Of a stretch of DNA of 64,000 nt, positions 1 to 64,000 are shown one piece after another. The stretch lies in assembly GCF_947568905.1 (NCBI RefSeq), contig NC_079172.1, forward strand, positions 15,810,001-15,874,000, in the 5' to 3' direction. Position 1 is the first letter of the stretch. Each line of letters begins with the position of its first letter. The stretch is from Ostrea edulis (lineage: Eukaryota). Under the pieces are notes generated by a model. The model was not told the DNA's origin. It saw only the letters and a list, made by a program, of their open reading frames with translations, and did not search any database. The translations under genes were made by a program, and so were the position numbers.

Positions 1-618
1 TGGTACAGTGTGATCATGATTCGCATTTATTCATACTAGTAATTAAATCATAGACAATAAAAACAATATTACTTACTTTTTCTTTTTAAACCACTATCTT
101 ACTTTCAAGGTGTTATCATAATCATAATGATACAAATCAGTCGAGACTCGATCGCTCGAGTACAGGACGACATTGGTGGGATGCCGATCTCGATGATTCT
201 TGCATGTAAAATGAATAATTATTAGTAAGTTTCTGTTGATTTTTTTTGCTAAAGGAGCTGCACTAGTTATATAATTTAATATATTAGTTAAAATGCACGT
301 CTTCTTATTAAAATATGTGCATAAATGGAGTTCATATGCCGATCACAATTTCAGATGTAGAATTAAAAAAACCAAAGCATTTTCTGGTTTTTAAAACAAA
401 ATAATTCAATAATACCAATTGTTTTATTGTCTTTTGGTTTTTTTTTCATCACCAAACTTCACACTAATTGCTGATTACAACCATATAAAATGTTTACAAT
501 TACCTATGGGTCGAATTATGCGAGCGTCGAACAACAGGGCTACCGCTATATTTAGAGCGACCCTGAGCACCAGCGACCGCGATCACCGCTACACCTGTCG
601 ACCGCGATCACCGCTACA

Positions 619-834
619 CCGCCACACTCAACATTTTTTCAGTTATATTGGTGGCGCCCAGTTTTTTATTGGTGGAAGAGAGAACCCAGATACAATGTAC
701 CTGGGAAGAGACCACCGACCTTCCGAAAGTAAACTGGCAAACGTTCTCACTTGCAAGCGCCAGTGCCCGCGCCGACAGAGGTGAGAGGCCGTGTGATACT
801 GAGCGCGATGCTCTAACCACTCGGCCACGGAGGC
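619..834 (-). mobile_element. tRNA-derived SINE, same family as 4832-5085, tail missing
   Basis: Reverse complement of the 4.8 kb copy; A-box TGGCCGAGTGG is visible and the B-box region is damaged. Confidence 0.8.
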
Positions 835-1148
835 CCTAAACAATAAGAGGGCGATTGTTATCGTCACACCTCCACCTACAATTTTTGAAGGTACTCACAA
901 ATTAATCAATATCGCTCGCTATGCCCGTAAAACTGGAGACTGCAACATCGGTATAATTAGAATTAGAATAAATTCCCAAATAATCAGATACAATCAATAC
1001 AACGACAGGGACAGGAAAATGTCACGTAAGATTTTAAATACTTCTATAATTATCTTTTTGTTCCCTCGTTTTGTTATCCTCTACAGAAAAAATGATTGGA
1101 GCAGTTGTTCCACGAGAAAAATCTCTCAGGCCTATGAGAGCAAATCAT

Positions 1149-1155
<7 letters not shown>

Positions 1156-1208
<53 letters not shown>
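1156..1208. repeat. (TA)n microsatellite (also (GA)n at 13148-13198 and (TA)n at 27219-27273)
   Basis: Direct inspection. Confidence 0.95.
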
Positions 1209-1216
<8 letters not shown>

Positions 1217-1582
1217 ATATTATAAATATACTTTTATTGTTTAAGACATACATCTTATTAATATATCAAAAAGAGGAAATACAGACAGTTAGACACACAA
1301 ATTCAGCGAATTCAAGAAAGATTTCGCCGAGGTGAAACCCAAGTGATGGACTATGCAAATACGGCATCTCATCTCATTCATTTAGACTGATGTGTTCCAT
1401 GTACATGCATTTCTTTATGTGTTTCATTATTTATCTTTTGAAACGGAATTTTACTGCCCAATTTTAATATTAAACCAAATTACCTGTGATTTGTTACAAA
1501 ACAGACTATAGGTTACCTGTAATTATTTTCCTTTGTTCTTTGACACTCTTACCTGTGCACCATTCCCGTCTAGTTAATACCA

Positions 1583-2603
1583 CCTTCACACTCACGGATT
1601 TTTCTTACAACTCCTTACGGATCTTTGACTCGTAGTCAATCGCAAGCATTCGTAAATCACTCGTCGGTATCCGTTAATAACTCGTCACAACTCGTAAGGA
1701 TCCGTGAAAGTAGGGGCAAATTTTTTGACATGTCAAAAAAAAATTCACGATTGTCCACAGATTTCATTTTCGGTAAATAACCCGTAAATAACTAACAATC
1801 CGTAAGTATGGTAAACTGGTTGCAAGAACACGTAAACTGTTCGTAAGAATCCGTAAAACACCCATAAAAAGTTTTTTTAACGAATATTTGCGGTTAGTTT
1901 ACGATATGTTACAGATAGTGTACGAGTTGTTTACGGATTATTACGAATGCCTAAGTGATATTTACGATTTCATTCACGTCGGGTTACAATCGCTTTACGG
2001 ATTGTTCAGAGTCATTACGAGCACTTTACGTATAGACACGATTACTTTACGAGTACATGCTTAAACTTTGCGATTAAGGAAAGGTATAAAAGACGCAAAA
2101 TGTGACAGTTTCTTTCAGTTGCTATCAAGACATCAAAGAAGTTACACATCTTGCATACAATATACATACATGCTGTTACAAGTAATGTCAGTTGTCTAAT
2201 GATGATACAAAGCCAATTGCGAAAACTTTTGAGTCAAAAACGTAAACAATCGTAACTAACTCCTAACTATTCGTAACAGCATGTTATCAACACGTTAACA
2301 GGTCGTGATTTACACGTAAAAGCAAAGCTAAATCGTAAATTTCCGTAATATACTCGTAACAATCCCTAAAAAGCTCGTACAATGTCATAAATTGCTAGTA
2401 TTTATCCACGTTCACTCGTAACAATTCGTAAATGTGTGCCGTAAGTGCATCGCAAGCACTCGTAATGAACCGTAAATAGTCCGTAAATACTCTTAAAACA
2501 TTCTTAAATAGTTTTTTAAAGTGTCTAAATCGTAACAATCCGCGTACTTTACGGATTTGTGGAATATGTAAAGACCCGGAAGAAAAGTCCGAGAGTGTGA
2601 AGG
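1583..2603. mobile_element. Non-autonomous DNA transposon with ~25-bp inverted repeats and a CGTAA/TTACG-rich interior
   Basis: ACCTTCACACTCACGGATTTTTCTT (1582-1606) vs its reverse complement at 2580-2604, 23/25 match. TACCA flanks both ends. Element-like sequence may continue to about 2745. Confidence 0.65.
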
Positions 2604-2813
2604 TACCATAAAACCAATCACCCGTACAGATTTAAGAATTTTAGCTATGTGGGAAGACACCGTATATGTAAATAAAAGACAGTGGGTAAGAAACAAGATA
2701 TGAAATATGCACAATGCGAGACAAAATGTACGACTGTAGCAACCTAATTAAAATTAGATCCTTTAGACTGAGCAAATAAACAGATTGGATTGAGGTTCAA
2801 AGAACATGCTTAC

Positions 2814-2942
2814 CGGTTCGGCACCGTCTTGAAAAGTATTGTGAAGATATCGTTTCAGCAAGCACGTTTTGCCGGTGTTGTTGTTTCCTAATATCACAAG
2901 TTTCATTTGAAAACCACTGTCGCGGGAATTAGCCCAATTCAT
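2814..2942 (-). CDS. Rab24-like GTPase, first coding exon, copy V4 (not in ORF track)
   Basis: Hand translation MNWANSRDSGFQMKLVILGNNNTGKTCLLKRYLHNTFQDGAEP, 129 nt, P-loop intact, phase-0 GTAAGC donor. Confidence 0.8.
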
Positions 2943-4831
2943 TATAAAGCTGTATAATGAAAAGTGTTAAAACGAAAGTCGCAACTACATTGTATAAGTA
3001 GTTATTACCTGTTCGTTATTGTTTCATTGTTTTTTTTATCAGCGCGATTTATCTATCACTGATAGGAAGTCGATATCTTCAATTTATGGCCCACTTTCAT
3101 ATTTGTTTTAATACATATTGTTTATGTAGATAACTCATCTGCTTTAGGAGATGCATGTTAATGTTTAGACCTTAGTATGACACTAAATGTGGTAGTAGTG
3201 AGGGTTCTTTATCATGCCAACGCATATAGCAGCACAGGACCTACGTTTTTAAGTAATATTTAGTTCCGCCGCTTGGCGAAGAAACAGCCACTATGCCTTA
3301 GTTTGCCTTTCATTATAGAAAAGGGATAGAGAAGTAAATTCGGACCTCCCGTTTGGGAAGCAAGACCACCCCCCCCCCCCCCCCACATCGCATGCAATAC
3401 AATGTGCATGTAATTCAATCTAAAGGTCATAATGAAATATATAAATTAAAACAGAGTTCCATTAAATTACTGAAATAGATTCTTTTTCTCAATTTTATCA
3501 ACTGAAGAAGCTTTGATGAATAGACGAATTATTCTACAGAAAGCGATTTTCTACAGAATATAAATTTTATAGTAGTCATCCAGTTTTCAACATTCATAAA
3601 ATGGAATAGTCTGCGTCTATCAAGGAAAAATGTTTTCCTGAACATTTTATCAGCATCAATATCGAGAATTCGATTTACCTTTAGTGTCACAGAAAGTTTA
3701 GTTTTTATTTCTAATAGCAAAGGAAAGTTAACTCTAATAAACCAACTGGAAAAGTTCCATAGTTACGGCACATGCATGTTGCAATCGCATACCGAGGAAT
3801 ATGAAAATTAAACAGTGTCTTGATTTTTTTTTTGATTTTTTTTTTGTGGCAAATATCATGATGTGATCTAATTGTAAACTATCTCATTAAATATACTAAT
3901 ATACTAAAATTACCGTCCAAAAGTATGTTACAATTGTAATGCATTCCAAGATGTCAAATCTATCAATCAATTTCATGAAGATATTAACATTTTTAAACCA
4001 CTATCAAACAGGTTCCGTCCGTTAAAGTTACATTATTGATTTAACCTATGCAGAAAATCTACTAAATGTACACATGAAAATCAGGAAATTGGACGTCCAC
4101 ATAAGGGTTTGGTACAAGTATGTCTTAATTTGCAAGAGAGAATTGAAAATAGAATTTCATAACAGGACTGATACCCGCGCAGGACTCATCCATATTAGTG
4201 ATATTTAGATAGACGATGGCGTATTCCTAGTATATTTATATGGTGTTGTCACTTTTTTGTGAAATACTAAACATCCGCAACCCCTTGGTTAGTGTTGTAT
4301 CATATTGTAAATAACCAACAATGCCAATCAGACATTATCCATGTTCAAAGTGCTATAGAATTTACATTTGCAGCACATTTATCAATATTTTAAGGAGACA
4401 AATACTCCAGATGTTGTGTATAAATTATCAACCCATCAAGTAGAAACGCTATGTGTCTCTAGATGAAGTATACATCGTGAAATATGCGATCTTTGCGCCG
4501 AGAATAATAAGCCCAATAAGTGGTGCTTGGAAGTTTGACATTCCAAAGTATTTCCTTCAAAACGTGATTGTAGAAAATAGTTTTCTATGCATCAGAGAGT
4601 ATAATTTACTCAGCACTGTTTCAGGATCTACTGAGAAAAATGAGCTTCGTGTCACTTAATGACTTATACCCAGATCTGATATTCGAAGAAATCGTGAAAG
4701 AATCAGCCTCCACTTTGTGGTGAAAACATCTTACAATAGATGCCTATAAGAAACGATAAAGACCAAGAGAAAGTATCCATAGAATGAACACTCGTTATAG
4801 TCATGAGAGCGATGGACTTAATAGGCGGCTG

Positions 4832-5085
4832 GAAAGCCTCCGTGGCCGAGTAGTTAGAGCTCCGCGCTCAAAATCACACGGTCTCTCACCTCTGGTCGGC
4901 GTGGGTTCGAATCCCGCTCGTGCCGGTAAGTGAGAACGTTTGCCAGTTTATTTTTGGAAGGTCGGTTGTCTCTTCCCAGGTACATTGTATCTGGGTTCTC
5001 TCTTAGACCAATAAAAAACTGGACGCCACCAGATAACTGAAAACTTGTTGAGTGTGGCGGAAAACAGCAAAACAATCAATCAATC
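4832..5085 (+). mobile_element. Full-length tRNA-derived SINE with target site duplication
   Basis: A-box TGGCCGAGTAG, B-box GGTTCGAATCC, (AATC)n tail; 11-bp direct repeat ATAGGCGGCTG at 4821-4831 and 5086-5096. Confidence 0.9.
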
Positions 5086-5799
5086 ATAGGCGGCTGTATA
5101 CAATCTCATAGGCTTCAACTATCCCAGGCAAATTGAAATAAATCATAAGTTTGTGTGCTCCCATTGTCGCAAACCACGGTTTTGAGTCCACACTCCCTCC
5201 TGATGGAGAGAATCGAATAGAAGCACCCGTGGGTAACCGACGATGGTGTGCTCCTAGAGAATTAAATTGTTGAATGCCTTGAATGATATAGCCGTTTGAT
5301 AATTCTTATAAATATTTCTATGACAACACAACATGAAGAACACAATTAGATTGTATCTTATCTGGAGTTGGAATTCCAAATAATGTTAGGTGAAACAACG
5401 GACTAAAACAATCGTGTGTGTTGTGACAAATCTATGCATGTGTGTTTGCTGTATAAACTTTTGCATAAATATGCCCAACGGTGTTTGCAAACTACATTTC
5501 ATTCCTTTTAAGTTTGTCTAAATATTACATTAAAATCTTCATAAACCCAAAAAAAAAAACCTTTCATCATGCACCTTATTCGCTTGTTTCCAACGATCGT
5601 ATCAAGATGTTTCGCCATACAGTCAGTGTTGTTTACTTATGTTACCTAGTGAACCGGAACTACCCAGTGAAATTACAAGCGGTGTCAAGGGGGGTTACTT
5701 TGTATACCGGTAGCTAACCATTACATGCCCACTCACAGTATATCGAGTAACATGAACATACGAAAAACACTGTTCTGGAAAATCCTAGTGAAGTATGCT

Positions 5800-6320
5800 A
5801 AAAATCCATATCATATATGTATGTCCTATCACCCCGAGTGGCCCCATAACAGTCCGAGGGCTGATATGTGGTCCGAGGGCTGATATGTGGTCCGAGGGCT
5901 GATATGGGGTCCGAGGGCTGATATGTGGTCCGAGGGCTGATATGGGATCCGAGGGCTGATATGTGGTCCGAGGGCTAATATGGGGTCCGAGGGCTGATAT
6001 GTGGTCCGAGGGCTAATATGGGGTCCGCGGACTGATATGTGCTCCGAGGGCTAATATGGGGTCCGCGGACTGATATGGGGTCCGAGGGCTGATATGGGGT
6101 CCGAGGGCTAATATGGGGTCCGAGGGCTGATATGTGCTCCGAGGGCTGGTATGTGGTTCGAGGGCTAATATGGGATCCGAGGGCTGATATGTGGTCCGAG
6201 GGCTGATATGGGGTCCGAGGGCTGATATATGCTCCGAGGGCTGATATTTCGTCCGAGAGCTAATATGGGGTCCGCGGACTGATATGCCATATGAAATGGA
6301 TTTCAGCGTGTAACATACTC
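5800..6320. repeat. 20-bp minisatellite (GTCCGAGGGCTGATATGTGG, about 22 units) inside a small TIR-type element
   Basis: Tandem units at about 5854-6290; flanks GTATGCTAAAAATCCATATCATAT and ATATGAAATGGATTTCAGC..CATAC are imperfect inverted repeats. Confidence 0.75.
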
Positions 6321-6542
6321 AAATATTGTATACATACAGTATAGTGTTTTAGGAGGAAATTTTATCTGATAGCTGGGGTCCGAGGGCTGGTTTTACATGA
6401 TGATATTCTATCTATCACAGGCAGGTTACTCTGTTGCATTTTAAAGGTAGATCAAGGAAGATTTGGTACATTGCCCGACTATGGTAAAAACCTTCATGCA
6501 TGAATTTACTATTTAAAAACTTTAGTACATTAAATCACTGTA

Positions 6543-6972
6543 GTCATGAAAATCTTGATACATTGATATACCATGGTAAAATCTTGATACATTGATATAC
6601 CATGGTAAAAGTCTTGATACATTGATATACCATGGTAAAAATCTTGATACATTGATATACCATGGTAAAAATCTTGATACATTGATATACCATGGCAAAA
6701 ACCTTGATACATTGATATACCATGGTAAAAATCTTGATACATTGATATACCATGGTAAAAATCTTGATACATTGATATACCATGGTAAAAACCTTGATAC
6801 ATTGATATACCATGGTAAAAACCTTGATACATTGATATATCATGGTAAAAATCTTGATACATTGATATATCATGGTAAAAACCTTGATATATTGATATAT
6901 CATGGTAAAAACCTTGATACATTGATATATCATGGTAAAAATCTGGATACATTGATATACCATGGTAAAAAC
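6543..6972. repeat. 30-bp minisatellite CATGGTAAAAATCTTGATACATTGATATAC, about 14 units
   Basis: Direct inspection; it produces three spurious repetitive ORFs. Confidence 0.95.
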
Positions 6973-7248
6973 ATTGATTGTTACTAGCGAATACCTAATT
7001 TCCAGATTGATATGCATTTTTCGCGGACAGGTAGTTGATATGGATTATTGTGACGTCATCTGTATCACAGGGTGCGGAATTGAATAAAATGTACGTAAGA
7101 AATAAAGATCAAGTTTTCGTGAATGCTGCAGGATAACCTCTGAGGTCGAGAAATGTTGTTTAAAAATCTAAATGCCGATGGAGGCGTTTCAAACAACATT
7201 TCTCAACCTGTGATGTTATCCTGCACCATCCATGAAAACATGAACTAC

Positions 7249-7530
7249 CACAGATGCCTGAAGTGTGGGAAGCTTGTATAGATCTTATGTTCATAACACC
7301 AACACCCCCCCAACCCGAATAGTATCTCACAAGTGGTCATCTCAAAAGCTTACAGAAGGTACAAACTGACTATTCAGAACGACTTCTGAGGGTGATCAGT
7401 GGGGATATAACATATTTTGGATAAATGTTTGGTTCTGTATAAAATAATTTCATTGGGATGCGGGGGGTGGGAGTGGGGTGGGGTAGGTACATAAGATCTA
7501 TACAAGATATCCACACTTCAGGTGCCTGTG
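7249..7530. mobile_element. MITE with CACAG.. TIRs and 8-bp TSD (P/hAT-like)
   Basis: CACAGATGCCTGAAGTGTGG ... CCACACTTCAGGTGCCTGTG; flanks TGAACTAC/TGAACTAG. A related fragment lies at about 35870-36016. Confidence 0.7.
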
Positions 7531-8112
7531 TGAACTAGTACAACTCAAAAATATACAGCCGATCGTTTACCTATACAGGTTCGAATTAGGTCAACGTGAC
7601 GTCATGGCAGTTTCAGAAACGGATTTGTCGTAGGCTTACATATTTTTTGTGCTGACGAAAAAGGTGAGATGGTAGGGTATACAATATTTCATGCATTTAA
7701 TTTGATGTTGACGGATTATACATCTGCTTTGAATACACAATCCAAGATAAATATACACATGAGGAAGTTGGATAATTTGTACATCACCATGTTTGTTTAC
7801 GTCAATCAACTTCGAAGTAAAAACGATCGATTTGTATTGAATTAAAATTACTCTTCCGTCATTTATAAATTTGATTTGCAACATAAATTGATTGTGTTTT
7901 TCATTAATATAAAACTGAATCATCAGTTATCGACTTTATTGTTGTATTAGCGAAACACAAACTGCACGTGAGATGTTTATCGATTTTCTCATAATCCGTT
8001 CTTACGTATGAAAGTATATCGCAGAATAATGAACAGGGCATTCTTTTGGACTTTGCAATATCCATGGTAGAATGCAATATCACAATATTTAAAATTCATA
8101 TTGTATATGTAA

Positions 8113-8885
8113 GGTGAAGATAACGAATAGTGATCAATCTCATAACTCCTATAAGCAATACAAAATAGATAGTTGGGCAAACACGGACCCCTGGACACAC
8201 CAGAGGTGGGATCAGGTGCGTAGGAGGAGTAAGCATTCCCTGTTGACCGGTCACACCCAACGTGAGTCCTATATCTTGATCAGGTAAACGGAGTTATCCG
8301 CAGTCAAAATCAGTGTGCCAAGAACGGCTTAACAATCGGTATGAAACACGTCAGACAGCATCTGACCCAATGCGAGGTTGTATTGACAAACTAGATCGTT
8401 ATAACGACCATATAATTTGCGAAATGCTGACTTCAATCGAGACGGTTGAAACCCCTGTACCATCAACTTGTTTGTCAGTAGCTTACCTCGATTCAAAAAC
8501 TGACTATACGCAGAACAAGCTCTTGCATATCGAATCAGTTGAGATATATAAACACCATATGCAGGTGATAATGGAATATTGCTACATAAATATGGAGAAG
8601 CTGAAATCATCCCGTTTGTCATACAGTTGAGTTGTCAGTTTGCCGTTAATGCCTACTTTCAATAAAATATGTAAGTATGAAGCAGAAGTGGACGACTCTG
8701 TGGTGTCCTTTATTTCGAGCTCACAGGGATATATCAAATCGACATATGAATGAAAGCTATTATTGTTAATAGACAAAACGTCATCGATATATCTAAATGT
8801 CGAATTGAAGGCCACAGCGAGAGATTTTTTCTTCTCGCGTAAAAGTTTTTGAATATGAAATATGAAATAAGCTAATTGCTGCATG
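8113..8885 (-). mobile_element. 5'-truncated Penelope-like retroelement (RT C-terminal half and 3' end), frameshifted
   Basis: FNSTFRYIDDVLSINN (RT YIDD), YDKRDDFSFSI, NIPLSPAYGVYISQLIRYARACS; shares its terminus with 24228-26090. Confidence 0.85.
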
Positions 8886-9928
8886 CAAAAAAACAACAAC
8901 AACAATAACAAAAAAACAAACAAACAAACAATCACATAAATTGAATATTTACAGGATGTATTACAAAATCGTCGTCATGTAAATAACAACTGACTAGTAT
9001 AATGTAATATTTCCATCAAATAATGAAATCCCATTAGAGCATTTCTCACTCATATTGAGACGTCTCTAGCTTCAGTGTAAGTGATTTTATGATCTACGCA
9101 TGACGCTCAAGGCCGAAGCACTGAGAGTTATTTATCGGCCAACATAAATATCAATGTGAAATAATACACTGTGTCAATGAAGTACAATATTTATATTATA
9201 GTTATGTTACATCAACATCATATAAACAAATAAACCCTGTGCATATATTTAATATCCCATGCACTACATACATGTCAGACAGTTATGTTGTTACATTTCT
9301 TCAGAGTTTTTTTCAAAAAGGAAGTCAAAATATGGGACTGGTTTTACGAGAGGCAAGATGGAGTGGATGTATCAACCAACCAACCAACCCATCCCCCACC
9401 CCCGGATGTTTATACAAGTAGCGGACATCGTTTACCAAAGAGAGAGCAGATACATATGAATAGCTTAGTGTTACGTTATTGACAAACATCCAGAGTGAAT
9501 TATCTTGAATTAAAAGAAATATGGCAAGTTTAAATTCATTGTTGGAATGAGAAATCAGAGAACAGAATTAAAAAATAGTCGAGTACATTGTTGTAGTAGA
9601 TGAAAATTTGAAATGGAAGAGGGTAATTTACTGTGAATCACAGGATGTCGTGAAGAACTACATATACAAATGTGACTATAAAACAACATGACCTATATAT
9701 ATTGAGGTTTGTGAGCAGCACTTGAAATAAATTTTCAAATAATGGTGGACAATTCTCTAAAATCAATATAGTAAATTAAGGAGAGGGTCGAAGGTTTGTA
9801 TTGAGCGAAAAATTGGTACCATCTTCCAAGATCATGAATTATTGCTAATCCTTATATGTAAGACTTTAAATACAAAAATCAACAAAAGCAGCGCATGAAG
9901 TTTGATTTACATACAATGTGGTACTTAC

Positions 9929-10048
9929 AGCCTCTGTTTTATAAAATCTGTCATGGGCGAATCTGGCCACAAGGCATGTTTTCCCAGTAAAGGCATATCC
10001 TAGCAATACTGTTTTAACAGGTAATTCACTATCATCAGATTTCCCCAT
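9929..10048 (-). CDS. Rab24-like GTPase, first coding exon, copy V3
   Basis: MGKSDDSELPVKTVLLGYAFTGKTCLVARFAHDRFYKTEA, 120 nt, P-loop intact, phase-0 GTAAGT donor. Confidence 0.8.
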
Positions 10049-13000
10049 TCACGATGATTTCATTACCCGTCTACCACACACTTAATACACACAAACTATT
10101 GAGCGAGTGAATGCTCATCAGTTAAAACATACTTAACGTGTACAGATACTATGTTTCCCTGTCGATGGCTGTGCACAAGGAAAGTAAACATGATTTTCTG
10201 AAATATGACAACAAATCCACTGATTGTAATATGTGTATGATGAAATTATTTAAGGAAATTCTTTGGGAAAAACAAAGAAAAACGGGGATAGTAAAGAATA
10301 AGGGACTGGAAAGAAGAAGTCAATGGGTCACACTGCTCCAATGATTAATCTTGCCTATACATATATCTTCCCCTGTTGTACTCTACCAGGATCATAGTAT
10401 GAGGACACCTGTGTTTACACTTTGTGTGGGATGCTCTTTGATTTGACAAACATTATTCTTGAAGTTATTGGAAGACCCTCTTTTTAAAAAAAAAAAACTA
10501 TACATTCCTATGTACAAATGTAAACTACATGAGCACACTAAGCGCATATGAATTTGACAAATTGCAAATACAGATTTTAGAAGGAATTTTTATCATAGAT
10601 TTTTTCTTATTTTATGCATCCAATTCAGATTCTGCTTTGACTTCATAGGTCACGGTTGACCTCATAGGTCACGGTTTGAATAAATCTAACTTACGTTACA
10701 GGTAGATATTTGCAAATTACTTTAACAAAATTAGGCTTGTGGTTTTCAACTGACAGCGAAAAAAATATTTTAAGATTTATTTTAATACACAATCTCCCTA
10801 AATGTGGCCCCACCCTGACCTTTGACATCATGATTTGAACAATTTGCAATACGCACCACATAAAAAAACTTGTAAAATAATTTGACAAATTTAAGCCTTG
10901 TCCTTCTTGAGAACATTTTAATACATTTTCCCCATACATTCCTATACGTAAAACGTTTCAACCCAAACTGTGGTCTGTCCTGCCCCCTGGGGTCATAGGT
11001 TGAACACCATATGAGGATACCTACATACTAATATGACAAATTGTAGAATCCCTGTTCTTGAGAAGATATTTCAAAAAATTTTCTAACATAATCTTTTAAA
11101 ATATGAAACATGAGGCCCATTGGCCGTAATGGTCACCTGGCCATCCACAACCAAACAGTAAGTCTTTCAATTGACAAAAATATCAATGTTACTTACAATG
11201 TAGTTGCACAATGTACTTTATAAAATGATAGCATGATTTAATAAAATACAGTGAGCAAATATCGTAAAAATAAAATCAGTAAAAAATGTCATTTGTTATA
11301 TCAAACTTTATTTTGTGTTAAAGACATTCATCGTGTCATCAGCGCATTACCCCATACATTTGTGTATGTGCGCCCTTCCTTATCGAAGCAGTAGATGTAT
11401 GCAAGGTGAAGATAACGAACAGTGATATGTTTCTATTCAGCTGAGCCCTATACACTCACCCACATTCAAATAGGTGACTACACCATGGCAAAACTTTAAT
11501 AGATTTCTAAACGTTTGTCCAATACATCATTTATATTAAACATTTATATCATTTACAGCTCACTCGGGTAACAAAATAAAGATCTAAAGCAATAAAATGC
11601 ACTCATCCCCTTCAAGACCAGCACTTTTTCACAAGAGGGTATAAAATCTAAAACTTTTGTAGACATATTTACGCTTTCTCTAACTATGCATTTAATTTAA
11701 ATCATACTTCAAAAACTGAACAAATTCCAGCCATCAATCATTTTAACCCCGTCCCACCTGACCCTGACCTTTTACCCTAGGAACTATGAAATGCAAAACT
11801 TGTATATAACTATATACTTTCTCTAATATATGCATTCAGTTTACATTCAATGCCCGCAAAACAAAAAACAAATTTCAACCATTGGTAATTTAAAAAAAAA
11901 ACTCCCAAAACTTCTTGTCCCTGGTCTCCTGCTCCAGGGCACTTTATTAAGTTTTTGTTTACAGATTTATCCTCTGTTTAAAAGTGAATTATCAAAAGTA
12001 TTACTTAACGACGAAGATTTTGTGACATTAATAATAGCCATTTACATTTACTGGCACTATGACCTTAACTTCTCTCCTGGCTGGAGGTCATGAACTTTAG
12101 AAATTTTGCAGACAACTTTATCGTCTTTTTAAAAATGCATTCAGTTTACATTCAATATTAACAGAACAAAAGAAAGAGAGTAATTTATACATGTACTACA
12201 TGTGTATGACGATTTTTGCCCTGCTGTAGTCTGAACCATAATCCATGAACCAAGAAATTTACAATTTTGGTGGAAGACTTCCTGCTCTTTCTGAATATGC
12301 TGTCAGTTTTTATTTGGTATTAACAGAAGAAAAGAAGAAAAGTTTTGAACATTACAGAAATTAGTCCTTTCCTGGCACGGTAAATATCAAAATCATAAAA
12401 AGTCAGGAAAACGTCGGATATTTCGGACTATACAGACATTAACATTATATACCAATTTGGTCCCCACCCTAGAATCCAAACTCCTGACCGGGGGGGGGGG
12501 GGGGAGGGGTCATGAAATTCACAACCTTGATAGAGGATTTCCTAATCATTCAGTTTTCCTTTCAGATGTGAGAATAGTCAAAGTTTGGCAATATTGTCCC
12601 GTCCGTGGGTCCCTAGAGTGCAAAAGTAATAAAATGTATAATTTGGGTTCATCTTGTCATGTTAGTTACCAAATATAATGATTTTTAAATTATCAAAAAG
12701 AATTTGAATACGTGTATTTGTTTTGTTCAATGGCAGCTGAAATGCAAGTTCTGCTTTTCTAGACCTGACAGAGAAGTTTAAAATGTGTAAAGTTAACAAC
12801 GATATACTTTAATTCGTACATCTACCGGAAACCTAATTACATGCAAATGTCTTCTGAACAATACAATTGTTGATCATATTGTACATTAAAGCTAGTACAT
12901 TGTTACCCGATTGAACATCAACGGAAAAATCTCGAGTGTTTAACAAAATCATTGGAGGAAGTTTATAAATATTCAGGCAAACACACTCACTAACACACAC

Positions 13001-13143
13001 TCACTACAACACGTTTTGTTTGAATAGAATTGTGTTCATAGCTCACATGATTTGGATTACAGTTGTATATGTACCTTCGATTTTATTATTGATTTTCTAC
13101 TATTACAATAATATAAGTTAACTGTTCTAATTCAAGGGCAGGT

Positions 13144-13201
<58 letters not shown>

Positions 13202-13564
13202 AAGATTCTACAACAGAAAAGTTAAAAAGACAGATTTGCTAATGGGATTGTGTGTGTATTTGTGTATACTATATAACTATTTTCGTGTCAACTTAACATT
13301 GGGCGATTCTTCAGGTGGATGAAAAATGTTTGAGGTGAAATGATTTCCTCATTGGTAAACAATGATATACCTATTATGTACGTATACAAGTACAGGTGAA
13401 ATACATATATTGAATTTATATTTACTGTATTAAAACCTGGACTGTGTGTGTGTGTGTGTGTGGGGGGGGGGGGGTTGTAACACGATTGTTTCTGTTCTAC
13501 CCCTTACATGCATAGCTCCTGTTTTCCTATAAGTTGTACCTCATGTAATTAGATTTCCTAAAGA

Positions 13565-13880
13565 AAAGATAGCGATTGCGGTAACCTAGTCGTAGAGTGC
13601 TAATTTTACGAACGGTCGGAGGTCCAGGGTCACGTCAAATTAAGACATTAAAATAAGTAGCTACTGTTTCTCTATCAAGCGTCCGACGTTGTAAGCGAAA
13701 GTTTCGGGTGTTTTGGACACTAGTAAATCTAGAGGTCCTGTGTAACGGTAAGCGTTAGCACGATTCTAACGGAACCCTCAACAGTGTGGCTTTGCGAGCC
13801 ATGCATACGTCATGCATTGTCACATCCATCATCTGGTGACGCTTTTCTATGGGTAAAAAATTCTCAAATGGGGTGTAATT
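13565..13880 (+). mobile_element. Degenerate tRNA-SINE related to the 59879-60215 family
   Basis: Decayed tRNA-like head, GAGGTCCTGTGTAACGGTA..GCACG core, GGTGACG..TATGGGTAAAAAATTCTC 3' end. Confidence 0.5.
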
Positions 13881-13889
13881 ACAAAAAAG

Positions 13890-13922
<33 letters not shown>

Positions 13923-14341
13923 TCACCTTGGCCCATATCTGAAGACTTTCCATATATATTTGCATGTAAAACCTTAGTCCCTATTATGGCCCAAACTACC
14001 CTTTGCAAACTTGAATCTACACTATATCAAAAAGCTTTCATGTAAATGACAACTTCTTAGGCCCAATGGTTCTTAAGAAGAAGATTTTTAAAGCTTTTTC
14101 CTATATTTGTATGTAAAACTTTGACACACCCCCCCCGCACTTGTGGCCCCATCCTACCCTCCGGGGGCCATGATTTGAACAAACTTGAATCTGCAATATG
14201 TCCCAGTGGTTCTTGAGAAGAAGATTTTTAAATGACCCCACCCTATTTTTGCATTTTTGTGATTATCTCCCCTTTGAAAGGGACATGGCCCTTCATTTGA
14301 ACAAACTTGAAAGCCCTTCACCCAAGGATGCTTTTGGCCAT

Positions 14342-14379
<38 letters not shown>

Positions 14380-14445
14380 TCGAAAATGTGAAAAGTTTAA
14401 CAGACAGACGGACAGACAGACAGACGGACAGACGACGGACAAAAA

Positions 14446-14490
<45 letters not shown>
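13890..14490 (+). mobile_element. HINE/Helentron-type non-autonomous element with satellite-like core
   Basis: 5' CAAGAGGCCCATGGGCCACATCGCTCACCTGAG; 3' GACA microsatellite, AAAGCTCACTTGAGCTTT hairpin and inverted subTIR CTCAGGTGAGCT. Partial copies at about 10380-11150 and 17330-17700. Confidence 0.8.
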
Positions 14491-14492
<2 letters not shown>

Positions 14493-14669
14493 TCTAAGGA
14501 AATAATAAGAAACGAAAGAAAATAGTAAACCTTCAACTTGCATGTTTCTTCAAATCAAATTTCTCTATTTTATTTCGATAAGAGATAAAATTCAAATTCT
14601 ATCGGTACACCCTGTATAATAATGAACAGAATGTTTACAGAAACATTCTCACTACGTATTACTACTTAC

Positions 14670-14792
14670 ACTTTCACTCTTTTCTGCAAACTGGCCACAT
14701 GCATACCTAGTTACGAGACAAGTTTTCCCTGCGTCGCACCTCCCCAATGTCACGACTTTGAAAGAGCAAGATAGTGTTCCCGATGAAGCCAT
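14670..14792 (-). CDS. Rab24-like GTPase, first coding exon, copy V2 (not in ORF track)
   Basis: Hand translation MASSGTLSCSFKVVTLGRCDAGKTCLVTRYACGQFAEKSES, 123 nt, GxxxxGKT P-loop, phase-0 GTAAGT donor. Confidence 0.8.
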
Positions 14793-16240
14793 TGCTGCAG
14801 TCTCATTAAACATTACAATGTTAATTTTGGCAACTTATCTTTTATTTCCTATCAAATTTCCTTGGTTACATGGCTCGAAGGACTGAAATCAAGGAAATTA
14901 TTTGTATCGGTTGTTCTTCCGTTTTCAACTCGGAATGAAGCCGTACCACAACACAAGTACATAGCAGATGTTCGAATGAAATTAAAATTAAAATGCTTTA
15001 TTTCAACGAGTATATGTTTTTTTCCCCAGTATTTATTAAAGAAAGTGTAATCATTAATGAAATAGATATCGAAACTTTTTTAAACCGGCCGACTTCCGGA
15101 ATGAATGAAAGAGCTGGATTAGAGGGGTGACCGTTTGACCGAAAACTTTGCATTTAGTTACATTTTGTCTCAATTATCATTAGAATTCTTCGTATCACGT
15201 ACCATTTTAAAATACAATGCACAAGTGTCATTATAAATAAAATAAATGACTAACATGTTTACTGTTTTATTTTTAGCACTGGAATTAAATAAACACAAAC
15301 ATTTTCATAATAAATAAACAGGCATGTACCGGATGGAAACACTTCATAAAAAATAGCACTGCATTTTGTGCGGGGTAAAGTCTCGTGCTAGCAAGATCAA
15401 ATGGTCAAATTTCACCTTTAAGAACAAATGAAACATATTGCAGGAAATAATTTCCTCTTTCAATTGAAGTCTTAATTTTTACAGATTATATTTTATTGAA
15501 TAACACGTGATCGGAATAGTTTTTGTTATCTTTTTAAGTTTTGCTTTTTCAACCAAAAAAAGAAAAAAAGACACTTCCATCATAAGATCATTGATTTACT
15601 ACAAATGAACATCTTGCATGTCAATGTGTCCCCATGTCATCATTTTGTGAATCAACATAATTTCATAGCATTATCAATTTTTAGTGTTATTTTTAAATCA
15701 AATCACTGCACTTTCGATACTCAGTTGTTAAATCAATTATTAATGGACAAAATTATACCACTTAATTTTGGTTTTATCTACATGCATAACTGGACCCCCA
15801 ACGGAAATAATCCCTTATGGCTTTTGGAGGCTTTCCAACATGGAGTGTGTTTTCAACTTACATGTAACTATTCTACATGCATGTACATACTAGAAAAAGA
15901 GATATTTCCAAGTATAGTAATCACGATTAAGTGATTTCTTAAATTTTACAGTGATTCAGTTTCTGTGATACTCTTAACCATGATTGTAAAGATGTCGTTT
16001 ACCAATTGAATGTGCTTCTTATCTGATTAACATAAATTAATAAAAACGTTGGTGTAATCGATACACAAGGTATTGTTCACTTTAATCCCGGCGATCTGAA
16101 ATTGTCGTGTGGTATAATTATAGGCGGAAATCAAATTAAATCGGCTTAATTACATGCAATACCAGAGGTAATTGACACGAGAGAACCCGTCTTCCTGATG
16201 TAATTATCAAAGATAATAGAAAACATGAAGAAAACACAAA

Positions 16241-16455
16241 GAGGTGTCCGGGAAGCGCAGAGGTACCGCTCTCGTTTCTCACCGCTGAAATCCCGAGTTC
16301 GATCTCCGTGATTAGCAGTGGTTAATTGTATGCAAGAGGGTATGGTGGTCCCCCGTTCGAACACGTGGGTTTGCTTCGGGTACTCCGGTTTCCTCCCACA
16401 TAAATGGCCCCCTAGCGCCAACAACCATGCGTCTACCCATTGGAAATAAGCTTTA
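16241..16455 (+). mobile_element. tRNA-derived SINE with V-domain-like core
   Basis: tRNA-like head (GAGTTCGATCTCC B-box-like) plus GTGGGTTTGCTTCGGGTACTCCGGTTTCCTCCCACA, which resembles the V-SINE core. Confidence 0.7.
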
Positions 16456-18661
16456 CGTATATTTGTATGTGTAGATGTATATACCGAATAAAGTTTCTTT
16501 TTCTTCTTTTTTTTTTTACCTATATACTCTTGATCATATCCACTGCCTATGCATTGAACAAATTTCAAAAGAAATCTATATACAAAATATGAAAATTCTA
16601 GTATTCTTTTTTTTAATAGTTCAGGAAATATTGAATACGTCAGATTTTAATGAAAAGTAGGTCAAACTTCCAAGTCAAGACCAAACACCAAGATATAACA
16701 AGAACTAGCCATTAAGAATCTACATATATACAAAATATGAAAGCTCTGCCTTTAATAGTTGAAGAGATAATGATTACACTGAAAGTCCGGTCTTTTAAAA
16801 AGTAGGTCAAGGTTACAATAACAAACACGATTGTAACAAGGTCTTGTCTAGCTGCAGAACTGTAGCTCTCTGAGAAAACATTGAGAGAGATCAGAGAGCT
16901 ACAGATCCATCCCTTATAAAAACCTTCGATTTACGACACACAAAAAGCTACGCACGGTCGAGGCCTCATATCGTTGTATTCTTATGTTGCCGTCTCGTTT
17001 TAATATCAAAAAATTTCTAACATATTTTCCTACTATGCTTGTGTCCAAACATACCTTCAAATATTTATTAAAGGTTTTTATAAGGGGTGGATCTGTAACT
17101 CTCTGATCTGTCCCAATATTTTCTCAGAAAGCTACATATGAAAAAAATATCGTAAATAGTTCAGGACATCCATGTATAAAATACTTCAGATTTTTATTAA
17201 AAGTGGGTCAAACTTCCAGATCAAGGTCACAAAATTACACAAGTCTTGTCGTAAAGAATGTATATACAAACTATGAAAGCCCTATCTTAAATAGTTCAAG
17301 AGATATTTTTAAAGATTTTTTTTCTATATAACAGCATGTAAAAATTGTTTCCCCTATTGTGGCCACACACTACCCCCAGGGACCATGATTTGAATAAACT
17401 GGAATTTTCTCTATAATAGGAAGCTTTCATGTAAATTTCAACTTTTTTACCCAGTGGTTTTTGAGAAGAAGATTTTCCCTATATATTTCCATGTAAAACT
17501 GATACCTATTGTGGCTCAACTCTACCCCCGGAGGCCATGATTTATCAAACTTGAATCTACATTTATTTATGACAAGAAGCTTTCATGTAAATTTCCACTT
17601 TTTTGGTCCAGTGGTTCTTGCGATGACTTTTTAAATGACTCTACCTTGAGAAGAAGATTTTAAAGATTTTCCCTATATATTCGCATTTAAAACTTTGATT
17701 CCCAATTGTCGTTGTAGATACACATTGGCATTGAAGAGTTACCCCCCTGAAAGTCGCTCTTTATCTACAATGATAAGGATTCCCAAATGATTTGGACAAA
17801 TTTGCAGTGGCGCCCCCCCCCCCCTAAAATTTTCAAATTTAAGGTAAATCGCGGTATCTTGCTTCGGAAAATGTACTAAACGATTAAAGAAGCAATAATT
17901 TCTTCCACTCTCGGAGAAATAAATGACAAAATCTTTTGATTTCTTGAATTACTTTATTGGGAGAACTTAATTTTTTCCAAAAAAAAAACACCTTAAAATG
18001 TGGGTCATTTTATTAATTTCATCTTATTAAAATGATAGAAAATAGTACAAATGACTAAATAGGAGAAATATTTCAAGCCCCATAAAATCTGTAAAATCCA
18101 GGAGCTTCGTCCTGGACCCACTGCCTCATAAAGTGGCGCCCCCCCCCCCCCCCCCCCGTAACCACAATTCCTGGATCCGCCCCTGATTTGTATTGAGGGT
18201 TCATATATTAACTGGAAAGATCTTACCAAATGTGCAACAAAAATCAATAAGAAGTATTTTTTTCCATGCCAGTCTTGCTTATCCTTTAAAGTTTGTTTTC
18301 CTCTTCCAGTTTGTGAACAATATCAGAACATTATGGTTGGTAAGCGTACATATGTAAGTCAAAATCTCCAGGATCTGACCTGGATTTCTCGAAGCAATCT
18401 TAAGTCGAAACTCGGACTTAAGTCGGAGATTTTACTCAAATCCTGACTGTTTAAATAAAAGTAAACTCAAATTTAAGTTTGAGATTTTTTCGAGAAATTC
18501 AAGCTCGCGTGGTTGTCTTGAACTGTAGCTCTCTGATGGGTGGGGGGTAGGATAGACCAGAAAGATACAGATCTACACACTGAAATAAAATCAACAACTA
18601 CAAAAAAACTCCCGATTTACAATGCACCTTCCTCCGAAAAAGATAGAGAATTAACACAAAA

Positions 18662-19097
18662 GGACTAGTGTGAAACTAGTGTGTAAAGCTATCCGTAATG
18701 AACAAACAGGCACTAGTGTTAAACTAGTGTGTAAAGCTATCCGTAATGTACAACCAGGTACTAGTGTGAAACTAGTGTGTAAAGCTATCTGTAATGAACA
18801 CCAGGTACTAGTGTGAAACTAGTGTGTAAAGTTATCCGCAATGAACAAACAGGTACTAGTGTGAAACTAGTGTGTAAAGCTATCTGTAATGAACAAACAG
18901 GTACTAGTGTGAAACTAGTGTGTAAAGCTATCCGTAATGAACAAACAGGTACTAGTGTAAAACTAGTGTGTAAAGCTATCCGTAATGTACAACCAGGTAC
19001 TAGTCTGAAACTAGTGTGTAAAGCTATCCGTAATTAACAACCAGGTACTTGTGTGAAACTAGTGTGTAAAGCTATCCGTAATGAACAACCAGGCACT
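18662..19097. repeat. ~49-bp minisatellite ACTAGTGTGAAACTAGTGTGTAAAGCTATCCGTAATGAACAAACAGGT, about 9 units
   Basis: Direct inspection; explains ORF 18813-19037. Confidence 0.95.
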
Positions 19098-20385
19098 TGG
19101 ATCGAAAGGAAATTGTTTAACTAAAGATTGAATTTAGCTAGTGGCTAAAACGAACAAACCCCAATACCTAAATACAACTAGACACACACAACACATATCT
19201 CTACAAAAGAAAAGCCTGAGACCCATGGTTAAAGTCGGCATGGCTCTATCATGTCTATAGGGGTAGCTCTGAAGATAAACACGTGTACTCTAATTTGATC
19301 AACTTTGTTTCTTTCTTCTTAACAATTTTACTTACAAATAGTGAAAGGGATTGGGCAGTAGCCATAGCCTATTTTAGCACTCCCCTGTGAAATGAACTTG
19401 ATTGAATTCATTTTGTACGGTAAAAAGTTCGTATGGTTTGCAGCAAGTGTCTTTAACTGAACATTTAACTCATATTACTTAGGAAAGGATAAGGTAGTTG
19501 ATATGTCTCTTCCTATACTCATTGACAAGGTTTAGTTGACGGATGAGGCCAAAACATCATAAAGTCTACGTTCCTTCTCACCTGAACAAATACCTAACAA
19601 TTGATTAGAATCTATTGTGCAAATAAATGAAACGCTGTGAAAACAAATTTACCATGCATATAATATTAGTGCAACATATATGTACACCACGTGCTTACAT
19701 TCATGATCGTAATAATTCTGTGTCGTTTCATGAAAGAAGATATCGACATTGTATCATATTCATGTTGTTATACATTTTGTACAGTGCAAATAAAACGATG
19801 CGACCATTGGTTAGACTCGCGCAGTCCTAGGACGTGTATAATGCGCGTGGATAGCTGGTAAACTCGTTCATTACGTGCCTTACATGTAAGATTATGTGTT
19901 ATTTCGCAGTAAGTTTAATACACTCCCATCCTCCGTAAATCCCCACCCTCCACATTATAGTAAATATACTGAATATCAAATGCTATTCGTGTGCACTGCA
20001 AATGTTGAATTATAGTGAGGAGGGCCCAAATTAACACCACCTGTAATACACTGTAATTAGTCGAACCTTGGTGATATGTACGCCAGGTGCTCGGCTTTAA
20101 TAAGGACCCTCTCCACACTTTATACAAATGGGTTTTTTTTCCAGAAATTAAGAAAATTATATCGTATATAAATATGTAGTTCTTGCGATTATCTGGACTT
20201 TTTCAGCAGGGGGTATATCTCATTCTGTCCCAGGAAAAATCTCCAAAGACGATCGAAGAAGTGATGATCAGAGATTTGAAATGGCAAAGATACATTCCGT
20301 AACTTTATCTTGGTCTCATATACAATGATGCATAATGATGAAACCACTTCATTTGATTACAAATTGTGTATAACATTGTAATATT

Positions 20386-20470
20386 GTATAACATTGTAAT
20401 ATTGTATAACATTGTAATATTGTATAACATTGTAATATTGTATAACATTGTAATATTGTATAACATTGTA
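20386..20470. repeat. 18-bp tandem repeat (ATTGTATAACATTGTAAT)n
   Basis: Direct inspection, about 5 units. Confidence 0.9.
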
Positions 20471-21407
20471 AATTTAATTTCAGTTTATTGTATTGTACAC
20501 AAAAGTGTATATTGCTCTAACTGCAGAACAGTACATGCAACATGAACTTTGAACTCTCCCTAAACATATGGCCTAGTCTCATTTTCACATTAACCTCTAG
20601 CTGGTGTTAATTTTCTATGAATGAAATATTCTTGAGTACACCAAATAAGCCAAGTTTGTCACAGTACAATATATTACAATGAGACAGATTGCTATTAAAC
20701 ATCACTAACTGGTTACCATCCCCTATTGGGTGTAGACGTGTGCTAATAGAATACACATAATAATATTAAACAATTTCAACAAATTACCATTACTTATTCC
20801 ATTAAAATAAAGTAGAAGTAATATTGTAATTATGAAAACAAGACCACTTTTAATCTAATTATGGGAAGAAATTTGCCTGGACTTGAAATATTTTGATTAC
20901 TTTTGATCACATTTAAATATAATTACTTTATATATAAAAAAGAAAAGTTTAAAAAAAAAAACTTTTTTACAATTACAACATTATTGTTTTACAACATACA
21001 GTGAACATTTTTTCATTGGTAGCTTTCCTGAGAAGGATATTCCTATTAAATGAATTTGCAGGAAATACTAAGAAGTAAAACCTTTTTGTTACACAGATTT
21101 CTTGTATCATTTGTACATAATTTATGTATGCTATAGATCTATGGTGAACAGAAGTCCCAATCTTTTGACATTTATTTGTCAACATCAACTGTATCAATTA
21201 CACTGTGAATTAACCTAGTATACATAATACTAAGTTGCTTGATATATTAGCTTTGGCCCACTGAGCACTCAGTGATTGTTATTTCACATGTACACGACTG
21301 CAGTGCAGTGGACAAATGCATCCTATAAACTTCATCTAATGACATTTTGAAGTCGAAAAACTGATCTCCATCTAAAGATATCATACATGTGTCTATAGTG
21401 TAAGTAG

Positions 21408-21580
21408 AGAAAATTATCCCTTTCCTCAACTGTACTTTACAACCAGTGGTCAGTTTAAACATCTGTAAGGGAGTGGTATGATTGGATCATATTAAAAGGG
21501 AGCGGAGTGATTGGATCATACAGACATTTAAAAATGACCATTGGTTGTGAAATACAACTGAGGAAAGGGATAATTTTCTC
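21408..21580. mobile_element. Palindromic MITE-like element
   Basis: AGAAAATTATCCCTTTCCTCAACTGTA..ACAACCAGTGGTCA..TCTGTA is mirrored by TACAGA..TGACCATTGGTTGT..ACAACTGAGGAAAGGGATAATTTTCT. Confidence 0.7.
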
Positions 21581-22194
21581 CAATAGAAGTATTTGACACA
21601 AGTATTCGTATTCTACTTTCGAAATGAGATGAGGGTTTTTTTTTTATCAATTTTAAAATGTTATTAGATCTACATGGTCATGATGGTGATGGAAAAACTT
21701 GAATGTTCAGCAGGCCTTGGTTAATGTCGACAGTTTACATTAATAAATTGGTGAAATCTTCTAATTTATTCAAATTTTTCAACTGGATAGGTGTAAGTAA
21801 TAAATTTACAACATGTTTGGACCGATTAGATAAGTACTGGACCAGTACCTACACAGTTATGCTTAAAAGCTGAGGAGCTATAACTTCTTTCTAATTATAA
21901 GAATACAAGCTGAAAGCTACATAGTGCAGTGTTAAATGCCTCTGTTGAATCTTATTTCTATTGCTGAAATTGGGTAGCCTATAATAAACGTTACAAACCT
22001 TCCTCTATTATACACATCAAGGCTACCCAGACTGTGAACGTGCATCAACTTGAATGGTCGGTCTTCATATTAGATTTCATGAAAGCATTATAAAATTATG
22101 TTGTACACACCAGTATGGTACTAAATAACCATACGAATGTACATCTATTGAGCACACACACGATAAGAAAGAAAACAGAAAAGTGTCTACTTAC

Positions 22195-22323
22195 GTTTTG
22201 ATAATTGCTGGTAAATCTTTCGTGGACATATCTAGAGACGAGGCATGTTTTCCCAACGTAAGCTTTTCCTAACAGAACGATTTTGATCTGTAGCTGTCCA
22301 TTTTTATTGCCACTGGATGCCAT
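22195..22323 (-). CDS. RAB24: Rab24-like GTPase, first coding exon, copy V1 (closest to canonical Rab24)
   Basis: MASSGNKNGQLQIKIVLLGKAYVGKTCLVSRYVHERFTSNYQN, 129 nt, then a GTAAGT donor (phase 0). Resembles Rab24 [25 protein letters not shown]...YQN, ending just before TIGAAF. Confidence 0.85.
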
Positions 22324-22999
22324 TACATTACAACTATTATACTAAGTCACTTAATGATCTGTCATTACAGATTTTTACTGTTTTTGGAAAACCGAAAGTA
22401 AGATAACGACGCTAAAAAAGAAACTAAATTGCTCAGACACATAATTTCCGAATTCGCACACATGACTTCTTTTTTTTTTAAATCAGTGAATAGATCCCCC
22501 AAAACGGTGTTTTTCACTAGATTGTTTACATCAAAGCCGTAATCTTTTGAACAACTTGTAACCTACTGTTGAAATGCACTATAAGTTCTTATCGTTCTAG
22601 AAACCAATATTCTCTTTAGAGAAGTCGAGAGACATACCCTTCGTTGTATGATGATGAAGGCTATGCCTCTCGACTTCTCTAATATAAAGAGAATAGAAAC
22701 CAAGGGTGGCATATTTCTGCCATCATACATAATTTGTATTTAATCAAGTAATGTTTTAGTTTAAACAATATTTATTTGTAAATAATTCGATAATGTATAC
22801 AAACAAAGTCTTATACATGAAATAGATTGAGAAACAAGCCAAAAGGTTTTGATTTTTCAAATAATAAAAAAAAAAACTTAAAAGGGCAACCGTAAAAATG
22901 CTTTCATGTTCATAGTGTGTCATCCACTTAACTACGGAAAGCACAGGGGTCTGTCACGAAATATTTGCAACGAGGCCCCTGTGCGGAAAGTAGCAAGTA

Positions 23000-25900
23000 C
23001 TAAACGCCGGATCTAGTAGTGAGGTACAAAAGATGAGTCAATATCTCCATTAATATACAGTATTGATTTAATTTGGTAAAAAGATATAGCATATCTGGAG
23101 CAAGGGCTATCAGAACATATACACGTATTTTTAAGGTGCATGTAATTTGACAAAATATATGTAAAAAGAGTCCCAAACTTAGGAGAGGTAGGGGGGAAAT
23201 GATGTCGGAATAAAGTAGACGGCATTGAGTAATGGAGAATAACTCTTAAAGTATTCCTTGTATCTTTATTCGGTCAACGAATAAAGCATCTGTGGACCAA
23301 AGGCTATCAGGAAATATCTACTTTTTGTGATTTAATTAAAGTCAAATGAGGAAAAGTCGCCACGGTGCCAGAATGAGTAGAAGTTGAAAAAAAAAATCGT
23401 TATTAAAATGAAGAACTCGACATTGAAGAGACGCTGATATTTCCTAAAGTGTTAATCGTGTTTTCATAAACAGAAAATATATGGACCAAGGGCCTTGAAG
23501 TTAAATATTATAGGTAAAACCGTAATCAATTGGGAAATGAAAAAAAAGCTATGCCAGAATGAAAAATATTCATTTTTTCGTGTACATTTTCAGACACATC
23601 TGATGAAACCATCCACAGCCAGTCAAACACTTCGAGGTGTGAAAAAACAACATGGTATGGGTACCTGCTATCATCACATTTTAGCGACGCGTTTTAAAAT
23701 AGTTGATAATATTTCGGACACAAAGAAAACCATTAATTTAAAACAATTATCAAAAAACAGTTTAAAACGTAAAAATGAATAAATCTGGAAGAAAAATAAA
23801 CCCGGGTACAGATGACTATATAATAAAGACATTGTATCTGTTCCAGATTACACCGCTGCCGCCATGGAAAACGATCCCATTGAAATCAAAGATGAAGGGG
23901 GGAAAGGAGAAGGATTTAAATAGGGACGATGAAGATTGGGTTCATGGTCTCAAAAATGCACACGAGGAAAATATATTAGATTCCAGAGGATTGTTATGTT
24001 CCGATATTATGAGGACGGCGATGAAAATTGTATCAAAGCAGTTCAAATTTCAAACGACAAATTTCGCTCCGATTCTTTATGATGAATCCTTTACTTGGAA
24101 ATGTAATAAAAAGATATCAGCCACCTTTCTTACCTTTCGCTCAAATACATTACACATGTAGATATCATTGGGTTTTATCATTTCAGACGTCACGGAACAA
24201 ATATAAGTTTTTTAAGATAGCTTAAAAGGGTGAAGATAACGAACAGTGATCAATCTCATAACTCCTATAAGAAATACAAGATAGAGAGTTGGGCAAACAC
24301 ATACCCCTGGATATACCAGAGGTGGGATCACTTGCATAGGAGGAGTAAGCATCCCCGTGAACCCTATATCTTGATCAGGTAATCGGAATTATCCGTAGTC
24401 GAAATCAATGTGCCAAGAACGGCTTAACAATCAGTATGAAGCACGTCAGACAGCATTTGTCCCAATGATAGTTTTTATGGACAAACTAGATCGTTATAAT
24501 GACCATAGAATTTGCAAAGCATTGACTTTAAATGCGACTGTTGAAACTCCTGCACCATTAACTTGTTTGTCAGTAACCTGCCTCGATTTAAAAACTGACC
24601 ATACACAAAGCAAGTTCTTGCATATTGAATTGGTTGAGAGATATAAACACCATATGCAGGTGATAATGGAATATTGTTACATAGATATGGGTAGTTGACG
24701 AAACATCCTGTTTATCGTAAAGTTGAGTTGTTAGTTTGCCGTTAATATCCATTTTCAATAAAATATCTCAGTATGAAGCAGAAGTGGACGACTCTGTGGT
24801 GTCTTCGAGGGATATATCGAATCGACATATGAATGAAAATTATCATTGTTAATGGATTATACGTCGTCGATATATCTAAATGTGGATTTGAAGGCCACTG
24901 CAAGAGATTTTTTCTTCTCAAGTAGAAGTTTTTGAATAAATTCTGCTTCATAAGAATATAAAAACAGGTCAGCTAATTAAGGAGCACAATTCGTGCCCAT
25001 GGGGATTTCAACAGACTGTTTAAAGATCTGATCACAAAAAAAAACCAAACCACGAAGATATTGTCAATGAGGAACTCCAGCATATTTTTAATTTCAACTT
25101 CAGAATATTTGTGCGTGGAATCAGAGTGGTGTTTAACAAGGTAATTTTTTGGATGACTGATCACTAGATATGAATATTTCCGTTTTCCATTTCTGTTGAA
25201 GAAGCAACTGTCTATGATGTCAAAAAGTCTAGTCTTTAATTTATCGTGAGGAATGGTCAAGTAAAGTGTTGAAAAGTCGTACGTTTTGATGTTGTTGATT
25301 TGAGAAAAGTTTTGCAATTTTAAATTTACTATAAGTTTTTTTAGAATCCACATTTGATTTACAGAGCTTCTGGCATATGTAGTAGCACAGTACGTTTAAA
25401 GTTTCTCCTTCATAGCTGTTAATATTTTAGTGAGGAGCAAAGATAGGGGCATGGTAGAACATTAACCGGATCCAGTAATGTATCTTTGTTTGTAAGTGTT
25501 TGTAAGGTTTTTTTAATGAAATTTAGGAATCCAGTATATGTACAGTAAGTCAGTAACTCATATCCATCCATCCCATTGACTGGGATATTAAATGTGTCTA
25601 AAACTGTAGCATGGTTTTGAAGAATTTCATCTTTTGAAACGGCAGTTGTAGTATAAGTACGATTACCAAAAGTGAAATTAGAAATACAGTTGTAATAATA
25701 AACCTTACAAATAAAGACAATGTTGTTACAAGGTTTGTCAGATAGAACCAAAACATATTCCTTATGTAACCTATCTAATTCGTTTATCACTTCTGGTTTA
25801 CTAAACACAGAAGGATAGATGGTATGTATTTTTGTTTTGATGTGTCTAATGCGGGATTTTGATATTCCTCTTATACTTTTAAACCATTCTGACAATGTAT

Positions 25901-27211
25901 CAAGTTCTTTTTCATATTTGGCCCATCGTCTGGCATAATCTTGGACAGAATTCATGACAGAGATTATGTTCTGTCGGTATTTTTTTTTTTTTTTTTTTTT
26001 TAAGTTCTGTCGGTAATTGAAAGATCGATATTCTCTGTATTTAAGACCTTTTAGAATAATTAAGTGATTTGAGGTCCTCATTTTCAACTATATCAACATA
26101 ATCAGTTATGACATGTCTAGCTGGTCTATAGTTAAAATAAGACGACGAAGTGGATTAAGTATAAGATGGTCTATATCTAGGCACTGCAGAGTTTGTTTAT
26201 AATTACAAAGTTTGGATGCAATAGTAGAGGTGTATTTGTAGAGAAATGGGTGTAGACTTGAATAAGAGTAAACTTTCTACAGTTCATACTCCATCTTTAG
26301 AAATTCAACATCCGTTAATTTACAAGCAGGAAAACTCGCCCATTCGTATGAATATATCATCAGATGTTCAACGACAAGAAAATGGCTATGACTATGGTTT
26401 ATTTGCCATTGCTAATTTAGTAGAATTTTTTTTTTAAATTACTCAAACTTTAACTGAATGAAAAACAACGTTCGAGACGAAAAATATGAGAAATCATTTA
26501 TTTAGAAAATGGTGCGTTTATAAAAATTTCCAAAAATTCTGAAATTGGTACAGCGCATTAGAACGAGATTTAAAACCAAATAATATGATCATTGGGTACT
26601 GTTGTTCCTATAGGTTTCCGGATAGGGCAGGTAAAATGGTCGGATGTGATTTCAAGTTAGGTAGAAAACGTTGCATCACATGGAAACATTCAAAATGTGT
26701 TATTCTTAATAGATTGAAATATAAAACGATTTTACCTATATTATGACTCGAAAGCCCTTGGTCCATAGATGAATTTTCTGTTTACCGAATGAAAATACGA
26801 TTATAACTTTAGGAAGTATCAGCGTCTAGATACAATGCCGACTCCTTTAATTTAGTCACGATTTTTTTTTCAACCTCTCCTCAATCTGACACGATTTTCC
26901 TGGTAGCCCTTGGTCCATAGATGGTTTAGTCGTTAACCGAATAAAGATACAAGGAATATTCTAATGGTTATCCGCCATTACTCAATGACGACTACATCGT
27001 TCTGTCTTCATTTTCTTTTCTTTTTTTTTTTACTTCTCCTCATTCCGGGATGATTTATACATAAATTTTGTCAAATTAACTTAAATAGCTTTATTCATTC
27101 TGGTAGCCCTTGTTCCAGAGATGTTCTGTCTTTTTACCGAATTATATCATTTCATATCAGTGGAGATATTGACTCTCTTTCACATCACTACACTATTCCG
27201 GCGGCGTTTAG
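23000..27211. mobile_element. DNA transposon relic with long imperfect TIRs carrying a decayed Ulp1/C48 protease-like ORF (+ strand)
   Basis: CTAAACGCCG...GAGTCAATATCTCC at the left is mirrored at 27160-27211. Subterminal TGGACCAAGGGC motifs are inverted at both ends. Peptides QIHYTCRYHWVLS (about 24130) and VQRQENGYDYGLFAIANLVEF (about 26370). Confidence 0.7.
24228..26090 (-). mobile_element. Longer decayed Penelope-like retroelement inserted into the 23000-27211 transposon
   Basis: KGLKYRE, DKPCNNIVFICK, KTYDFSTLYLTIPHDKL, FLIDNIFV RT motifs with multiple frameshifts; same 3' terminus GGTGAAGATAACGAACAGTGATC as the 8.1 kb copy. Confidence 0.85.
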
Positions 27212-27216
27212 CATGC

Positions 27217-27276
<60 letters not shown>

Positions 27277-28728
27277 TCATCTTGGTTGTAGTTATAATGA
27301 GTTGTAAGATATCGTAAGATTTCTTCAGCAGAATAGGTGTATCTCAATACCAAAATTTTAATTTTAGATTATTCCTTATTTGTAAACGTAATCAATAATT
27401 ATCCACGACAGACAGCAAACTTTATATTTAATTCCTATAAAATCAGACAGCAAAAATTACATAGAAATTGATAATCCCATATCACCATTCGCATGTATAT
27501 ATACAATGTTATGATACATATATATTGATTCAAAGTGACATATAGGTCCGTTTGGGCCAGGTGTTCAATAATTTATGTACTTTGTAAAATGTTGTGAAAT
27601 ATTGTATTTTAAAACACATGTCACTATAATAAATAAATTACTTACTTACTTGTAACATATCGCCAAAAATTAAGCCAATAAAATGATTGTTGCATTTGTT
27701 GGCCTAATCATTACAAGACTAAATTGCAGTAAGTCGCCGAAAAGATGTCGACAATACACGTACATGTGTATGTCAGTTTTATGCTCAAAATAAATAGCTT
27801 GTGATGATATGACTATGGTTCAAGGTCACTTTTTGACGGTTTTCCAGGCTTACAAGAGTCATATGACCTCTGGATAAAATTCTGACTCCGCACTTTAATA
27901 TTTGTTATGTTTGAAACTTGCTAAACAGTTCGTTTTTCGTCACAGTTGATCCATTTTTAAGAGTTATACATGTAACTCCTTGCACAAAGCTCATTTTCTG
28001 CTTTGTTTTATTTAGTTTGCTTTGAAATATTGATACGATTTTACAGGCGTGGACCTAGTAAGCGTCAATAATATTGACAAATGCAAAATGTACTTTCAGA
28101 AGAACCTATGCCCATTTTCTCAACAGAGGGCACATTGCACCAAACGTATTTAGTTTACTCAGCACTGTTCAATATGGGTAATACTACACTTGTATGTAAA
28201 GCGTCCATCTGTATCACCACCTTTGCTGACCTTGGTCTTGCCAAATTAAAAAAAGGGTTAGGGTCAATAAAATCTAAACAACAATGCTTTATGAAAATTC
28301 ATGATTTAATTTAATGACTATTTACAACTTCACGATCCATTAGGTGGCCAATAATCTTCCGGTAGGTGTAAAGCACACGGAACAGGAAGATAATCGTGAT
28401 TGACAGGGGGTAAGTTGCCAGACAGTGTGTGCTCATTCACGTATCACGTGATATAATACCAATGTACAAAGGTCCTGAAAATATAAAGGATCTTTTTTAA
28501 AAAAAACAAAAACCAAAAAAAAACATTGATTTACAATTTGGAATAGTTATATAAATTGTAAAATATCTTGCATTTAGGAAAGTCACAGTATATGTTTTTA
28601 GGGGCAGATGAATTAAACTTTCAAAAATATTTGTGAATTTGAAAATTAATTAAAAGTAACTGACAGTTGAGAAATCATCAATGAACATACGTAGTGTGGG
28701 TGATCAAATGTGTTTATCCATTGGTTAT

Positions 28729-29632
28729 TCAGCCCGTGATGGTGGTGGTATTAAACAGCAGGGGGATGAGGAACAGCAACACTGAAATAAAACAGAGAAA
28801 TCACAGATTAAAACGCTGTGTATTGTACAAAGAAATAAAACAGAGATATCACAGGTTAAAACGTTGTAACTTTGTACCAGCTGTGAAAATATTTCATGTG
28901 AATCTTATCAAACTTGTTTAAATATAAGTGGGTTTAAAGAGTACAAATAACAATATTGATATATTTTAATATACTGCACATTGTTCAGCTCGATCGAACT
29001 AATATGTACGTTTGTACGTACAAATGTACATCTGATATACGGTTATCGTATACTTCTAGGTATGTCACGGGGAGCAACCCATGTTCTGTATTCAACTGTC
29101 CATAAATCAGGTAGAACTGAATAAAATGATTGAAGAATTGAATATGAATTTAAGATGAGGATCGTTAACTAAATAGGGTTAAACCATGATTTCTTTTATC
29201 TTATGACATACGGAGTAGACTACTAGCTCCATTTCCAAAGAGTCCATTGTCTTGGTTGTCCATTGCACCAGCCATCATCAGAGGATTCATGACGGGTGGA
29301 GGGGGAAGTGGTTGTTGAACTGGCACAGGGACGGCGTATGGGATATATACAGCAGTGTTTGTCTGTTGGTGTTTTTTCCCGTGTCTACCATATCCACTAC
29401 CGTAACCTCCATATCCACCTCCGTAACTTCCATATCCACTACCGTAACTTCCATATCCACCCCCGTATGATCCGTATCCGGATGATCCACCTCCGTACAT
29501 TCCATATCCGCCACCATATCCACTTCCACCGGATCCATAGCCGGAATACCCGGAGGATCCATACCCTGCAGCCAGTGTAGTGGCAACACCCATGGCGAGC
29601 ACGAGAGCGATGGTGGAATATGTGGATCTCAT
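28729..29632 (-). CDS. Secreted Gly/Tyr-rich shell-matrix-like (shematrin/prisilkin-type) protein, 157 aa; coding exons 29212-29632 and 28729-28781
   Basis: TTTCAG|ATG start. Signal-peptide-like MRSTYSTIALVLAMGVATTLAA, GYGS/GGYG repeats, YIPYAVPVP, poly-Pro. The phase-1 GTATGT donor joins TTTCAG|TG to give ...GASSLL-LLLFLIPLLFNTTTITG*. Confidence 0.85.
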
Positions 29633-29880
29633 CTGAAACATTGAATGCAATTCATCAAATCGAATGAAGAATATAGCTGATCCGGCACTGTCGAGTGCCT
29701 GTCACCACCTCCATTTTGGTTTATCATTGGATTCAGTATTTTAACACACGATATATTTTCATCAAATTATTGATCTGTTTTTATTTCAATTATGGAATGT
29801 TGTATTTATCACAATTTTGATATTAGTACTGAGTAGATTGAACTTGAAGGGGTGAACTCTCTGCCAGTAGATTTACTTAC

Positions 29881-29935
29881 CTTTAGAATCAAAGGCGTTC
29901 TGCAAGGAGTTCTGCTTTGCTTACTGGTTTATATA
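29881..29935 (-). promoter_or_regulatory. TATA box and short non-coding exon 1 of the Gly/Tyr-rich gene
   Basis: TATATAAA on the minus strand near 29928-29935; AAG|GTAAGT donor with the exon ending at 29881. Confidence 0.6.
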
Positions 29936-32282
29936 CTAGTCCATACGTAATCTCAACCAGGAAAGTCGTGACCTTTAGTTAGCCAAGTCGACCGTTGCAA
30001 TGAAATTCAACTGTTTTAAAGATTGACGGAGCCTATTACCGAAAAATATCTAAACATAGCAAGATTTTGGCATGAAATTGTGCAGCGTGATGTTAAGTTT
30101 CGCTAAGATTTTCTAATGGACATGGGTACAGCCCATTGACTTCCCGCGGGTAAGTGTACCTTATGCAACATTCATGTACAATTTTATATGTAATGCACCC
30201 AACCCAACTTAAGGTTTTGAGGCTATTCATCACTGACAATTCTTATACAAAGTCAAAAGGTATTTGATTAATTTAATGAAATCAATACGCTATTTTATTT
30301 TCATCATAATTAACTCTTTATTACCACAAGACTGTGTACTGATTAGTCTCTCAAATTAAAACAAAAATTTCTATCTTAGACTTATACTCCACAATATGAA
30401 ATACATTTGCACTAATTAACTATTGTGTTATTTTATCACGCTAAGTATAGGACGTTTCTGAAATGAGGGGGTGGAATGGTAACGAAAACAAGAAATTCTG
30501 GAAAAAGCAGAATGTTTCACCCATTTTTTTTGTAAGAAAAATTGTGTTTTGTGTGAAGTAACTGGGAACTATACATTGCAGTGGAATATAGACGATATCA
30601 AACTGTTACAGATTTTTTTCTACGCAGTCATTGATACTTATAGAGGCTCCCTTTTTAAAAGTATACGCAAACAAGTTTGATATACAGACAGTGTTTTTAC
30701 CTAGGCCAAGATGTAAATCTCTACATTAGAATATGCATTTGAATAGAATCGATTCTATCTCTCCCACAACCAGCGGATTCCCAATTCACTAAACAGAGAG
30801 AGAAAACATTAAAACGATGTAATAACCCCCCCCCCCCCCCCAAAAAAAAAACCCCAACCCAAACTATAAATCATCCACACCAAATTAGTAAACTCTGTAG
30901 AAATGACTATCATCACGCCAGAGTTTTTCTGTGTTCATGATTTTGTGAATATTTCTCACAATTCTGTCAAGTTATAAATGTATGAATAAATAGCTGATCT
31001 GAAATTTTAGGCCTTTGGGGACACCTATTGCGACCAGTAATTATCGGTTGTCCTTTGTTGTGTATCAACTTTTGAACATACATTGTATACTGAATTAAAC
31101 TTTCTCTGAAAGTACATGGCTATTTGTCATTTTGTTTAGGGTAAGGGGTACTAAAATCGGGAATTCCATGGTCATTGCACTTACGAAGCCTGGAGTGGTG
31201 GAGTCTAAATCATTAGAATGATGCAAGTGGGGGAAAAAACTTTACTCAAGAACATGAAAAAGTGAAGGGAATGACTCCCATAAAGAATATAAAATTAAAA
31301 CCAGGACAAACACGGACCCCGCGACACACCAGAAGTGGGATCAGGTGCCAAGGGGGAGTATAAGGAGACTGTATAGGCATGTTGAACAAGGATGTATATT
31401 GACCAAAATTGTGAAATTCCCTGCCCTGGGTACAAGTGTTAGTGTGGGCTTTATGGTTCATATAAAGACAATTATTTCTTTAAAAATTTGTCCCTACTCC
31501 TGAGCATCTAACAGTGAAATGAAGTACATATAGTAGTCGTTTTACTAAAATATGAAATTCACACCTGGGTCAAGGGTTCTGTAACTTTGAGTGTGGCTTT
31601 ATGCTGATTATGTTGAACTACATGCATGTATACGAGGAGCATGAATCCCTTAATCAAAAGTGTGAATTAAACTCATAAGCTCTAGAGTGGGGTCTAAATT
31701 GGTATAAAACAAAAATTGCATTTAAAATTTTTCATTACTTCTGTGTACTGTGAAAAAATACTGCTTACATTGTAACGAAAAGCATGCTGCTGTCTATTCC
31801 CTAGCCCTAGGCGAGACAAGGCAGGGCCCAGACGGTGCATTTGTACTTGGTAAAAATGCATTTGATCTTTATAAACCATCTTCTTTCATATATTTTATGT
31901 ATGGTTATGGAGTGCATGTAGCCCTCTAACAAAGTTGTGAAATTTCCTCTCTGTTTCTGGGGTTCATTTTTGTTATTAATAATCAGTGGTTCCGTCCCTA
32001 GGATAGTGTTAAGCAGGTAAAAGAGTGATGATATATTTCATCTAGTGAATCCTCTTTACTTTGTGTACTGTGACAAAACACTGATGTGAAGTTAATATGA
32101 AGATGTGCATGACTTGTACCAAAATTGTGGAAATTCCATGACCCCTGGATTGCTTATCGCGACATTAGGGAGTGACAATCATATACTATATGAAATCCAG
32201 AACATGATTTTTTTTGGGGGGGGGGGGGGGGGGGGGGGTGAAGCTAAGAACAACTCGTATTAATTTCTTAAAAGAAAGAAGA

Positions 32283-32405
32283 AGATACTGAACAGTGATC
32301 AATCTCATTACTCCTATAAGCAATACAAAATAGATAGTTGGGCAAACACGGACTCCTGGATACACCAGAGGTGAGATCAGGTGCCTATAGGGCTAGGAGG
32401 AGTAA
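32283..32405 (-). mobile_element. Short 3'-end fragment of the Penelope-like family (others at about 11405-11425, 31295-31370, 60310-60382)
   Basis: GAACAGTGATCAATCTC..GGGCAAACACGGAC..CACCAGAGGTG.GATCAGGTGCC matches the 8.1 and 24.2 kb termini. Confidence 0.75.
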
Positions 32406-33644
32406 CACCATGTTTGATTGAGTTGTCCTTTAAACATTTGTTGCAATATTACGCAGGTGCACCATTAAAGCCCATCTGCCTCTTGTTTTTAGTCTAACAG
32501 CATACCTGGATTTTTCTTTTTCTTGATGACTAAAACATATTAAGTATACATTTTTTTCACTGTGAAAGAAACAGAGGAGAAAATTCTTTTAGCCTTACCT
32601 ATAAAAAAACCCAACTTTATTGATTCAAAATTTATTAACAATGCAAAACAAACATACATTGTACATGTACATGCAGATTACATCAAATTGTGCAAGATAT
32701 CTTTAATACTCGCCAACATAATACAGGGCAGTCAACATCGTGATATTCTGTTGTTACAACAGGAAATAAATACAATCGCCTCCAAAACATATATCACAGA
32801 TTTCGTTTACAGGATTCTGCACAAATGTACATAGATAAAATAGATGTGTATTTTTTTTTCAACAATATTTCATGTACATTTTGTGAAATTAATAATAATG
32901 TGCATTTAAATAATCCTTGAACACAAACAAAAATGAACTTATTAATTGAACAATTAACAATTATATATAATCAAGAAAACTTTCCTGGTCTGCATCCTCT
33001 AGGGCACAGAGGTCATTATCCCATAGCAAAGAGGACAATTAATCTAAACAAGTAAGAAATACACACTGAAATGAAACCTGACAAGAGTGTTAAAGAGAAG
33101 TAGATGTAAAATGCATTTTAATGGTTAAAACTCTTCTAGCAACATTTCACAAAAATTAAATCAAGTTGTCCATTTCAAATATTGAGCTGTACTTTGAATC
33201 TGTTTTTCACTATAAATGAAGTTGTAACATTGAAATACTTTTTAAAAATGCATCCAAAACTAGTAAAACTATAAAAATTATAGTGTACTCCTCAAGTATG
33301 TTAAGCACCACTCGGTCTTTTCCATGTATAATTGTAACAAACAATATCAATAATTTATCATCCAATGTCCTTGCAGTATTTTTTTGATTATCATTCTCTT
33401 AAAGAAATTCACAATATGCCAATCTATGTTTTTCTACAAAATGCATATTCTTATTTTCCAATGGATCTCGATACCAGGTATCCGGTATAATGAAGGGTAT
33501 GGTGTTATATTGCAGTATTTGCTATCCATATGCATGGACCGGCCATCAATGGCATATCTTTGCTTTCAATTTGCATATTGTTTTATGTCAAGTCTATGGA
33601 ATCAACTTTTTAACAATGAATGGGGAAAGAATCAACCTTAATAC

Positions 33645-33775
33645 CATTAGCATTACTCAATCAACACCGGAATTAAACAACATTATCACTCAATCAACAC
33701 CAGAATTAAACAACATCACTCAATCAACACCAGAATTAAACAACACTATCACTCAATCAACACTGGAAACAACAT
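33645..33775. repeat. ~30-bp minisatellite ATCACTCAATCAACACCAGAATTAAACAAC
   Basis: About 4 units. Confidence 0.85.
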
Positions 33776-34176
33776 CAATAGAGAGTTTTGGTTGTTGCTT
33801 TGGGAACTTCATAATGATTTCTACATGAAGTAATTTAGAATTTACAAGTTTAAAGCTTATTGTACCATAAACTGCTGTTTTATCATTTTCATAAAGAAAC
33901 AATTTTCTCATCTTGAGTTTGAACTATGGTAATTTAATGTTCAATGTGTATTTATCATGCTTATGTATTATGCACTAACTAAAGATATTGTTAAAAGTAC
34001 ATGTATGCAAATACACAACGATTACATGTATATACATTGTATGCCTTTTAGTCTGCTGTTGTTTACAAAATTTTTAATTTTTGTAAAAATTGAGTGGCAG
34101 TTATTCTTAGTCAGTTAATTGGTTGGTTTGGGAAATTTTCATTTTTAACGTGATCTTTCACTCAATCAACAGCTTA

Positions 34177-34286
34177 AGGAGATGCTAATGTAACAGCCTG
34201 AGGAGATGCTAATGTAACAGCCTAAGGAGATGCTAATGTAACAGCCCGAGGAGATGCTAATGTAACAGCCTGAGGAGATGCTAATG
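34177..34286. repeat. 24-bp minisatellite GAGGAGATGCTAATGTAACAGCCT
   Basis: About 4.5 units. Confidence 0.9.
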
Positions 34287-37039
34287 TAATAGTAATGTAC
34301 GATAAATCTTAAGTATAGGAAAATTAAAATACAAAAATTCATGTTTACAAATCCGAGTGATGCTAACCATTTTCTGAGGAGTCTATTCTGGACACTTGTA
34401 TATGAAAATAAAATTATAAACATCAAACAATATTTTTTTATCTTTAGAATTTTAATGATAAAAAAAGAAAAAGAAATAAATAAAAAAAAAACAACTATAA
34501 ATATCAAAATCACATCTTGCATGTTAACCTGTTTTCTTGATGAACATATGATTTTCATTGACTTTCAGGATTTTGTTCACAAGTACAAAACCCTGCTGGA
34601 CTGGTGTGAAATATACAATACATGTAAACAAGAATTAACAAATACATTGTACTAATTAAATCATAATCAGACTGCAGGTGACAGTCATACTAAGACTAGT
34701 TCAGGCATTAATCAACATATGATGCAAATAAAAAATAAACATTAATGGACAGTAATAAAATCAATAATGAGTTATATGTATAATACTGTACATATATTCT
34801 CTGATTTGTGATAAAAACAACAATGGAGATATTTCATTGGACGGATATCTTTGTAAATTAAAGAAATGAAGAAATGTGATATTTTTTCAAAATGCAAAGT
34901 TACAAAACCCATGTTCATGTGGCACCTGCGATGATGCAGTATGAAAAAAAAAATCCATAAAGTAAAAGATTTAAGTACAAAGTGCTAATTTATATATATG
35001 TTCCAAAATTAAAGTATTCAATATCATTATTCCTTTTTCTGCTGTACATCGATCATGTATCATTATAACATTATGAATTCCATATTTCTTTAAATCATAT
35101 CAATTAGAGAGGGACAAAATATTCAATCATTTGAATGCATGCTTTATTTTATATAATAAACATTCAGCACAGCTACAGTATTAAATTTTCGTCTTTTCCC
35201 TAGATGTTTATATATCCTCCCCTCCTCCAGATGCATCGTGGGAACCCATGGGTATTCTCGACGATACTCCTAATGCTTCCATTTGATACAGTGCCTTATT
35301 TCCCTACTACCAACTTTTGATACAATTCTTAACAGAAATGCAAAGTTTTAAAAGAGCAAACTCATAGCATACACGGTTATTAATGAAAATCAACATAATG
35401 AAGAAATATTATGTAGTCCAACTAATACACGCACATGTACATTGTAGTTCAGAAGAAAAGCTACTCAATGTTTCAGCTTAATGACAAGTGTGTCAGGGGG
35501 AAGGATTTAGAACTCTCGGATTCCAGGGCACTATTCAAAGCATGAAATCATACACCTTGAATTTTTTCTCTCTCTTCATTATTTATAGCTGAAAAGTACC
35601 TCGATAGACCTCACTAAATACCTTAATAGCTAATACCAAATCACATCTGAGTGTAAATGATTTTAGCTCAACCATGTGAAAGTGAAACACAGGAACCTGA
35701 AGTGTGTATAAATCTTTTGTACACTGTACATACCCCCCCCCCCCCCCCCCCCTACTCAAGGAAAGAATAAATATAGAACAATCAATGATTTATTCAAAAT
35801 AAGTGATTTTTCCACTGATTACCTTCACAAGTAACTCTGCATAGTCAGTTTATACTTTCTAAAAGCTTTGAAGATGACCACTTGTGAGATACTAATATAT
35901 TTTTATACAAAATGAAATATTTTGGATAAATTAATTTATTTTTTCATTGGTCAGACTAGGGGGTGGGGGGGTGTACGTAAGATCTATACATGCTATCCAT
36001 ACTTCAGGTGCCTGTGATGTGAAAGTGTATAGGGTTGTGAGTCCATATTACTCCATTTGTATTCTACTGGTTTGTTGCTTAAACTGTCAAAATCAAAACA
36101 ACGAGACAAATTGTAGCAAAGTAGATATAATATCTTTTTCTGCTAAAAAATATAACCAGTATTCATTGGGGGAAATATTGCATTTCAATGCTGAGCCATA
36201 ATCCAATTCAATATCATAATATGTCGCTGGTCGATGTTAGAAGACTTACTACATCTGAGCAAGTCGATATGATTACAATCACTAAATTTGCAATATAGCT
36301 AAATATGGATTGTCTATGGAAACTAAATTTGGTCAAAAAATACTGAAATGTCCCCTCAACTTTCCTATACCTCACCAATATTATGCATTAATTATGAATT
36401 GATATGGAATGTCAGGGAATTAAAATGTAAGCTTATAAATTTCAAATATTACACCAGCTCCAACATTTATCAATGATACATGATATTTTCAATATTACCA
36501 TATATGTAATTTCTTTTAATTCATATTGAAAAGTCATGTTATCAATCACTTAATATAATGGTACTTATTATGATCGATACAAAATATCTATAGCACATAA
36601 TTATCACGTTTACTTTTTCCTGCATCAAATAAGATGGCGTTAAATACAATTGTTTTTACACTGCTAATGGCAGTCACTAATTCCTGATGCATTTCTGTCA
36701 TAATACTTTGCCATTTGCTGGTGCCAGCACCACAACAAATTCAATCTTAATACCTTGATTATTAAGACAAAAATGTATGAAACAATGTACTGGTATTTTC
36801 TGTTCAAGTATTTCAACCATTCTTCCTGAATAAAATACCAATCCTTTCAACAACAAAAAAGAAAAAAAAAAAGGTTCATACCTGTGCACTGACCTTTTTG
36901 TAAAGCATATTACATGTAGCTTGAATGATTTAAGTTAATCACAAGCTTTGGATACATGGACATTACTGTAAAACTCCAGATATTGAATACAAATGCTTTC
37001 CAATGGAAATCAGCCTTTTACCAATATACCCTGCATAGT

Positions 37040-37160
37040 TTATTCCAATCCAAAGCCCTCTGCATTTTGAATGGCATGAATCAACTTGAGTTTCATTGTC
37101 TTTTTGTTTTTGTAGGCTGGCAGAACCAGCATATTGAAACAGGTGTGGGACATAGGCAAC
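37040..37160 (-). CDS. HECTD2: HECTD2 last coding exon (catalytic Cys)
   Basis: LPMSHTCFNMLVLPAYKNKKTMKLKLIHAIQNAEGFGLE*. Confidence 0.95.
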
Positions 37161-40100
37161 CTGTAAAATTAATATCACTCTAATCATAAACAGGTGTGAC
37201 ACAGGTAACCTGTAAAATTAATATCACTCTAATCATAAACAGGTGTGGGACAGGTAACCTGTAAAATTAATATCACTCTGATCATAAACAGGTGTGAGAC
37301 AAAGGCAACCTGTAAAATTAATATCAATCTAATCATAAACAGGTGTGGGACATAGGCAACCTGTAAAATTGTTATCACTCTAATCATAAACAGGTGTGAG
37401 ACATAGGTAACCTGTAAAATTGTTATCACTCTAATCATAAACAGGTGTGACACAGGTAACCTGTAAAATTAATATCACTCTGATCATAAACAGGTGTGAG
37501 ACATAGGTAACCTGTAAAATTGTTATCACTCTAATCATAAACAGGTGTGGGACAGGTAACCTGTAAAATTAATATCACTCTGATCATAAACAGGTGTGAG
37601 ACAAAGGCAACCTGTAAAATTAATATCAATCTAATCATAAACAGGTGTGGGACATAGGCAACCTGTAAAATTGTTATCACTCTAATAATAAACAGGTGTG
37701 GGACAGGTAACCTGTAAAATTAATATCACTCTGATCATAAACAGGTGTGAGACATAGGTAACCTGTAAAATTGTTATCACTCTAATCATAAACAGGTGTG
37801 GGACAGGTAACCTGTAAAATTAATATCACTCTGATCATAAACAGGTGTGAGACATAGGTAACCTGTAAAATTGTTATCACTCTAATCATAAACAGGTGTG
37901 GGACAGGTAACCTGTAAAATTAATATCACTCTGATCATAAACAGGTGTGGGACAGGTAACCTGTAAAATTAATATCACTCTAATCATAAACAGGTGTGAG
38001 ACATAGGTAACCTGGAAAATTGTTATCACTCTAATCATTTCTAGATTCTAGAACAAAACTTCAAAGTTTTAATTGAAGTTTAGTCATCTTTCACGAAACT
38101 GCAATTTTATAAAAGTACTTAATGACCCTAACTGCCAATATTTTAAAACCCTGTTGTGCAATGTACAAGCACTTACATTGCTAATTAGTTGGAAACCCAT
38201 ATCATACTTACAAATCTGTTCCACCAACACGAGTGATTTTAAAAGTCATTTCAGCCATTCCACCAACGGGAATACGGTCACTTCCTGTTGTAAACAGCAG
38301 GAGACGTTTCTGTAGTTCATTCGACAGTGACAGCACTACCTCCCAAAAATTCCTAGAAATATATCATAGTATCTCAATGATTATCATAAAGAATCTAACC
38401 ATTCTAGCAGTGTTAAACATCATCAGTCACTAGATCCAAGATCTTCTAAAACAATATATCATTCTTTTTTACATCAATTTTACATCCAAACAAGGATATG
38501 ACTTTTTGCACTTAAAGCCCCTCTCATTGCTGTAAACACTATAGCATATATATTATGCCATTTCCTGTGTGCAACATTGTACCGTACATGCTTTTCCCTG
38601 TAAGCATACAATTTTCAGCACACCTGGGATATGATGTTTAACTTAATTAAAAAAATATTCTGCAACAGAGAAGTTCAGGCAAGGAAATGGACAGTTACCT
38701 GTAGCTAGAGCCATGCAATGAGATACATGTTGCTTATAGAGAAACAAGGTGTACAGAGTTAGAGAGCAGCATTACTTCATGTCACAAGCAGTTATTTGGG
38801 ACTTAAAGTTTAATTCTGTGGTTAAAACATGAAGACTTTCTTTATACATGTATCTCTCTGGCTAGGTCTGCATCTTCACAAAGAAATGTTGTTCCTCAGC
38901 TACATATGTATGTTTGAAAACACCTTTTTTCCAGTAATTCAACTAGTTATTCTATAGATTTTTCTCTGTAATATTCCATCTCATGTACAATTCTAGTTAA
39001 GATGTCAGATTTGGGACCCATGAAGCTAACTAAACAGATTTCCAGTGATCGTTCAGGATAAACCTAACAAGTTTCCCCTGGTACTTTTCACATCTATGTA
39101 CAATACCCAGAAAGAAGACTATAAAGTTGAACTAATGATGTTCTCCATTTAATGACAAAACTACATGTAGTATTGCCAGCATCACTATTGAAGAAACACA
39201 CACAACTGACTGATGAGTTAAGGAGATGTACCTAAGCACTGTTGAGTTTTCAGGAATGCTGTTTTCACAGCGATGTTACAATGGAAAGCAATCTTTAGTA
39301 GTATTCCATTCAAAGTTAGCATAACACATATCAGGTGATTTGTCATTATATACGGTGACTGTTACACAGGAAGCCTGGAACTGATGATGAAAATGGAGTT
39401 TAACGATAGGGTAATACAGACTGACTGTCACTCAAGCCCTTAAATAGTAAGTATAGCCCACTATACTACACGCAAAGAAGTTGTTAAATAAGAATATGAG
39501 CACAGGAAGAAATGAGGACACCAAGGTCAGACCAGTGATGAACTCGAAACTCACTTGACCACTTGATCCTGCGGACTGTATCCGTCATAGGTTGTAACTT
39601 TCCGTAGTTCGTTCATGTCCAGGATGGGGTTTCCACATACCAACATCTCCACCTCCTGGGGCCGCAACATCTAAAACACATACCATAAACTCAAACCTAC
39701 AGGGGCCGCAACATCTAAAACACAAACATATAGGGGCTGCAACATCTAAAACACAAACCTACAGGGGTTGAAGCATCTAAAACACAAACCTACAGGGGCC
39801 GCAACATCTAAAACACAAACCTACAGGGGCTGCAACATCTAAAACACAAACCTACAGGGGCCGCAACATCTAAAACACAAACCTACAGGGGCTGCAACAT
39901 CTAAAACACAAACCTACAGGGGCCGCAACATCTAAAACACAAACCTACAGGGGCCGCAACATCTAAAACACAAACCTACAGGGGCCGCAACATCTAAAAC
40001 ATAAACCATAAACTCAAACCTACAGGGGCCGCAACATCTAAAACACAAACCATAAACACAAAACTACAGGGGCTGCAACATCTAAAACATAAACCATAAA

Positions 40101-43100
40101 CACAAAACTACAGGGGCCGCAACATCTAAAACACAAACCATAAACTCAAACCTACAGGTACAAAGATTGAAATTACAGTAAAACTCAGTATCAATTACTT
40201 GTCTAGAGTGGAATTCCAATAAAAAAATATATCAGGGTTTTTAAAAGTTATATTAATTAATTTTTTTTTTTATGAGTGCTCAATCTGCAAGTTTTAATGG
40301 AATTAGTAGATTCAATTATTTGCAGATTAAATCAGATTGTAAATTGAGAAAATACAGCCAAACCTTGTTATCTCGAACTCAATGGGACCGAGAAAAAACT
40401 TCCAAGATATCCAAGGATTTAAAATATCGAGGGTAAAATACTTAAAGAACAAGAGATGTTTGTAAAACACATATGCCCCCCCATGGTGCAAAATTGAAAA
40501 GGGTTATACAAACACATCATTTAATTGAGAGTAGTATCATCAATTCAAAATATTGAGCAGACAATATCTTCCTATGTCAAGAGTGGATTGACCATGTAAC
40601 TTAAAAATCAATAGGGGTCATCAACTCCTGAAGATGTACCAGTGTACCAAGTTTGATGTCTGTCAAGAAAAGGGTTCTCAAGATATTGAGCAGACAGTAA
40701 ATTCCAATGTCCAGTTTGATCCTTGACCTTTAAACATGTGATCTCAAAATCAATAGGGGTCATTTTCTCCTAAAGATGTACCAGTGTACCAAGTTTGATG
40801 TTTGTCAAGCAAAGGGTTCTCAAGATACTGAGCGGACAGTATATTCCCATGTCCAGTGTGACCTCAAAATCAATAGGAGCATCTTCTCCTGAAGATGTAC
40901 CAGTGTACCAAGTTTGATGTCTGTCAAGCAAAGGGTTCTCAAGATATTGAGTGGACATTATATTCCTATGTCCAGTTTGACCCTTGACCTTTGACCATGT
41001 GACCTCAAAATCAATAGGGGTCATCTTCTCATGAAGGCATACCAGTGTACTAAGTTTGATGTCTGTCAAGCAAAGGTTCTCAAGATATTGAATGGACAGT
41101 ATATTCCTATGTCCAGTTTGACCCTTGACCTTTGATCATGTGACCTCAAAATCAATAGGGGGTCATCTTCTTTTGAAGATGTACTGGTGTACCAAGTTTG
41201 ATGTCTCTCAAGCAAAGGGTTCTCTAGACATTGAATGGTCAGTATATTCCAATGTCCAGTTTGACCCTTAACCTTTGACCATATGACCTCAAAATCAATA
41301 GGGGTCATCTACTCTTTAGGATGTACCAGTGTGCCAAATTTGATGTCTTTCAAGCAAAGGGTTCTCAAGATATTGAGCGGACATTATATTCCTATGTCCA
41401 GAGTAGATTGACCCTTGACCTTTGACCTGTAAAACAATAGGGGTCCTCTTCTATTCATAAACAACCCACATATAAAATATCATTATCATCAATTGAATGG
41501 TTCTCAAGATATTGAGCGGACAACATGTGGTCTACTGACCGACCGACAGGTGCAAACCAATATGCTCCTCTTCTTTGAAGGGGGCATAATAAGTGGTTGG
41601 GACTTCTGAATCACTTTGGCATATCCATGGTATTCGAGATATCGGTGTTCCAAATACCAAAGTTCAACTGTATTCTACTTTAACATTCATCATTTTTAAT
41701 CAACTTACAATAAGTGCATTTGAAGCACAGACACTATGAAATCCATGGTAGAAGGCTTGGAACTGGTGATATATTGATTTGTTCAGGATCCAGTCCACAT
41801 ACAGTTGCACATATTCTGTTAAAATATATCATTTACATACAAAACTGTTCTTTAATACTTATGCAAGCATGATTCATAGACCCTAGGCTTAAAATAAAAA
41901 TTGATTTGTTTGATGTACTCCGACCAACCCGTGAAATTTGTCCCGACCCAATCGTTTTTTCCACACTTCGAAATTTAAATTGTTATTTTTTGCTCCCTGG
42001 AAAGTAGACATTCTTCGAATTAGTTTTAAAGTCCCACCCCCTTTTTTTGGACTAGTTGTTTTACAGAATTTTTGTTACACTGTATCAAAATGTTCTTTGG
42101 GCGTCTTTTGGTTCTACTTTCGCTTTGATAATGACCATTTGTTAATCCAGGAACTTTTCAAACACTTTTCCACATGTATATGAACGATCAAATATACCGC
42201 ATCCCTGCTCCAAATTACCACATTATCTAACAACAAGATAGAGCAAGAAGCTACGAACTCCCCCGTCGAGGCCTGATCGTATTTGTGTACAAAAGTTTGA
42301 AAGCCATGTTACTTAAATAAAAAATCACGTGAGATATCGCATCAAAATTATGGCGGACCACAAGTCTGCGTTCAAGTTGATGGTCTATAAATATTTCTGA
42401 AAAAGCACGCATAAAATTTTGATGTGGGATTATTTAAACACATAATGCTGTCAGACAGAATAGAGTTTAGAACATTCATTTTGTACACATTGTATATAAT
42501 ACACGTAAATCTTCCACCGTCTTCTGAAATTTTCTCAGGACATTTTGTATTCGTCACGGATGAGGACCTCTACAGTTTTTATTACCACCGATTGATTCTT
42601 CTATTTGTGGTTTGACATTCATAATAGTAATCACTTAAACACTTTAATGTGATCCATGAATATCCAAGTGAATTACATGATGACGGCAATTTATAATCAG
42701 TTTTAATATTGCCCAATATAATTTTAAAGCCGACTTCACCGCATCATTGAGTGATAATCGTGGCATATCATACCTTTTCTGTTATCATTATTAACAGGAA
42801 TATTGGATCCATTAGGTTTGAGATCAATAGTTTTCATCACACCAAACTCTGTCACAGACACCTGTAATAGCAGAAAATAAAGTCCTCTACATTATGAATG
42901 AATTATATGTTGATTTTTACAGCGAATAGTAAAACTACCTGTGCTTTAATACTCAAATCAACATTCTAAAACTGTTTCAGATATTGGCATCAGCTGTTCC
43001 TGAGAGTTCTGAAAATATTTACAACAGATGCTAGGTGCCAAGTGAGGGCTAGCGTTGCTGTACTGAAGCCACAATGTCTGCCAGCACATTGAAATGCATG

Positions 43101-46100
43101 TTTCCTTTCATCAGATTAATTTGGAATGCAAGCCTAGCCTATAATCAAAATACAAGCTGCTCAACAAACACTCATTGTGAGAAGTCCTTTCGAACAAGAT
43201 TATTTTACATGTATCCCGTAGTTCCACCCTCCTGTGACGTCATAAGATTTCGCAAAGTCAAGGATTTAAATGCATGACAGGAAAATAAATTTTGTTGGAG
43301 TCTTTTTCAATAGTTATTGTGAAGAACCTTGTTAATCATGAAACATTTCAGAAGTCCAAGTTATATATGAATAATCAATTATATGTTTCAAAATATTGAA
43401 TCCAAGGGCAATAACTCTGTTTTCATTAAATTAATTATCAAATCTGCTATGTGACAGATTTCCTTTATCGTTTTAACCAGTTATTATGAAATTTTGATAA
43501 TGCTGTTTATTGAAAATTGCAATTTTCTAACGATGATAACAGGTATATGTGTGCTTAATAATAAAAACTTTATTATTATCGCAACATACATATTTCATCA
43601 TTTTTATGTGTTGCTAAGATATATTTGAAGAATCAACAATAGAACATAAAATTGAACCTACAACTCTAGAGGGGTGGAATTACCATCAATGATTCTCATG
43701 TATCAAGGCTGAATAACATGTATCTCTCTTATACCTTAAGGCTATATACATATGTCATTGAATTTTACATTTATGTTCCCCACAAACCTGAAAACTCAGC
43801 CCAAAGTCATCTTCAACATCACCATCATATTCTAAAAGGTCCTGTAAACCTTTTGCTACATCCTGAAAAATCAGAATCCAAATAAAAAGATCTTACATGT
43901 ATGTAGATAAGTACAAGAAACAAGCGTTTGAAAACTATGAATATTGACTGTCCCTTGTCGAAGGATTCATACAAAATCTATTGCACGCAGACTATGAATA
44001 AAGAGAGCATCTTCTTCATTCAGATTGCCACTGTGAACATTATTGTAATAAACTTACAGGCTGCACAGTTTTGAGGTCCTCTATACTCATCGTTGTGACA
44101 CCAACCATGGCTTGTGGGTTGTTATAAGGCACCACTGCTGGACTCAAAAGCTTCTTAAAACAGCATGGAGGGAAATGAATGTCTAAAATAATACTGTTGT
44201 ACACTGCTAAGCCCATTAGCTAAAGTTTTTGTTAAGGGAGGATATTCAGCATAGTAAACAACAGCAGGCCAAGTGGGTACCCCCTTGCAACATGGCATCA
44301 TTCAATCAGTTACCATTCTCAAAGATAAGTATACATAATTTTTATGAAATATTTACATGTTGCCATAACCCCTCTAGCGACCCAAGTGGTCTATAATACA
44401 ATTACAATAGAGTAACATTAATCTTTCTTAAGATATACTAACACACATACAATATTTATGCCCCCCTTCAAAGAAGAGGAGCATAATGCTTTGCACCTGT
44501 CGGTCGGTATGTCAGTAGACCACATGTTGTCCGCTCAATATCTTGAAAACCATTCACTTGATCATAATGATATTTCATATGTGGGTTGATTATGAGTAGA
44601 AGTTGTTTGTGTTGTTTTTCAGGTCAAATGTTCAATGGTCAAGGATCAATCCACTCTGGACATAGGAAGATACTGTCCGCTCAATATCTTGAGAAACTTT
44701 TCATTGACAGACATTAAACTTGGTACACTGATACATTGTGAAGAGTAGATGACTCCTATTGATTTTGAGGTCACATGGTCAAACATCAATGGTCAAACTG
44801 GACATAGGAATAAACTGTTCGCTCAATATCTTGAGAACCCTTTGCTTGACAGACACCAAACTTGGTACACTGGTACATCTTCAGGAGAAGATGACCCCTA
44901 TTGATTTTGAAGTCACATGGTCAAAGGTCAAGGGTCAAACTGGACATAGGAATATACTGTTTACTCAATATCTTGAGAACCCATTGCTTCACAAATATCA
45001 AACTTCGTACACTGGTACACCTTCAGAAGATGACCCCTTTTGATTTTTAGGTCACATGGTCAAAGGTTAAACTGGACATAGGAAGATACTGTCATCTCAA
45101 TATCTTAAGACCCCTTTGTTTGACAGACAGCAAACTTGGTATACTGGTATATCTTAAGGAGTATATGACCCTAACTGATTTTCAGGTCATGTGGTCAAAA
45201 GTCAAGGTTTAAACTGGACATAGTAATATAACGTCTCCTATATTCTAAGAAATTTGCTTCATTGACACAAAACTTGGTACACTGGTACAGCATAAGGAGT
45301 AGATGACCCCTATTGCTTTTAGGTCACATGTTCTGTCCATTCTTGACATAAGAAGATATTGTATGCTCAATATTTTGAATTGGTGATACTACTATCAATT
45401 AATGCATGTGTATAACCCTTTTCAATTTTGCACCATGTTTTACAAAGATCTCTTTGTTATTTATGATATTCTTTTCCCATATCAATAATAGGATGAAACT
45501 ATTTTAAATGTGTTGATGAACATTTAATAATGTTCATCAGCAAATTAGTAAAATGATGACAATTCACACCACAAAAAATATTTGTTAAAAGGATACAACA
45601 CCCACAAGGTTAAACTCCTGGTAACTTTCACATTGTGCAGAACTGAACCAATGGACACTGGCTCTTTTGTCATGCGTAAACATCCCTGTAAAAGAATAAT
45701 ATTCCTGACAGTGTTGGTAAGTCGTACATAGATAATTAAGTCTTGGTGTCTGAATATTGATGACATTGTGATTTCTGTATGCAATCAAGTTGTGATACTG
45801 TATATATCAGATGCCAACGGTCCCGTGGGGATTCGGGTTAGAATAAGTCTTCAGTACCCCTTGCTTGTCGTAAGAGGTGACTAAATGGAGCGGTCCTTCA
45901 GACGAGACCGCAAAAACCGAGGCCTCGTGTCACAACAGGTGTGGCACGATAAAGAACCCTCCCTGCTCAAAGGCCGTAAGCGCCTAGCATAGGCCTAAAT
46001 TTTGCAACCCTTTACCGGCAGTGGTGACATCTCCATATGAGTGAAAAATTCTCGAGAGGGAGGCTAAACAATATACAATCAATCAGATGCCAATGAGCCG

Positions 46101-49100
46101 AGTGTGTTGTCTCTAATGTAATCTGCCTGTTTTATTCTATTATTTTGAACCCGTGATTTAATCTTCCATCAGCTTACATAACCTAGACTGCAATTTCTCA
46201 CCTGTATAATACATTTGTTATTATATCTATAATTATCGTATGCTTTTATTGTGTTCTTATTTCTAGATGTCTATTGTTTTTCACAGGAAGCTCATTTACA
46301 AGTAAAATTCTCGGTATTACATACATTTTACACTGTAACTTAAACATTAAAAACCATCAAGCAGAGATTTTGATAACCTCCCACCCACCTAATCACCCAA
46401 CCCTATGATTTGACAAAATGCACAAACTTAAGTCATTTTGAAAACGTGTTCTCCATAAAATCATAGATACTAAACCTTATTTTTATGAATAGATTTGATA
46501 CAGCCTGTTAAAACTCAACACAATGAAGAATTCAATGACGTATAAGTGACAGTACACAATTTGTTGAAACTACTTATCTAATATCAAGAGATTAATTTAC
46601 ATTACCATAATCGGAGTGGAAGATCTGCCGGACTAACAAAAGAAACCACTCCTTGGTCAAGCCTCCCATATCCAGTCCAGGTTCTCCTGCAAATGTGACC
46701 TTTAGCTTCTTCTTGAGATCATGCTGCTTGCGAGCAATCTCATTCAGTGAGTCCGAGACTAAATGAGATCTCCTCACCGTCAGATTTAAAAATAGCATTC
46801 CAACATCTGGCATCTGCCTTCGTTGTACCTTGGCTACAAGACTTCTCTAGGGAAGACAATTTTTACATAATTAGAATGTGTAACAGTGTTGCTAATTCTA
46901 ATTCCATAAATGGTCATGCACTGCATACATACAGTGAAGAAAATGTATATATCTGTTTGAAAGTTAATCCCGGTATACAAAAGGTGAAAAATGGTAAAAT
47001 GGCAAAAATGTCCCAATACATTCACTTTGTGAATGGGGTTTCTTTCAAATCCTTACCCTGGCCATCATTATCATTTAATTTGCTGACGGGTATAAGAAAT
47101 CCTTACCCTGACAGGCTTTATAAGAAATCCTTACCCTGACGGACTTTTTAAGAAATCCTTACCCTGGCGGGCTTTATAAGAAATCCTTATCCAGATGGGC
47201 TTTATAAGAAATCCTTACCCTGGCGGGCTTTATAAGAAATCCTTATCCAGATGGGCTTTATAAGAAATCCTTATCCTGATGGGCTTTATAAGAAATCTTT
47301 ATCCAGATGGGCTTTATAAGAAATCCTTATCCTGATGGGCTTTATAAGAAATCTTTACCCTGACGGGCTTTATAAGAAATCCTTACCCTGGCCATTATTA
47401 TCATCTGCTGCTCACTGTCTCGCTGTAATATGGTTCGCTTGGCATTGATGCTCAGAATAAATGGGTACTGACAGAAAGAAAATCTGAAACAAAACAAACG
47501 GACAGGTTTATGATCAGACACTTATGTCGTGTATTTCTGTTACATTCACTTCGTAATATTACTTTTGATACTATGAAACACAGTCAGGTTCATTTTAAAG
47601 ACAATATGATTCAAAACCTCATTTACATTTTGAGGTGCAGAAAACTGTGCATGTGCAAAAACTCAAAAAAGTTTTATGCAATGATCAAGCTATTGAACAT
47701 GCAACCAATTACATGTATAAAGTAATTTTATGATCTCTAATGGTTCAAAATAATCATACATGTAACTTAATTCAAAGTGAAACCTACTCCTGTAGATATT
47801 TTAGACATGATTATTTCTTTCCTTCAATTTTGATGAAAATATAAATCTTAAGTATGTCTACTGGTGTACAATTTGAGACAGAGCACTTTTCCATTAAATT
47901 TAGTTATATTCTATAAATGAGTAAGTTATATAATATTTCCATGATACGCCCCCTATAAAAATCTCTCCCAGAAATCTTAACACTCTTTAATAACTTATCA
48001 CAACAAAGAATATTCTTTCAGATTCTCAGATTTATCAAGAGTTTATGTAAAATCTCGGATTCTCCATTGGCGAAATCTATTAGGTTTGTCATCCTCAATA
48101 AATGTAATAATGACCATTAATTCTGCAAGACTTAGTATTGGCATTTATCAGTGCAAATATTGTGAATTATATACACCTTGTTTGTGTCTTTTTAAGAAAT
48201 AAATTTTATTTTTGAAAATACATAACTGTGACCCTTCATGTTGGCATACTTTATGAAGTTAAATTAGAATTTAAAGCTTCCTGAAAAGTATGCAGGGAGG
48301 TGAACTGTTATAGTTCATACTCTAGCTCATGTATTTTTCAAAAATAAAAATTATTTTTCATAATTATTTACATTCTAATTACATTTGACTTGGAATTCCC
48401 AGATGTTAAAGGGAAAGGCAACCCTAACCACATATTTGCTTTTATGAATAAAGTATTACTTATTGATATCGTAATTGACAGTCTTTAACGAAAAAAATCC
48501 TTGATTAACAATTAAATCAATATTAATCTATCATGTATTTTAAATTACCCTCCGCTAAGAGAGTGGCCATTGAAGTGTAATTTATGACGTCACACAGTCT
48601 ATTCTGGTTTATTTCATCAGCAGCACTGTAAACATGACAAGTCACGAACAGTTAAGTTTGGAGCCGTATAGATTTGAGCCCGTTCTTTCACAAGAAGAAA
48701 TTGAGAAAAGAAGACGTTCAATCGAGTCAAAGACAAGGCAGATGGTAAACGTTCTTCATACAAATGTCTTGAACCTTAACTTGTCATTACGCAAATGATG
48801 GATCCAGTTTACGCAGTCTTTTCTTTTCAAATTACCTGATTGAGTCGGGAAATTCGAAAAAAAAACAAAAAAACAACCCAACCTTTATTCACATCTCCCC
48901 TTCGCATTAGTGTAATTAACTGCTTGCCAGGAAGGCATCAACCTATTCATTCGTAAAATCTACCACATGTACAACATTGATGATCTCACAGGTGCTAGGG
49001 TTCAGGACACCTCCCCGCCCTCCGAATAAGCTACAAGAGTTGATTTAATTAATTTTTTTGTTGAAAATATTTCTAATACATGTCAACGTCTTGCATACCC

Positions 49101-50589
49101 ATAAAGTCCAAAATACATGTAATTCAAAATAAACCCTTTAAAAAAAAATACCCTCACTGGTAAGTTCTGTTATAATAACCAGTGAGGGCATTTTTTCAAA
49201 GGGTTTATTTTGAATTATTTTGGACTCTATGGGTATGCAAGACATTGTTGACATGCATTAGAAATATTTTCAAGAAAAAAAAAAATTAAATCAACTCATG
49301 TAGTTTATTGGGAGGGTGGGTGGGGGTGGGGTGGTCCTGAACCCAAGCACCTGTGGATGATCTTAGAATCTCATCAAAACTGGAACAGACGGTGTGACCT
49401 CAAAATTATTGATTTTTGTGGTCTTGAATACAAAAGAGTCACACATCATGGCAGCCCCTATAGATCACGGGAATTTCAATTTTTGACGTTTTCAAATTAG
49501 TACTGAAGCTTATCTAGGCCATATATCAACAGAATTGTATGACATATCTTTATCATATGATTAATCCTATCATTTATCATGTAAAAATCTTTTGGGTTGC
49601 CTTTCCCTTTAAAATAGACATACACGTATTCATCAAGATTCATACGCATATTGTTCACAACTGCAGCGCATTCACGAGGAAATGACTATCATTACAAATT
49701 GTAAAGATATAAGCCAAAAAAGATCAGAAATGTAAATATTAAAGTTTGAATTGCATGAAAAATCTTGAGGTGCCACTGGTGACATAAATTTTACAATGAA
49801 ATGCTGTAGAAGTGTTATTTTGATTAAGAGTACCCTGCACAGGAACTTGGGTTCTGTATTTTACAATGAAATACCATAGAAGTGTTATTTTCATTAAAAG
49901 TACCCTGCACAGGATTGAGGTGCCTCTTTAGGGACATGTATTTTACAATGAAATGCTGTAGAAGTGTTATATTCATTAAGAGTACCCTGCACAGGAACCT
50001 GTATTTTACAATGAAATATTATAGAAGTGTTATTTTCATTAAGAGTACCCTGCACAGGAACTTGGGTTCTGCCATGTGTAGTACTCGGCCATTAAATCCA
50101 GATGATCCAGCATGGGGTTATAGAAGTCTGTGTATTGCACAGTTGTGGGACTAGTCAAATTGTTGGCAGCATCTGTAAAACGAATTTAAATCAGTTCTAA
50201 AATATCTATAATTTAAATATCAAAATCATTATGGTTATTATTCAGGGTCTGGTCTAATAAAAGAGGATTTGAGCTGAAAATTTTCAAATTTTATTTTTCC
50301 ATTTCTAATGTTTAGAATGTTAAGGTATTTCTAATGGTCAGGAAAAATTTTAAAGTCAGTTGTCGAGGTACATGGGAGATACAGAGCTCACAATTCTTTG
50401 TTATGTAAACAAGGCTCGTGCCATGTTTTTGTTTACATATAGGCTAGATATACCAGTAAAAGTTCGTTTAAAGCAGAGTTTTCAATTTACAAGTTAATTC
50501 TGAACATAATTTAATACTTTCTAGTGTTTAGCACTTCTCATTTTGTTTTAAACATGAGATTTTCTATTATGCAATCTATATTAATAAAC

Positions 50590-50622
<33 letters not shown>

Positions 50623-50900
50623 AATAATGGCCAATTCCAAAGATGGCCAAGGACACAAGGACAAATATCTTGGTACCAGTAGAAAGATCTTGTCACAAGA
50701 AATGCTTATGTGCACTATGAAAGCTCTAATATTTACCATTTAGAAGTTATGACCAATGTCAATTTTTTAAAAAGTAGGTCAAATGCCAAGATCAAAAGGT
50801 TTAGTACCCACGGAAAGGTCTTGTCACAAGGAATACTCATGTGAAGTATGAAAGCTCTAGCACTTACTGTTCAAAAGTTATTAACAAGATTAATGTTTCC

Positions 50901-50936
<36 letters not shown>

Positions 50937-51011
50937 ATCAAAAATGGTGGTACCCATGGAAAGGTCTTGTCACAAGGAATATCCATGTGAAATATCAAAG
51001 CTCTAGTACTT

Positions 51012-51048
<37 letters not shown>

Positions 51049-53100
51049 CAGAATGACAGAATTACAAAATGACAGACTGGACAAAAACAATATGCCCTCT
51101 GATCTTTGATCTTGGGGGCATGAAAACATGGCACAAGCCTTAATTGTTTACATAACAAAGCATTGTGAGGGCTGTATCTCACTTGTAACAAAACTGATAT
51201 TCAAATTTTGGTTGACCATTAGAAAAACTTTAGTTACATTGTAAGCATTGTAAACAATAAAAAGAAAAGAAAAAAAATTTTCAGCTCAATCATGTCCATG
51301 CCCTTTAAGGCTCGATTTATAATTTTCATGACATTCTTCACTCGAAGATAAATGCATGTGCATAATTATAAAAGAATAAACTGAGAATTAAATGATTGAT
51401 GAAATTTACAGACAATGTATGTTTTTACAAACATATTTAACAAGACCTTAGAATAGATAATTAGTATAAAATTGTTCAGAGTATATCCAATCATCACTTG
51501 AATACAGAAGTTATATGACATATTAATGTACATTTAGCATGTTCCAAAAAATTGTTAACCAATGTGTCCAGTTTACAGTCAACTTGTATTTAAATATCAT
51601 ATTACTATATAAAACCAATTTAAGTGTTTTCAAAGAATTGAGTTTATTAAACTTAGGGAAATACTTTTGAAAAGCTTGATATGTACAGTGACGGAACTAA
51701 GGTGTTCGTATGCCATATTTAAGAAAATACTAGAATTGCAAAACAAATGTACAATGACTTATACTGCACTTACTGAAAAGTGCCAAAACTTTAGTGGCGC
51801 TTGGAATCCACCAGGTGCATTTCACCATTGGGGGTAGATCCTGAGGTTTTGGTGGGAAAAGTCGTATCGAGATAAAGTTCTGCAGTCTCTTAATGATTTT
51901 CTGAAAAACTTGCTTCTTTAACCTAAATTAAAAAGAATTGCTATATCAGACATGTCAAGCACATTACATTAACGTCCTCCTGGCATTCAATCTTTATATA
52001 AATAAACAGTAGCCCTTTTGTTCAAAAGCTTAAAAACATGTTGACAAAAACATGAGTTTCATGTCAGTTTTTTTATTTTAAAAACTAGTTTTCTAGCAAA
52101 TTTCATTCATTGTAAAAATGTGCCACGAGCTGATCAACAGATAGATACACTGTAGATATATAGACTGACAATATCGACTCCATGTTTTTCACGTGTCCAC
52201 CATGCTCTATAAGCCTCACAGAAATAGTAAATGCAGAAGGCCAACGGGCCACATCACTCATCTGTGTCACCTTGGCCCATATTTAAAGATTTTCCCTACC
52301 TATTCGCATGTAAAACTTTGATGCCTATTGTGACCCCAACCACCCTTGGGGGCCATGACCTGAATAAACTTTAAAATCTGCACTATGTCAGGAAGCTTTC
52401 ATGTAAATGTATTTAAAGATTTTCTGTATATATTTGTATGTAAAACTTTTATCCTCTAGTGTGGCCACACTTTACCCCCGGAGGCTGTGATGTTAACAAA
52501 CTGGAATCTGCACTATGTCAGGAAACTTTCATGTAAATTTCAGCCTTTCTGGTCCTGTGGTTCTTAGGAAGATTCTTAAATGATCCCACCTTATTTTTGC
52601 ATTTTCGTGATTATCTCCCCTTTGGTTGAAATTGGCCCATTAGTTCTGGAGAAGATGATTTTCCTATATATCAGCATGTAAAACTTTGATCCCTTTTGTA
52701 TCCCCACCCTACCCCTGGGGACCATGATCTGAACAAACTTGAATCTACTTTATAGTAGGAAAATTTCAATTAAATATCTTCTCTTATGGCCCAGTGGTTC
52801 TTGAGAAGAAGACTTTTAAAGATTTCACCTATATATTCACATGTAAAAATTTGATCCCCTATTTTGGCCCCACCCTACCCCTGGAGGGGGAGGGGGGGGC
52901 ATGAGCTTTACAAACTTGAATCTCTACTATGTCAAAAAGCTTTCATGTGAATTTTAACTTTTCTGGCCCAGTGGTTTTTGAGAAGAAGATATTCTTAAAT
53001 GACCCAACCCTATTTTTGTGATTATCTCCCCTTTGAACGGGCATGGTCACTCATTTGAACAAACTTGAATCCCATCCCCTTCACCAAAGGATGATTTGTA

Positions 53101-53135
<35 letters not shown>

Positions 53136-53195
53136 AAAGAAGTCGAAAGTATGAAAAGTTTACAGATAAACAGACGATGGACAATGGGTGATCAC

Positions 53196-53233
<38 letters not shown>

Positions 53234-56200
53234 TGGGTAACAGTTGATATTTCTCTTTATCATCTTGAGACGTACCCTTTCATCCAGTGAACAAGAAAAT
53301 GGTGGTCATGATCTGTTAAGGCAGCAACCTGTCTCAGCAGGTGGGCAAAAATTACATACGTTGAGAAATTTTCGAACTGGGGGTTCTGCAAAGACATTTT
53401 TCATGTACAAATAACATGTACCCTGGTTATAACTAAATACTTTTATACATTCTATATGTGAATATCATATATAGTGAATACATTACTGGTTATAGAATCT
53501 CAGCTTAAAATTAGAAAATTTCAATTCATACATTGCAAGTAATTTAAAAAATGTCTACTTAGTGAGTTGTTTTCACACATATTCATTAATTCACATAAAA
53601 AAACCCATGGAGATTAAAATTACATTGCATTGAAGTAACCAATTGAAAATCAATGTTAACAAATTCCTTCCTTGAATTCTAATGGCAGTTGATGCAGTAT
53701 ATATTATTAAGCCAACATTATAGTCATTTACTGCCTGAGTCCTGAGTGAAGGACAACAGCTGTTTTGTTTGACCAAAGAACAGATCTGGTGCCCAAAGCC
53801 ATAGACTGAGGGCAACAGATCCGTTTGAGGGTCAAACAAAACCGCACTATTGTCCAAGGACAGTCTATAACTGTTTTGTTATACACCTTCATTTTTATTT
53901 TGTTTTTACTAGATGCACATGGATTGTTGACTCTGAACTTTTAGACAATGTGATTGTGTACACTTATCAACATATCCACTAGTTTAAAAAAGACATACCC
54001 AATATCCTAATTAATAATCAATAATTAAATTTTTTGTGTTTCTGCTCTGTGTTTCATTTAATAAATTCTGTAGTTCATCATCAGTCAAATCAGTGAACTT
54101 CGCCATTACGTAAACATAACAGCAGACCGAGAATCATGTGACTTACATAGCCAATAGAAATAGGGCAGACTATTGCCCGTTCAACAGTTCGTAAACTGCA
54201 TGTTGACTGGTCAATATAGATCATGAGTGTGAGAATTGATTTTACAGTCAAAATGTTGTTTCTAAATCGTATTAGTTTTATATAGGAAAAAATAAAGTGT
54301 ATAACAATTGCAATTTATGTTATAAACACACAACTTAGTTGAACAGGAATCATTAAACAAATTCGACAACCTATATCAATCCCATATGAATTAGTTAATG
54401 CTACTTATTGATTTGTTCTATGCTATAGCCTCAGATGATAATTATCAAAATTAATACAACTGTTAATTGTGTTACTATGACAATATTGCTCCATGTCACA
54501 TGGGATTCTTAATAATACTGATTTACATCAGGTTTTAAAAACAAGGGGCCCAATATGGGCTACAATGTTCACCTGAGTCACCTGCATAAATAAAACTTGA
54601 ACCCACACAACTTAGGACTGTTTACAGTTTGATATGATTTAGTGTGGCTCTGCTACTCTTGTAAAGAATTTGTTTTAAATTCTTATTTCCTGTATATTCC
54701 CATATAAAACTTATCTCCTATTGTAGCCTCACCCTACCCTGCATTGCCCCCACCCCCTAAAATGAACAACCACTACTTTGTACTACTTTGAAGATACTTG
54801 TATATTAATATGACTATTTATGGCCTCGAGAAGAAATTTTTTAAAGATGTTTGCTTTTATATTCCCATATAAAACTCTGATCCCCCAATATGGCCCCTTC
54901 CTATCTGGGGGGGGGGGGGGGGGGGGGGGGGGGGCCACATTTTGAACAAATTGAATCTACACTATGTAGAAAAAAATCTATATATCCCCATGTAAAACTT
55001 AATCCCAATTAGGCCCCACCATACCCCCCAGGGGCCATGGTTTGATTGAAATTGTCCCAGTGGTGCTGGAGAAGATGAAAATGTGAAAAGTTGACAAGCA
55101 ATGACAGACACTGGTAAGCCTTTGGCTCAGGTGAGCTAAACCCTCAGGAGAAATAAAGTTGCTATTAATGTGTGGATTTCTTTATACAAAATATAGTGGT
55201 CTACAACAGTTCATATGTTTTTAATGAACTGCTTAAGTAATTTCATACTTTTCATAAAACATAATTTGACTCAAACCAGCTCATATCATATATTAAATTA
55301 ATAATTTTTTAAAGAGTAATTCTAAAATAAATGAGATCTATATGTCATCCCCAACTGCATTAATGCAAGAATATGTTTTAATCTACTGTTAACATTTTAA
55401 TTAAAATGTTTCCAAATTGATCAACCCAGTACAACACATTTTTCATTTTAGTTTTTTTGGTCATGCAATAAACTTTAAGATGTTGTTGTGCAGAAGTGTA
55501 CAGAGACAGCCATTAATCAATGAAGATGTTGTCGTGTAGAAGCTAGTGTGCAGAGACAGCCATTAACATTAATCAATGAAGATGTTGTCATGCAGTAGTG
55601 TGAAGAGACAGCCATTAATCAATGAAGATGTTGTCATGTAGTAGTGTGAAGAGACAGCCATTAATCAATGAAGATGTTGTCATGCAGAAGTGTACAGAGA
55701 CAGCCATTAATCAATGAAGATGTTGTCGTGCAGTAGTGTTCAGAGACAGCCATTAATCAATGATGTTGTTGTGCAGTAGTGTTCAGAGACCGCCATTAAT
55801 CAATGAAGATGTTGTTGTGCAGTAGTGTGCAGAGACCGCCATTAATCAATGAAATACACCAACAACTATTCAAATTTAATGGATGAATCATTTTGTACTG
55901 GGTGACTCTTTTGTACTGGTGACCCTTTTGTACTGGGTGACCCTCAATATACTGTGATTGCATCAATTTTCATTAGACTTTTCAAAAAAATCGATTTTGT
56001 TGACTGCAGACACCATTGGATGTCTACAGCTGATTATGTTTCATTACTCTAGGTATCCATGGAGAGAATAATTGACAATAATTAAGGGATTGTGGGTAAT
56101 CGGTGACAGTACTTTTTTCATAAAATTTTATATGTTGATACAACATATAAAATTATATGAAAAAAGTACTCTCACATTCTCTGTATATATATGAACAAAA

Positions 56201-57042
56201 TTGATTTATTTTGTTAATCATTTCATTTCATCTGTTTGTAAAAACATGAAAACAATGAAAATTTTAGTATACATTAACAAAAAAATAAAAATTAGGAAAC
56301 CACAGAATAATCAATGTTTAATAATTAGTGATTATCATTTTCAAGTAATCGTAATCCTGGTTAGTACATCAAAGTTGCCCAGACTGTCCCCATCACGATA
56401 AATTCACTTCTACATATGTACATTCTCTAAATTTAATTGCAATTAGTGTTAGAGAATGTAGAAGTGAATTTATCGTGCTAATTGCAATTAAATTTCATTA
56501 ACATTCCACAAACACAATACCTGCAAAAGTACTAAATATGCCCTCAGGTCATCCTTTGTATGAGGCCTGGAATACAAAAAATAGGATGTAAATTCAACAG
56601 AAACTACAATGTCATATAATTGTCATATAATCGTCTCTGAATGCAGTGTTTACTATAAGTTTCATCAAAAATGAAAAATTTTCATTTTAATATCTAATAA
56701 ATTAATTATGTTGTCAAGCAGTTAGCTAACAAGAGGTCCATGGGCCATATTGCTCACCTGATCGAGTTACCTTGGCCCATATCTAAACATTTTCTCCATC
56801 TATTGCATGTAAAACTTTGATTCCCCTACTCTTGGGGGCCATGATTTTAACAAACTTGAATCTGCACTATGTCAGGAAGCTTTCATTTAAATTTTAGCTC
56901 TTCTGGCCCAGTGGTTCTTGAAAAGAAGATTTTTTAAATGACCCCCACCCATTTTTTGCAGTTTTGTGATTATATCCCTTTTGAAGGGGGCATGACCCTT
57001 CATTTGAACAGACTTGAAAGCCCTTCACCTATGAATGCTTTT

Positions 57043-57077
<35 letters not shown>

Positions 57078-60000
57078 AAGAAGATGGAAATGTGAAAAGT
57101 TTACAACAGACAGAAAGATGGACGACGGACAACAGGTGATCAGGTGCTCTGGTGAGCTAATAATCCTTTGAATATATAATAACTAAAAAAAATTTCTTTA
57201 AAAACAATAAATAATCAAGATATTAAAGAGTGTAATTGCAAATGGGGGGCATGCATGATCAGCGATACCCAGCCAGAGAATATATATATATCAATATTCC
57301 AATCCGGGGATTTCATGGTGTCATCTTCCTAATACAATTGTAACCAAGTAACCACACAATCATGGATGTAAACATTATTCAGCTTCAGAGGTAATTCAAA
57401 ACTAATGAAATATACAGGAATTATTGACCAGCTTATGATAATGCCGGGTCAATCAATCCTTGATCAAAGTATACCTTACCAGTGAATTCTGCTATCGTGG
57501 TCCCTTAGTAAGCATTAATGAATAAAGAACAAATCATCATATGCATTCAAAAAGTACATCTTCAATAAACATCTCAGTATCTGACACAAATTATTTCAAT
57601 TTAATTGCTGTATTAACGAACTGAACACAAGGGACTAATATAGCTTGGATTAGCACTCATAAATAACATCTCAAACTCTGCTGCCAAAGTGAATCAATTA
57701 CAATATCAATTTAACAACTGCAATATTTATAACGTCAAACATGATATTTCTGACATATTTTCTAAAGCTAGTTTTTTTTATTTCCTTGATATGGAGAGTT
57801 CTTGTATGATTTCCAGACAAGTTTAAATTTTATACAATATACTTTGTATATTCATGCATTGATTTTTCTCCCGTTCTTTGCTACAATAACGTAATATTGT
57901 ACATATCATATACAACATTCTGTAATACAGTTGACTATATACATTTTTGTTTGTCACAACCAGGAACTAGCTATCAAACTAATGGCAACTCTAAAACAGA
58001 CCTGGTAATACTACACCCCAAGTATTTTTTGCAAAAACAAGATAGGATATGCAAGTGAATTGTATTGAAATATGTCATGAAAGATTTATATATTATACAT
58101 GTATGTCATTGAGAAATATATTGTTGCATGTGTCCTTAAAGGGGCATGTACACACAACTTTTCAATTGATTGAAATTGACAGTTTCTTGTTATAGAAATA
58201 AAGATCTTTCATAATTAAGTGGACTAAAAATATTCTTACAAAGGATATACTTTGTATTTAATGCACAAAATCTGGCTCCCAAAATCGTGTTTATCAACAC
58301 GCTTGTCTGATATTGTCATGGCCAAAAAACCACGTGTGGAGGTGAGACTACCAAGATTTCTACAAAGTATGTCAAAAGCATTCAACATTCTGACATACAT
58401 TAATGATAAATCAATTAGGAAGCAAGCACAGATATGAATTAATTAGAACAGAAATTTTTTGTTGTAAAAGCTTTTTTTGCTGAAATCGTCAGCTGATAGT
58501 TGAGTGATATGTGACATGTATACACATAAACTGGGTTAGCCTTAGAATCTGTATATTTCACACAATTCGCTATAAGCGTAATTCGCTATATGTTTATAGC
58601 GAATTCTTAATTCAAATATAACGAATTCGTTATAAAACCGATTTGTTCCATATGTATATCAGTTATATAAGAAAGCAGCAATTGATATATACTTGCGTTT
58701 GCATTGTCTCTAAGAGAAATTAAGCCTAGATATTTTCAAGATGAAATATTTTTATAAAAGATATGTACACACTGATTTATATATGATAATTTATCTTGAT
58801 GGATTATTTAATCACACAAGCACATATGTCAAAAGAAAAATGTCAACAAAATTATGTGTAATACATAAAAACAGTCTATGTCTTTTTAAAATATCTGTCA
58901 ATCGTTGACTGTTGTTTTTTCCCCCTTTCCTTTTTGTTAATAAATTTCTCAATAAACGTATGTGTAAGTATTATTTTGTGTTAACATCCTTTTTTGAAAA
59001 AATACAACAGAAATTTCGTAATAAGTGTATTGATTTTTACGTTCATTTTTAATTCAAGGGGAATAGAAATTTACTTTGTTATATCCGTAAATTCGCTATA
59101 TCTGTGTTCATTATAGACGCAGATTTTTAAATAGAATATGTAGAGAATTTGCCGGAGAAATCTATTTCACTTCGCTATATCCGTAATTTTGCTATATTCG
59201 AGTTTTACTGTATCTGTGGATGGCATGCATCTAATTATCATAAAAAGATACAGGGTTACATCTGCACTAGCCTGTAGGTCAAATAACACTGACATTAAGA
59301 CAATTAATGCACCATCTACTCATCAGTTTCTGCACAAAGAAACTAATCCAGTTTTACCAATACTGCAGTGTGTTATTGTATAAAACCTGACTACTTGTTA
59401 CTTTGAACTGACTTTTATTGAGTTAGCTCACAGTATATTTACCTCTTGTCTTTAAGTAGACTGTTGATGACCGACTTTAGCACCACCTTCTGTATTTCTT
59501 GTGGCTGCAATACATTTAAATTTTATCTAATTTCATGCACAAATGTGATCACTAATAATTTTGCATCTGACTGAAATCAAAGTTCATTTACATGCTCCAA
59601 AATTCAGCTGTACACCATTACTTATTATGTTTGTTATCGACTTTCTACAGAAATTTGTCGGGTTGTTAAAGTCCAAGGAAAGCTATATAGGCTTCTATGA
59701 ACTTTCAACAATCAAACCCAACAACTTTCTGTGCACAGCCAGGTACACAAACTTAAGAGGTTTTGGTTGTTTGTTGTTTGTTTGTTAAGGACTAGAAATA
59801 TACAATTTATTCATTTGCTTCTGTATTAAAATCAGACAGTTCAGATGCTAATTTGCATGAAATAGTTACTAAATTAATTGATTGATTGTATATTGCTTAA
59901 TGTCCCTCTCAATGATATATTTCACTCATATGGAAACATCAACAATACAAGTGAAGGGCTTCAAATTTCGGCCTATGCTCAGCGTTTACGGCCATTGAGC

Positions 60001-61367
60001 AGTAAAGGTTCTTTAACGTGCCACATCTACTGTGACACAGGACATCCGTTTTTAAGGTAATCTCTGAGGACCCGTGATATTCAAACATAATGTCGAGCGT
60101 TTGGTGATGGAACTGTCACTACCTGTCTTAACGACTTAGGTCTGTCGTGGCCAGGATTCGAAACCCAACCTTCTGCATGAAGGGTGAACGCTCCACCTCT
60201 AGACCACTGCGGCAGTATGAAATAGTTAAAAGGTCAGTGCATGTATAAGTTGATTGCAAATAGTTTCATGTATGCTGACATTAAGACCAACATCTCACAA
60301 ATCCCATAAGCAACACAAAATAGATAGACTGTGCAAAGACGGACCCCTGGACACACCAGAGGTGTGATCAGGTACCTAGGAACCTATACTTCTTTTAAAG
60401 GTACATGTGCATATCCTATCACCATACCGACATGTACTTCAGAATATCCAGGATATAGAGTCAGTGGTTTTCACCAAATGTTAAGCATGTTTAAGTATGG
60501 TGATCAAGAATTCCAATTTTTAAAATTAGACTTGTGGTATTGCTATTTTCCACTTTGTGAATAATAATTGCTATCTACAAGGTACTGTGCAATGAATGAG
60601 CTACCTGGTATGTCTTTTAAAAAGTGCTAATTTAACAGATTACATACATTAAAGCAGACCATTAATTCTACAACCTTCATCTTCAAATTAATATCCCCAA
60701 TGCAGTTACAATTACAGAATACTGATAAATTGAGTATGGATAATTCATAAGACACATACGTATAGTAGAAATGACACCTGAATTAGGGTCTTGTTATAGT
60801 ACTGACAGGAACACTTTTCCAAAATACATGTACTATTCTGCTGAAATTTTGCATTGTATCCAAGAAAAACAATATACTCATGAAACGCTTTCTTTAGAAT
60901 TTCATTTAAGGTTGCTATAATGTTGTGATTATTTTTATATTTTTCTAAAGAGAGAATTTGTAAAAACTTTCAATAAAATTCATGGCAATATGCTTTAATA
61001 TGCATATTAAAAATTATAACTGGAGATTGTGTATACTTGGCACTCGGTGAAAATAACCCCTTTAACAGTACTATGTTGGTATATACATGTACACGTGTTT
61101 GAAATAGTGTTACAGAGCTCTACCATATGTTTGACAGTTCACAAGAGATATTTCATTATATTTTCATGTAATTAGTTGAATCTGATCATAGGCTGTGCCT
61201 CGGTTGACAATGGTTTCCTCAGGGTGGTAATTTTCAATGTAACCCTTATCTTCATGCACTATATAATATTCACTTACCAGTTTCTGAAGTACTTCAAACA
61301 CAATGTGCACCAACTCAAACTTCAGGCCAGGCTCTTCAATTGTTTTATACTCCTTGCTAGGATCTCT
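37040..61367 (-). CDS. HECTD2: HECTD2 E3 ubiquitin ligase, 16 coding exons (1818 nt, 605 aa + stop); N-terminal exons not located
   Basis: All exons have AG/GT boundaries and consistent phases. Motifs FSFCQYPF, LKKKLKVTFAGEPGLDMGGLTKEWF, FTTGSDRIPVGG, catalytic SHTCFN and terminal AEGFGLE* follow HECTD2 colinearly. Confidence 0.95.
37138..38038 (-). repeat. 49-51-bp array of about 18 copies of the HECTD2 last splice acceptor plus exon start
   Basis: Minus-strand unit ..ATTAATTTTACAG|GTTACCTATGTCTCACACCTGTTTATGATTAGAGTG.. Confidence 0.9.
38212..38352 (-). CDS. HECTD2: HECTD2 exon
   Basis: NFWEVVLSLSNELQKRLLLFTTGSDRIPVGGMAEMTFKITRVGGTD; phase 2-2. Confidence 0.93.
39555..39670 (-). CDS. HECTD2: HECTD2 exon
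   Basis: MLRPQEVEMLVCGNPILDMNELRKVTTYDGYSPQDQVV; phase 0-2. Confidence 0.93.
39657..40157 (-). repeat. ~31-bp array of about 14 copies of a HECTD2 splice acceptor plus exon start
   Basis: Minus-strand unit GTAGGTTTGTGTTTTAG|ATGTTGCGGCCCCT. Confidence 0.9.
40355..41670. mobile_element. Tc1/mariner-type MITE (TA|CAG...CTG|TA) interrupted by a HINE
   Basis: ATA-CAGCCAAACCTTGTTATCTCGAA at the left; TTCGAGATATC..AAGTTCAACTG-TA at the right. Confidence 0.55.
40449..41590 (+). mobile_element. HINE-type element with ~120-bp internal tandem units
   Basis: ACAAGAGATGTTTGTAAAACAC start; repeated TGACCTCAAAATCAATAGGGGTCATC..GTACCAAGTTTGATGTCTGTCAAG; 3' CTCTTCTTTGAAGGGGGCATAA end. Confidence 0.75.
41709..41815 (-). 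CDS. HECTD2: HECTD2 exon
   Basis: YVQLYVDWILNKSIYHQFQAFYHGFHSVCASNALI; phase 1-0. Confidence 0.93.
42774..42861 (-). CDS. HECTD2: HECTD2 exon
   Basis: VSVTEFGVMKTIDLKPNGSNIPVNNDNRK; phase 0-1. Confidence 0.92.
43788..43862 (-). CDS. HECTD2: HECTD2 exon
   Basis: DVAKGLQDLLEYDGDVEDDFGLSFQ; phase 0-0. Confidence 0.92.
44058..44219 (-). CDS. HECTD2: HECTD2 exon
   Basis: LMGLAVYNSIILDIHFPPCCFKKLLSP...EDLKTVQP; phase 0-0. Confidence 0.93.
44455..45458 (-). mobile_element. Same HINE family as 40449-41590, in opposite orientation
   Basis: TTATGCCCCCCTTCAAAGAAG start, reverse-complement units, ..CAATTTTGCACCATG..TTTACAAA..CTCTTTGTT end. Confidence 0.75.
45597..45685 (-). CDS. HECTD2: HECTD2 exon
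   Basis: MFTHDKRASVHWFSSAQCESYQEFNLVGV; phase 1-0. Confidence 0.92.
45818..46081 (+). mobile_element. 5'-truncated SINE with Meta- and Deu-like cores and TSD
   Basis: GTCGTAAGAGGTGACTAA and GTCCTTCAGACGAGACC..AAAACCGAGG..GTGGCACGATAAAGA; (AATC) tail; 12-bp direct repeat ATCAGATGCCAA at 45806-45817 and 46082-46093. Confidence 0.8.
46606..46846 (-). CDS. HECTD2: HECTD2 exon (start of HECT domain)
   Basis: RSLVAKVQRRQMPDVGMLFLNLTVRR...TKEWFLLLVRQIFHSDY; phase 0-1. Confidence 0.95.
47051..47392 (-). repeat. ~28-bp array of a HECTD2 splice donor, about 12 units
   Basis: Minus-strand unit ATTTCTTATAAAGCCCGTCAGG|GTAAGG; several units have lost the GT. Confidence 0.85.
47387..47483 (-). CDS. HECTD2: HECTD2 exon
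   Basis: FSFCQYPFILSINAKRTILQRDSEQQMIIMAR; phase 2-0. Confidence 0.93.
48410..49608. mobile_element. Kolobok-like non-autonomous element (TTAA TSD)
   Basis: TTAA|AGGGAAAGGCAACCC ... GGGTTGCCTTTCCCT|TTAA. Confidence 0.75.
48987..49355. mobile_element. Fully palindromic MITE with perfect 8-bp TSD, nested in the Kolobok-like element
   Basis: GATGATCT|CACAGGTGCT...AGCACCTGTG|GATGATCT; arms of about 170 bp around a short spacer at about 49160-49178. Confidence 0.85.
49785..50062 (-). repeat. ~60-80-bp array with 4 copies of a HECTD2 splice donor
   Basis: TCCTGTGCAGG|GTACT on the minus strand at about 49830, 49900, 49982 and 50045. Confidence 0.85.
50049..50172 (-). CDS. HECTD2: HECTD2 exon
   Basis: AANNLTSPTTVQYTDFYNPMLDHLDLMAEYYTWQNPSSCA; phase 1-2. 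Confidence 0.92.
50588..51126 (+). mobile_element. HINE-type element (third family) nested in a decayed Kolobok-like element (about 50250-51304)
   Basis: ACAAGATGTGTTTGTGAAACAC start, ~150-bp units, GACAGA microsatellite, 3' hairpin ATGCCC..GGGGCAT; related decayed copy at about 16560-17330. Confidence 0.65.
51774..51922 (-). CDS. HECTD2: HECTD2 exon
   Basis: LKKQVFQKIIKRLQNFISIRLFPPKPQDLPPMVKCTWWIPSATKVLALF; phase 2-1. Confidence 0.92.
52234..53232 (+). mobile_element. HINE, same family as 13890-14490 (further copies at 54541-55140 and 56730-57160)
   Basis: Same 5' box, ~165-bp core units and AAAGCTCACTTGAGCTTTCAGCTCAGGTGAGCTAAAA end. Confidence 0.8.
53276..53385 (-). CDS. HECTD2: HECTD2 exon
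   Basis: NPQFENFSTYVIFAHLLRQVAALTDHDHHFLVHWMK; phase 0-2. Confidence 0.92.
55476..55851. repeat. ~49-bp minisatellite CAGAGACAGCCATTAATCAATGAAGATGTTGTCGTGCAGTAGTGTG, about 7 units
   Basis: Direct inspection; deep intronic. Confidence 0.9.
56521..56566 (-). CDS. HECTD2: HECTD2 exon
   Basis: PHTKDDLRAYLVLLQ; phase 2-0. Confidence 0.9.
59443..59504 (-). CDS. HECTD2: HECTD2 exon
   Basis: PQEIQKVVLKSVINSLLKDK(R); phase 0-2. Confidence 0.9.
59879..60215 (-). mobile_element. tRNA-derived SINE with Deu-like core
   Basis: Minus strand: tRNA head (GGTTTCGAATCC), GTGTCACAGTAGATGTGGCACGTTAAAGAAC core, same 3' end as 45818-46081, AATC tail. Confidence 0.8.
61278..61367 (-). CDS. HECTD2: HECTD2 exon
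   Basis: RDPSKEYKTIEEPGLKFELVHIVFEVLQKL; CAG/GTAAGT, phase 0-0. Confidence 0.8.
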
Positions 61368-62778
61368 CTGTGAATACCAGAATTGATAATAAAGATTCCA
61401 ATTTGTGGTCAATCATTTTAAAGATAATTAAACTGGAGACTAAAGGTGTAACGTCTTGATTGCATTGATCACAAGCCTGTGTGATACATGTATCGTACCA
61501 TTAGTAAATAATATGAATCATCACGATAAAGTTGTATGTTACGTACATTCATCATCGATCTGGAATGACTCCGAGTGTGGTATAAGTTTACTAGTAAGAG
61601 CTCAGTTTTTAACCTTTATTTTTATACATGCAGTTAATGAAATAGAAATTACAGTAGGACATCTTGCGATTATTATCTTGAAACTATAAATACTAAATGT
61701 ACTGCCATAACAAAATGAACAGCAGAGAACTAAAAACTCTATAGTTACTATCAAAGACATGACAGCTCTATTGTGATACATGTCATATCTGACACATGAT
61801 CATAATTATAGGAAATGAATAGGATGTCAACTACAAAGTTCACACCAACATACACTTATAATGAAGCGCATTAATTTAGCTTCACGAAAAGTACACCAGC
61901 GCAAAGTATTGCAGTTCATACCCTCATGTATTTTCAAAAAATAAAATAAAATATTTCTTAAATACTGGTAATTTACATTCTACTTTCATTTTTTTCAGAA
62001 TTTCCATTAGCAACCATTATGTTAACATACTGTATTAATCAAGATTTCCCATGTGCATGCATTGTTCACAAGTGCATCACATTCATGCGGAAATGGCTAT
62101 ATCATTACATTTCAAAAGCAAAAATATATTGGAAATATACATAAATCATGATACTCCGGCTGATGGAGACATATGAATTTCTTGTGTGTAATTAATTTAC
62201 CACTATTTATAATGATTACTATATCTATTTAATTTACCACTATTTAAAATGATTACTATCTATTTAATTTACCACTATATATTTATAATGATTACAAGTG
62301 CACTTTTACAGATATTGCCTTGAAGGTATGATTTAGAGCTTATAAAACATGTGCATTTATCAAAAGTTCTAAAGTCCATCAGCAAGCACTTCTTATTGAT
62401 ATCATCAAGAAATGAGAGTGTTAATTTTAACATTAAAAATTTAGGATATTTAGGCTTGGAATAACACCTTAATCCACACACCCCTCCCCCGGAACAAATC
62501 AATATTCAACTGCCTGCCATGTACATTATCTAATTCTAATATATGCATCAAACAATACATCTATGCTTCCATGGATTGCAGCTAGTATTCACCTTTAAGT
62601 TAACATTGAATGCTAGCATATTTGTACAGGTGAAATATTTTCATGCAACGTACTATATAACTACAAATTTGATCCAAATGAAATTTCTATGTAATATAAT
62701 TATGTACACTATAACATGGACACCAAATAATCTAAATATAGCTCTTAAAAGTGACCTAAAACTAATTGCAACTTAATT

Positions 62779-63208
62779 AAAAAAGTGCACCGCCACGGCA
62801 CATGATATGCCTGTCACATATTGTTAACAGTATAGATTGTACCCATTAAAACATTTTTTTTTATATCACCTTAATTAAATGTCACAGTGACCTTAAAGTA
62901 GGATGTGACACACCTTCTACCTAAGATGCATTAGTTGACCAATTTTGGTGATTCTATAGGTCTAATAGTTTTCAAGTTATGAGCCGGACAAGTTTTTGCC
63001 ATATATGGCCATATCTTCTTAATGAAAAGTCACAGTGACCTGGTTTTAATGTGCGACACACCTTCTACCCAAGATGTATCTACAGACAAAGTTTGATGAT
63101 TCTAGGCCTTGTAGTATTTAAGTTACGGGTCGGACACGAAAAAGCTAACAGACGGACGGACATGAACGCCATACCATAATACGGTATTAAGACGGGCGTA
63201 TAAAAACC
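62779..63208 (+). mobile_element. HINE-type element (fourth family)
   Basis: Two ~160-bp units, GACG microsatellite, 3' ATACGG..GACGGGCGTATAAAAA end. Confidence 0.6.
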
Positions 63209-64000
63209 ATATTCTTGTGTAATTTCAGAAAGCGTCACTATATAGGAAAAAATGATCTCATTTCAATGCAACAGAATTTAGTATATAAGAGGGAAGTAAC
63301 TATATAAATACATGTCAATCAATTTACACAATCGATACTGATTAAATTTAAAAACTATTATGACTTAATTACTAGTAATCATACTGATGAATTTCAAATA
63401 TCATGAAGTATTATAGTACTAGTTGACCTACATGTACATGTATTTATAGTGAGATATCTAAGAAAATTTCAAAATCATATATTTGGATTACCATAAATCT
63501 GGTTATTTTTGCTGTTGATTAATCTTTAGCGTTTTTGTAAGTCAGTTGGATTTGCAAAAATATTTTTCTCAAAAATAATCTTTCACACATTTTTTAATAA
63601 GTTTTTACATAAATTCGCAAAAATAAGAAATACAAACAAAAATAAATATATAGGCTTTTTACTCAAATTCGCAAAAATAAATAGACACAAAAATATCCAG
63701 ATTTATGGTATATATCTTAATTTTAATTCAACTTTTAGATAACACTCATTTTAAAATTATCATCATGGAGACGGATAACCAATACAGACAATCTGATTAA
63801 AATAAGATCCTTAATCCGCTCCTTTTTCTTCATCTTTTTTCTTTCTTGTCGCTACATGAGTAGCGACAAGATGAAGAAAGAGGAGCGGATCGAGGATCTG
63901 ATTTTAATCATATTGCCAATACAGCTAGTTTACAAATGGTGAGTTGGGAGATGAGTACTAAAAACAAATGTAAATCTGTGCCTCTATTTATATCTTATAG

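What the first reader, a model, noticed from the sequence alone, without database searches (positions are those of the whole stretch)
2814..22323. Array of four alternative P-loop first exons for a Rab24-like GTPase: possible protocadherin/UGT1-style variable-exon locus
Seen: four co-oriented ATG-started exons of 120-129 nt over 20 kb (22195-22323, 14670-14792, 9929-10048, 2814-2942). All are open, all carry GxxxxGKTCL, and all end in a phase-0 GTAAG donor at the homologous codon just before Rab24's TIGAAF. A manual scan for TIG/TVG, WDTAG, YYR and GAKAA codons between them found no exon 2+. Established: clustered protocadherin and UGT1A loci splice one of many promoter-bearing first exons to shared constant exons. 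Inference: one Rab core left of the window receives interchangeable N-terminal modules. I know of no such arrangement for a Rab. Intact frames and donors despite strong divergence argue for selection rather than debris.
Basis: partly seen in the sequence, partly recalled or inferred. Interest (0 to 1): 0.92.

Follow-up and report, generated by a model that had tools for sequence, protein, structure and literature searches.

The report
Oyster Rab24 gene with interchangeable first exons
A flat-oyster Rab24-type GTPase gene carries four alternative first coding exons, each encoding its own version of the nucleotide-binding loop and joined to one shared gene body; oysters have kept this layout across three genera, and I found no paper describing it for a Rab.

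Summary
Four minus-strand exons (A 22195-22323, B 14670-14792, C 9929-10048, D 2814-2942) each start at ATG and encode strand beta1, the P-loop, helix alpha1 and the first part of switch I. Each ends at a phase-0 GTAAG donor. tblastn with the gene's own product finds no later Rab exon anywhere in the 64 kb.

The window is Ostrea edulis. RefSeq 'Rab-24-like isoform X1' is exon A plus a core, and 'isoform X2' is exon D plus the identical core. Crassostrea virginica, Saccostrea cucullata and S. echinata have the same ordered array (A-E-B-(F)-C-D, five or six exons), followed by one set of six constant exons. Three RNA-derived contigs from a Crassostrea species carry A-, C- or D-type exons. They are 98.6-99.6% identical from the exon 1/2 junction onward and have unrelated 5' UTRs.

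In the one unsaturated comparison, every exon class has dN/dS of 0.20 or less.

Not shown: use of B and C in O. edulis itself, and the transcription start sites. The isoforms sit unremarked in automatic annotation, and I found no paper on them. I file this as a new member of the multiple-variable-first-exon kind (UGT1A/protocadherin type). Here the swapped piece is part of a GTPase active site.

The parts
22195..22323 (-). Variable first coding exon A. It is the ancestral-like type and keeps the Rab24 'YQN' residues before switch I. It forms the N-terminus of O. edulis Rab-24-like isoform X1.
   Evidence: It is 100% identical to residues 1-43 of P0165. Of the four exons it is the most similar to mussel and mammalian Rab24 exon 1 (28/43 and 24/43 residues).
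22389..22399 (-). Conserved element ACTTTCGGTTT, 66-76 nt upstream of the exon A ATG. Its reverse complement GAAACCGAAAGT resembles an IRF-E/ISRE site. It lies inside the 5' UTR of the A-type transcript.
   Evidence: It is present upstream of A in O. edulis, C. virginica, S. cucullata and the Crassostrea transcript L001. It is one of only 4 matches to AAANNGAAAGT in the window.
14670..14792 (-). Variable first coding exon B.
   Evidence: Its orthologue is the N-terminus of S. echinata isoform X3 (P0169). The B clade has 99/100 support. dN/dS is 0.03 between the two Saccostrea species.
14844..14897 (-). Conserved upstream blocks of exon B, TTTCCTTGATTT and AACCAAGGAAATTTGATAGGAAAT. These are candidate promoter elements.
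   Evidence: They are nearly identical in O. edulis and both Saccostrea species, although synonymous sites between these genera are strongly diverged to saturated.
9929..10048 (-). Variable first coding exon C.
   Evidence: C-type exons form the N-termini of C. virginica isoform X2 (P0172) and of the Crassostrea transcript L003/P0175.
10192..10206 (-). Conserved block ATATTTCAGAAAATC, about 150 nt upstream of the exon C ATG. It aligns with the 5' end of the C-type transcript's 158-nt UTR.
2814..2942 (-). Variable first coding exon D, the copy nearest the constant exons. It forms the N-terminus of O. edulis isoform X2.
   Evidence: Its translation equals residues 1-43 of P0167. The D clade has 86/99 support.
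2969..2979 (-). Conserved element ACTTTCGTTTT, 27-37 nt upstream of the exon D ATG. It is the same motif family as the one upstream of A.
   Evidence: It is present upstream of D in O. edulis, S. cucullata and S. echinata.
1..2813 (-). The start of the intron between exon D and constant exon 2. The six constant exons lie beyond the left edge of the window.
   Evidence: This stretch has no match to the core of P0165. The intron from D to exon 2 is 3.6-6.8 kb in the three other oysters.

Best explanation
This is the 5' part of the single Rab24-type gene of Ostrea edulis, built as a multiple-variable-first-exon locus. Four tandemly duplicated first coding exons (A, B, C, D) lie over 20 kb. Each has its own ATG and 5' UTR, and probably its own promoter. 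Transcription starts at one of them. That exon's strong 5' splice site is joined to the acceptor of the first of six constant exons, which lie just left of the window. Any variable exons further downstream are removed as part of the long first intron. The result is four Rab24 isoforms, or five to six in Crassostrea and Saccostrea. They share the switch I threonine, switch II, the guanine-specificity motifs and the C-terminal tail. They differ in the N-terminal tail, strand beta1, the four free P-loop residues, helix alpha1 and the first half of switch I. Those are the regions that in Rabs influence nucleotide handling and partner specificity. Shown here: the exon array, the absence of intervening gene bodies, the shared core in annotated products and RNA contigs, conservation across three oyster genera, and purifying selection in the one unsaturated comparison. 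Inferred: independent promoters, regulated choice among exons, and functional differences between isoforms.
For: The exon anatomy is. No exon 2 or later is in the window. O. edulis RefSeq isoforms X1 (A + core) and X2 (D + identical core) are. Orthologous loci with conserved order and a single core are L004 C. virginica (A-E-B-C-D), L005 S. cucullata (A-E-B-F-C-D) and L006 S. echinata (A-E-B-C-D). Exact spliced mapping gives six constant exons of 69, 147, 100, 51, 78 and 83-89 nt. RNA-derived Logan contigs L001 (A-type), L002 (D-type) and L003 (C-type) come from three sequencing runs. They are 98.6-99.6% identical from exactly the exon 1/2 junction onward and unrelated before it. The 5' UTRs of 55, 24 and 158 nt differ from each other. 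The A-type UTR is colinear with genomic DNA: it reappears in the unspliced genomic ORFs P0159 and P0161 and aligns to C. virginica upstream of A. The C-type UTR aligns colinearly with the Saccostrea sequence upstream of C. Each exon class has its own conserved upstream block. Selection: between S. cucullata and S. echinata, dN/dS is 0 for A, 0.03 for B, 0.17 for C, 0.20 for D and 0.18 for E, against 0.07 for the core. All 20 genomic copies in the four species keep ATG, open frame, GK[ST] and the donor. Exon classes B, D and E form cross-genus clades. The AlphaFold model of X1 places exon 1 at beta1 (residues 11-19), the P-loop, alpha1 (25-34) and the first part of the switch I loop.
Against: I could not retrieve the sequence left of the window. 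Look-ups for the O. edulis products returned nothing, so the constant exons of this genome were not seen directly. No product using B or C is on record for O. edulis. A search with a B-type N-terminus found only the S. echinata model. No transcription start site is mapped, and contig ends are not cap sites. O. edulis exon D has a good acceptor-like site 7 nt before its ATG and exon B has a CAG 2 nt before its ATG, although neither is conserved in other oysters. Between genera dS is saturated, so selection estimates rest mainly on one species pair and on exons of about 40 codons. RefSeq isoforms are automatic models.
Confidence: 0.85

Rival explanations
1. The four exons are mutually exclusive internal exons, as in Dscam or other MXE clusters. 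All transcripts would start at one shared non-coding leader exon upstream of A, and splicing control rather than promoter choice would pick one cassette.
For: O. edulis exon D has a pyrimidine-rich CAG acceptor-like site 7 nt upstream of its ATG, and exon B has a CAG 2 nt upstream. The 5' ends of the RNA contigs are not mapped cap sites.
Against: The A-, C- and D-type RNA contigs share no 5' sequence. All 55 nt of the A-type UTR are colinear with genomic DNA. The 158-nt C-type UTR aligns with the region directly upstream of exon C in Saccostrea and matches nothing in the 10 kb upstream of A in C. virginica. The acceptor-like sites are not conserved in other oysters. Splicing A's donor to the D site would hit a stop codon after six codons (read directly from the sequence).
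Confidence: 0.1
2. Only the ancestral-like exon A makes a functional protein. Exons B, C and D would be duplicated exon relics that are occasionally transcribed and picked up by annotation pipelines, with no function of their own.
For: A is the slowest-evolving exon and the one closest to Rab24 of other animals. In O. edulis only A and D appear in annotated products. B-type products appear in a single automatic model. C and D diverge quickly between genera, at 42-50% amino-acid identity between O. edulis and C. virginica.
Against: All copies in four species from three genera keep ATG, frame, GK[ST], the aromatic residue corresponding to Ras Phe28, and a consensus donor. This holds although synonymous sites are strongly diverged to saturated between genera (dS about 0.6 to beyond the range the method can estimate). 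dN/dS is 0.03-0.20 in the unsaturated Saccostrea pair. Exon order is conserved, and so are upstream non-coding blocks. The C- and D-type mRNA contigs carry full-length ORFs, and their protein clusters hold 14 and 4 member sequences.
Confidence: 0.04
3. The exons belong to ordinary tandem paralogous Rab24-like genes whose later exons were missed.
For: None after testing. This was my leading prior before any search.
Against: tblastn with the locus's own product finds nothing but the four first exons in 64 kb. The three other oyster loci have exactly one set of constant exons after the array.
Confidence: 0.01

Closest known systems
UGT1A, clustered protocadherin and GCNT2 loci (multiple variable first exons spliced to shared constant exons; reviewed in PMC1885805 and PMC3325998)
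   Same: A tandem, co-oriented array of homologous first exons lies upstream of one set of constant exons. Each mRNA carries exactly one variable exon. The variable exons have their own ATG and 5' UTR. Exon number varies between lineages through gain and loss.
   Different: The array is small, at 4-6 exons. Each variable exon encodes only 40-43 residues. That is a fragment of a single compact G domain (beta1, P-loop, alpha1, early switch I), not a whole ligand-binding or adhesion domain. Promoters are inferred, not mapped. A shared upstream motif exists only for the A and D classes. There is no evidence for stochastic choice of the kind protocadherins show.
Tandem-duplicated mutually exclusive exons that swap a homologous sub-domain piece (PMC9741552, PMC5740500). 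By my own recollection, untested here, the Rab6A/Rab6A' pair also arises from a duplicated internal exon.
   Same: Isoforms are identical except for a homologous cassette produced by tandem exon duplication. The cassette tunes a functional surface of one fold.
   Different: Here the cassettes are first coding exons with distinct 5' UTRs, so the choice is most likely made at transcription initiation rather than by splicing control. The cassettes are also far more divergent from each other, at 32-43% identity to exon A.
[quoted passage not shown] 2000)
   Same: The spliced oyster products have WDTAGSE in place of WDTAGQE, TKxD in place of NKxD, and 55-60% identity to vertebrate Rab24. Exon A keeps the 'YQN' residues before switch I.
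   Different: Among the 120 best-scoring relatives, which include many vertebrate and non-oyster mollusc Rab24 proteins, no pair outside the oysters combines the same core with a different N-terminus. The oyster C-terminus ends in C-x-x-C-F-K-R rather than CCHH. Exons B-F replace the position equivalent to dog Q38, whose Q38P change is associated with hereditary ataxia (PMC3916225).

Membership tests
Rab24 subfamily of Rab GTPases | Ras-superfamily G1 motif G-x4-G-K-[ST] at the start of a Ras/Rab domain | tested here: met
   All four exons carry it. Pfam Ras and Roc match profile positions 1-29. PDB Rab N-termini match at E of about 1e-8.
Rab24 subfamily of Rab GTPases | Switch II motif WDTAGSE, with Ser in place of the catalytic Gln | tested here: met
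   It is present in the spliced O. edulis products P0165 and P0167 and in vertebrate Rab24. The residue is encoded outside the window.
Rab24 subfamily of Rab GTPases | G4 motif TKxD instead of NKxD | tested here: met
   P0165 has GTKKDL and vertebrate Rab24 has TKSDL.
Rab24 subfamily of Rab GTPases | The nearest named relatives are Rab24 | tested here: met
   In one search every named non-oyster hit is Rab24 or Rab24-like, at 47-61% identity. No second oyster Rab24 appears among the 120 best hits.
Rab24 subfamily of Rab GTPases | Unusual C-terminal cysteine motif (CCHH in tetrapods) and poor prenylation and GTPase activity | tested here: inconclusive
   The oyster tail ends in C-x-x-C-F-K-R, which has two Cys but in a different layout. 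The biochemistry cannot be tested with these tools.
Multiple-variable-first-exon loci (UGT1A / clustered protocadherin type) | Tandem co-oriented homologous variable exons upstream of a single set of constant exons | tested here: met
   The window holds the array and no core. The complete layout is seen in L004, L005 and L006. For O. edulis the core is inferred from P0165 and P0167.
Multiple-variable-first-exon loci (UGT1A / clustered protocadherin type) | Each mature mRNA joins exactly one variable exon to the first constant exon | tested here: met
   RNA contigs L001-L003 switch from unrelated to 98.6-99.6% identical sequence exactly at the exon 1/2 junction. RefSeq isoform sets in five oyster species show the same pattern.
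Multiple-variable-first-exon loci (UGT1A / clustered protocadherin type) | Each variable exon has its own promoter and transcription start | tested here: inconclusive
   The 5' UTRs are distinct and colinear with the genome, and each class has its own conserved upstream block. No CAGE or RACE data are available.
Multiple-variable-first-exon loci (UGT1A / clustered protocadherin type) | Variable exons lack functional 3' splice sites, so downstream copies are skipped | tested here: inconclusive
   Acceptor-like sites upstream of O. edulis B and D exist but are not conserved. Function cannot be judged from sequence alone.
Mutually exclusive internal exon clusters | The alternative exons are internal and flanked by shared upstream and downstream exons | tested here: not met
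   The A-, C- and D-type transcripts share no sequence upstream of the cassette, and the A and C UTRs are colinear with the genome. A far-upstream leader exon is not strictly excluded.
Tandem paralogous genes | Each copy is followed by its own complete exon set | tested here: not met

The most novel reading that the evidence does not exclude
Oysters would have turned their single Rab24 gene into a promoter-selected cassette system. Each promoter would install a different P-loop, alpha1 and early switch I module on one Rab core, giving isoforms with different nucleotide-state behaviour or partner specificity. The A and D promoters would be driven by IRF-type factors through the conserved element whose reverse complement reads GAAACCGAAAGT. 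That would link isoform choice to antiviral or autophagy responses. This would be the first case of a small GTPase whose active-site half is chosen at transcription initiation.
Probability: 0.2. Interest if true: 0.75.

Novelty: new member of a known kind. Interest (0 to 1): 0.55.

Why it matters
Rab identity is normally fixed gene by gene, and new specificities arise by whole-gene duplication. Here one gene body is reused with four to six different N-terminal halves of the nucleotide-binding site, and oysters of three genera have kept the arrangement under purifying selection. The swapped segment holds the free P-loop residues, including the positions equivalent to Ras G12 and G13. It also holds helix alpha1 and the early switch I residues, including the position whose Q38P change is associated with ataxia in dogs. 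The isoforms are therefore natural chimeras for asking which Rab24 properties reside in this segment. Rab24 is linked to autophagy, and the mechanism of the vertebrate protein is still unclear. Oysters are studied for antiviral and stress responses, so condition-specific isoform switching is directly testable with existing RNA-seq data. The finding also shows that biologically interesting gene architectures sit unremarked in automatic isoform annotation.

Tried and rejected
1. Tandem paralogues was my leading prior. Searches rejected it.

2. I tried to extend the sequence left of the window through exact look-ups of the exon D ORF and of both O. edulis isoforms. Nothing was on record, so the O. 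edulis constant exons were not seen.

3. The one profile search of the representative library returned mostly unspliced ORF fragments that read through the donor. It was useful only because P0002 could then act as a length carrier for the region search that found the full-length isoforms.

4. I searched for B-type products in other species or runs and found only the S. echinata model.

5. I searched the O. edulis window for remnants of exon types E and F and found none.

6. I looked for one promoter element shared by all variable exons, analogous to the protocadherin conserved sequence element. Only classes A and D share ACTTTCG[GT]TTT; B, C and E have other conserved blocks.

7. dN/dS between genera is uninformative because dS is saturated.

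8. The exon tree does not resolve classes A and C because it has only 43 columns. Their orthology rests on conserved order.

9. Literature searches for Rab24 in oysters or Crassostrea, and for variable first exons in GTPases, found no description.


Full report
**Observation.**
- Each begins with ATG and is open for 40-43 codons.
- Each contains G-x4-G-K-T-C-L and ends in phase 0 at GTAAGT (A, B, C) or GTAAGC (D).
- The peptides are 32-43% identical to A. Eleven columns are invariant, and they include the P-loop Gly/Lys/Thr and the aromatic residue corresponding to Ras Phe28.
- Pfam Ras and Roc match only the first 29 profile positions. A profile of the four peptides hits Rab N-termini in the PDB at E of about 1e-8.

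**No later exons in the window.** Three searches agree.
- A six-frame regex scan finds no G3 motif and no credible G4 motif.
- tblastn with 12 full-length Rab24-like proteins finds only the four first exons.
- tblastn with the locus's own 218-residue product does the same. Its constant exons would match at 100% identity and could not have been missed.

**Identity of the locus.** A profile search of the representative library returned mainly unspliced ORFs that run from exon 1 into the intron. One of them, P0002, was long enough to act as a carrier for a region-restricted search. That search found full-length proteins.
- P0165, named by NCBI 'ras-related protein Rab-24-like isoform X1 [Ostrea edulis]', begins with the exact translation of exon A and continues with TIGAAF.
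- A search with P0165 returned O. edulis 'isoform X2' (P0167). Its first 43 residues are the exact translation of exon D, and its remaining 175 residues are identical to X1.
- The same search returned isoform sets for Saccostrea cucullata (X2, X3, X5), S. echinata (X2, X3), Crassostrea virginica (X1, X2) and C. gigas (X1). It also returned three unnamed Logan proteins. Within each species the cores are the same and only the first 39-44 residues differ.
- Among the 120 best relatives, which include many molluscs and vertebrates, pairs with the same core and a different N-terminus occur only in oysters.

**Transcript evidence.** Logan contigs L001, L002 and L003 come from three different sequencing runs of a Crassostrea species in or near the gigas group. 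They carry complete ORFs with A-, D- and C-type first exons.
- They are 98.6-99.6% identical to each other from exactly the exon 1/2 junction to their ends, and unrelated upstream of it.
- Their 5' UTRs of 55, 24 and 158 nt share nothing.
- The A-type UTR is colinear with genomic DNA. It reappears in the unspliced genomic ORFs P0159 and P0161 and aligns to C. virginica directly upstream of exon A.
- The C-type UTR aligns colinearly, though weakly, with the sequence upstream of exon C in Saccostrea.

**Comparative genomics.** I fetched the loci of C. virginica (L004), S. cucullata (L005) and S. echinata (L006).

| Species | Order of variable exons | What follows the array |
|---|---|---|
| O. 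edulis (window) | A-B-C-D | core lies left of the window |
| C. virginica | A-E-B-C-D | one set of six constant exons |
| S. cucullata | A-E-B-F-C-D | one set of six constant exons |
| S. echinata | A-E-B-C-D | one set of six constant exons |

- Exact spliced mapping gives constant exons of 69, 147, 100, 51, 78 and 83-89 nt.
- The intron from D to exon 2 is 3.6-6.8 kb, more than the 2.8 kb left in our window. This explains why the core is not seen here.
- O. edulis has no E or F remnant.
- All 20 genomic exon copies keep ATG, frame, GK[ST] and a donor at the homologous codon.
- On a tree of the peptides, classes B (99/100), D (86/99) and E (87/85) form cross-genus clades. A and C are unresolved with 43 columns, but their position in the array is conserved.
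- A is the closest to mussel, scallop and mammalian Rab24, so it is probably the ancestral exon.

**Selection.** Between genera, synonymous sites are strongly diverged to saturated. The two Saccostrea species give usable values.

| Segment | dN/dS, S. cucullata vs S. echinata |
|---|---|
| A | 0 |
| B | 0.03 |
| C | 0.17 |
| D | 0.20 |
| E | 0.18 |
| Core | 0.07 |

The exons are short, so these values are rough. Together with the intact state of every copy, they argue against debris. C, D and E evolve several times faster at the protein level than A, B and the core.

**Regulatory hints.** Each class has its own conserved block upstream of the ATG.
- A and D share ACTTTCG[GT]TTT on the sense strand, 35-76 nt before the ATG. 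It is present for A in three genomes plus the transcript, and for D in three genomes.
- In the 64-kb window only four matches to the corresponding pattern exist, and two of them are these.
- The reverse complement, GAAACCGAAAGT, fits the IRF-E/ISRE consensus as I recall it. Oysters have IRFs that act on ISRE reporters (PMC8218723, PMC6685332; abstracts only). This link is a hypothesis, not a finding.
- Acceptor-like sites precede O. edulis B and D but are not conserved.

**Protein level.** An AlphaFold model of X1 built on a 45-sequence alignment has mean pLDDT 81.7. It places exon 1 on the disordered tail, beta1 (residues 11-19), the P-loop, alpha1 (25-34) and the first part of the switch I loop. 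Exon 2 starts at the switch I threonine.
- The four free P-loop residues differ completely between exons: KAYV (A), RCDA (B), YAFT (C) and NNNT (D).
- The 'YQN' before switch I is kept only in A. Its Gln corresponds to dog Rab24 Q38, where Q38P is associated with hereditary ataxia (PMC3916225; position checked on a canid Rab24).
- The shared core has WDTAGSE and TKxD, the Rab24 hallmarks. [quoted passage not shown]

**Mechanism.**
- Shown: the array, the single core in sister genera, one variable exon per mRNA, and conservation.
- Inferred: each exon is transcribed from its own promoter, the cap-proximal donor is joined to exon 2, and downstream variable exons are removed with the intron.
- Also inferred: the isoforms differ in nucleotide handling or partner choice.
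- The main rival is mutually exclusive splicing behind a shared leader exon. The distinct, genome-colinear UTRs disfavour it, but only mapping of transcription start sites can exclude it.

**Comparison and novelty.** In architecture this is a member of the multiple-variable-first-exon kind (UGT1A, clustered protocadherins, GCNT2; PMC1885805). It differs in that the variable unit is a sub-domain cassette of a GTPase active site. In that respect it resembles tandem-duplicated mutually exclusive exons (PMC9741552). Searches for Rab24 in oysters and for variable first exons in GTPases found nothing. The isoforms do exist in automatic RefSeq annotation. Another note (s1-279173) reports two interchangeable first exons in Rab8 of this genome. 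I did not test it.

**Verdict.** The finding is of moderate to high interest. It is a clean, conserved and testable case, but it is lineage-restricted, its function is unknown, and it is already implicit in databases.

Noticed in passing
window 2969-2979 and 22389-22399 (minus strand); L004, L005, L006 upstream of exons A and D: The element ACTTTCG[GT]TTT is conserved across genera, 35-76 nt upstream of the ATG of exon classes A and D. Its reverse complement resembles an IRF-E/ISRE site. Two of the only four matches in the window are these.
   Followed up: partly
L004:24001-25251 (minus strand): In C. virginica a called gene with ligand-gated ion channel domains (Neur_chan_LBD and Neur_chan_memb, 416 aa) lies on the opposite strand. 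It sits inside the intron between variable exon D and constant exon 2.
   Followed up: no
L004:28495: In C. virginica, constant exon 4 (the fifth coding exon of the mRNA) uses a GC donor (AAG|GCACGT). Both Saccostrea species have GT at this position.
   Followed up: no
P0173 versus P0174 (C. gigas X1 versus Logan contig L002): Their cores are more than 97% identical over the first 120 residues, but their D-type first exons are only 71% identical. This could mean two D-like exons in the gigas group or very fast evolution of D.
   Followed up: no
L004, L005, L006 gene ranges: The recorded gene ranges run 0.36-0.68 kb beyond the stop codon I mapped. In S. echinata the range starts at exon B rather than exon A. 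This hints at an alternative 3' exon and at incomplete annotation of exons A and E.
   Followed up: no
window 5776-6381, 6488-7038, 18601-19135, 20344-20487: Tandem arrays with periods of 19, 30, 48 and 18 nt lie inside the introns between the variable exons.
   Followed up: no
window 8313-8935 (minus strand): ORFs here carry a reverse-transcriptase-like YIDD segment, probably a retroelement fragment, in the intron between exons C and D.
   Followed up: no
window 419-784 and 4854-5075: These are two copies of a repeat whose ORFs share a ...FFIG.RENPDTMYLGRD.RPS..KLANVLT... segment. It is probably a dispersed oyster repeat.
   Followed up: no

What the first reader, a model, noticed from the sequence alone, without database searches (positions are those of the whole stretch)
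2814..14792. Variable exons keep the P-loop but replace the switch-I-proximal residues
Seen: V1 ends HERFTSNYQN (Rab24-like), while V2 ends CGQFAEKSES, V3 HDRFYKTEA and V4 HNTFQDGAEP. The P-loop spacers differ as well (KAYV, RCDA, YAFT, NNNT). Established: in Rab GTPases the P-loop and the switch I segment before the G2 Thr shape nucleotide handling and effector/GEF/GAP contacts. Inference: exon choice could create isoforms with the same C-terminal membrane targeting but different GTPase kinetics or effectors. The aromatic residue upstream of the G2 Thr is lost in V2-V4.
Basis: partly seen in the sequence, partly recalled or inferred. Interest (0 to 1): 0.7.

Follow-up and report, generated by a model that had tools for sequence, protein, structure and literature searches.

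The report
Oyster Rab24 variable first-exon array
The flat oyster's Rab24-like GTPase gene has four interchangeable first exons, each supplying its own start codon, nucleotide-binding loop and first half of switch I, and this layout is conserved and transcribed in other oysters but seems undescribed in the literature.

Summary
On the minus strand lie four ATG-initiated exons: V1 22195-22323, V2 14670-14792, V3 9929-10048 and V4 2814-2942. Each encodes strand beta1, an intact GxxxxGKT loop, helix alpha1 and the first half of switch I. Each ends in phase 0 at a GTAAG donor, one codon before the G2 Thr.

The window is Ostrea edulis. RefSeq isoform X1 is V1 plus the constant part, and X2 is V4 plus the same constant part. 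The constant exons lie beyond the window start.

Crassostrea virginica, Saccostrea cucullata and Magallana gigas have the same ordered array of 5-6 V exons before one constant set. A scallop has a single exon 1. Three M. gigas transcript contigs join V1, V3b or a V4-type exon directly to exon 2, with unrelated 5'UTRs.

Between O. edulis and C. virginica, synonymous sites are saturated (pS 0.7-0.8). Replacement differences are lower: pN is 0.12-0.15 for V1/V2 and 0.34-0.38 for V3/V4.

So this is a protocadherin/UGT1-style variable-first-exon cluster acting on the catalytic core of a Rab. Different kinetics or effectors remain inference. Use of V2 and V3 in O. edulis itself is not shown; no RNA runs were available. 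The scan had noted the same array before (s1-281874).

The parts
22195..22323 (-). V1: canonical Rab24-type first coding exon (43 codons, ATG at 22323-22321). It encodes beta1, the P-loop GKAYVGKT, alpha1 and switch I up to YQN.
   Evidence: It is identical to the N-terminus of RefSeq Rab-24-like isoform X1 of Ostrea edulis (P0138). It is 79-91% identical to V1 of three other oysters.
22189..22194 (-). V1 5' splice site GTAAGT, phase 0
   Evidence: The orthologous donor is used in M. gigas transcript L008.
14670..14792 (-). V2: alternative first coding exon (41 codons from the ATG at 14792), with P-loop GRCDAGKT, ending CGQFAEKSES. A further in-frame ATG lies at 14813, but orthologues start at the position of 14792.
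   Evidence: It is 80-88% identical to V2 of C. virginica and Saccostrea. Against C. virginica pN is 0.15 and pS 0.69. V2 isoforms are annotated in S. echinata, S. cucullata, C. virginica and M. gigas. There is no O. edulis model.
14664..14669 (-). V2 5' splice site GTAAGT, phase 0
9929..10048 (-). V3: alternative first coding exon (40 codons), with P-loop GYAFTGKT, ending HDRFYKTEA. It is one codon shorter than the others between GKT and the donor.
   Evidence: It is 75% identical to S. cucullata V3. It shares the RFYKTEA ending with M. gigas V3a. Against C. virginica pN is 0.34 and pS 0.81. There is no O. edulis model.
9923..9928 (-). V3 5' splice site GTAAGT, phase 0
2814..2942 (-). V4: alternative first coding exon (43 codons), with P-loop GNNNTGKT, ending HNTFQDGAEP.
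   Evidence: It is identical to the N-terminus of RefSeq isoform X2 of O. edulis (P0139, XP_048744976.1). The AlphaFold model of P0139 is a canonical Rab fold, with pLDDT at or above 90 over residues 11-40, and matches Rab5 with target-normalised TM-score (TMt) 0.92.
2808..2813 (-). V4 5' splice site GTAAGC, phase 0

Best explanation
The four exons are a tandem array of mutually exclusive variable first exons of one Rab24-like gene of Ostrea edulis. Each V exon carries its own 5'UTR, start codon and a 5' splice site. Transcription probably starts at a promoter just upstream of the chosen exon (inferred). The chosen exon's donor is joined to the acceptor of constant exon 2, whose first codon is the G2 Thr of TIGAAF. 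V exons lying further downstream are removed as part of the intron. The constant exons lie beyond the low-coordinate end of the window. Every isoform therefore shares the rest of switch I, the interswitch region, switch II with the Rab24-typical DTAGSE, G4, G5 and the C-terminal Cys pair. What is swapped is the equivalent of Ras residues 1-34: the N-terminal tail, beta1, the four free P-loop positions, alpha1 and the first half of switch I. Residues needed to hold nucleotide are kept in every cassette: GxxxxGK[ST] and the aromatic residue at the Ras F28 position. The Ras 11-14 and 29-34 positions are type-specific. The most likely consequence is that the isoforms bind nucleotide but differ in intrinsic or GAP- and GEF-driven cycling and in partner recognition. 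That consequence is inferred and untested. The array arose by tandem duplication of exon 1 in the oyster lineage and has been kept under purifying selection.
For: Exon anatomy: ATG, intact P-loop and a phase-0 GTAAG donor at the same codon position in all four exons.

No other Rab exon is in the window.

The window is O. edulis, and RefSeq X1 and X2 differ only in V1 versus V4.

The same order, V1-(Vb)-V2-(Vx)-V3-V4 followed by one constant set, is seen in C. virginica L004, S. cucullata L005 and M. gigas L009. All donors there are GT.

The scallop locus L006 has one exon 1 with the same boundary before TIGAAF.

Three Logan transcript contigs from different runs share 98.6-99.6% identical sequence from the exon 1/2 junction through the 3'UTR. 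Upstream of the junction they are unrelated.

Those contigs map on L009 as first exon, collinear with its own 5'UTR (158 nt for V3b), joined directly to exon 2. Intervening V exons are skipped.

Selection among paralogues: pS 0.65-1.0 against pN 0.19-0.38.

Selection among O. edulis and C. virginica orthologues: pS 0.69-0.81 against pN 0.12, 0.15, 0.34 and 0.38, with flanking introns unalignable.

Type-specific endings are kept across genera.

The V4 and V2 isoform models are confident Rab folds.
Against: No RNA data for O. edulis could be obtained. Every run found held DNA.

O. edulis V2 and V3 have no gene model among the database hits. Their use in this species rests on conservation and on expressed orthologues.

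The O. edulis constant exons were not seen as DNA.

Promoters were not mapped. Transcript contigs have incomplete 5' ends, so an unseen shared leader exon is not strictly excluded.

V4 has an acceptor-like pyrimidine tract and CAG just before its ATG.

V3 and V4 evolve fast (42-56% identity between genera). That could mean relaxed constraint rather than specialisation.

No biochemical property of any isoform is known.
Confidence: 0.85

Rival explanations
1. V2-V4 are decaying duplicates of exon 1 (pseudo-exons) that are not used. Only V1 makes protein.
For: O. edulis RefSeq models among the hits cover only V1 and V4. No RNA holder was found for V2. V3 and V4 types diverge quickly between genera.
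Against: V4 is in a RefSeq isoform. All four exons keep ATG, open frame, P-loop and donor, although synonymous sites and introns are saturated between O. edulis and C. virginica. V2 is as conserved as V1 (pN 0.15 against 0.12). V2-, V3- and V4-type orthologues are annotated or assembled as spliced mRNAs in other oysters.
Confidence: 0.05
2. The exons are internal, mutually exclusive cassette exons (Rab6A/A' style), spliced from a shared non-coding leader exon under one promoter.
For: V4 has a pyrimidine tract plus CAG 8 nt before its ATG. The transcript contigs' 5' ends are incomplete, with UTRs of only 24-158 nt.
Against: The 5'UTRs of the V1, V3b and V4-type M. gigas transcripts share no sequence. 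Each is collinear with the genomic DNA directly upstream of its own exon: 55 nt for V1 and 158 nt for V3b. Every V exon has its own ATG.
Confidence: 0.07
3. They are first exons of four separate tandemly duplicated Rab genes, or cassettes captured from other Rab subfamilies.
For: The paralogous exons are only 32-42% identical. Short PDB searches give weak best hits to different Rabs: Rab33B and Rab5 for V2, Rab30 and Sec4 for V3. M. gigas has a second overlapping gene model that runs past the end of the locus.
Against: No other G-domain exon is in 64 kb. There is a single constant set after the array in three other oyster genomes. Transcripts share a near-identical constant part and 3'UTR. The phase-0 boundary before TIGAAF is the same as in the single scallop exon 1. 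The shared GKTCL..R signature is present. The PDB hits are all weak (E of 1e-4 or worse), and so are those of V1.
Confidence: 0.03

Closest known systems
Multiple-variable-first-exon clusters (clustered protocadherins, UGT1A, GCNT2); definition in PMC3325998 and PMC1885805
   Same: A tandem array of similar first exons, each with its own start codon and 5' splice site, joined one at a time to a common set of downstream constant exons. Intervening variable exons are skipped. Exon number changes between lineages.
   Different: The variable part is only about 40 codons. It encodes part of the catalytic core of a small GTPase (P-loop, alpha1, half of switch I), not a ligand- or substrate-binding domain. 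The array is small, 4-6 exons. Per-exon promoters and any choice mechanism are not shown.
Rab24 (atypical Rab; Erdman et al. 2000 as cited in PMC12847187)
   Same: The constant part has the Rab24 hallmark Ser in place of the catalytic Gln (WDTAGSERY). Its best matches across animals are Rab24. V1 has the Rab24-type YQN-TIGAAF switch I.
   Different: Other molluscs and vertebrates show one canonical N-terminus. Oysters add V2-V4 (and Vb, Vx) cassettes. The oyster C-terminus is C-x-x-C-F-K-R, not the mammalian CCHH (the latter from memory).
Rab6A/Rab6A' and other small-GTPase splice isoforms such as Rac1b, Cdc42 and K-Ras 4A/4B (from memory)
   Same: One GTPase gene gives isoforms by use of duplicated or alternative exons.
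   Different: Those swap internal or last exons and change a few residues or the membrane anchor. Here the first exon, with the start codon and the G1 motif, is exchanged among 4-6 strongly diverged versions.
Rab5a P-loop Ala30 mutant series (PDB 1n6i, 1n6l, 1n6n, 1n6o, 1n6p, 1n6r; listed)
   Same: These are engineered changes at the Ras-G12-equivalent P-loop position in the closest solved relatives. The V exons vary naturally at that position: Ala in V1, Cys in V2, Ala in V3, Asn in V4.
   Different: They are laboratory point mutants of another Rab. Their effect on hydrolysis is recalled from memory and was not checked. No data exist for Rab24 cassettes.

Membership tests
Rab24 subfamily of Rab GTPases | Ras-superfamily G domain with G1 GxxxxGK[ST] | tested here: met
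   Pfam Ras PF00071 matches all four exon peptides from profile position 1. The full isoforms carry PF00071. GxxxxGKT is intact.
Rab24 subfamily of Rab GTPases | Closest relatives are Rab24 orthologues across animals | tested here: met
   A search with the constant part of P0138 returns mollusc and vertebrate Rab-24 at 46-65% identity. V1 groups with exon 1 of other molluscs' Rab24.
Rab24 subfamily of Rab GTPases | Atypical residue (Ser) in place of the catalytic Gln of DTAGQE | tested here: met
   WDTAGSERY is present in P0138, P0139 and all oyster isoforms. This lies in the constant exons, outside the window.
Rab24 subfamily of Rab GTPases | Rab24-type switch I start (aromatic-Q-N before TIGAAF) | tested here: not met
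   Met by V1 only. V2, V3 and V4 have SES, TEA and AEP at those positions. V2-V4 isoforms are therefore Rab24 in their constant part but not in this segment.
Rab24 subfamily of Rab GTPases | Low GTPase activity, poor GDI binding and poor prenylation | not testable with these tools
   These are biochemical properties, known only from the literature cited in PMC12847187.
Multiple-variable-first-exon cluster (Pcdh/UGT1 type) | Tandem array of paralogous first exons in one orientation | tested here: met
   Four exons on the minus strand at 22.3, 14.8, 10.0 and 2.9 kb. There are 5-6 in three other oysters.
Multiple-variable-first-exon cluster (Pcdh/UGT1 type) | Each variable exon has its own start codon and 5' splice site | tested here: met
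Multiple-variable-first-exon cluster (Pcdh/UGT1 type) | One shared set of constant exons, with one variable exon per mRNA | tested here: met
   O. edulis X1 and X2 share residues 44-218. M. gigas transcripts map as one V exon plus the same exons 2-8. It was not seen at DNA level in O. edulis, because the constant exons are outside the window.
Multiple-variable-first-exon cluster (Pcdh/UGT1 type) | Each variable exon is preceded by its own promoter | tested here: inconclusive
   The 5'UTRs are distinct and collinear with their own upstream DNA in M. gigas. Transcription start sites and promoters were not mapped, and there are no O. edulis data.
Mutually exclusive internal cassette exons (Rab6A/A' type) | Shared upstream exon, with a 3' splice site used on each cassette | tested here: not met
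   The 5'UTRs of three isoform transcripts are unrelated, and no upstream exon appears in their mapping.

The most novel reading that the evidence does not exclude
Oysters have turned one Rab into a small family of cassette GTPases. Alternative promoters swap the P-loop, alpha1 and first half of switch I (the Rab subfamily-specific regions SF1 and SF2, from memory) on a constant Rab24 body. This would give isoforms with distinct nucleotide cycling and partners, used in tissue-, stage- or infection-specific ways, for example in autophagy or xenophagy. It would be the first variable-first-exon cluster known to act on the catalytic core of a small GTPase. It has been expanding and contracting within Ostreidae: 4 exons in Ostrea, 5 in C. 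virginica, 6 in Saccostrea and in M. gigas.
Probability: 0.35. Interest if true: 0.8.

Novelty: new variant of a known kind. Interest (0 to 1): 0.6.

Why it matters
Rab identity is normally fixed by gene duplication, with one gene per Rab. Here a single locus appears to make 4-6 versions of a Rab that differ exactly in the nucleotide-contacting loop and the first half of the effector switch, while keeping the same membrane anchor and remaining surfaces. If the isoforms differ in function, this is a natural domain-swap experiment. It would show which residues set Rab24 cycling and partner choice. It would also show that the variable-first-exon strategy can diversify an enzyme's catalytic core. 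In practice, the O. edulis annotation seems to lack two conserved isoforms (V2 and V3). Expression studies that count 'Rab24' as one transcript would also merge distinct proteins.

Tried and rejected
RNA evidence in this species. Both run searches (5.5 kb covering V2-V3, then the V2 exon alone) returned only DNA-like holders. The single read-laying run showed genomic contigs covering introns, with no junctions at the V donors. Expression in O. edulis could therefore not be tested.

Constant exons in the window. Motif scans, translation of 1-2763 and tblastn found none.

Search with the 43-aa V1 exon against cluster representatives. This gave only genomic read-through ORFs and generic Rabs.

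Word search with an alignment of the four exon ORFs. This found only V1 read-through ORFs and the window's own V3 ORF, because of the length filter.

Exact look-ups of O. edulis X1 and X2. They are not on record, so the O. edulis constant exons and their distance from V4 remain unseen.

Flank comparison of the four exons. There is no similarity outside the exon cores, so the duplications are old.

Tree of 27 exon peptides. With 44 columns most forks are open. Only the V2 clade and part of the V4 clade have support, and V1 sits with the outgroup exon 1s. It was not used for more than that.

Short-exon PDB searches as a proxy for subfamily origin. All hits are weak and uninformative.

Literature searches. 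Rab24 with oyster or Crassostrea, alternative first exons with P-loop, and tandem exon duplication in Rab GTPases all found nothing relevant.
Full report
**What is in the window.** The window has 31-40% G+C and many repeats, as expected for an animal genome. A six-frame scan for G1 motifs finds four Rab-like P-loop exons, all on the minus strand, at about 22.3, 14.8, 10.0 and 2.9 kb. Read base by base, each begins with ATG and runs without a stop through beta1, GxxxxGKT and alpha1. Each ends after a complete codon at GTAAGT (V1, V2, V3) or GTAAGC (V4).

The coding parts are:
- V1: 22195-22323
- V2: 14670-14792, with a further in-frame ATG at 14813
- V3: 9929-10048
- V4: 2814-2942

The distance from GKT to the donor is 20 codons in V1, V2 and V4, and 19 in V3. 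Sensitive tblastn finds no fifth copy in the 64 kb. Motif scans, translation of the remaining 2.7 kb and tblastn find no other Rab-like exon, with no DTAG and no TIGxxF. All four peptides match Pfam Ras from profile position 1.

**The copies are old but constrained.** Similarity among the four copies is confined to the exon core. The flanks do not align. Over the ungapped 23-codon core, synonymous differences are saturated (pS 0.65-1.0), while replacement differences are 0.19-0.38. Twelve residues are invariant, among them the beta1 Lys, GKTCL, an Arg in alpha1 and a Phe.

**Species and the rest of the gene.**
- A search of cluster representatives with V1 gave only genomic read-through ORFs of a related oyster and generic Rabs.
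- One of those ORFs (P0002) was used as a length-compatible query restricted to its V1 part. This retrieved full-length proteins.
- RefSeq 'ras-related protein Rab-24-like isoform X1 [Ostrea edulis]' (P0138, 218 aa) has an N-terminus identical to V1, followed by TIGAAF. The window is therefore O. edulis.
- The exon boundary falls exactly before the G2 Thr.
- A search with the constant part alone (residues 44-218) returned O. edulis isoform X2 (P0139). X2 is V4 on the identical constant part (XP_048744976.1).
- The same search returned multiple isoforms from Saccostrea echinata, S. cucullata, Crassostrea virginica, M. angulata and Magallana gigas. In these, different N-terminal cassettes sit on one constant part.
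- No O. edulis isoform with V2 or V3 is among the hits.
- The constant part has the Rab24 signature WDTAGSERY. Its next-best matches are Rab24 of molluscs and vertebrates.
- Two C-terminal Cys are invariant across the Rab24 alignment.

**Comparative anatomy.** Three other oyster loci were fetched.

| Locus | Species | Order of V exons | Constant exons |
|---|---|---|---|
| L004 | C. virginica | V1, Vb, V2, V3, V4 | one set, 3.6 kb after V4 |
| L005 | S. cucullata | V1, Vb, V2, Vx, V3, V4 | one set |
| L009 | M. gigas | V1, Vb, V2, V3b, V3a, V4a | one set |

- Every one of these exons has an ATG, GxxxxGK[ST], an aromatic residue at the Ras F28 position and a GT donor.
- The order matches the O. 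edulis window, which lacks Vb.
- The scallop Pecten maximus has one exon 1 with the same boundary before TIGAAF. It has no extra copy in the gene or in 10 kb upstream.
- The other mollusc Rab24 proteins that were read all show the canonical PYQN/PYHN-TIGAAF N-terminus; one, Haliotis, has two extra residues before TIGAAF.
- The array is thus present in every oyster locus examined and absent from the scallop locus.

**Orthology and selection.**
- V1 types are 79-91% identical between genera. V2 types are 80-88% identical.
- V3 types are 42-56% identical, and 75% between Ostrea and Saccostrea. V4 types are 42-53% identical between genera.
- For O. edulis against C. virginica, pS is 0.69-0.81 and the adjacent introns do not align. 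pN is 0.12 (V1), 0.15 (V2), 0.34 (V3) and 0.38 (V4).
- All four are therefore kept as coding sequence. V1 and V2 are under strong constraint, V3 and V4 under weaker constraint.
- The swapped switch-I-proximal residues are conserved within types. V1 has [TAS]SNYQN in all four genomes. V2 has CGQ[FY]A plus an acidic tail. V3 has RFYKTEA, identical in Ostrea and M. gigas V3a. V4 has H/Y-x-[TA]-F, with only M. gigas V4a carrying Ala (HHAF), followed by a variable tail.
- The P-loop of V2 keeps a Cys at the Ras-12 position in all four genomes.

**Transcripts.**
- Three Logan contigs from three different runs (L003, L007, L008) each hold an uninterrupted 219-221-codon CDS.
- They are 98.6-99.6% identical to each other from exactly the exon 1/2 junction through the 3'UTR. 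Upstream of the junction they are unrelated.
- On the M. gigas locus, L008 maps as 5'UTR plus V1 (9946-10128), then exon 2 (27429) and the further constant exons.
- L003 maps as a 158-nt 5'UTR plus V3b (19593-19876), then the same exons. It skips V3a and V4a.
- L007 maps as a V4-type exon, 90% identical to V4a, followed by the same exons.
- The predicted donors are thus used, one V exon is used per mRNA, and each 5'UTR is collinear with the DNA in front of its own exon. This is the behaviour of alternative first exons, not of internal cassettes.
- Cluster membership shows V1, V2, V3a, V3b, V4a and V4b forms assembled in Logan run assemblies and/or annotated in RefSeq. The V1 form is the most frequent, on 66 contigs for one member.

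**Structure.**
- The AlphaFold model of the O. edulis V4 isoform has mean pLDDT 81, with values at or above 90 over residues 11-40.
- The model of the S. echinata V2 isoform has mean pLDDT 80.5, with block means of 88 and 92 for residues 11-30.
- Both are canonical small-GTPase folds.
- The V4 model superposes on Rab5 with target-normalised TM-score (TMt) 0.92 and rmsd 1.2 A.
- By sequence the best solved relative is Ypt51 of the Rab5 group, whose switch I starts KEP-TIGAAF. Absence of the aromatic residue three positions before the Thr is therefore normal in some Rabs and does not mark a dead protein.
- Models without nucleotide cannot say anything about kinetics.

**Interpretation.**
- Shown: the four exons exist; their anatomy; their conservation; a shared constant part for V1 and V4 in O. 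edulis; and the splicing pattern and separate 5'UTRs in M. gigas.
- Inferred: one promoter per exon; use of V2 and V3 in O. edulis; and functional differences between isoforms.
- The swapped segment corresponds to Ras residues 1-34. It includes the P-loop positions equivalent to Ras 11-14. Engineered mutants of Rab5a at one of these, Ala30, have been crystallised (entries); their effect on hydrolysis is recalled from memory only.
- It also includes alpha1 and the loop before switch I, which in Rabs belong to the subfamily-specific regions used by effectors (from memory).
- Type-specific conservation of just these residues across genera argues that they matter.
- Rab24 itself is known as an atypical Rab with deficient GTPase activity, GDI interaction and prenylation (Erdman et al. 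2000, as cited in PMC12847187).

**Novelty.**
- The isoforms are present in RefSeq annotation, with up to eight in M. gigas.
- Full-text searches found no paper on Rab24 in oysters or Crassostrea, or on alternative first exons carrying a P-loop, or on tandem exon duplication in Rab GTPases.
- The architecture matches the multiple-variable-first-exon class defined for UGT1 and protocadherins (PMC3325998, PMC1885805). Here it is applied to the catalytic core of a small GTPase.
- I class it as a new variant of a known kind.
- The scan's own index holds the same array as finding s1-281874.

**Limits.**
- No RNA run for O. edulis was served, and the only read-laying run showed DNA contigs.
- The O. 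edulis constant exons were not seen as DNA.
- The exon tree has too few columns to resolve most forks.
- Other Rab subfamilies were not included in the tree, so in-situ duplication is argued from position, exon phase and shared signature rather than from phylogeny.

Noticed in passing
window 13890-14492, 11340-11523, 12076-12443: Very high-copy repeats in the V2-V3 intron. Summed contig depth is 1e4 to 2e6 in four DNA runs, with many internal joints. One starts about 180 nt after the V2 donor.
   Followed up: no
window 14813-22195 (between V1 and V2): O. edulis has no counterpart of the 'Vb' exon. That exon lies between V1 and V2 in C. virginica (L004 12025-12141), S. cucullata (L005 13755-13871) and M. 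gigas (L009 about 12938-13015). It is either lost or diverged beyond detection.
   Followed up: partly
window 2943-2975, minus strand: A pyrimidine-rich tract ending in CAG lies 8 nt before the V4 ATG and looks like a 3' splice site. Spliced after V1-V3 it would shift the frame and reach a stop within seven codons.
   Followed up: no
L004 24001-25251, minus strand (C. virginica): A 416-aa gene with Neur_chan_LBD and Neur_chan_memb domains is nested, on the opposite strand, in the intron between V4 and constant exon 2.
   Followed up: no
L009 14645-40431 (M. gigas): A second, overlapping Rab-24 gene model starts at V2 and runs past the end of the locus. The V4b-type transcript L007 is only 90% identical to the V4a exon DNA. 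This suggests a further downstream copy or a divergent haplotype.
   Followed up: partly
window 6522-7017 and 18670-19124: Tandem repeats give long repetitive ORFs in several frames: a YHGISMYQ-type unit and a KLVCKAIRNEQTGTSV-type unit. They lie in the V3-V4 and V1-V2 introns.
   Followed up: no
window 37-50 kb; L009 1-3791: A HECT-domain gene lies upstream of V1 in M. gigas. The scan's notes place HECTD2 at 37-50 kb of this window. The neighbourhood is therefore syntenic between the two oysters.
   Followed up: partly
O. edulis RefSeq, outside the window: Only isoforms X1 (V1) and X2 (V4) appear among database hits for O. edulis. The conserved V2 and V3 exons seem unannotated there.
   Followed up: partly
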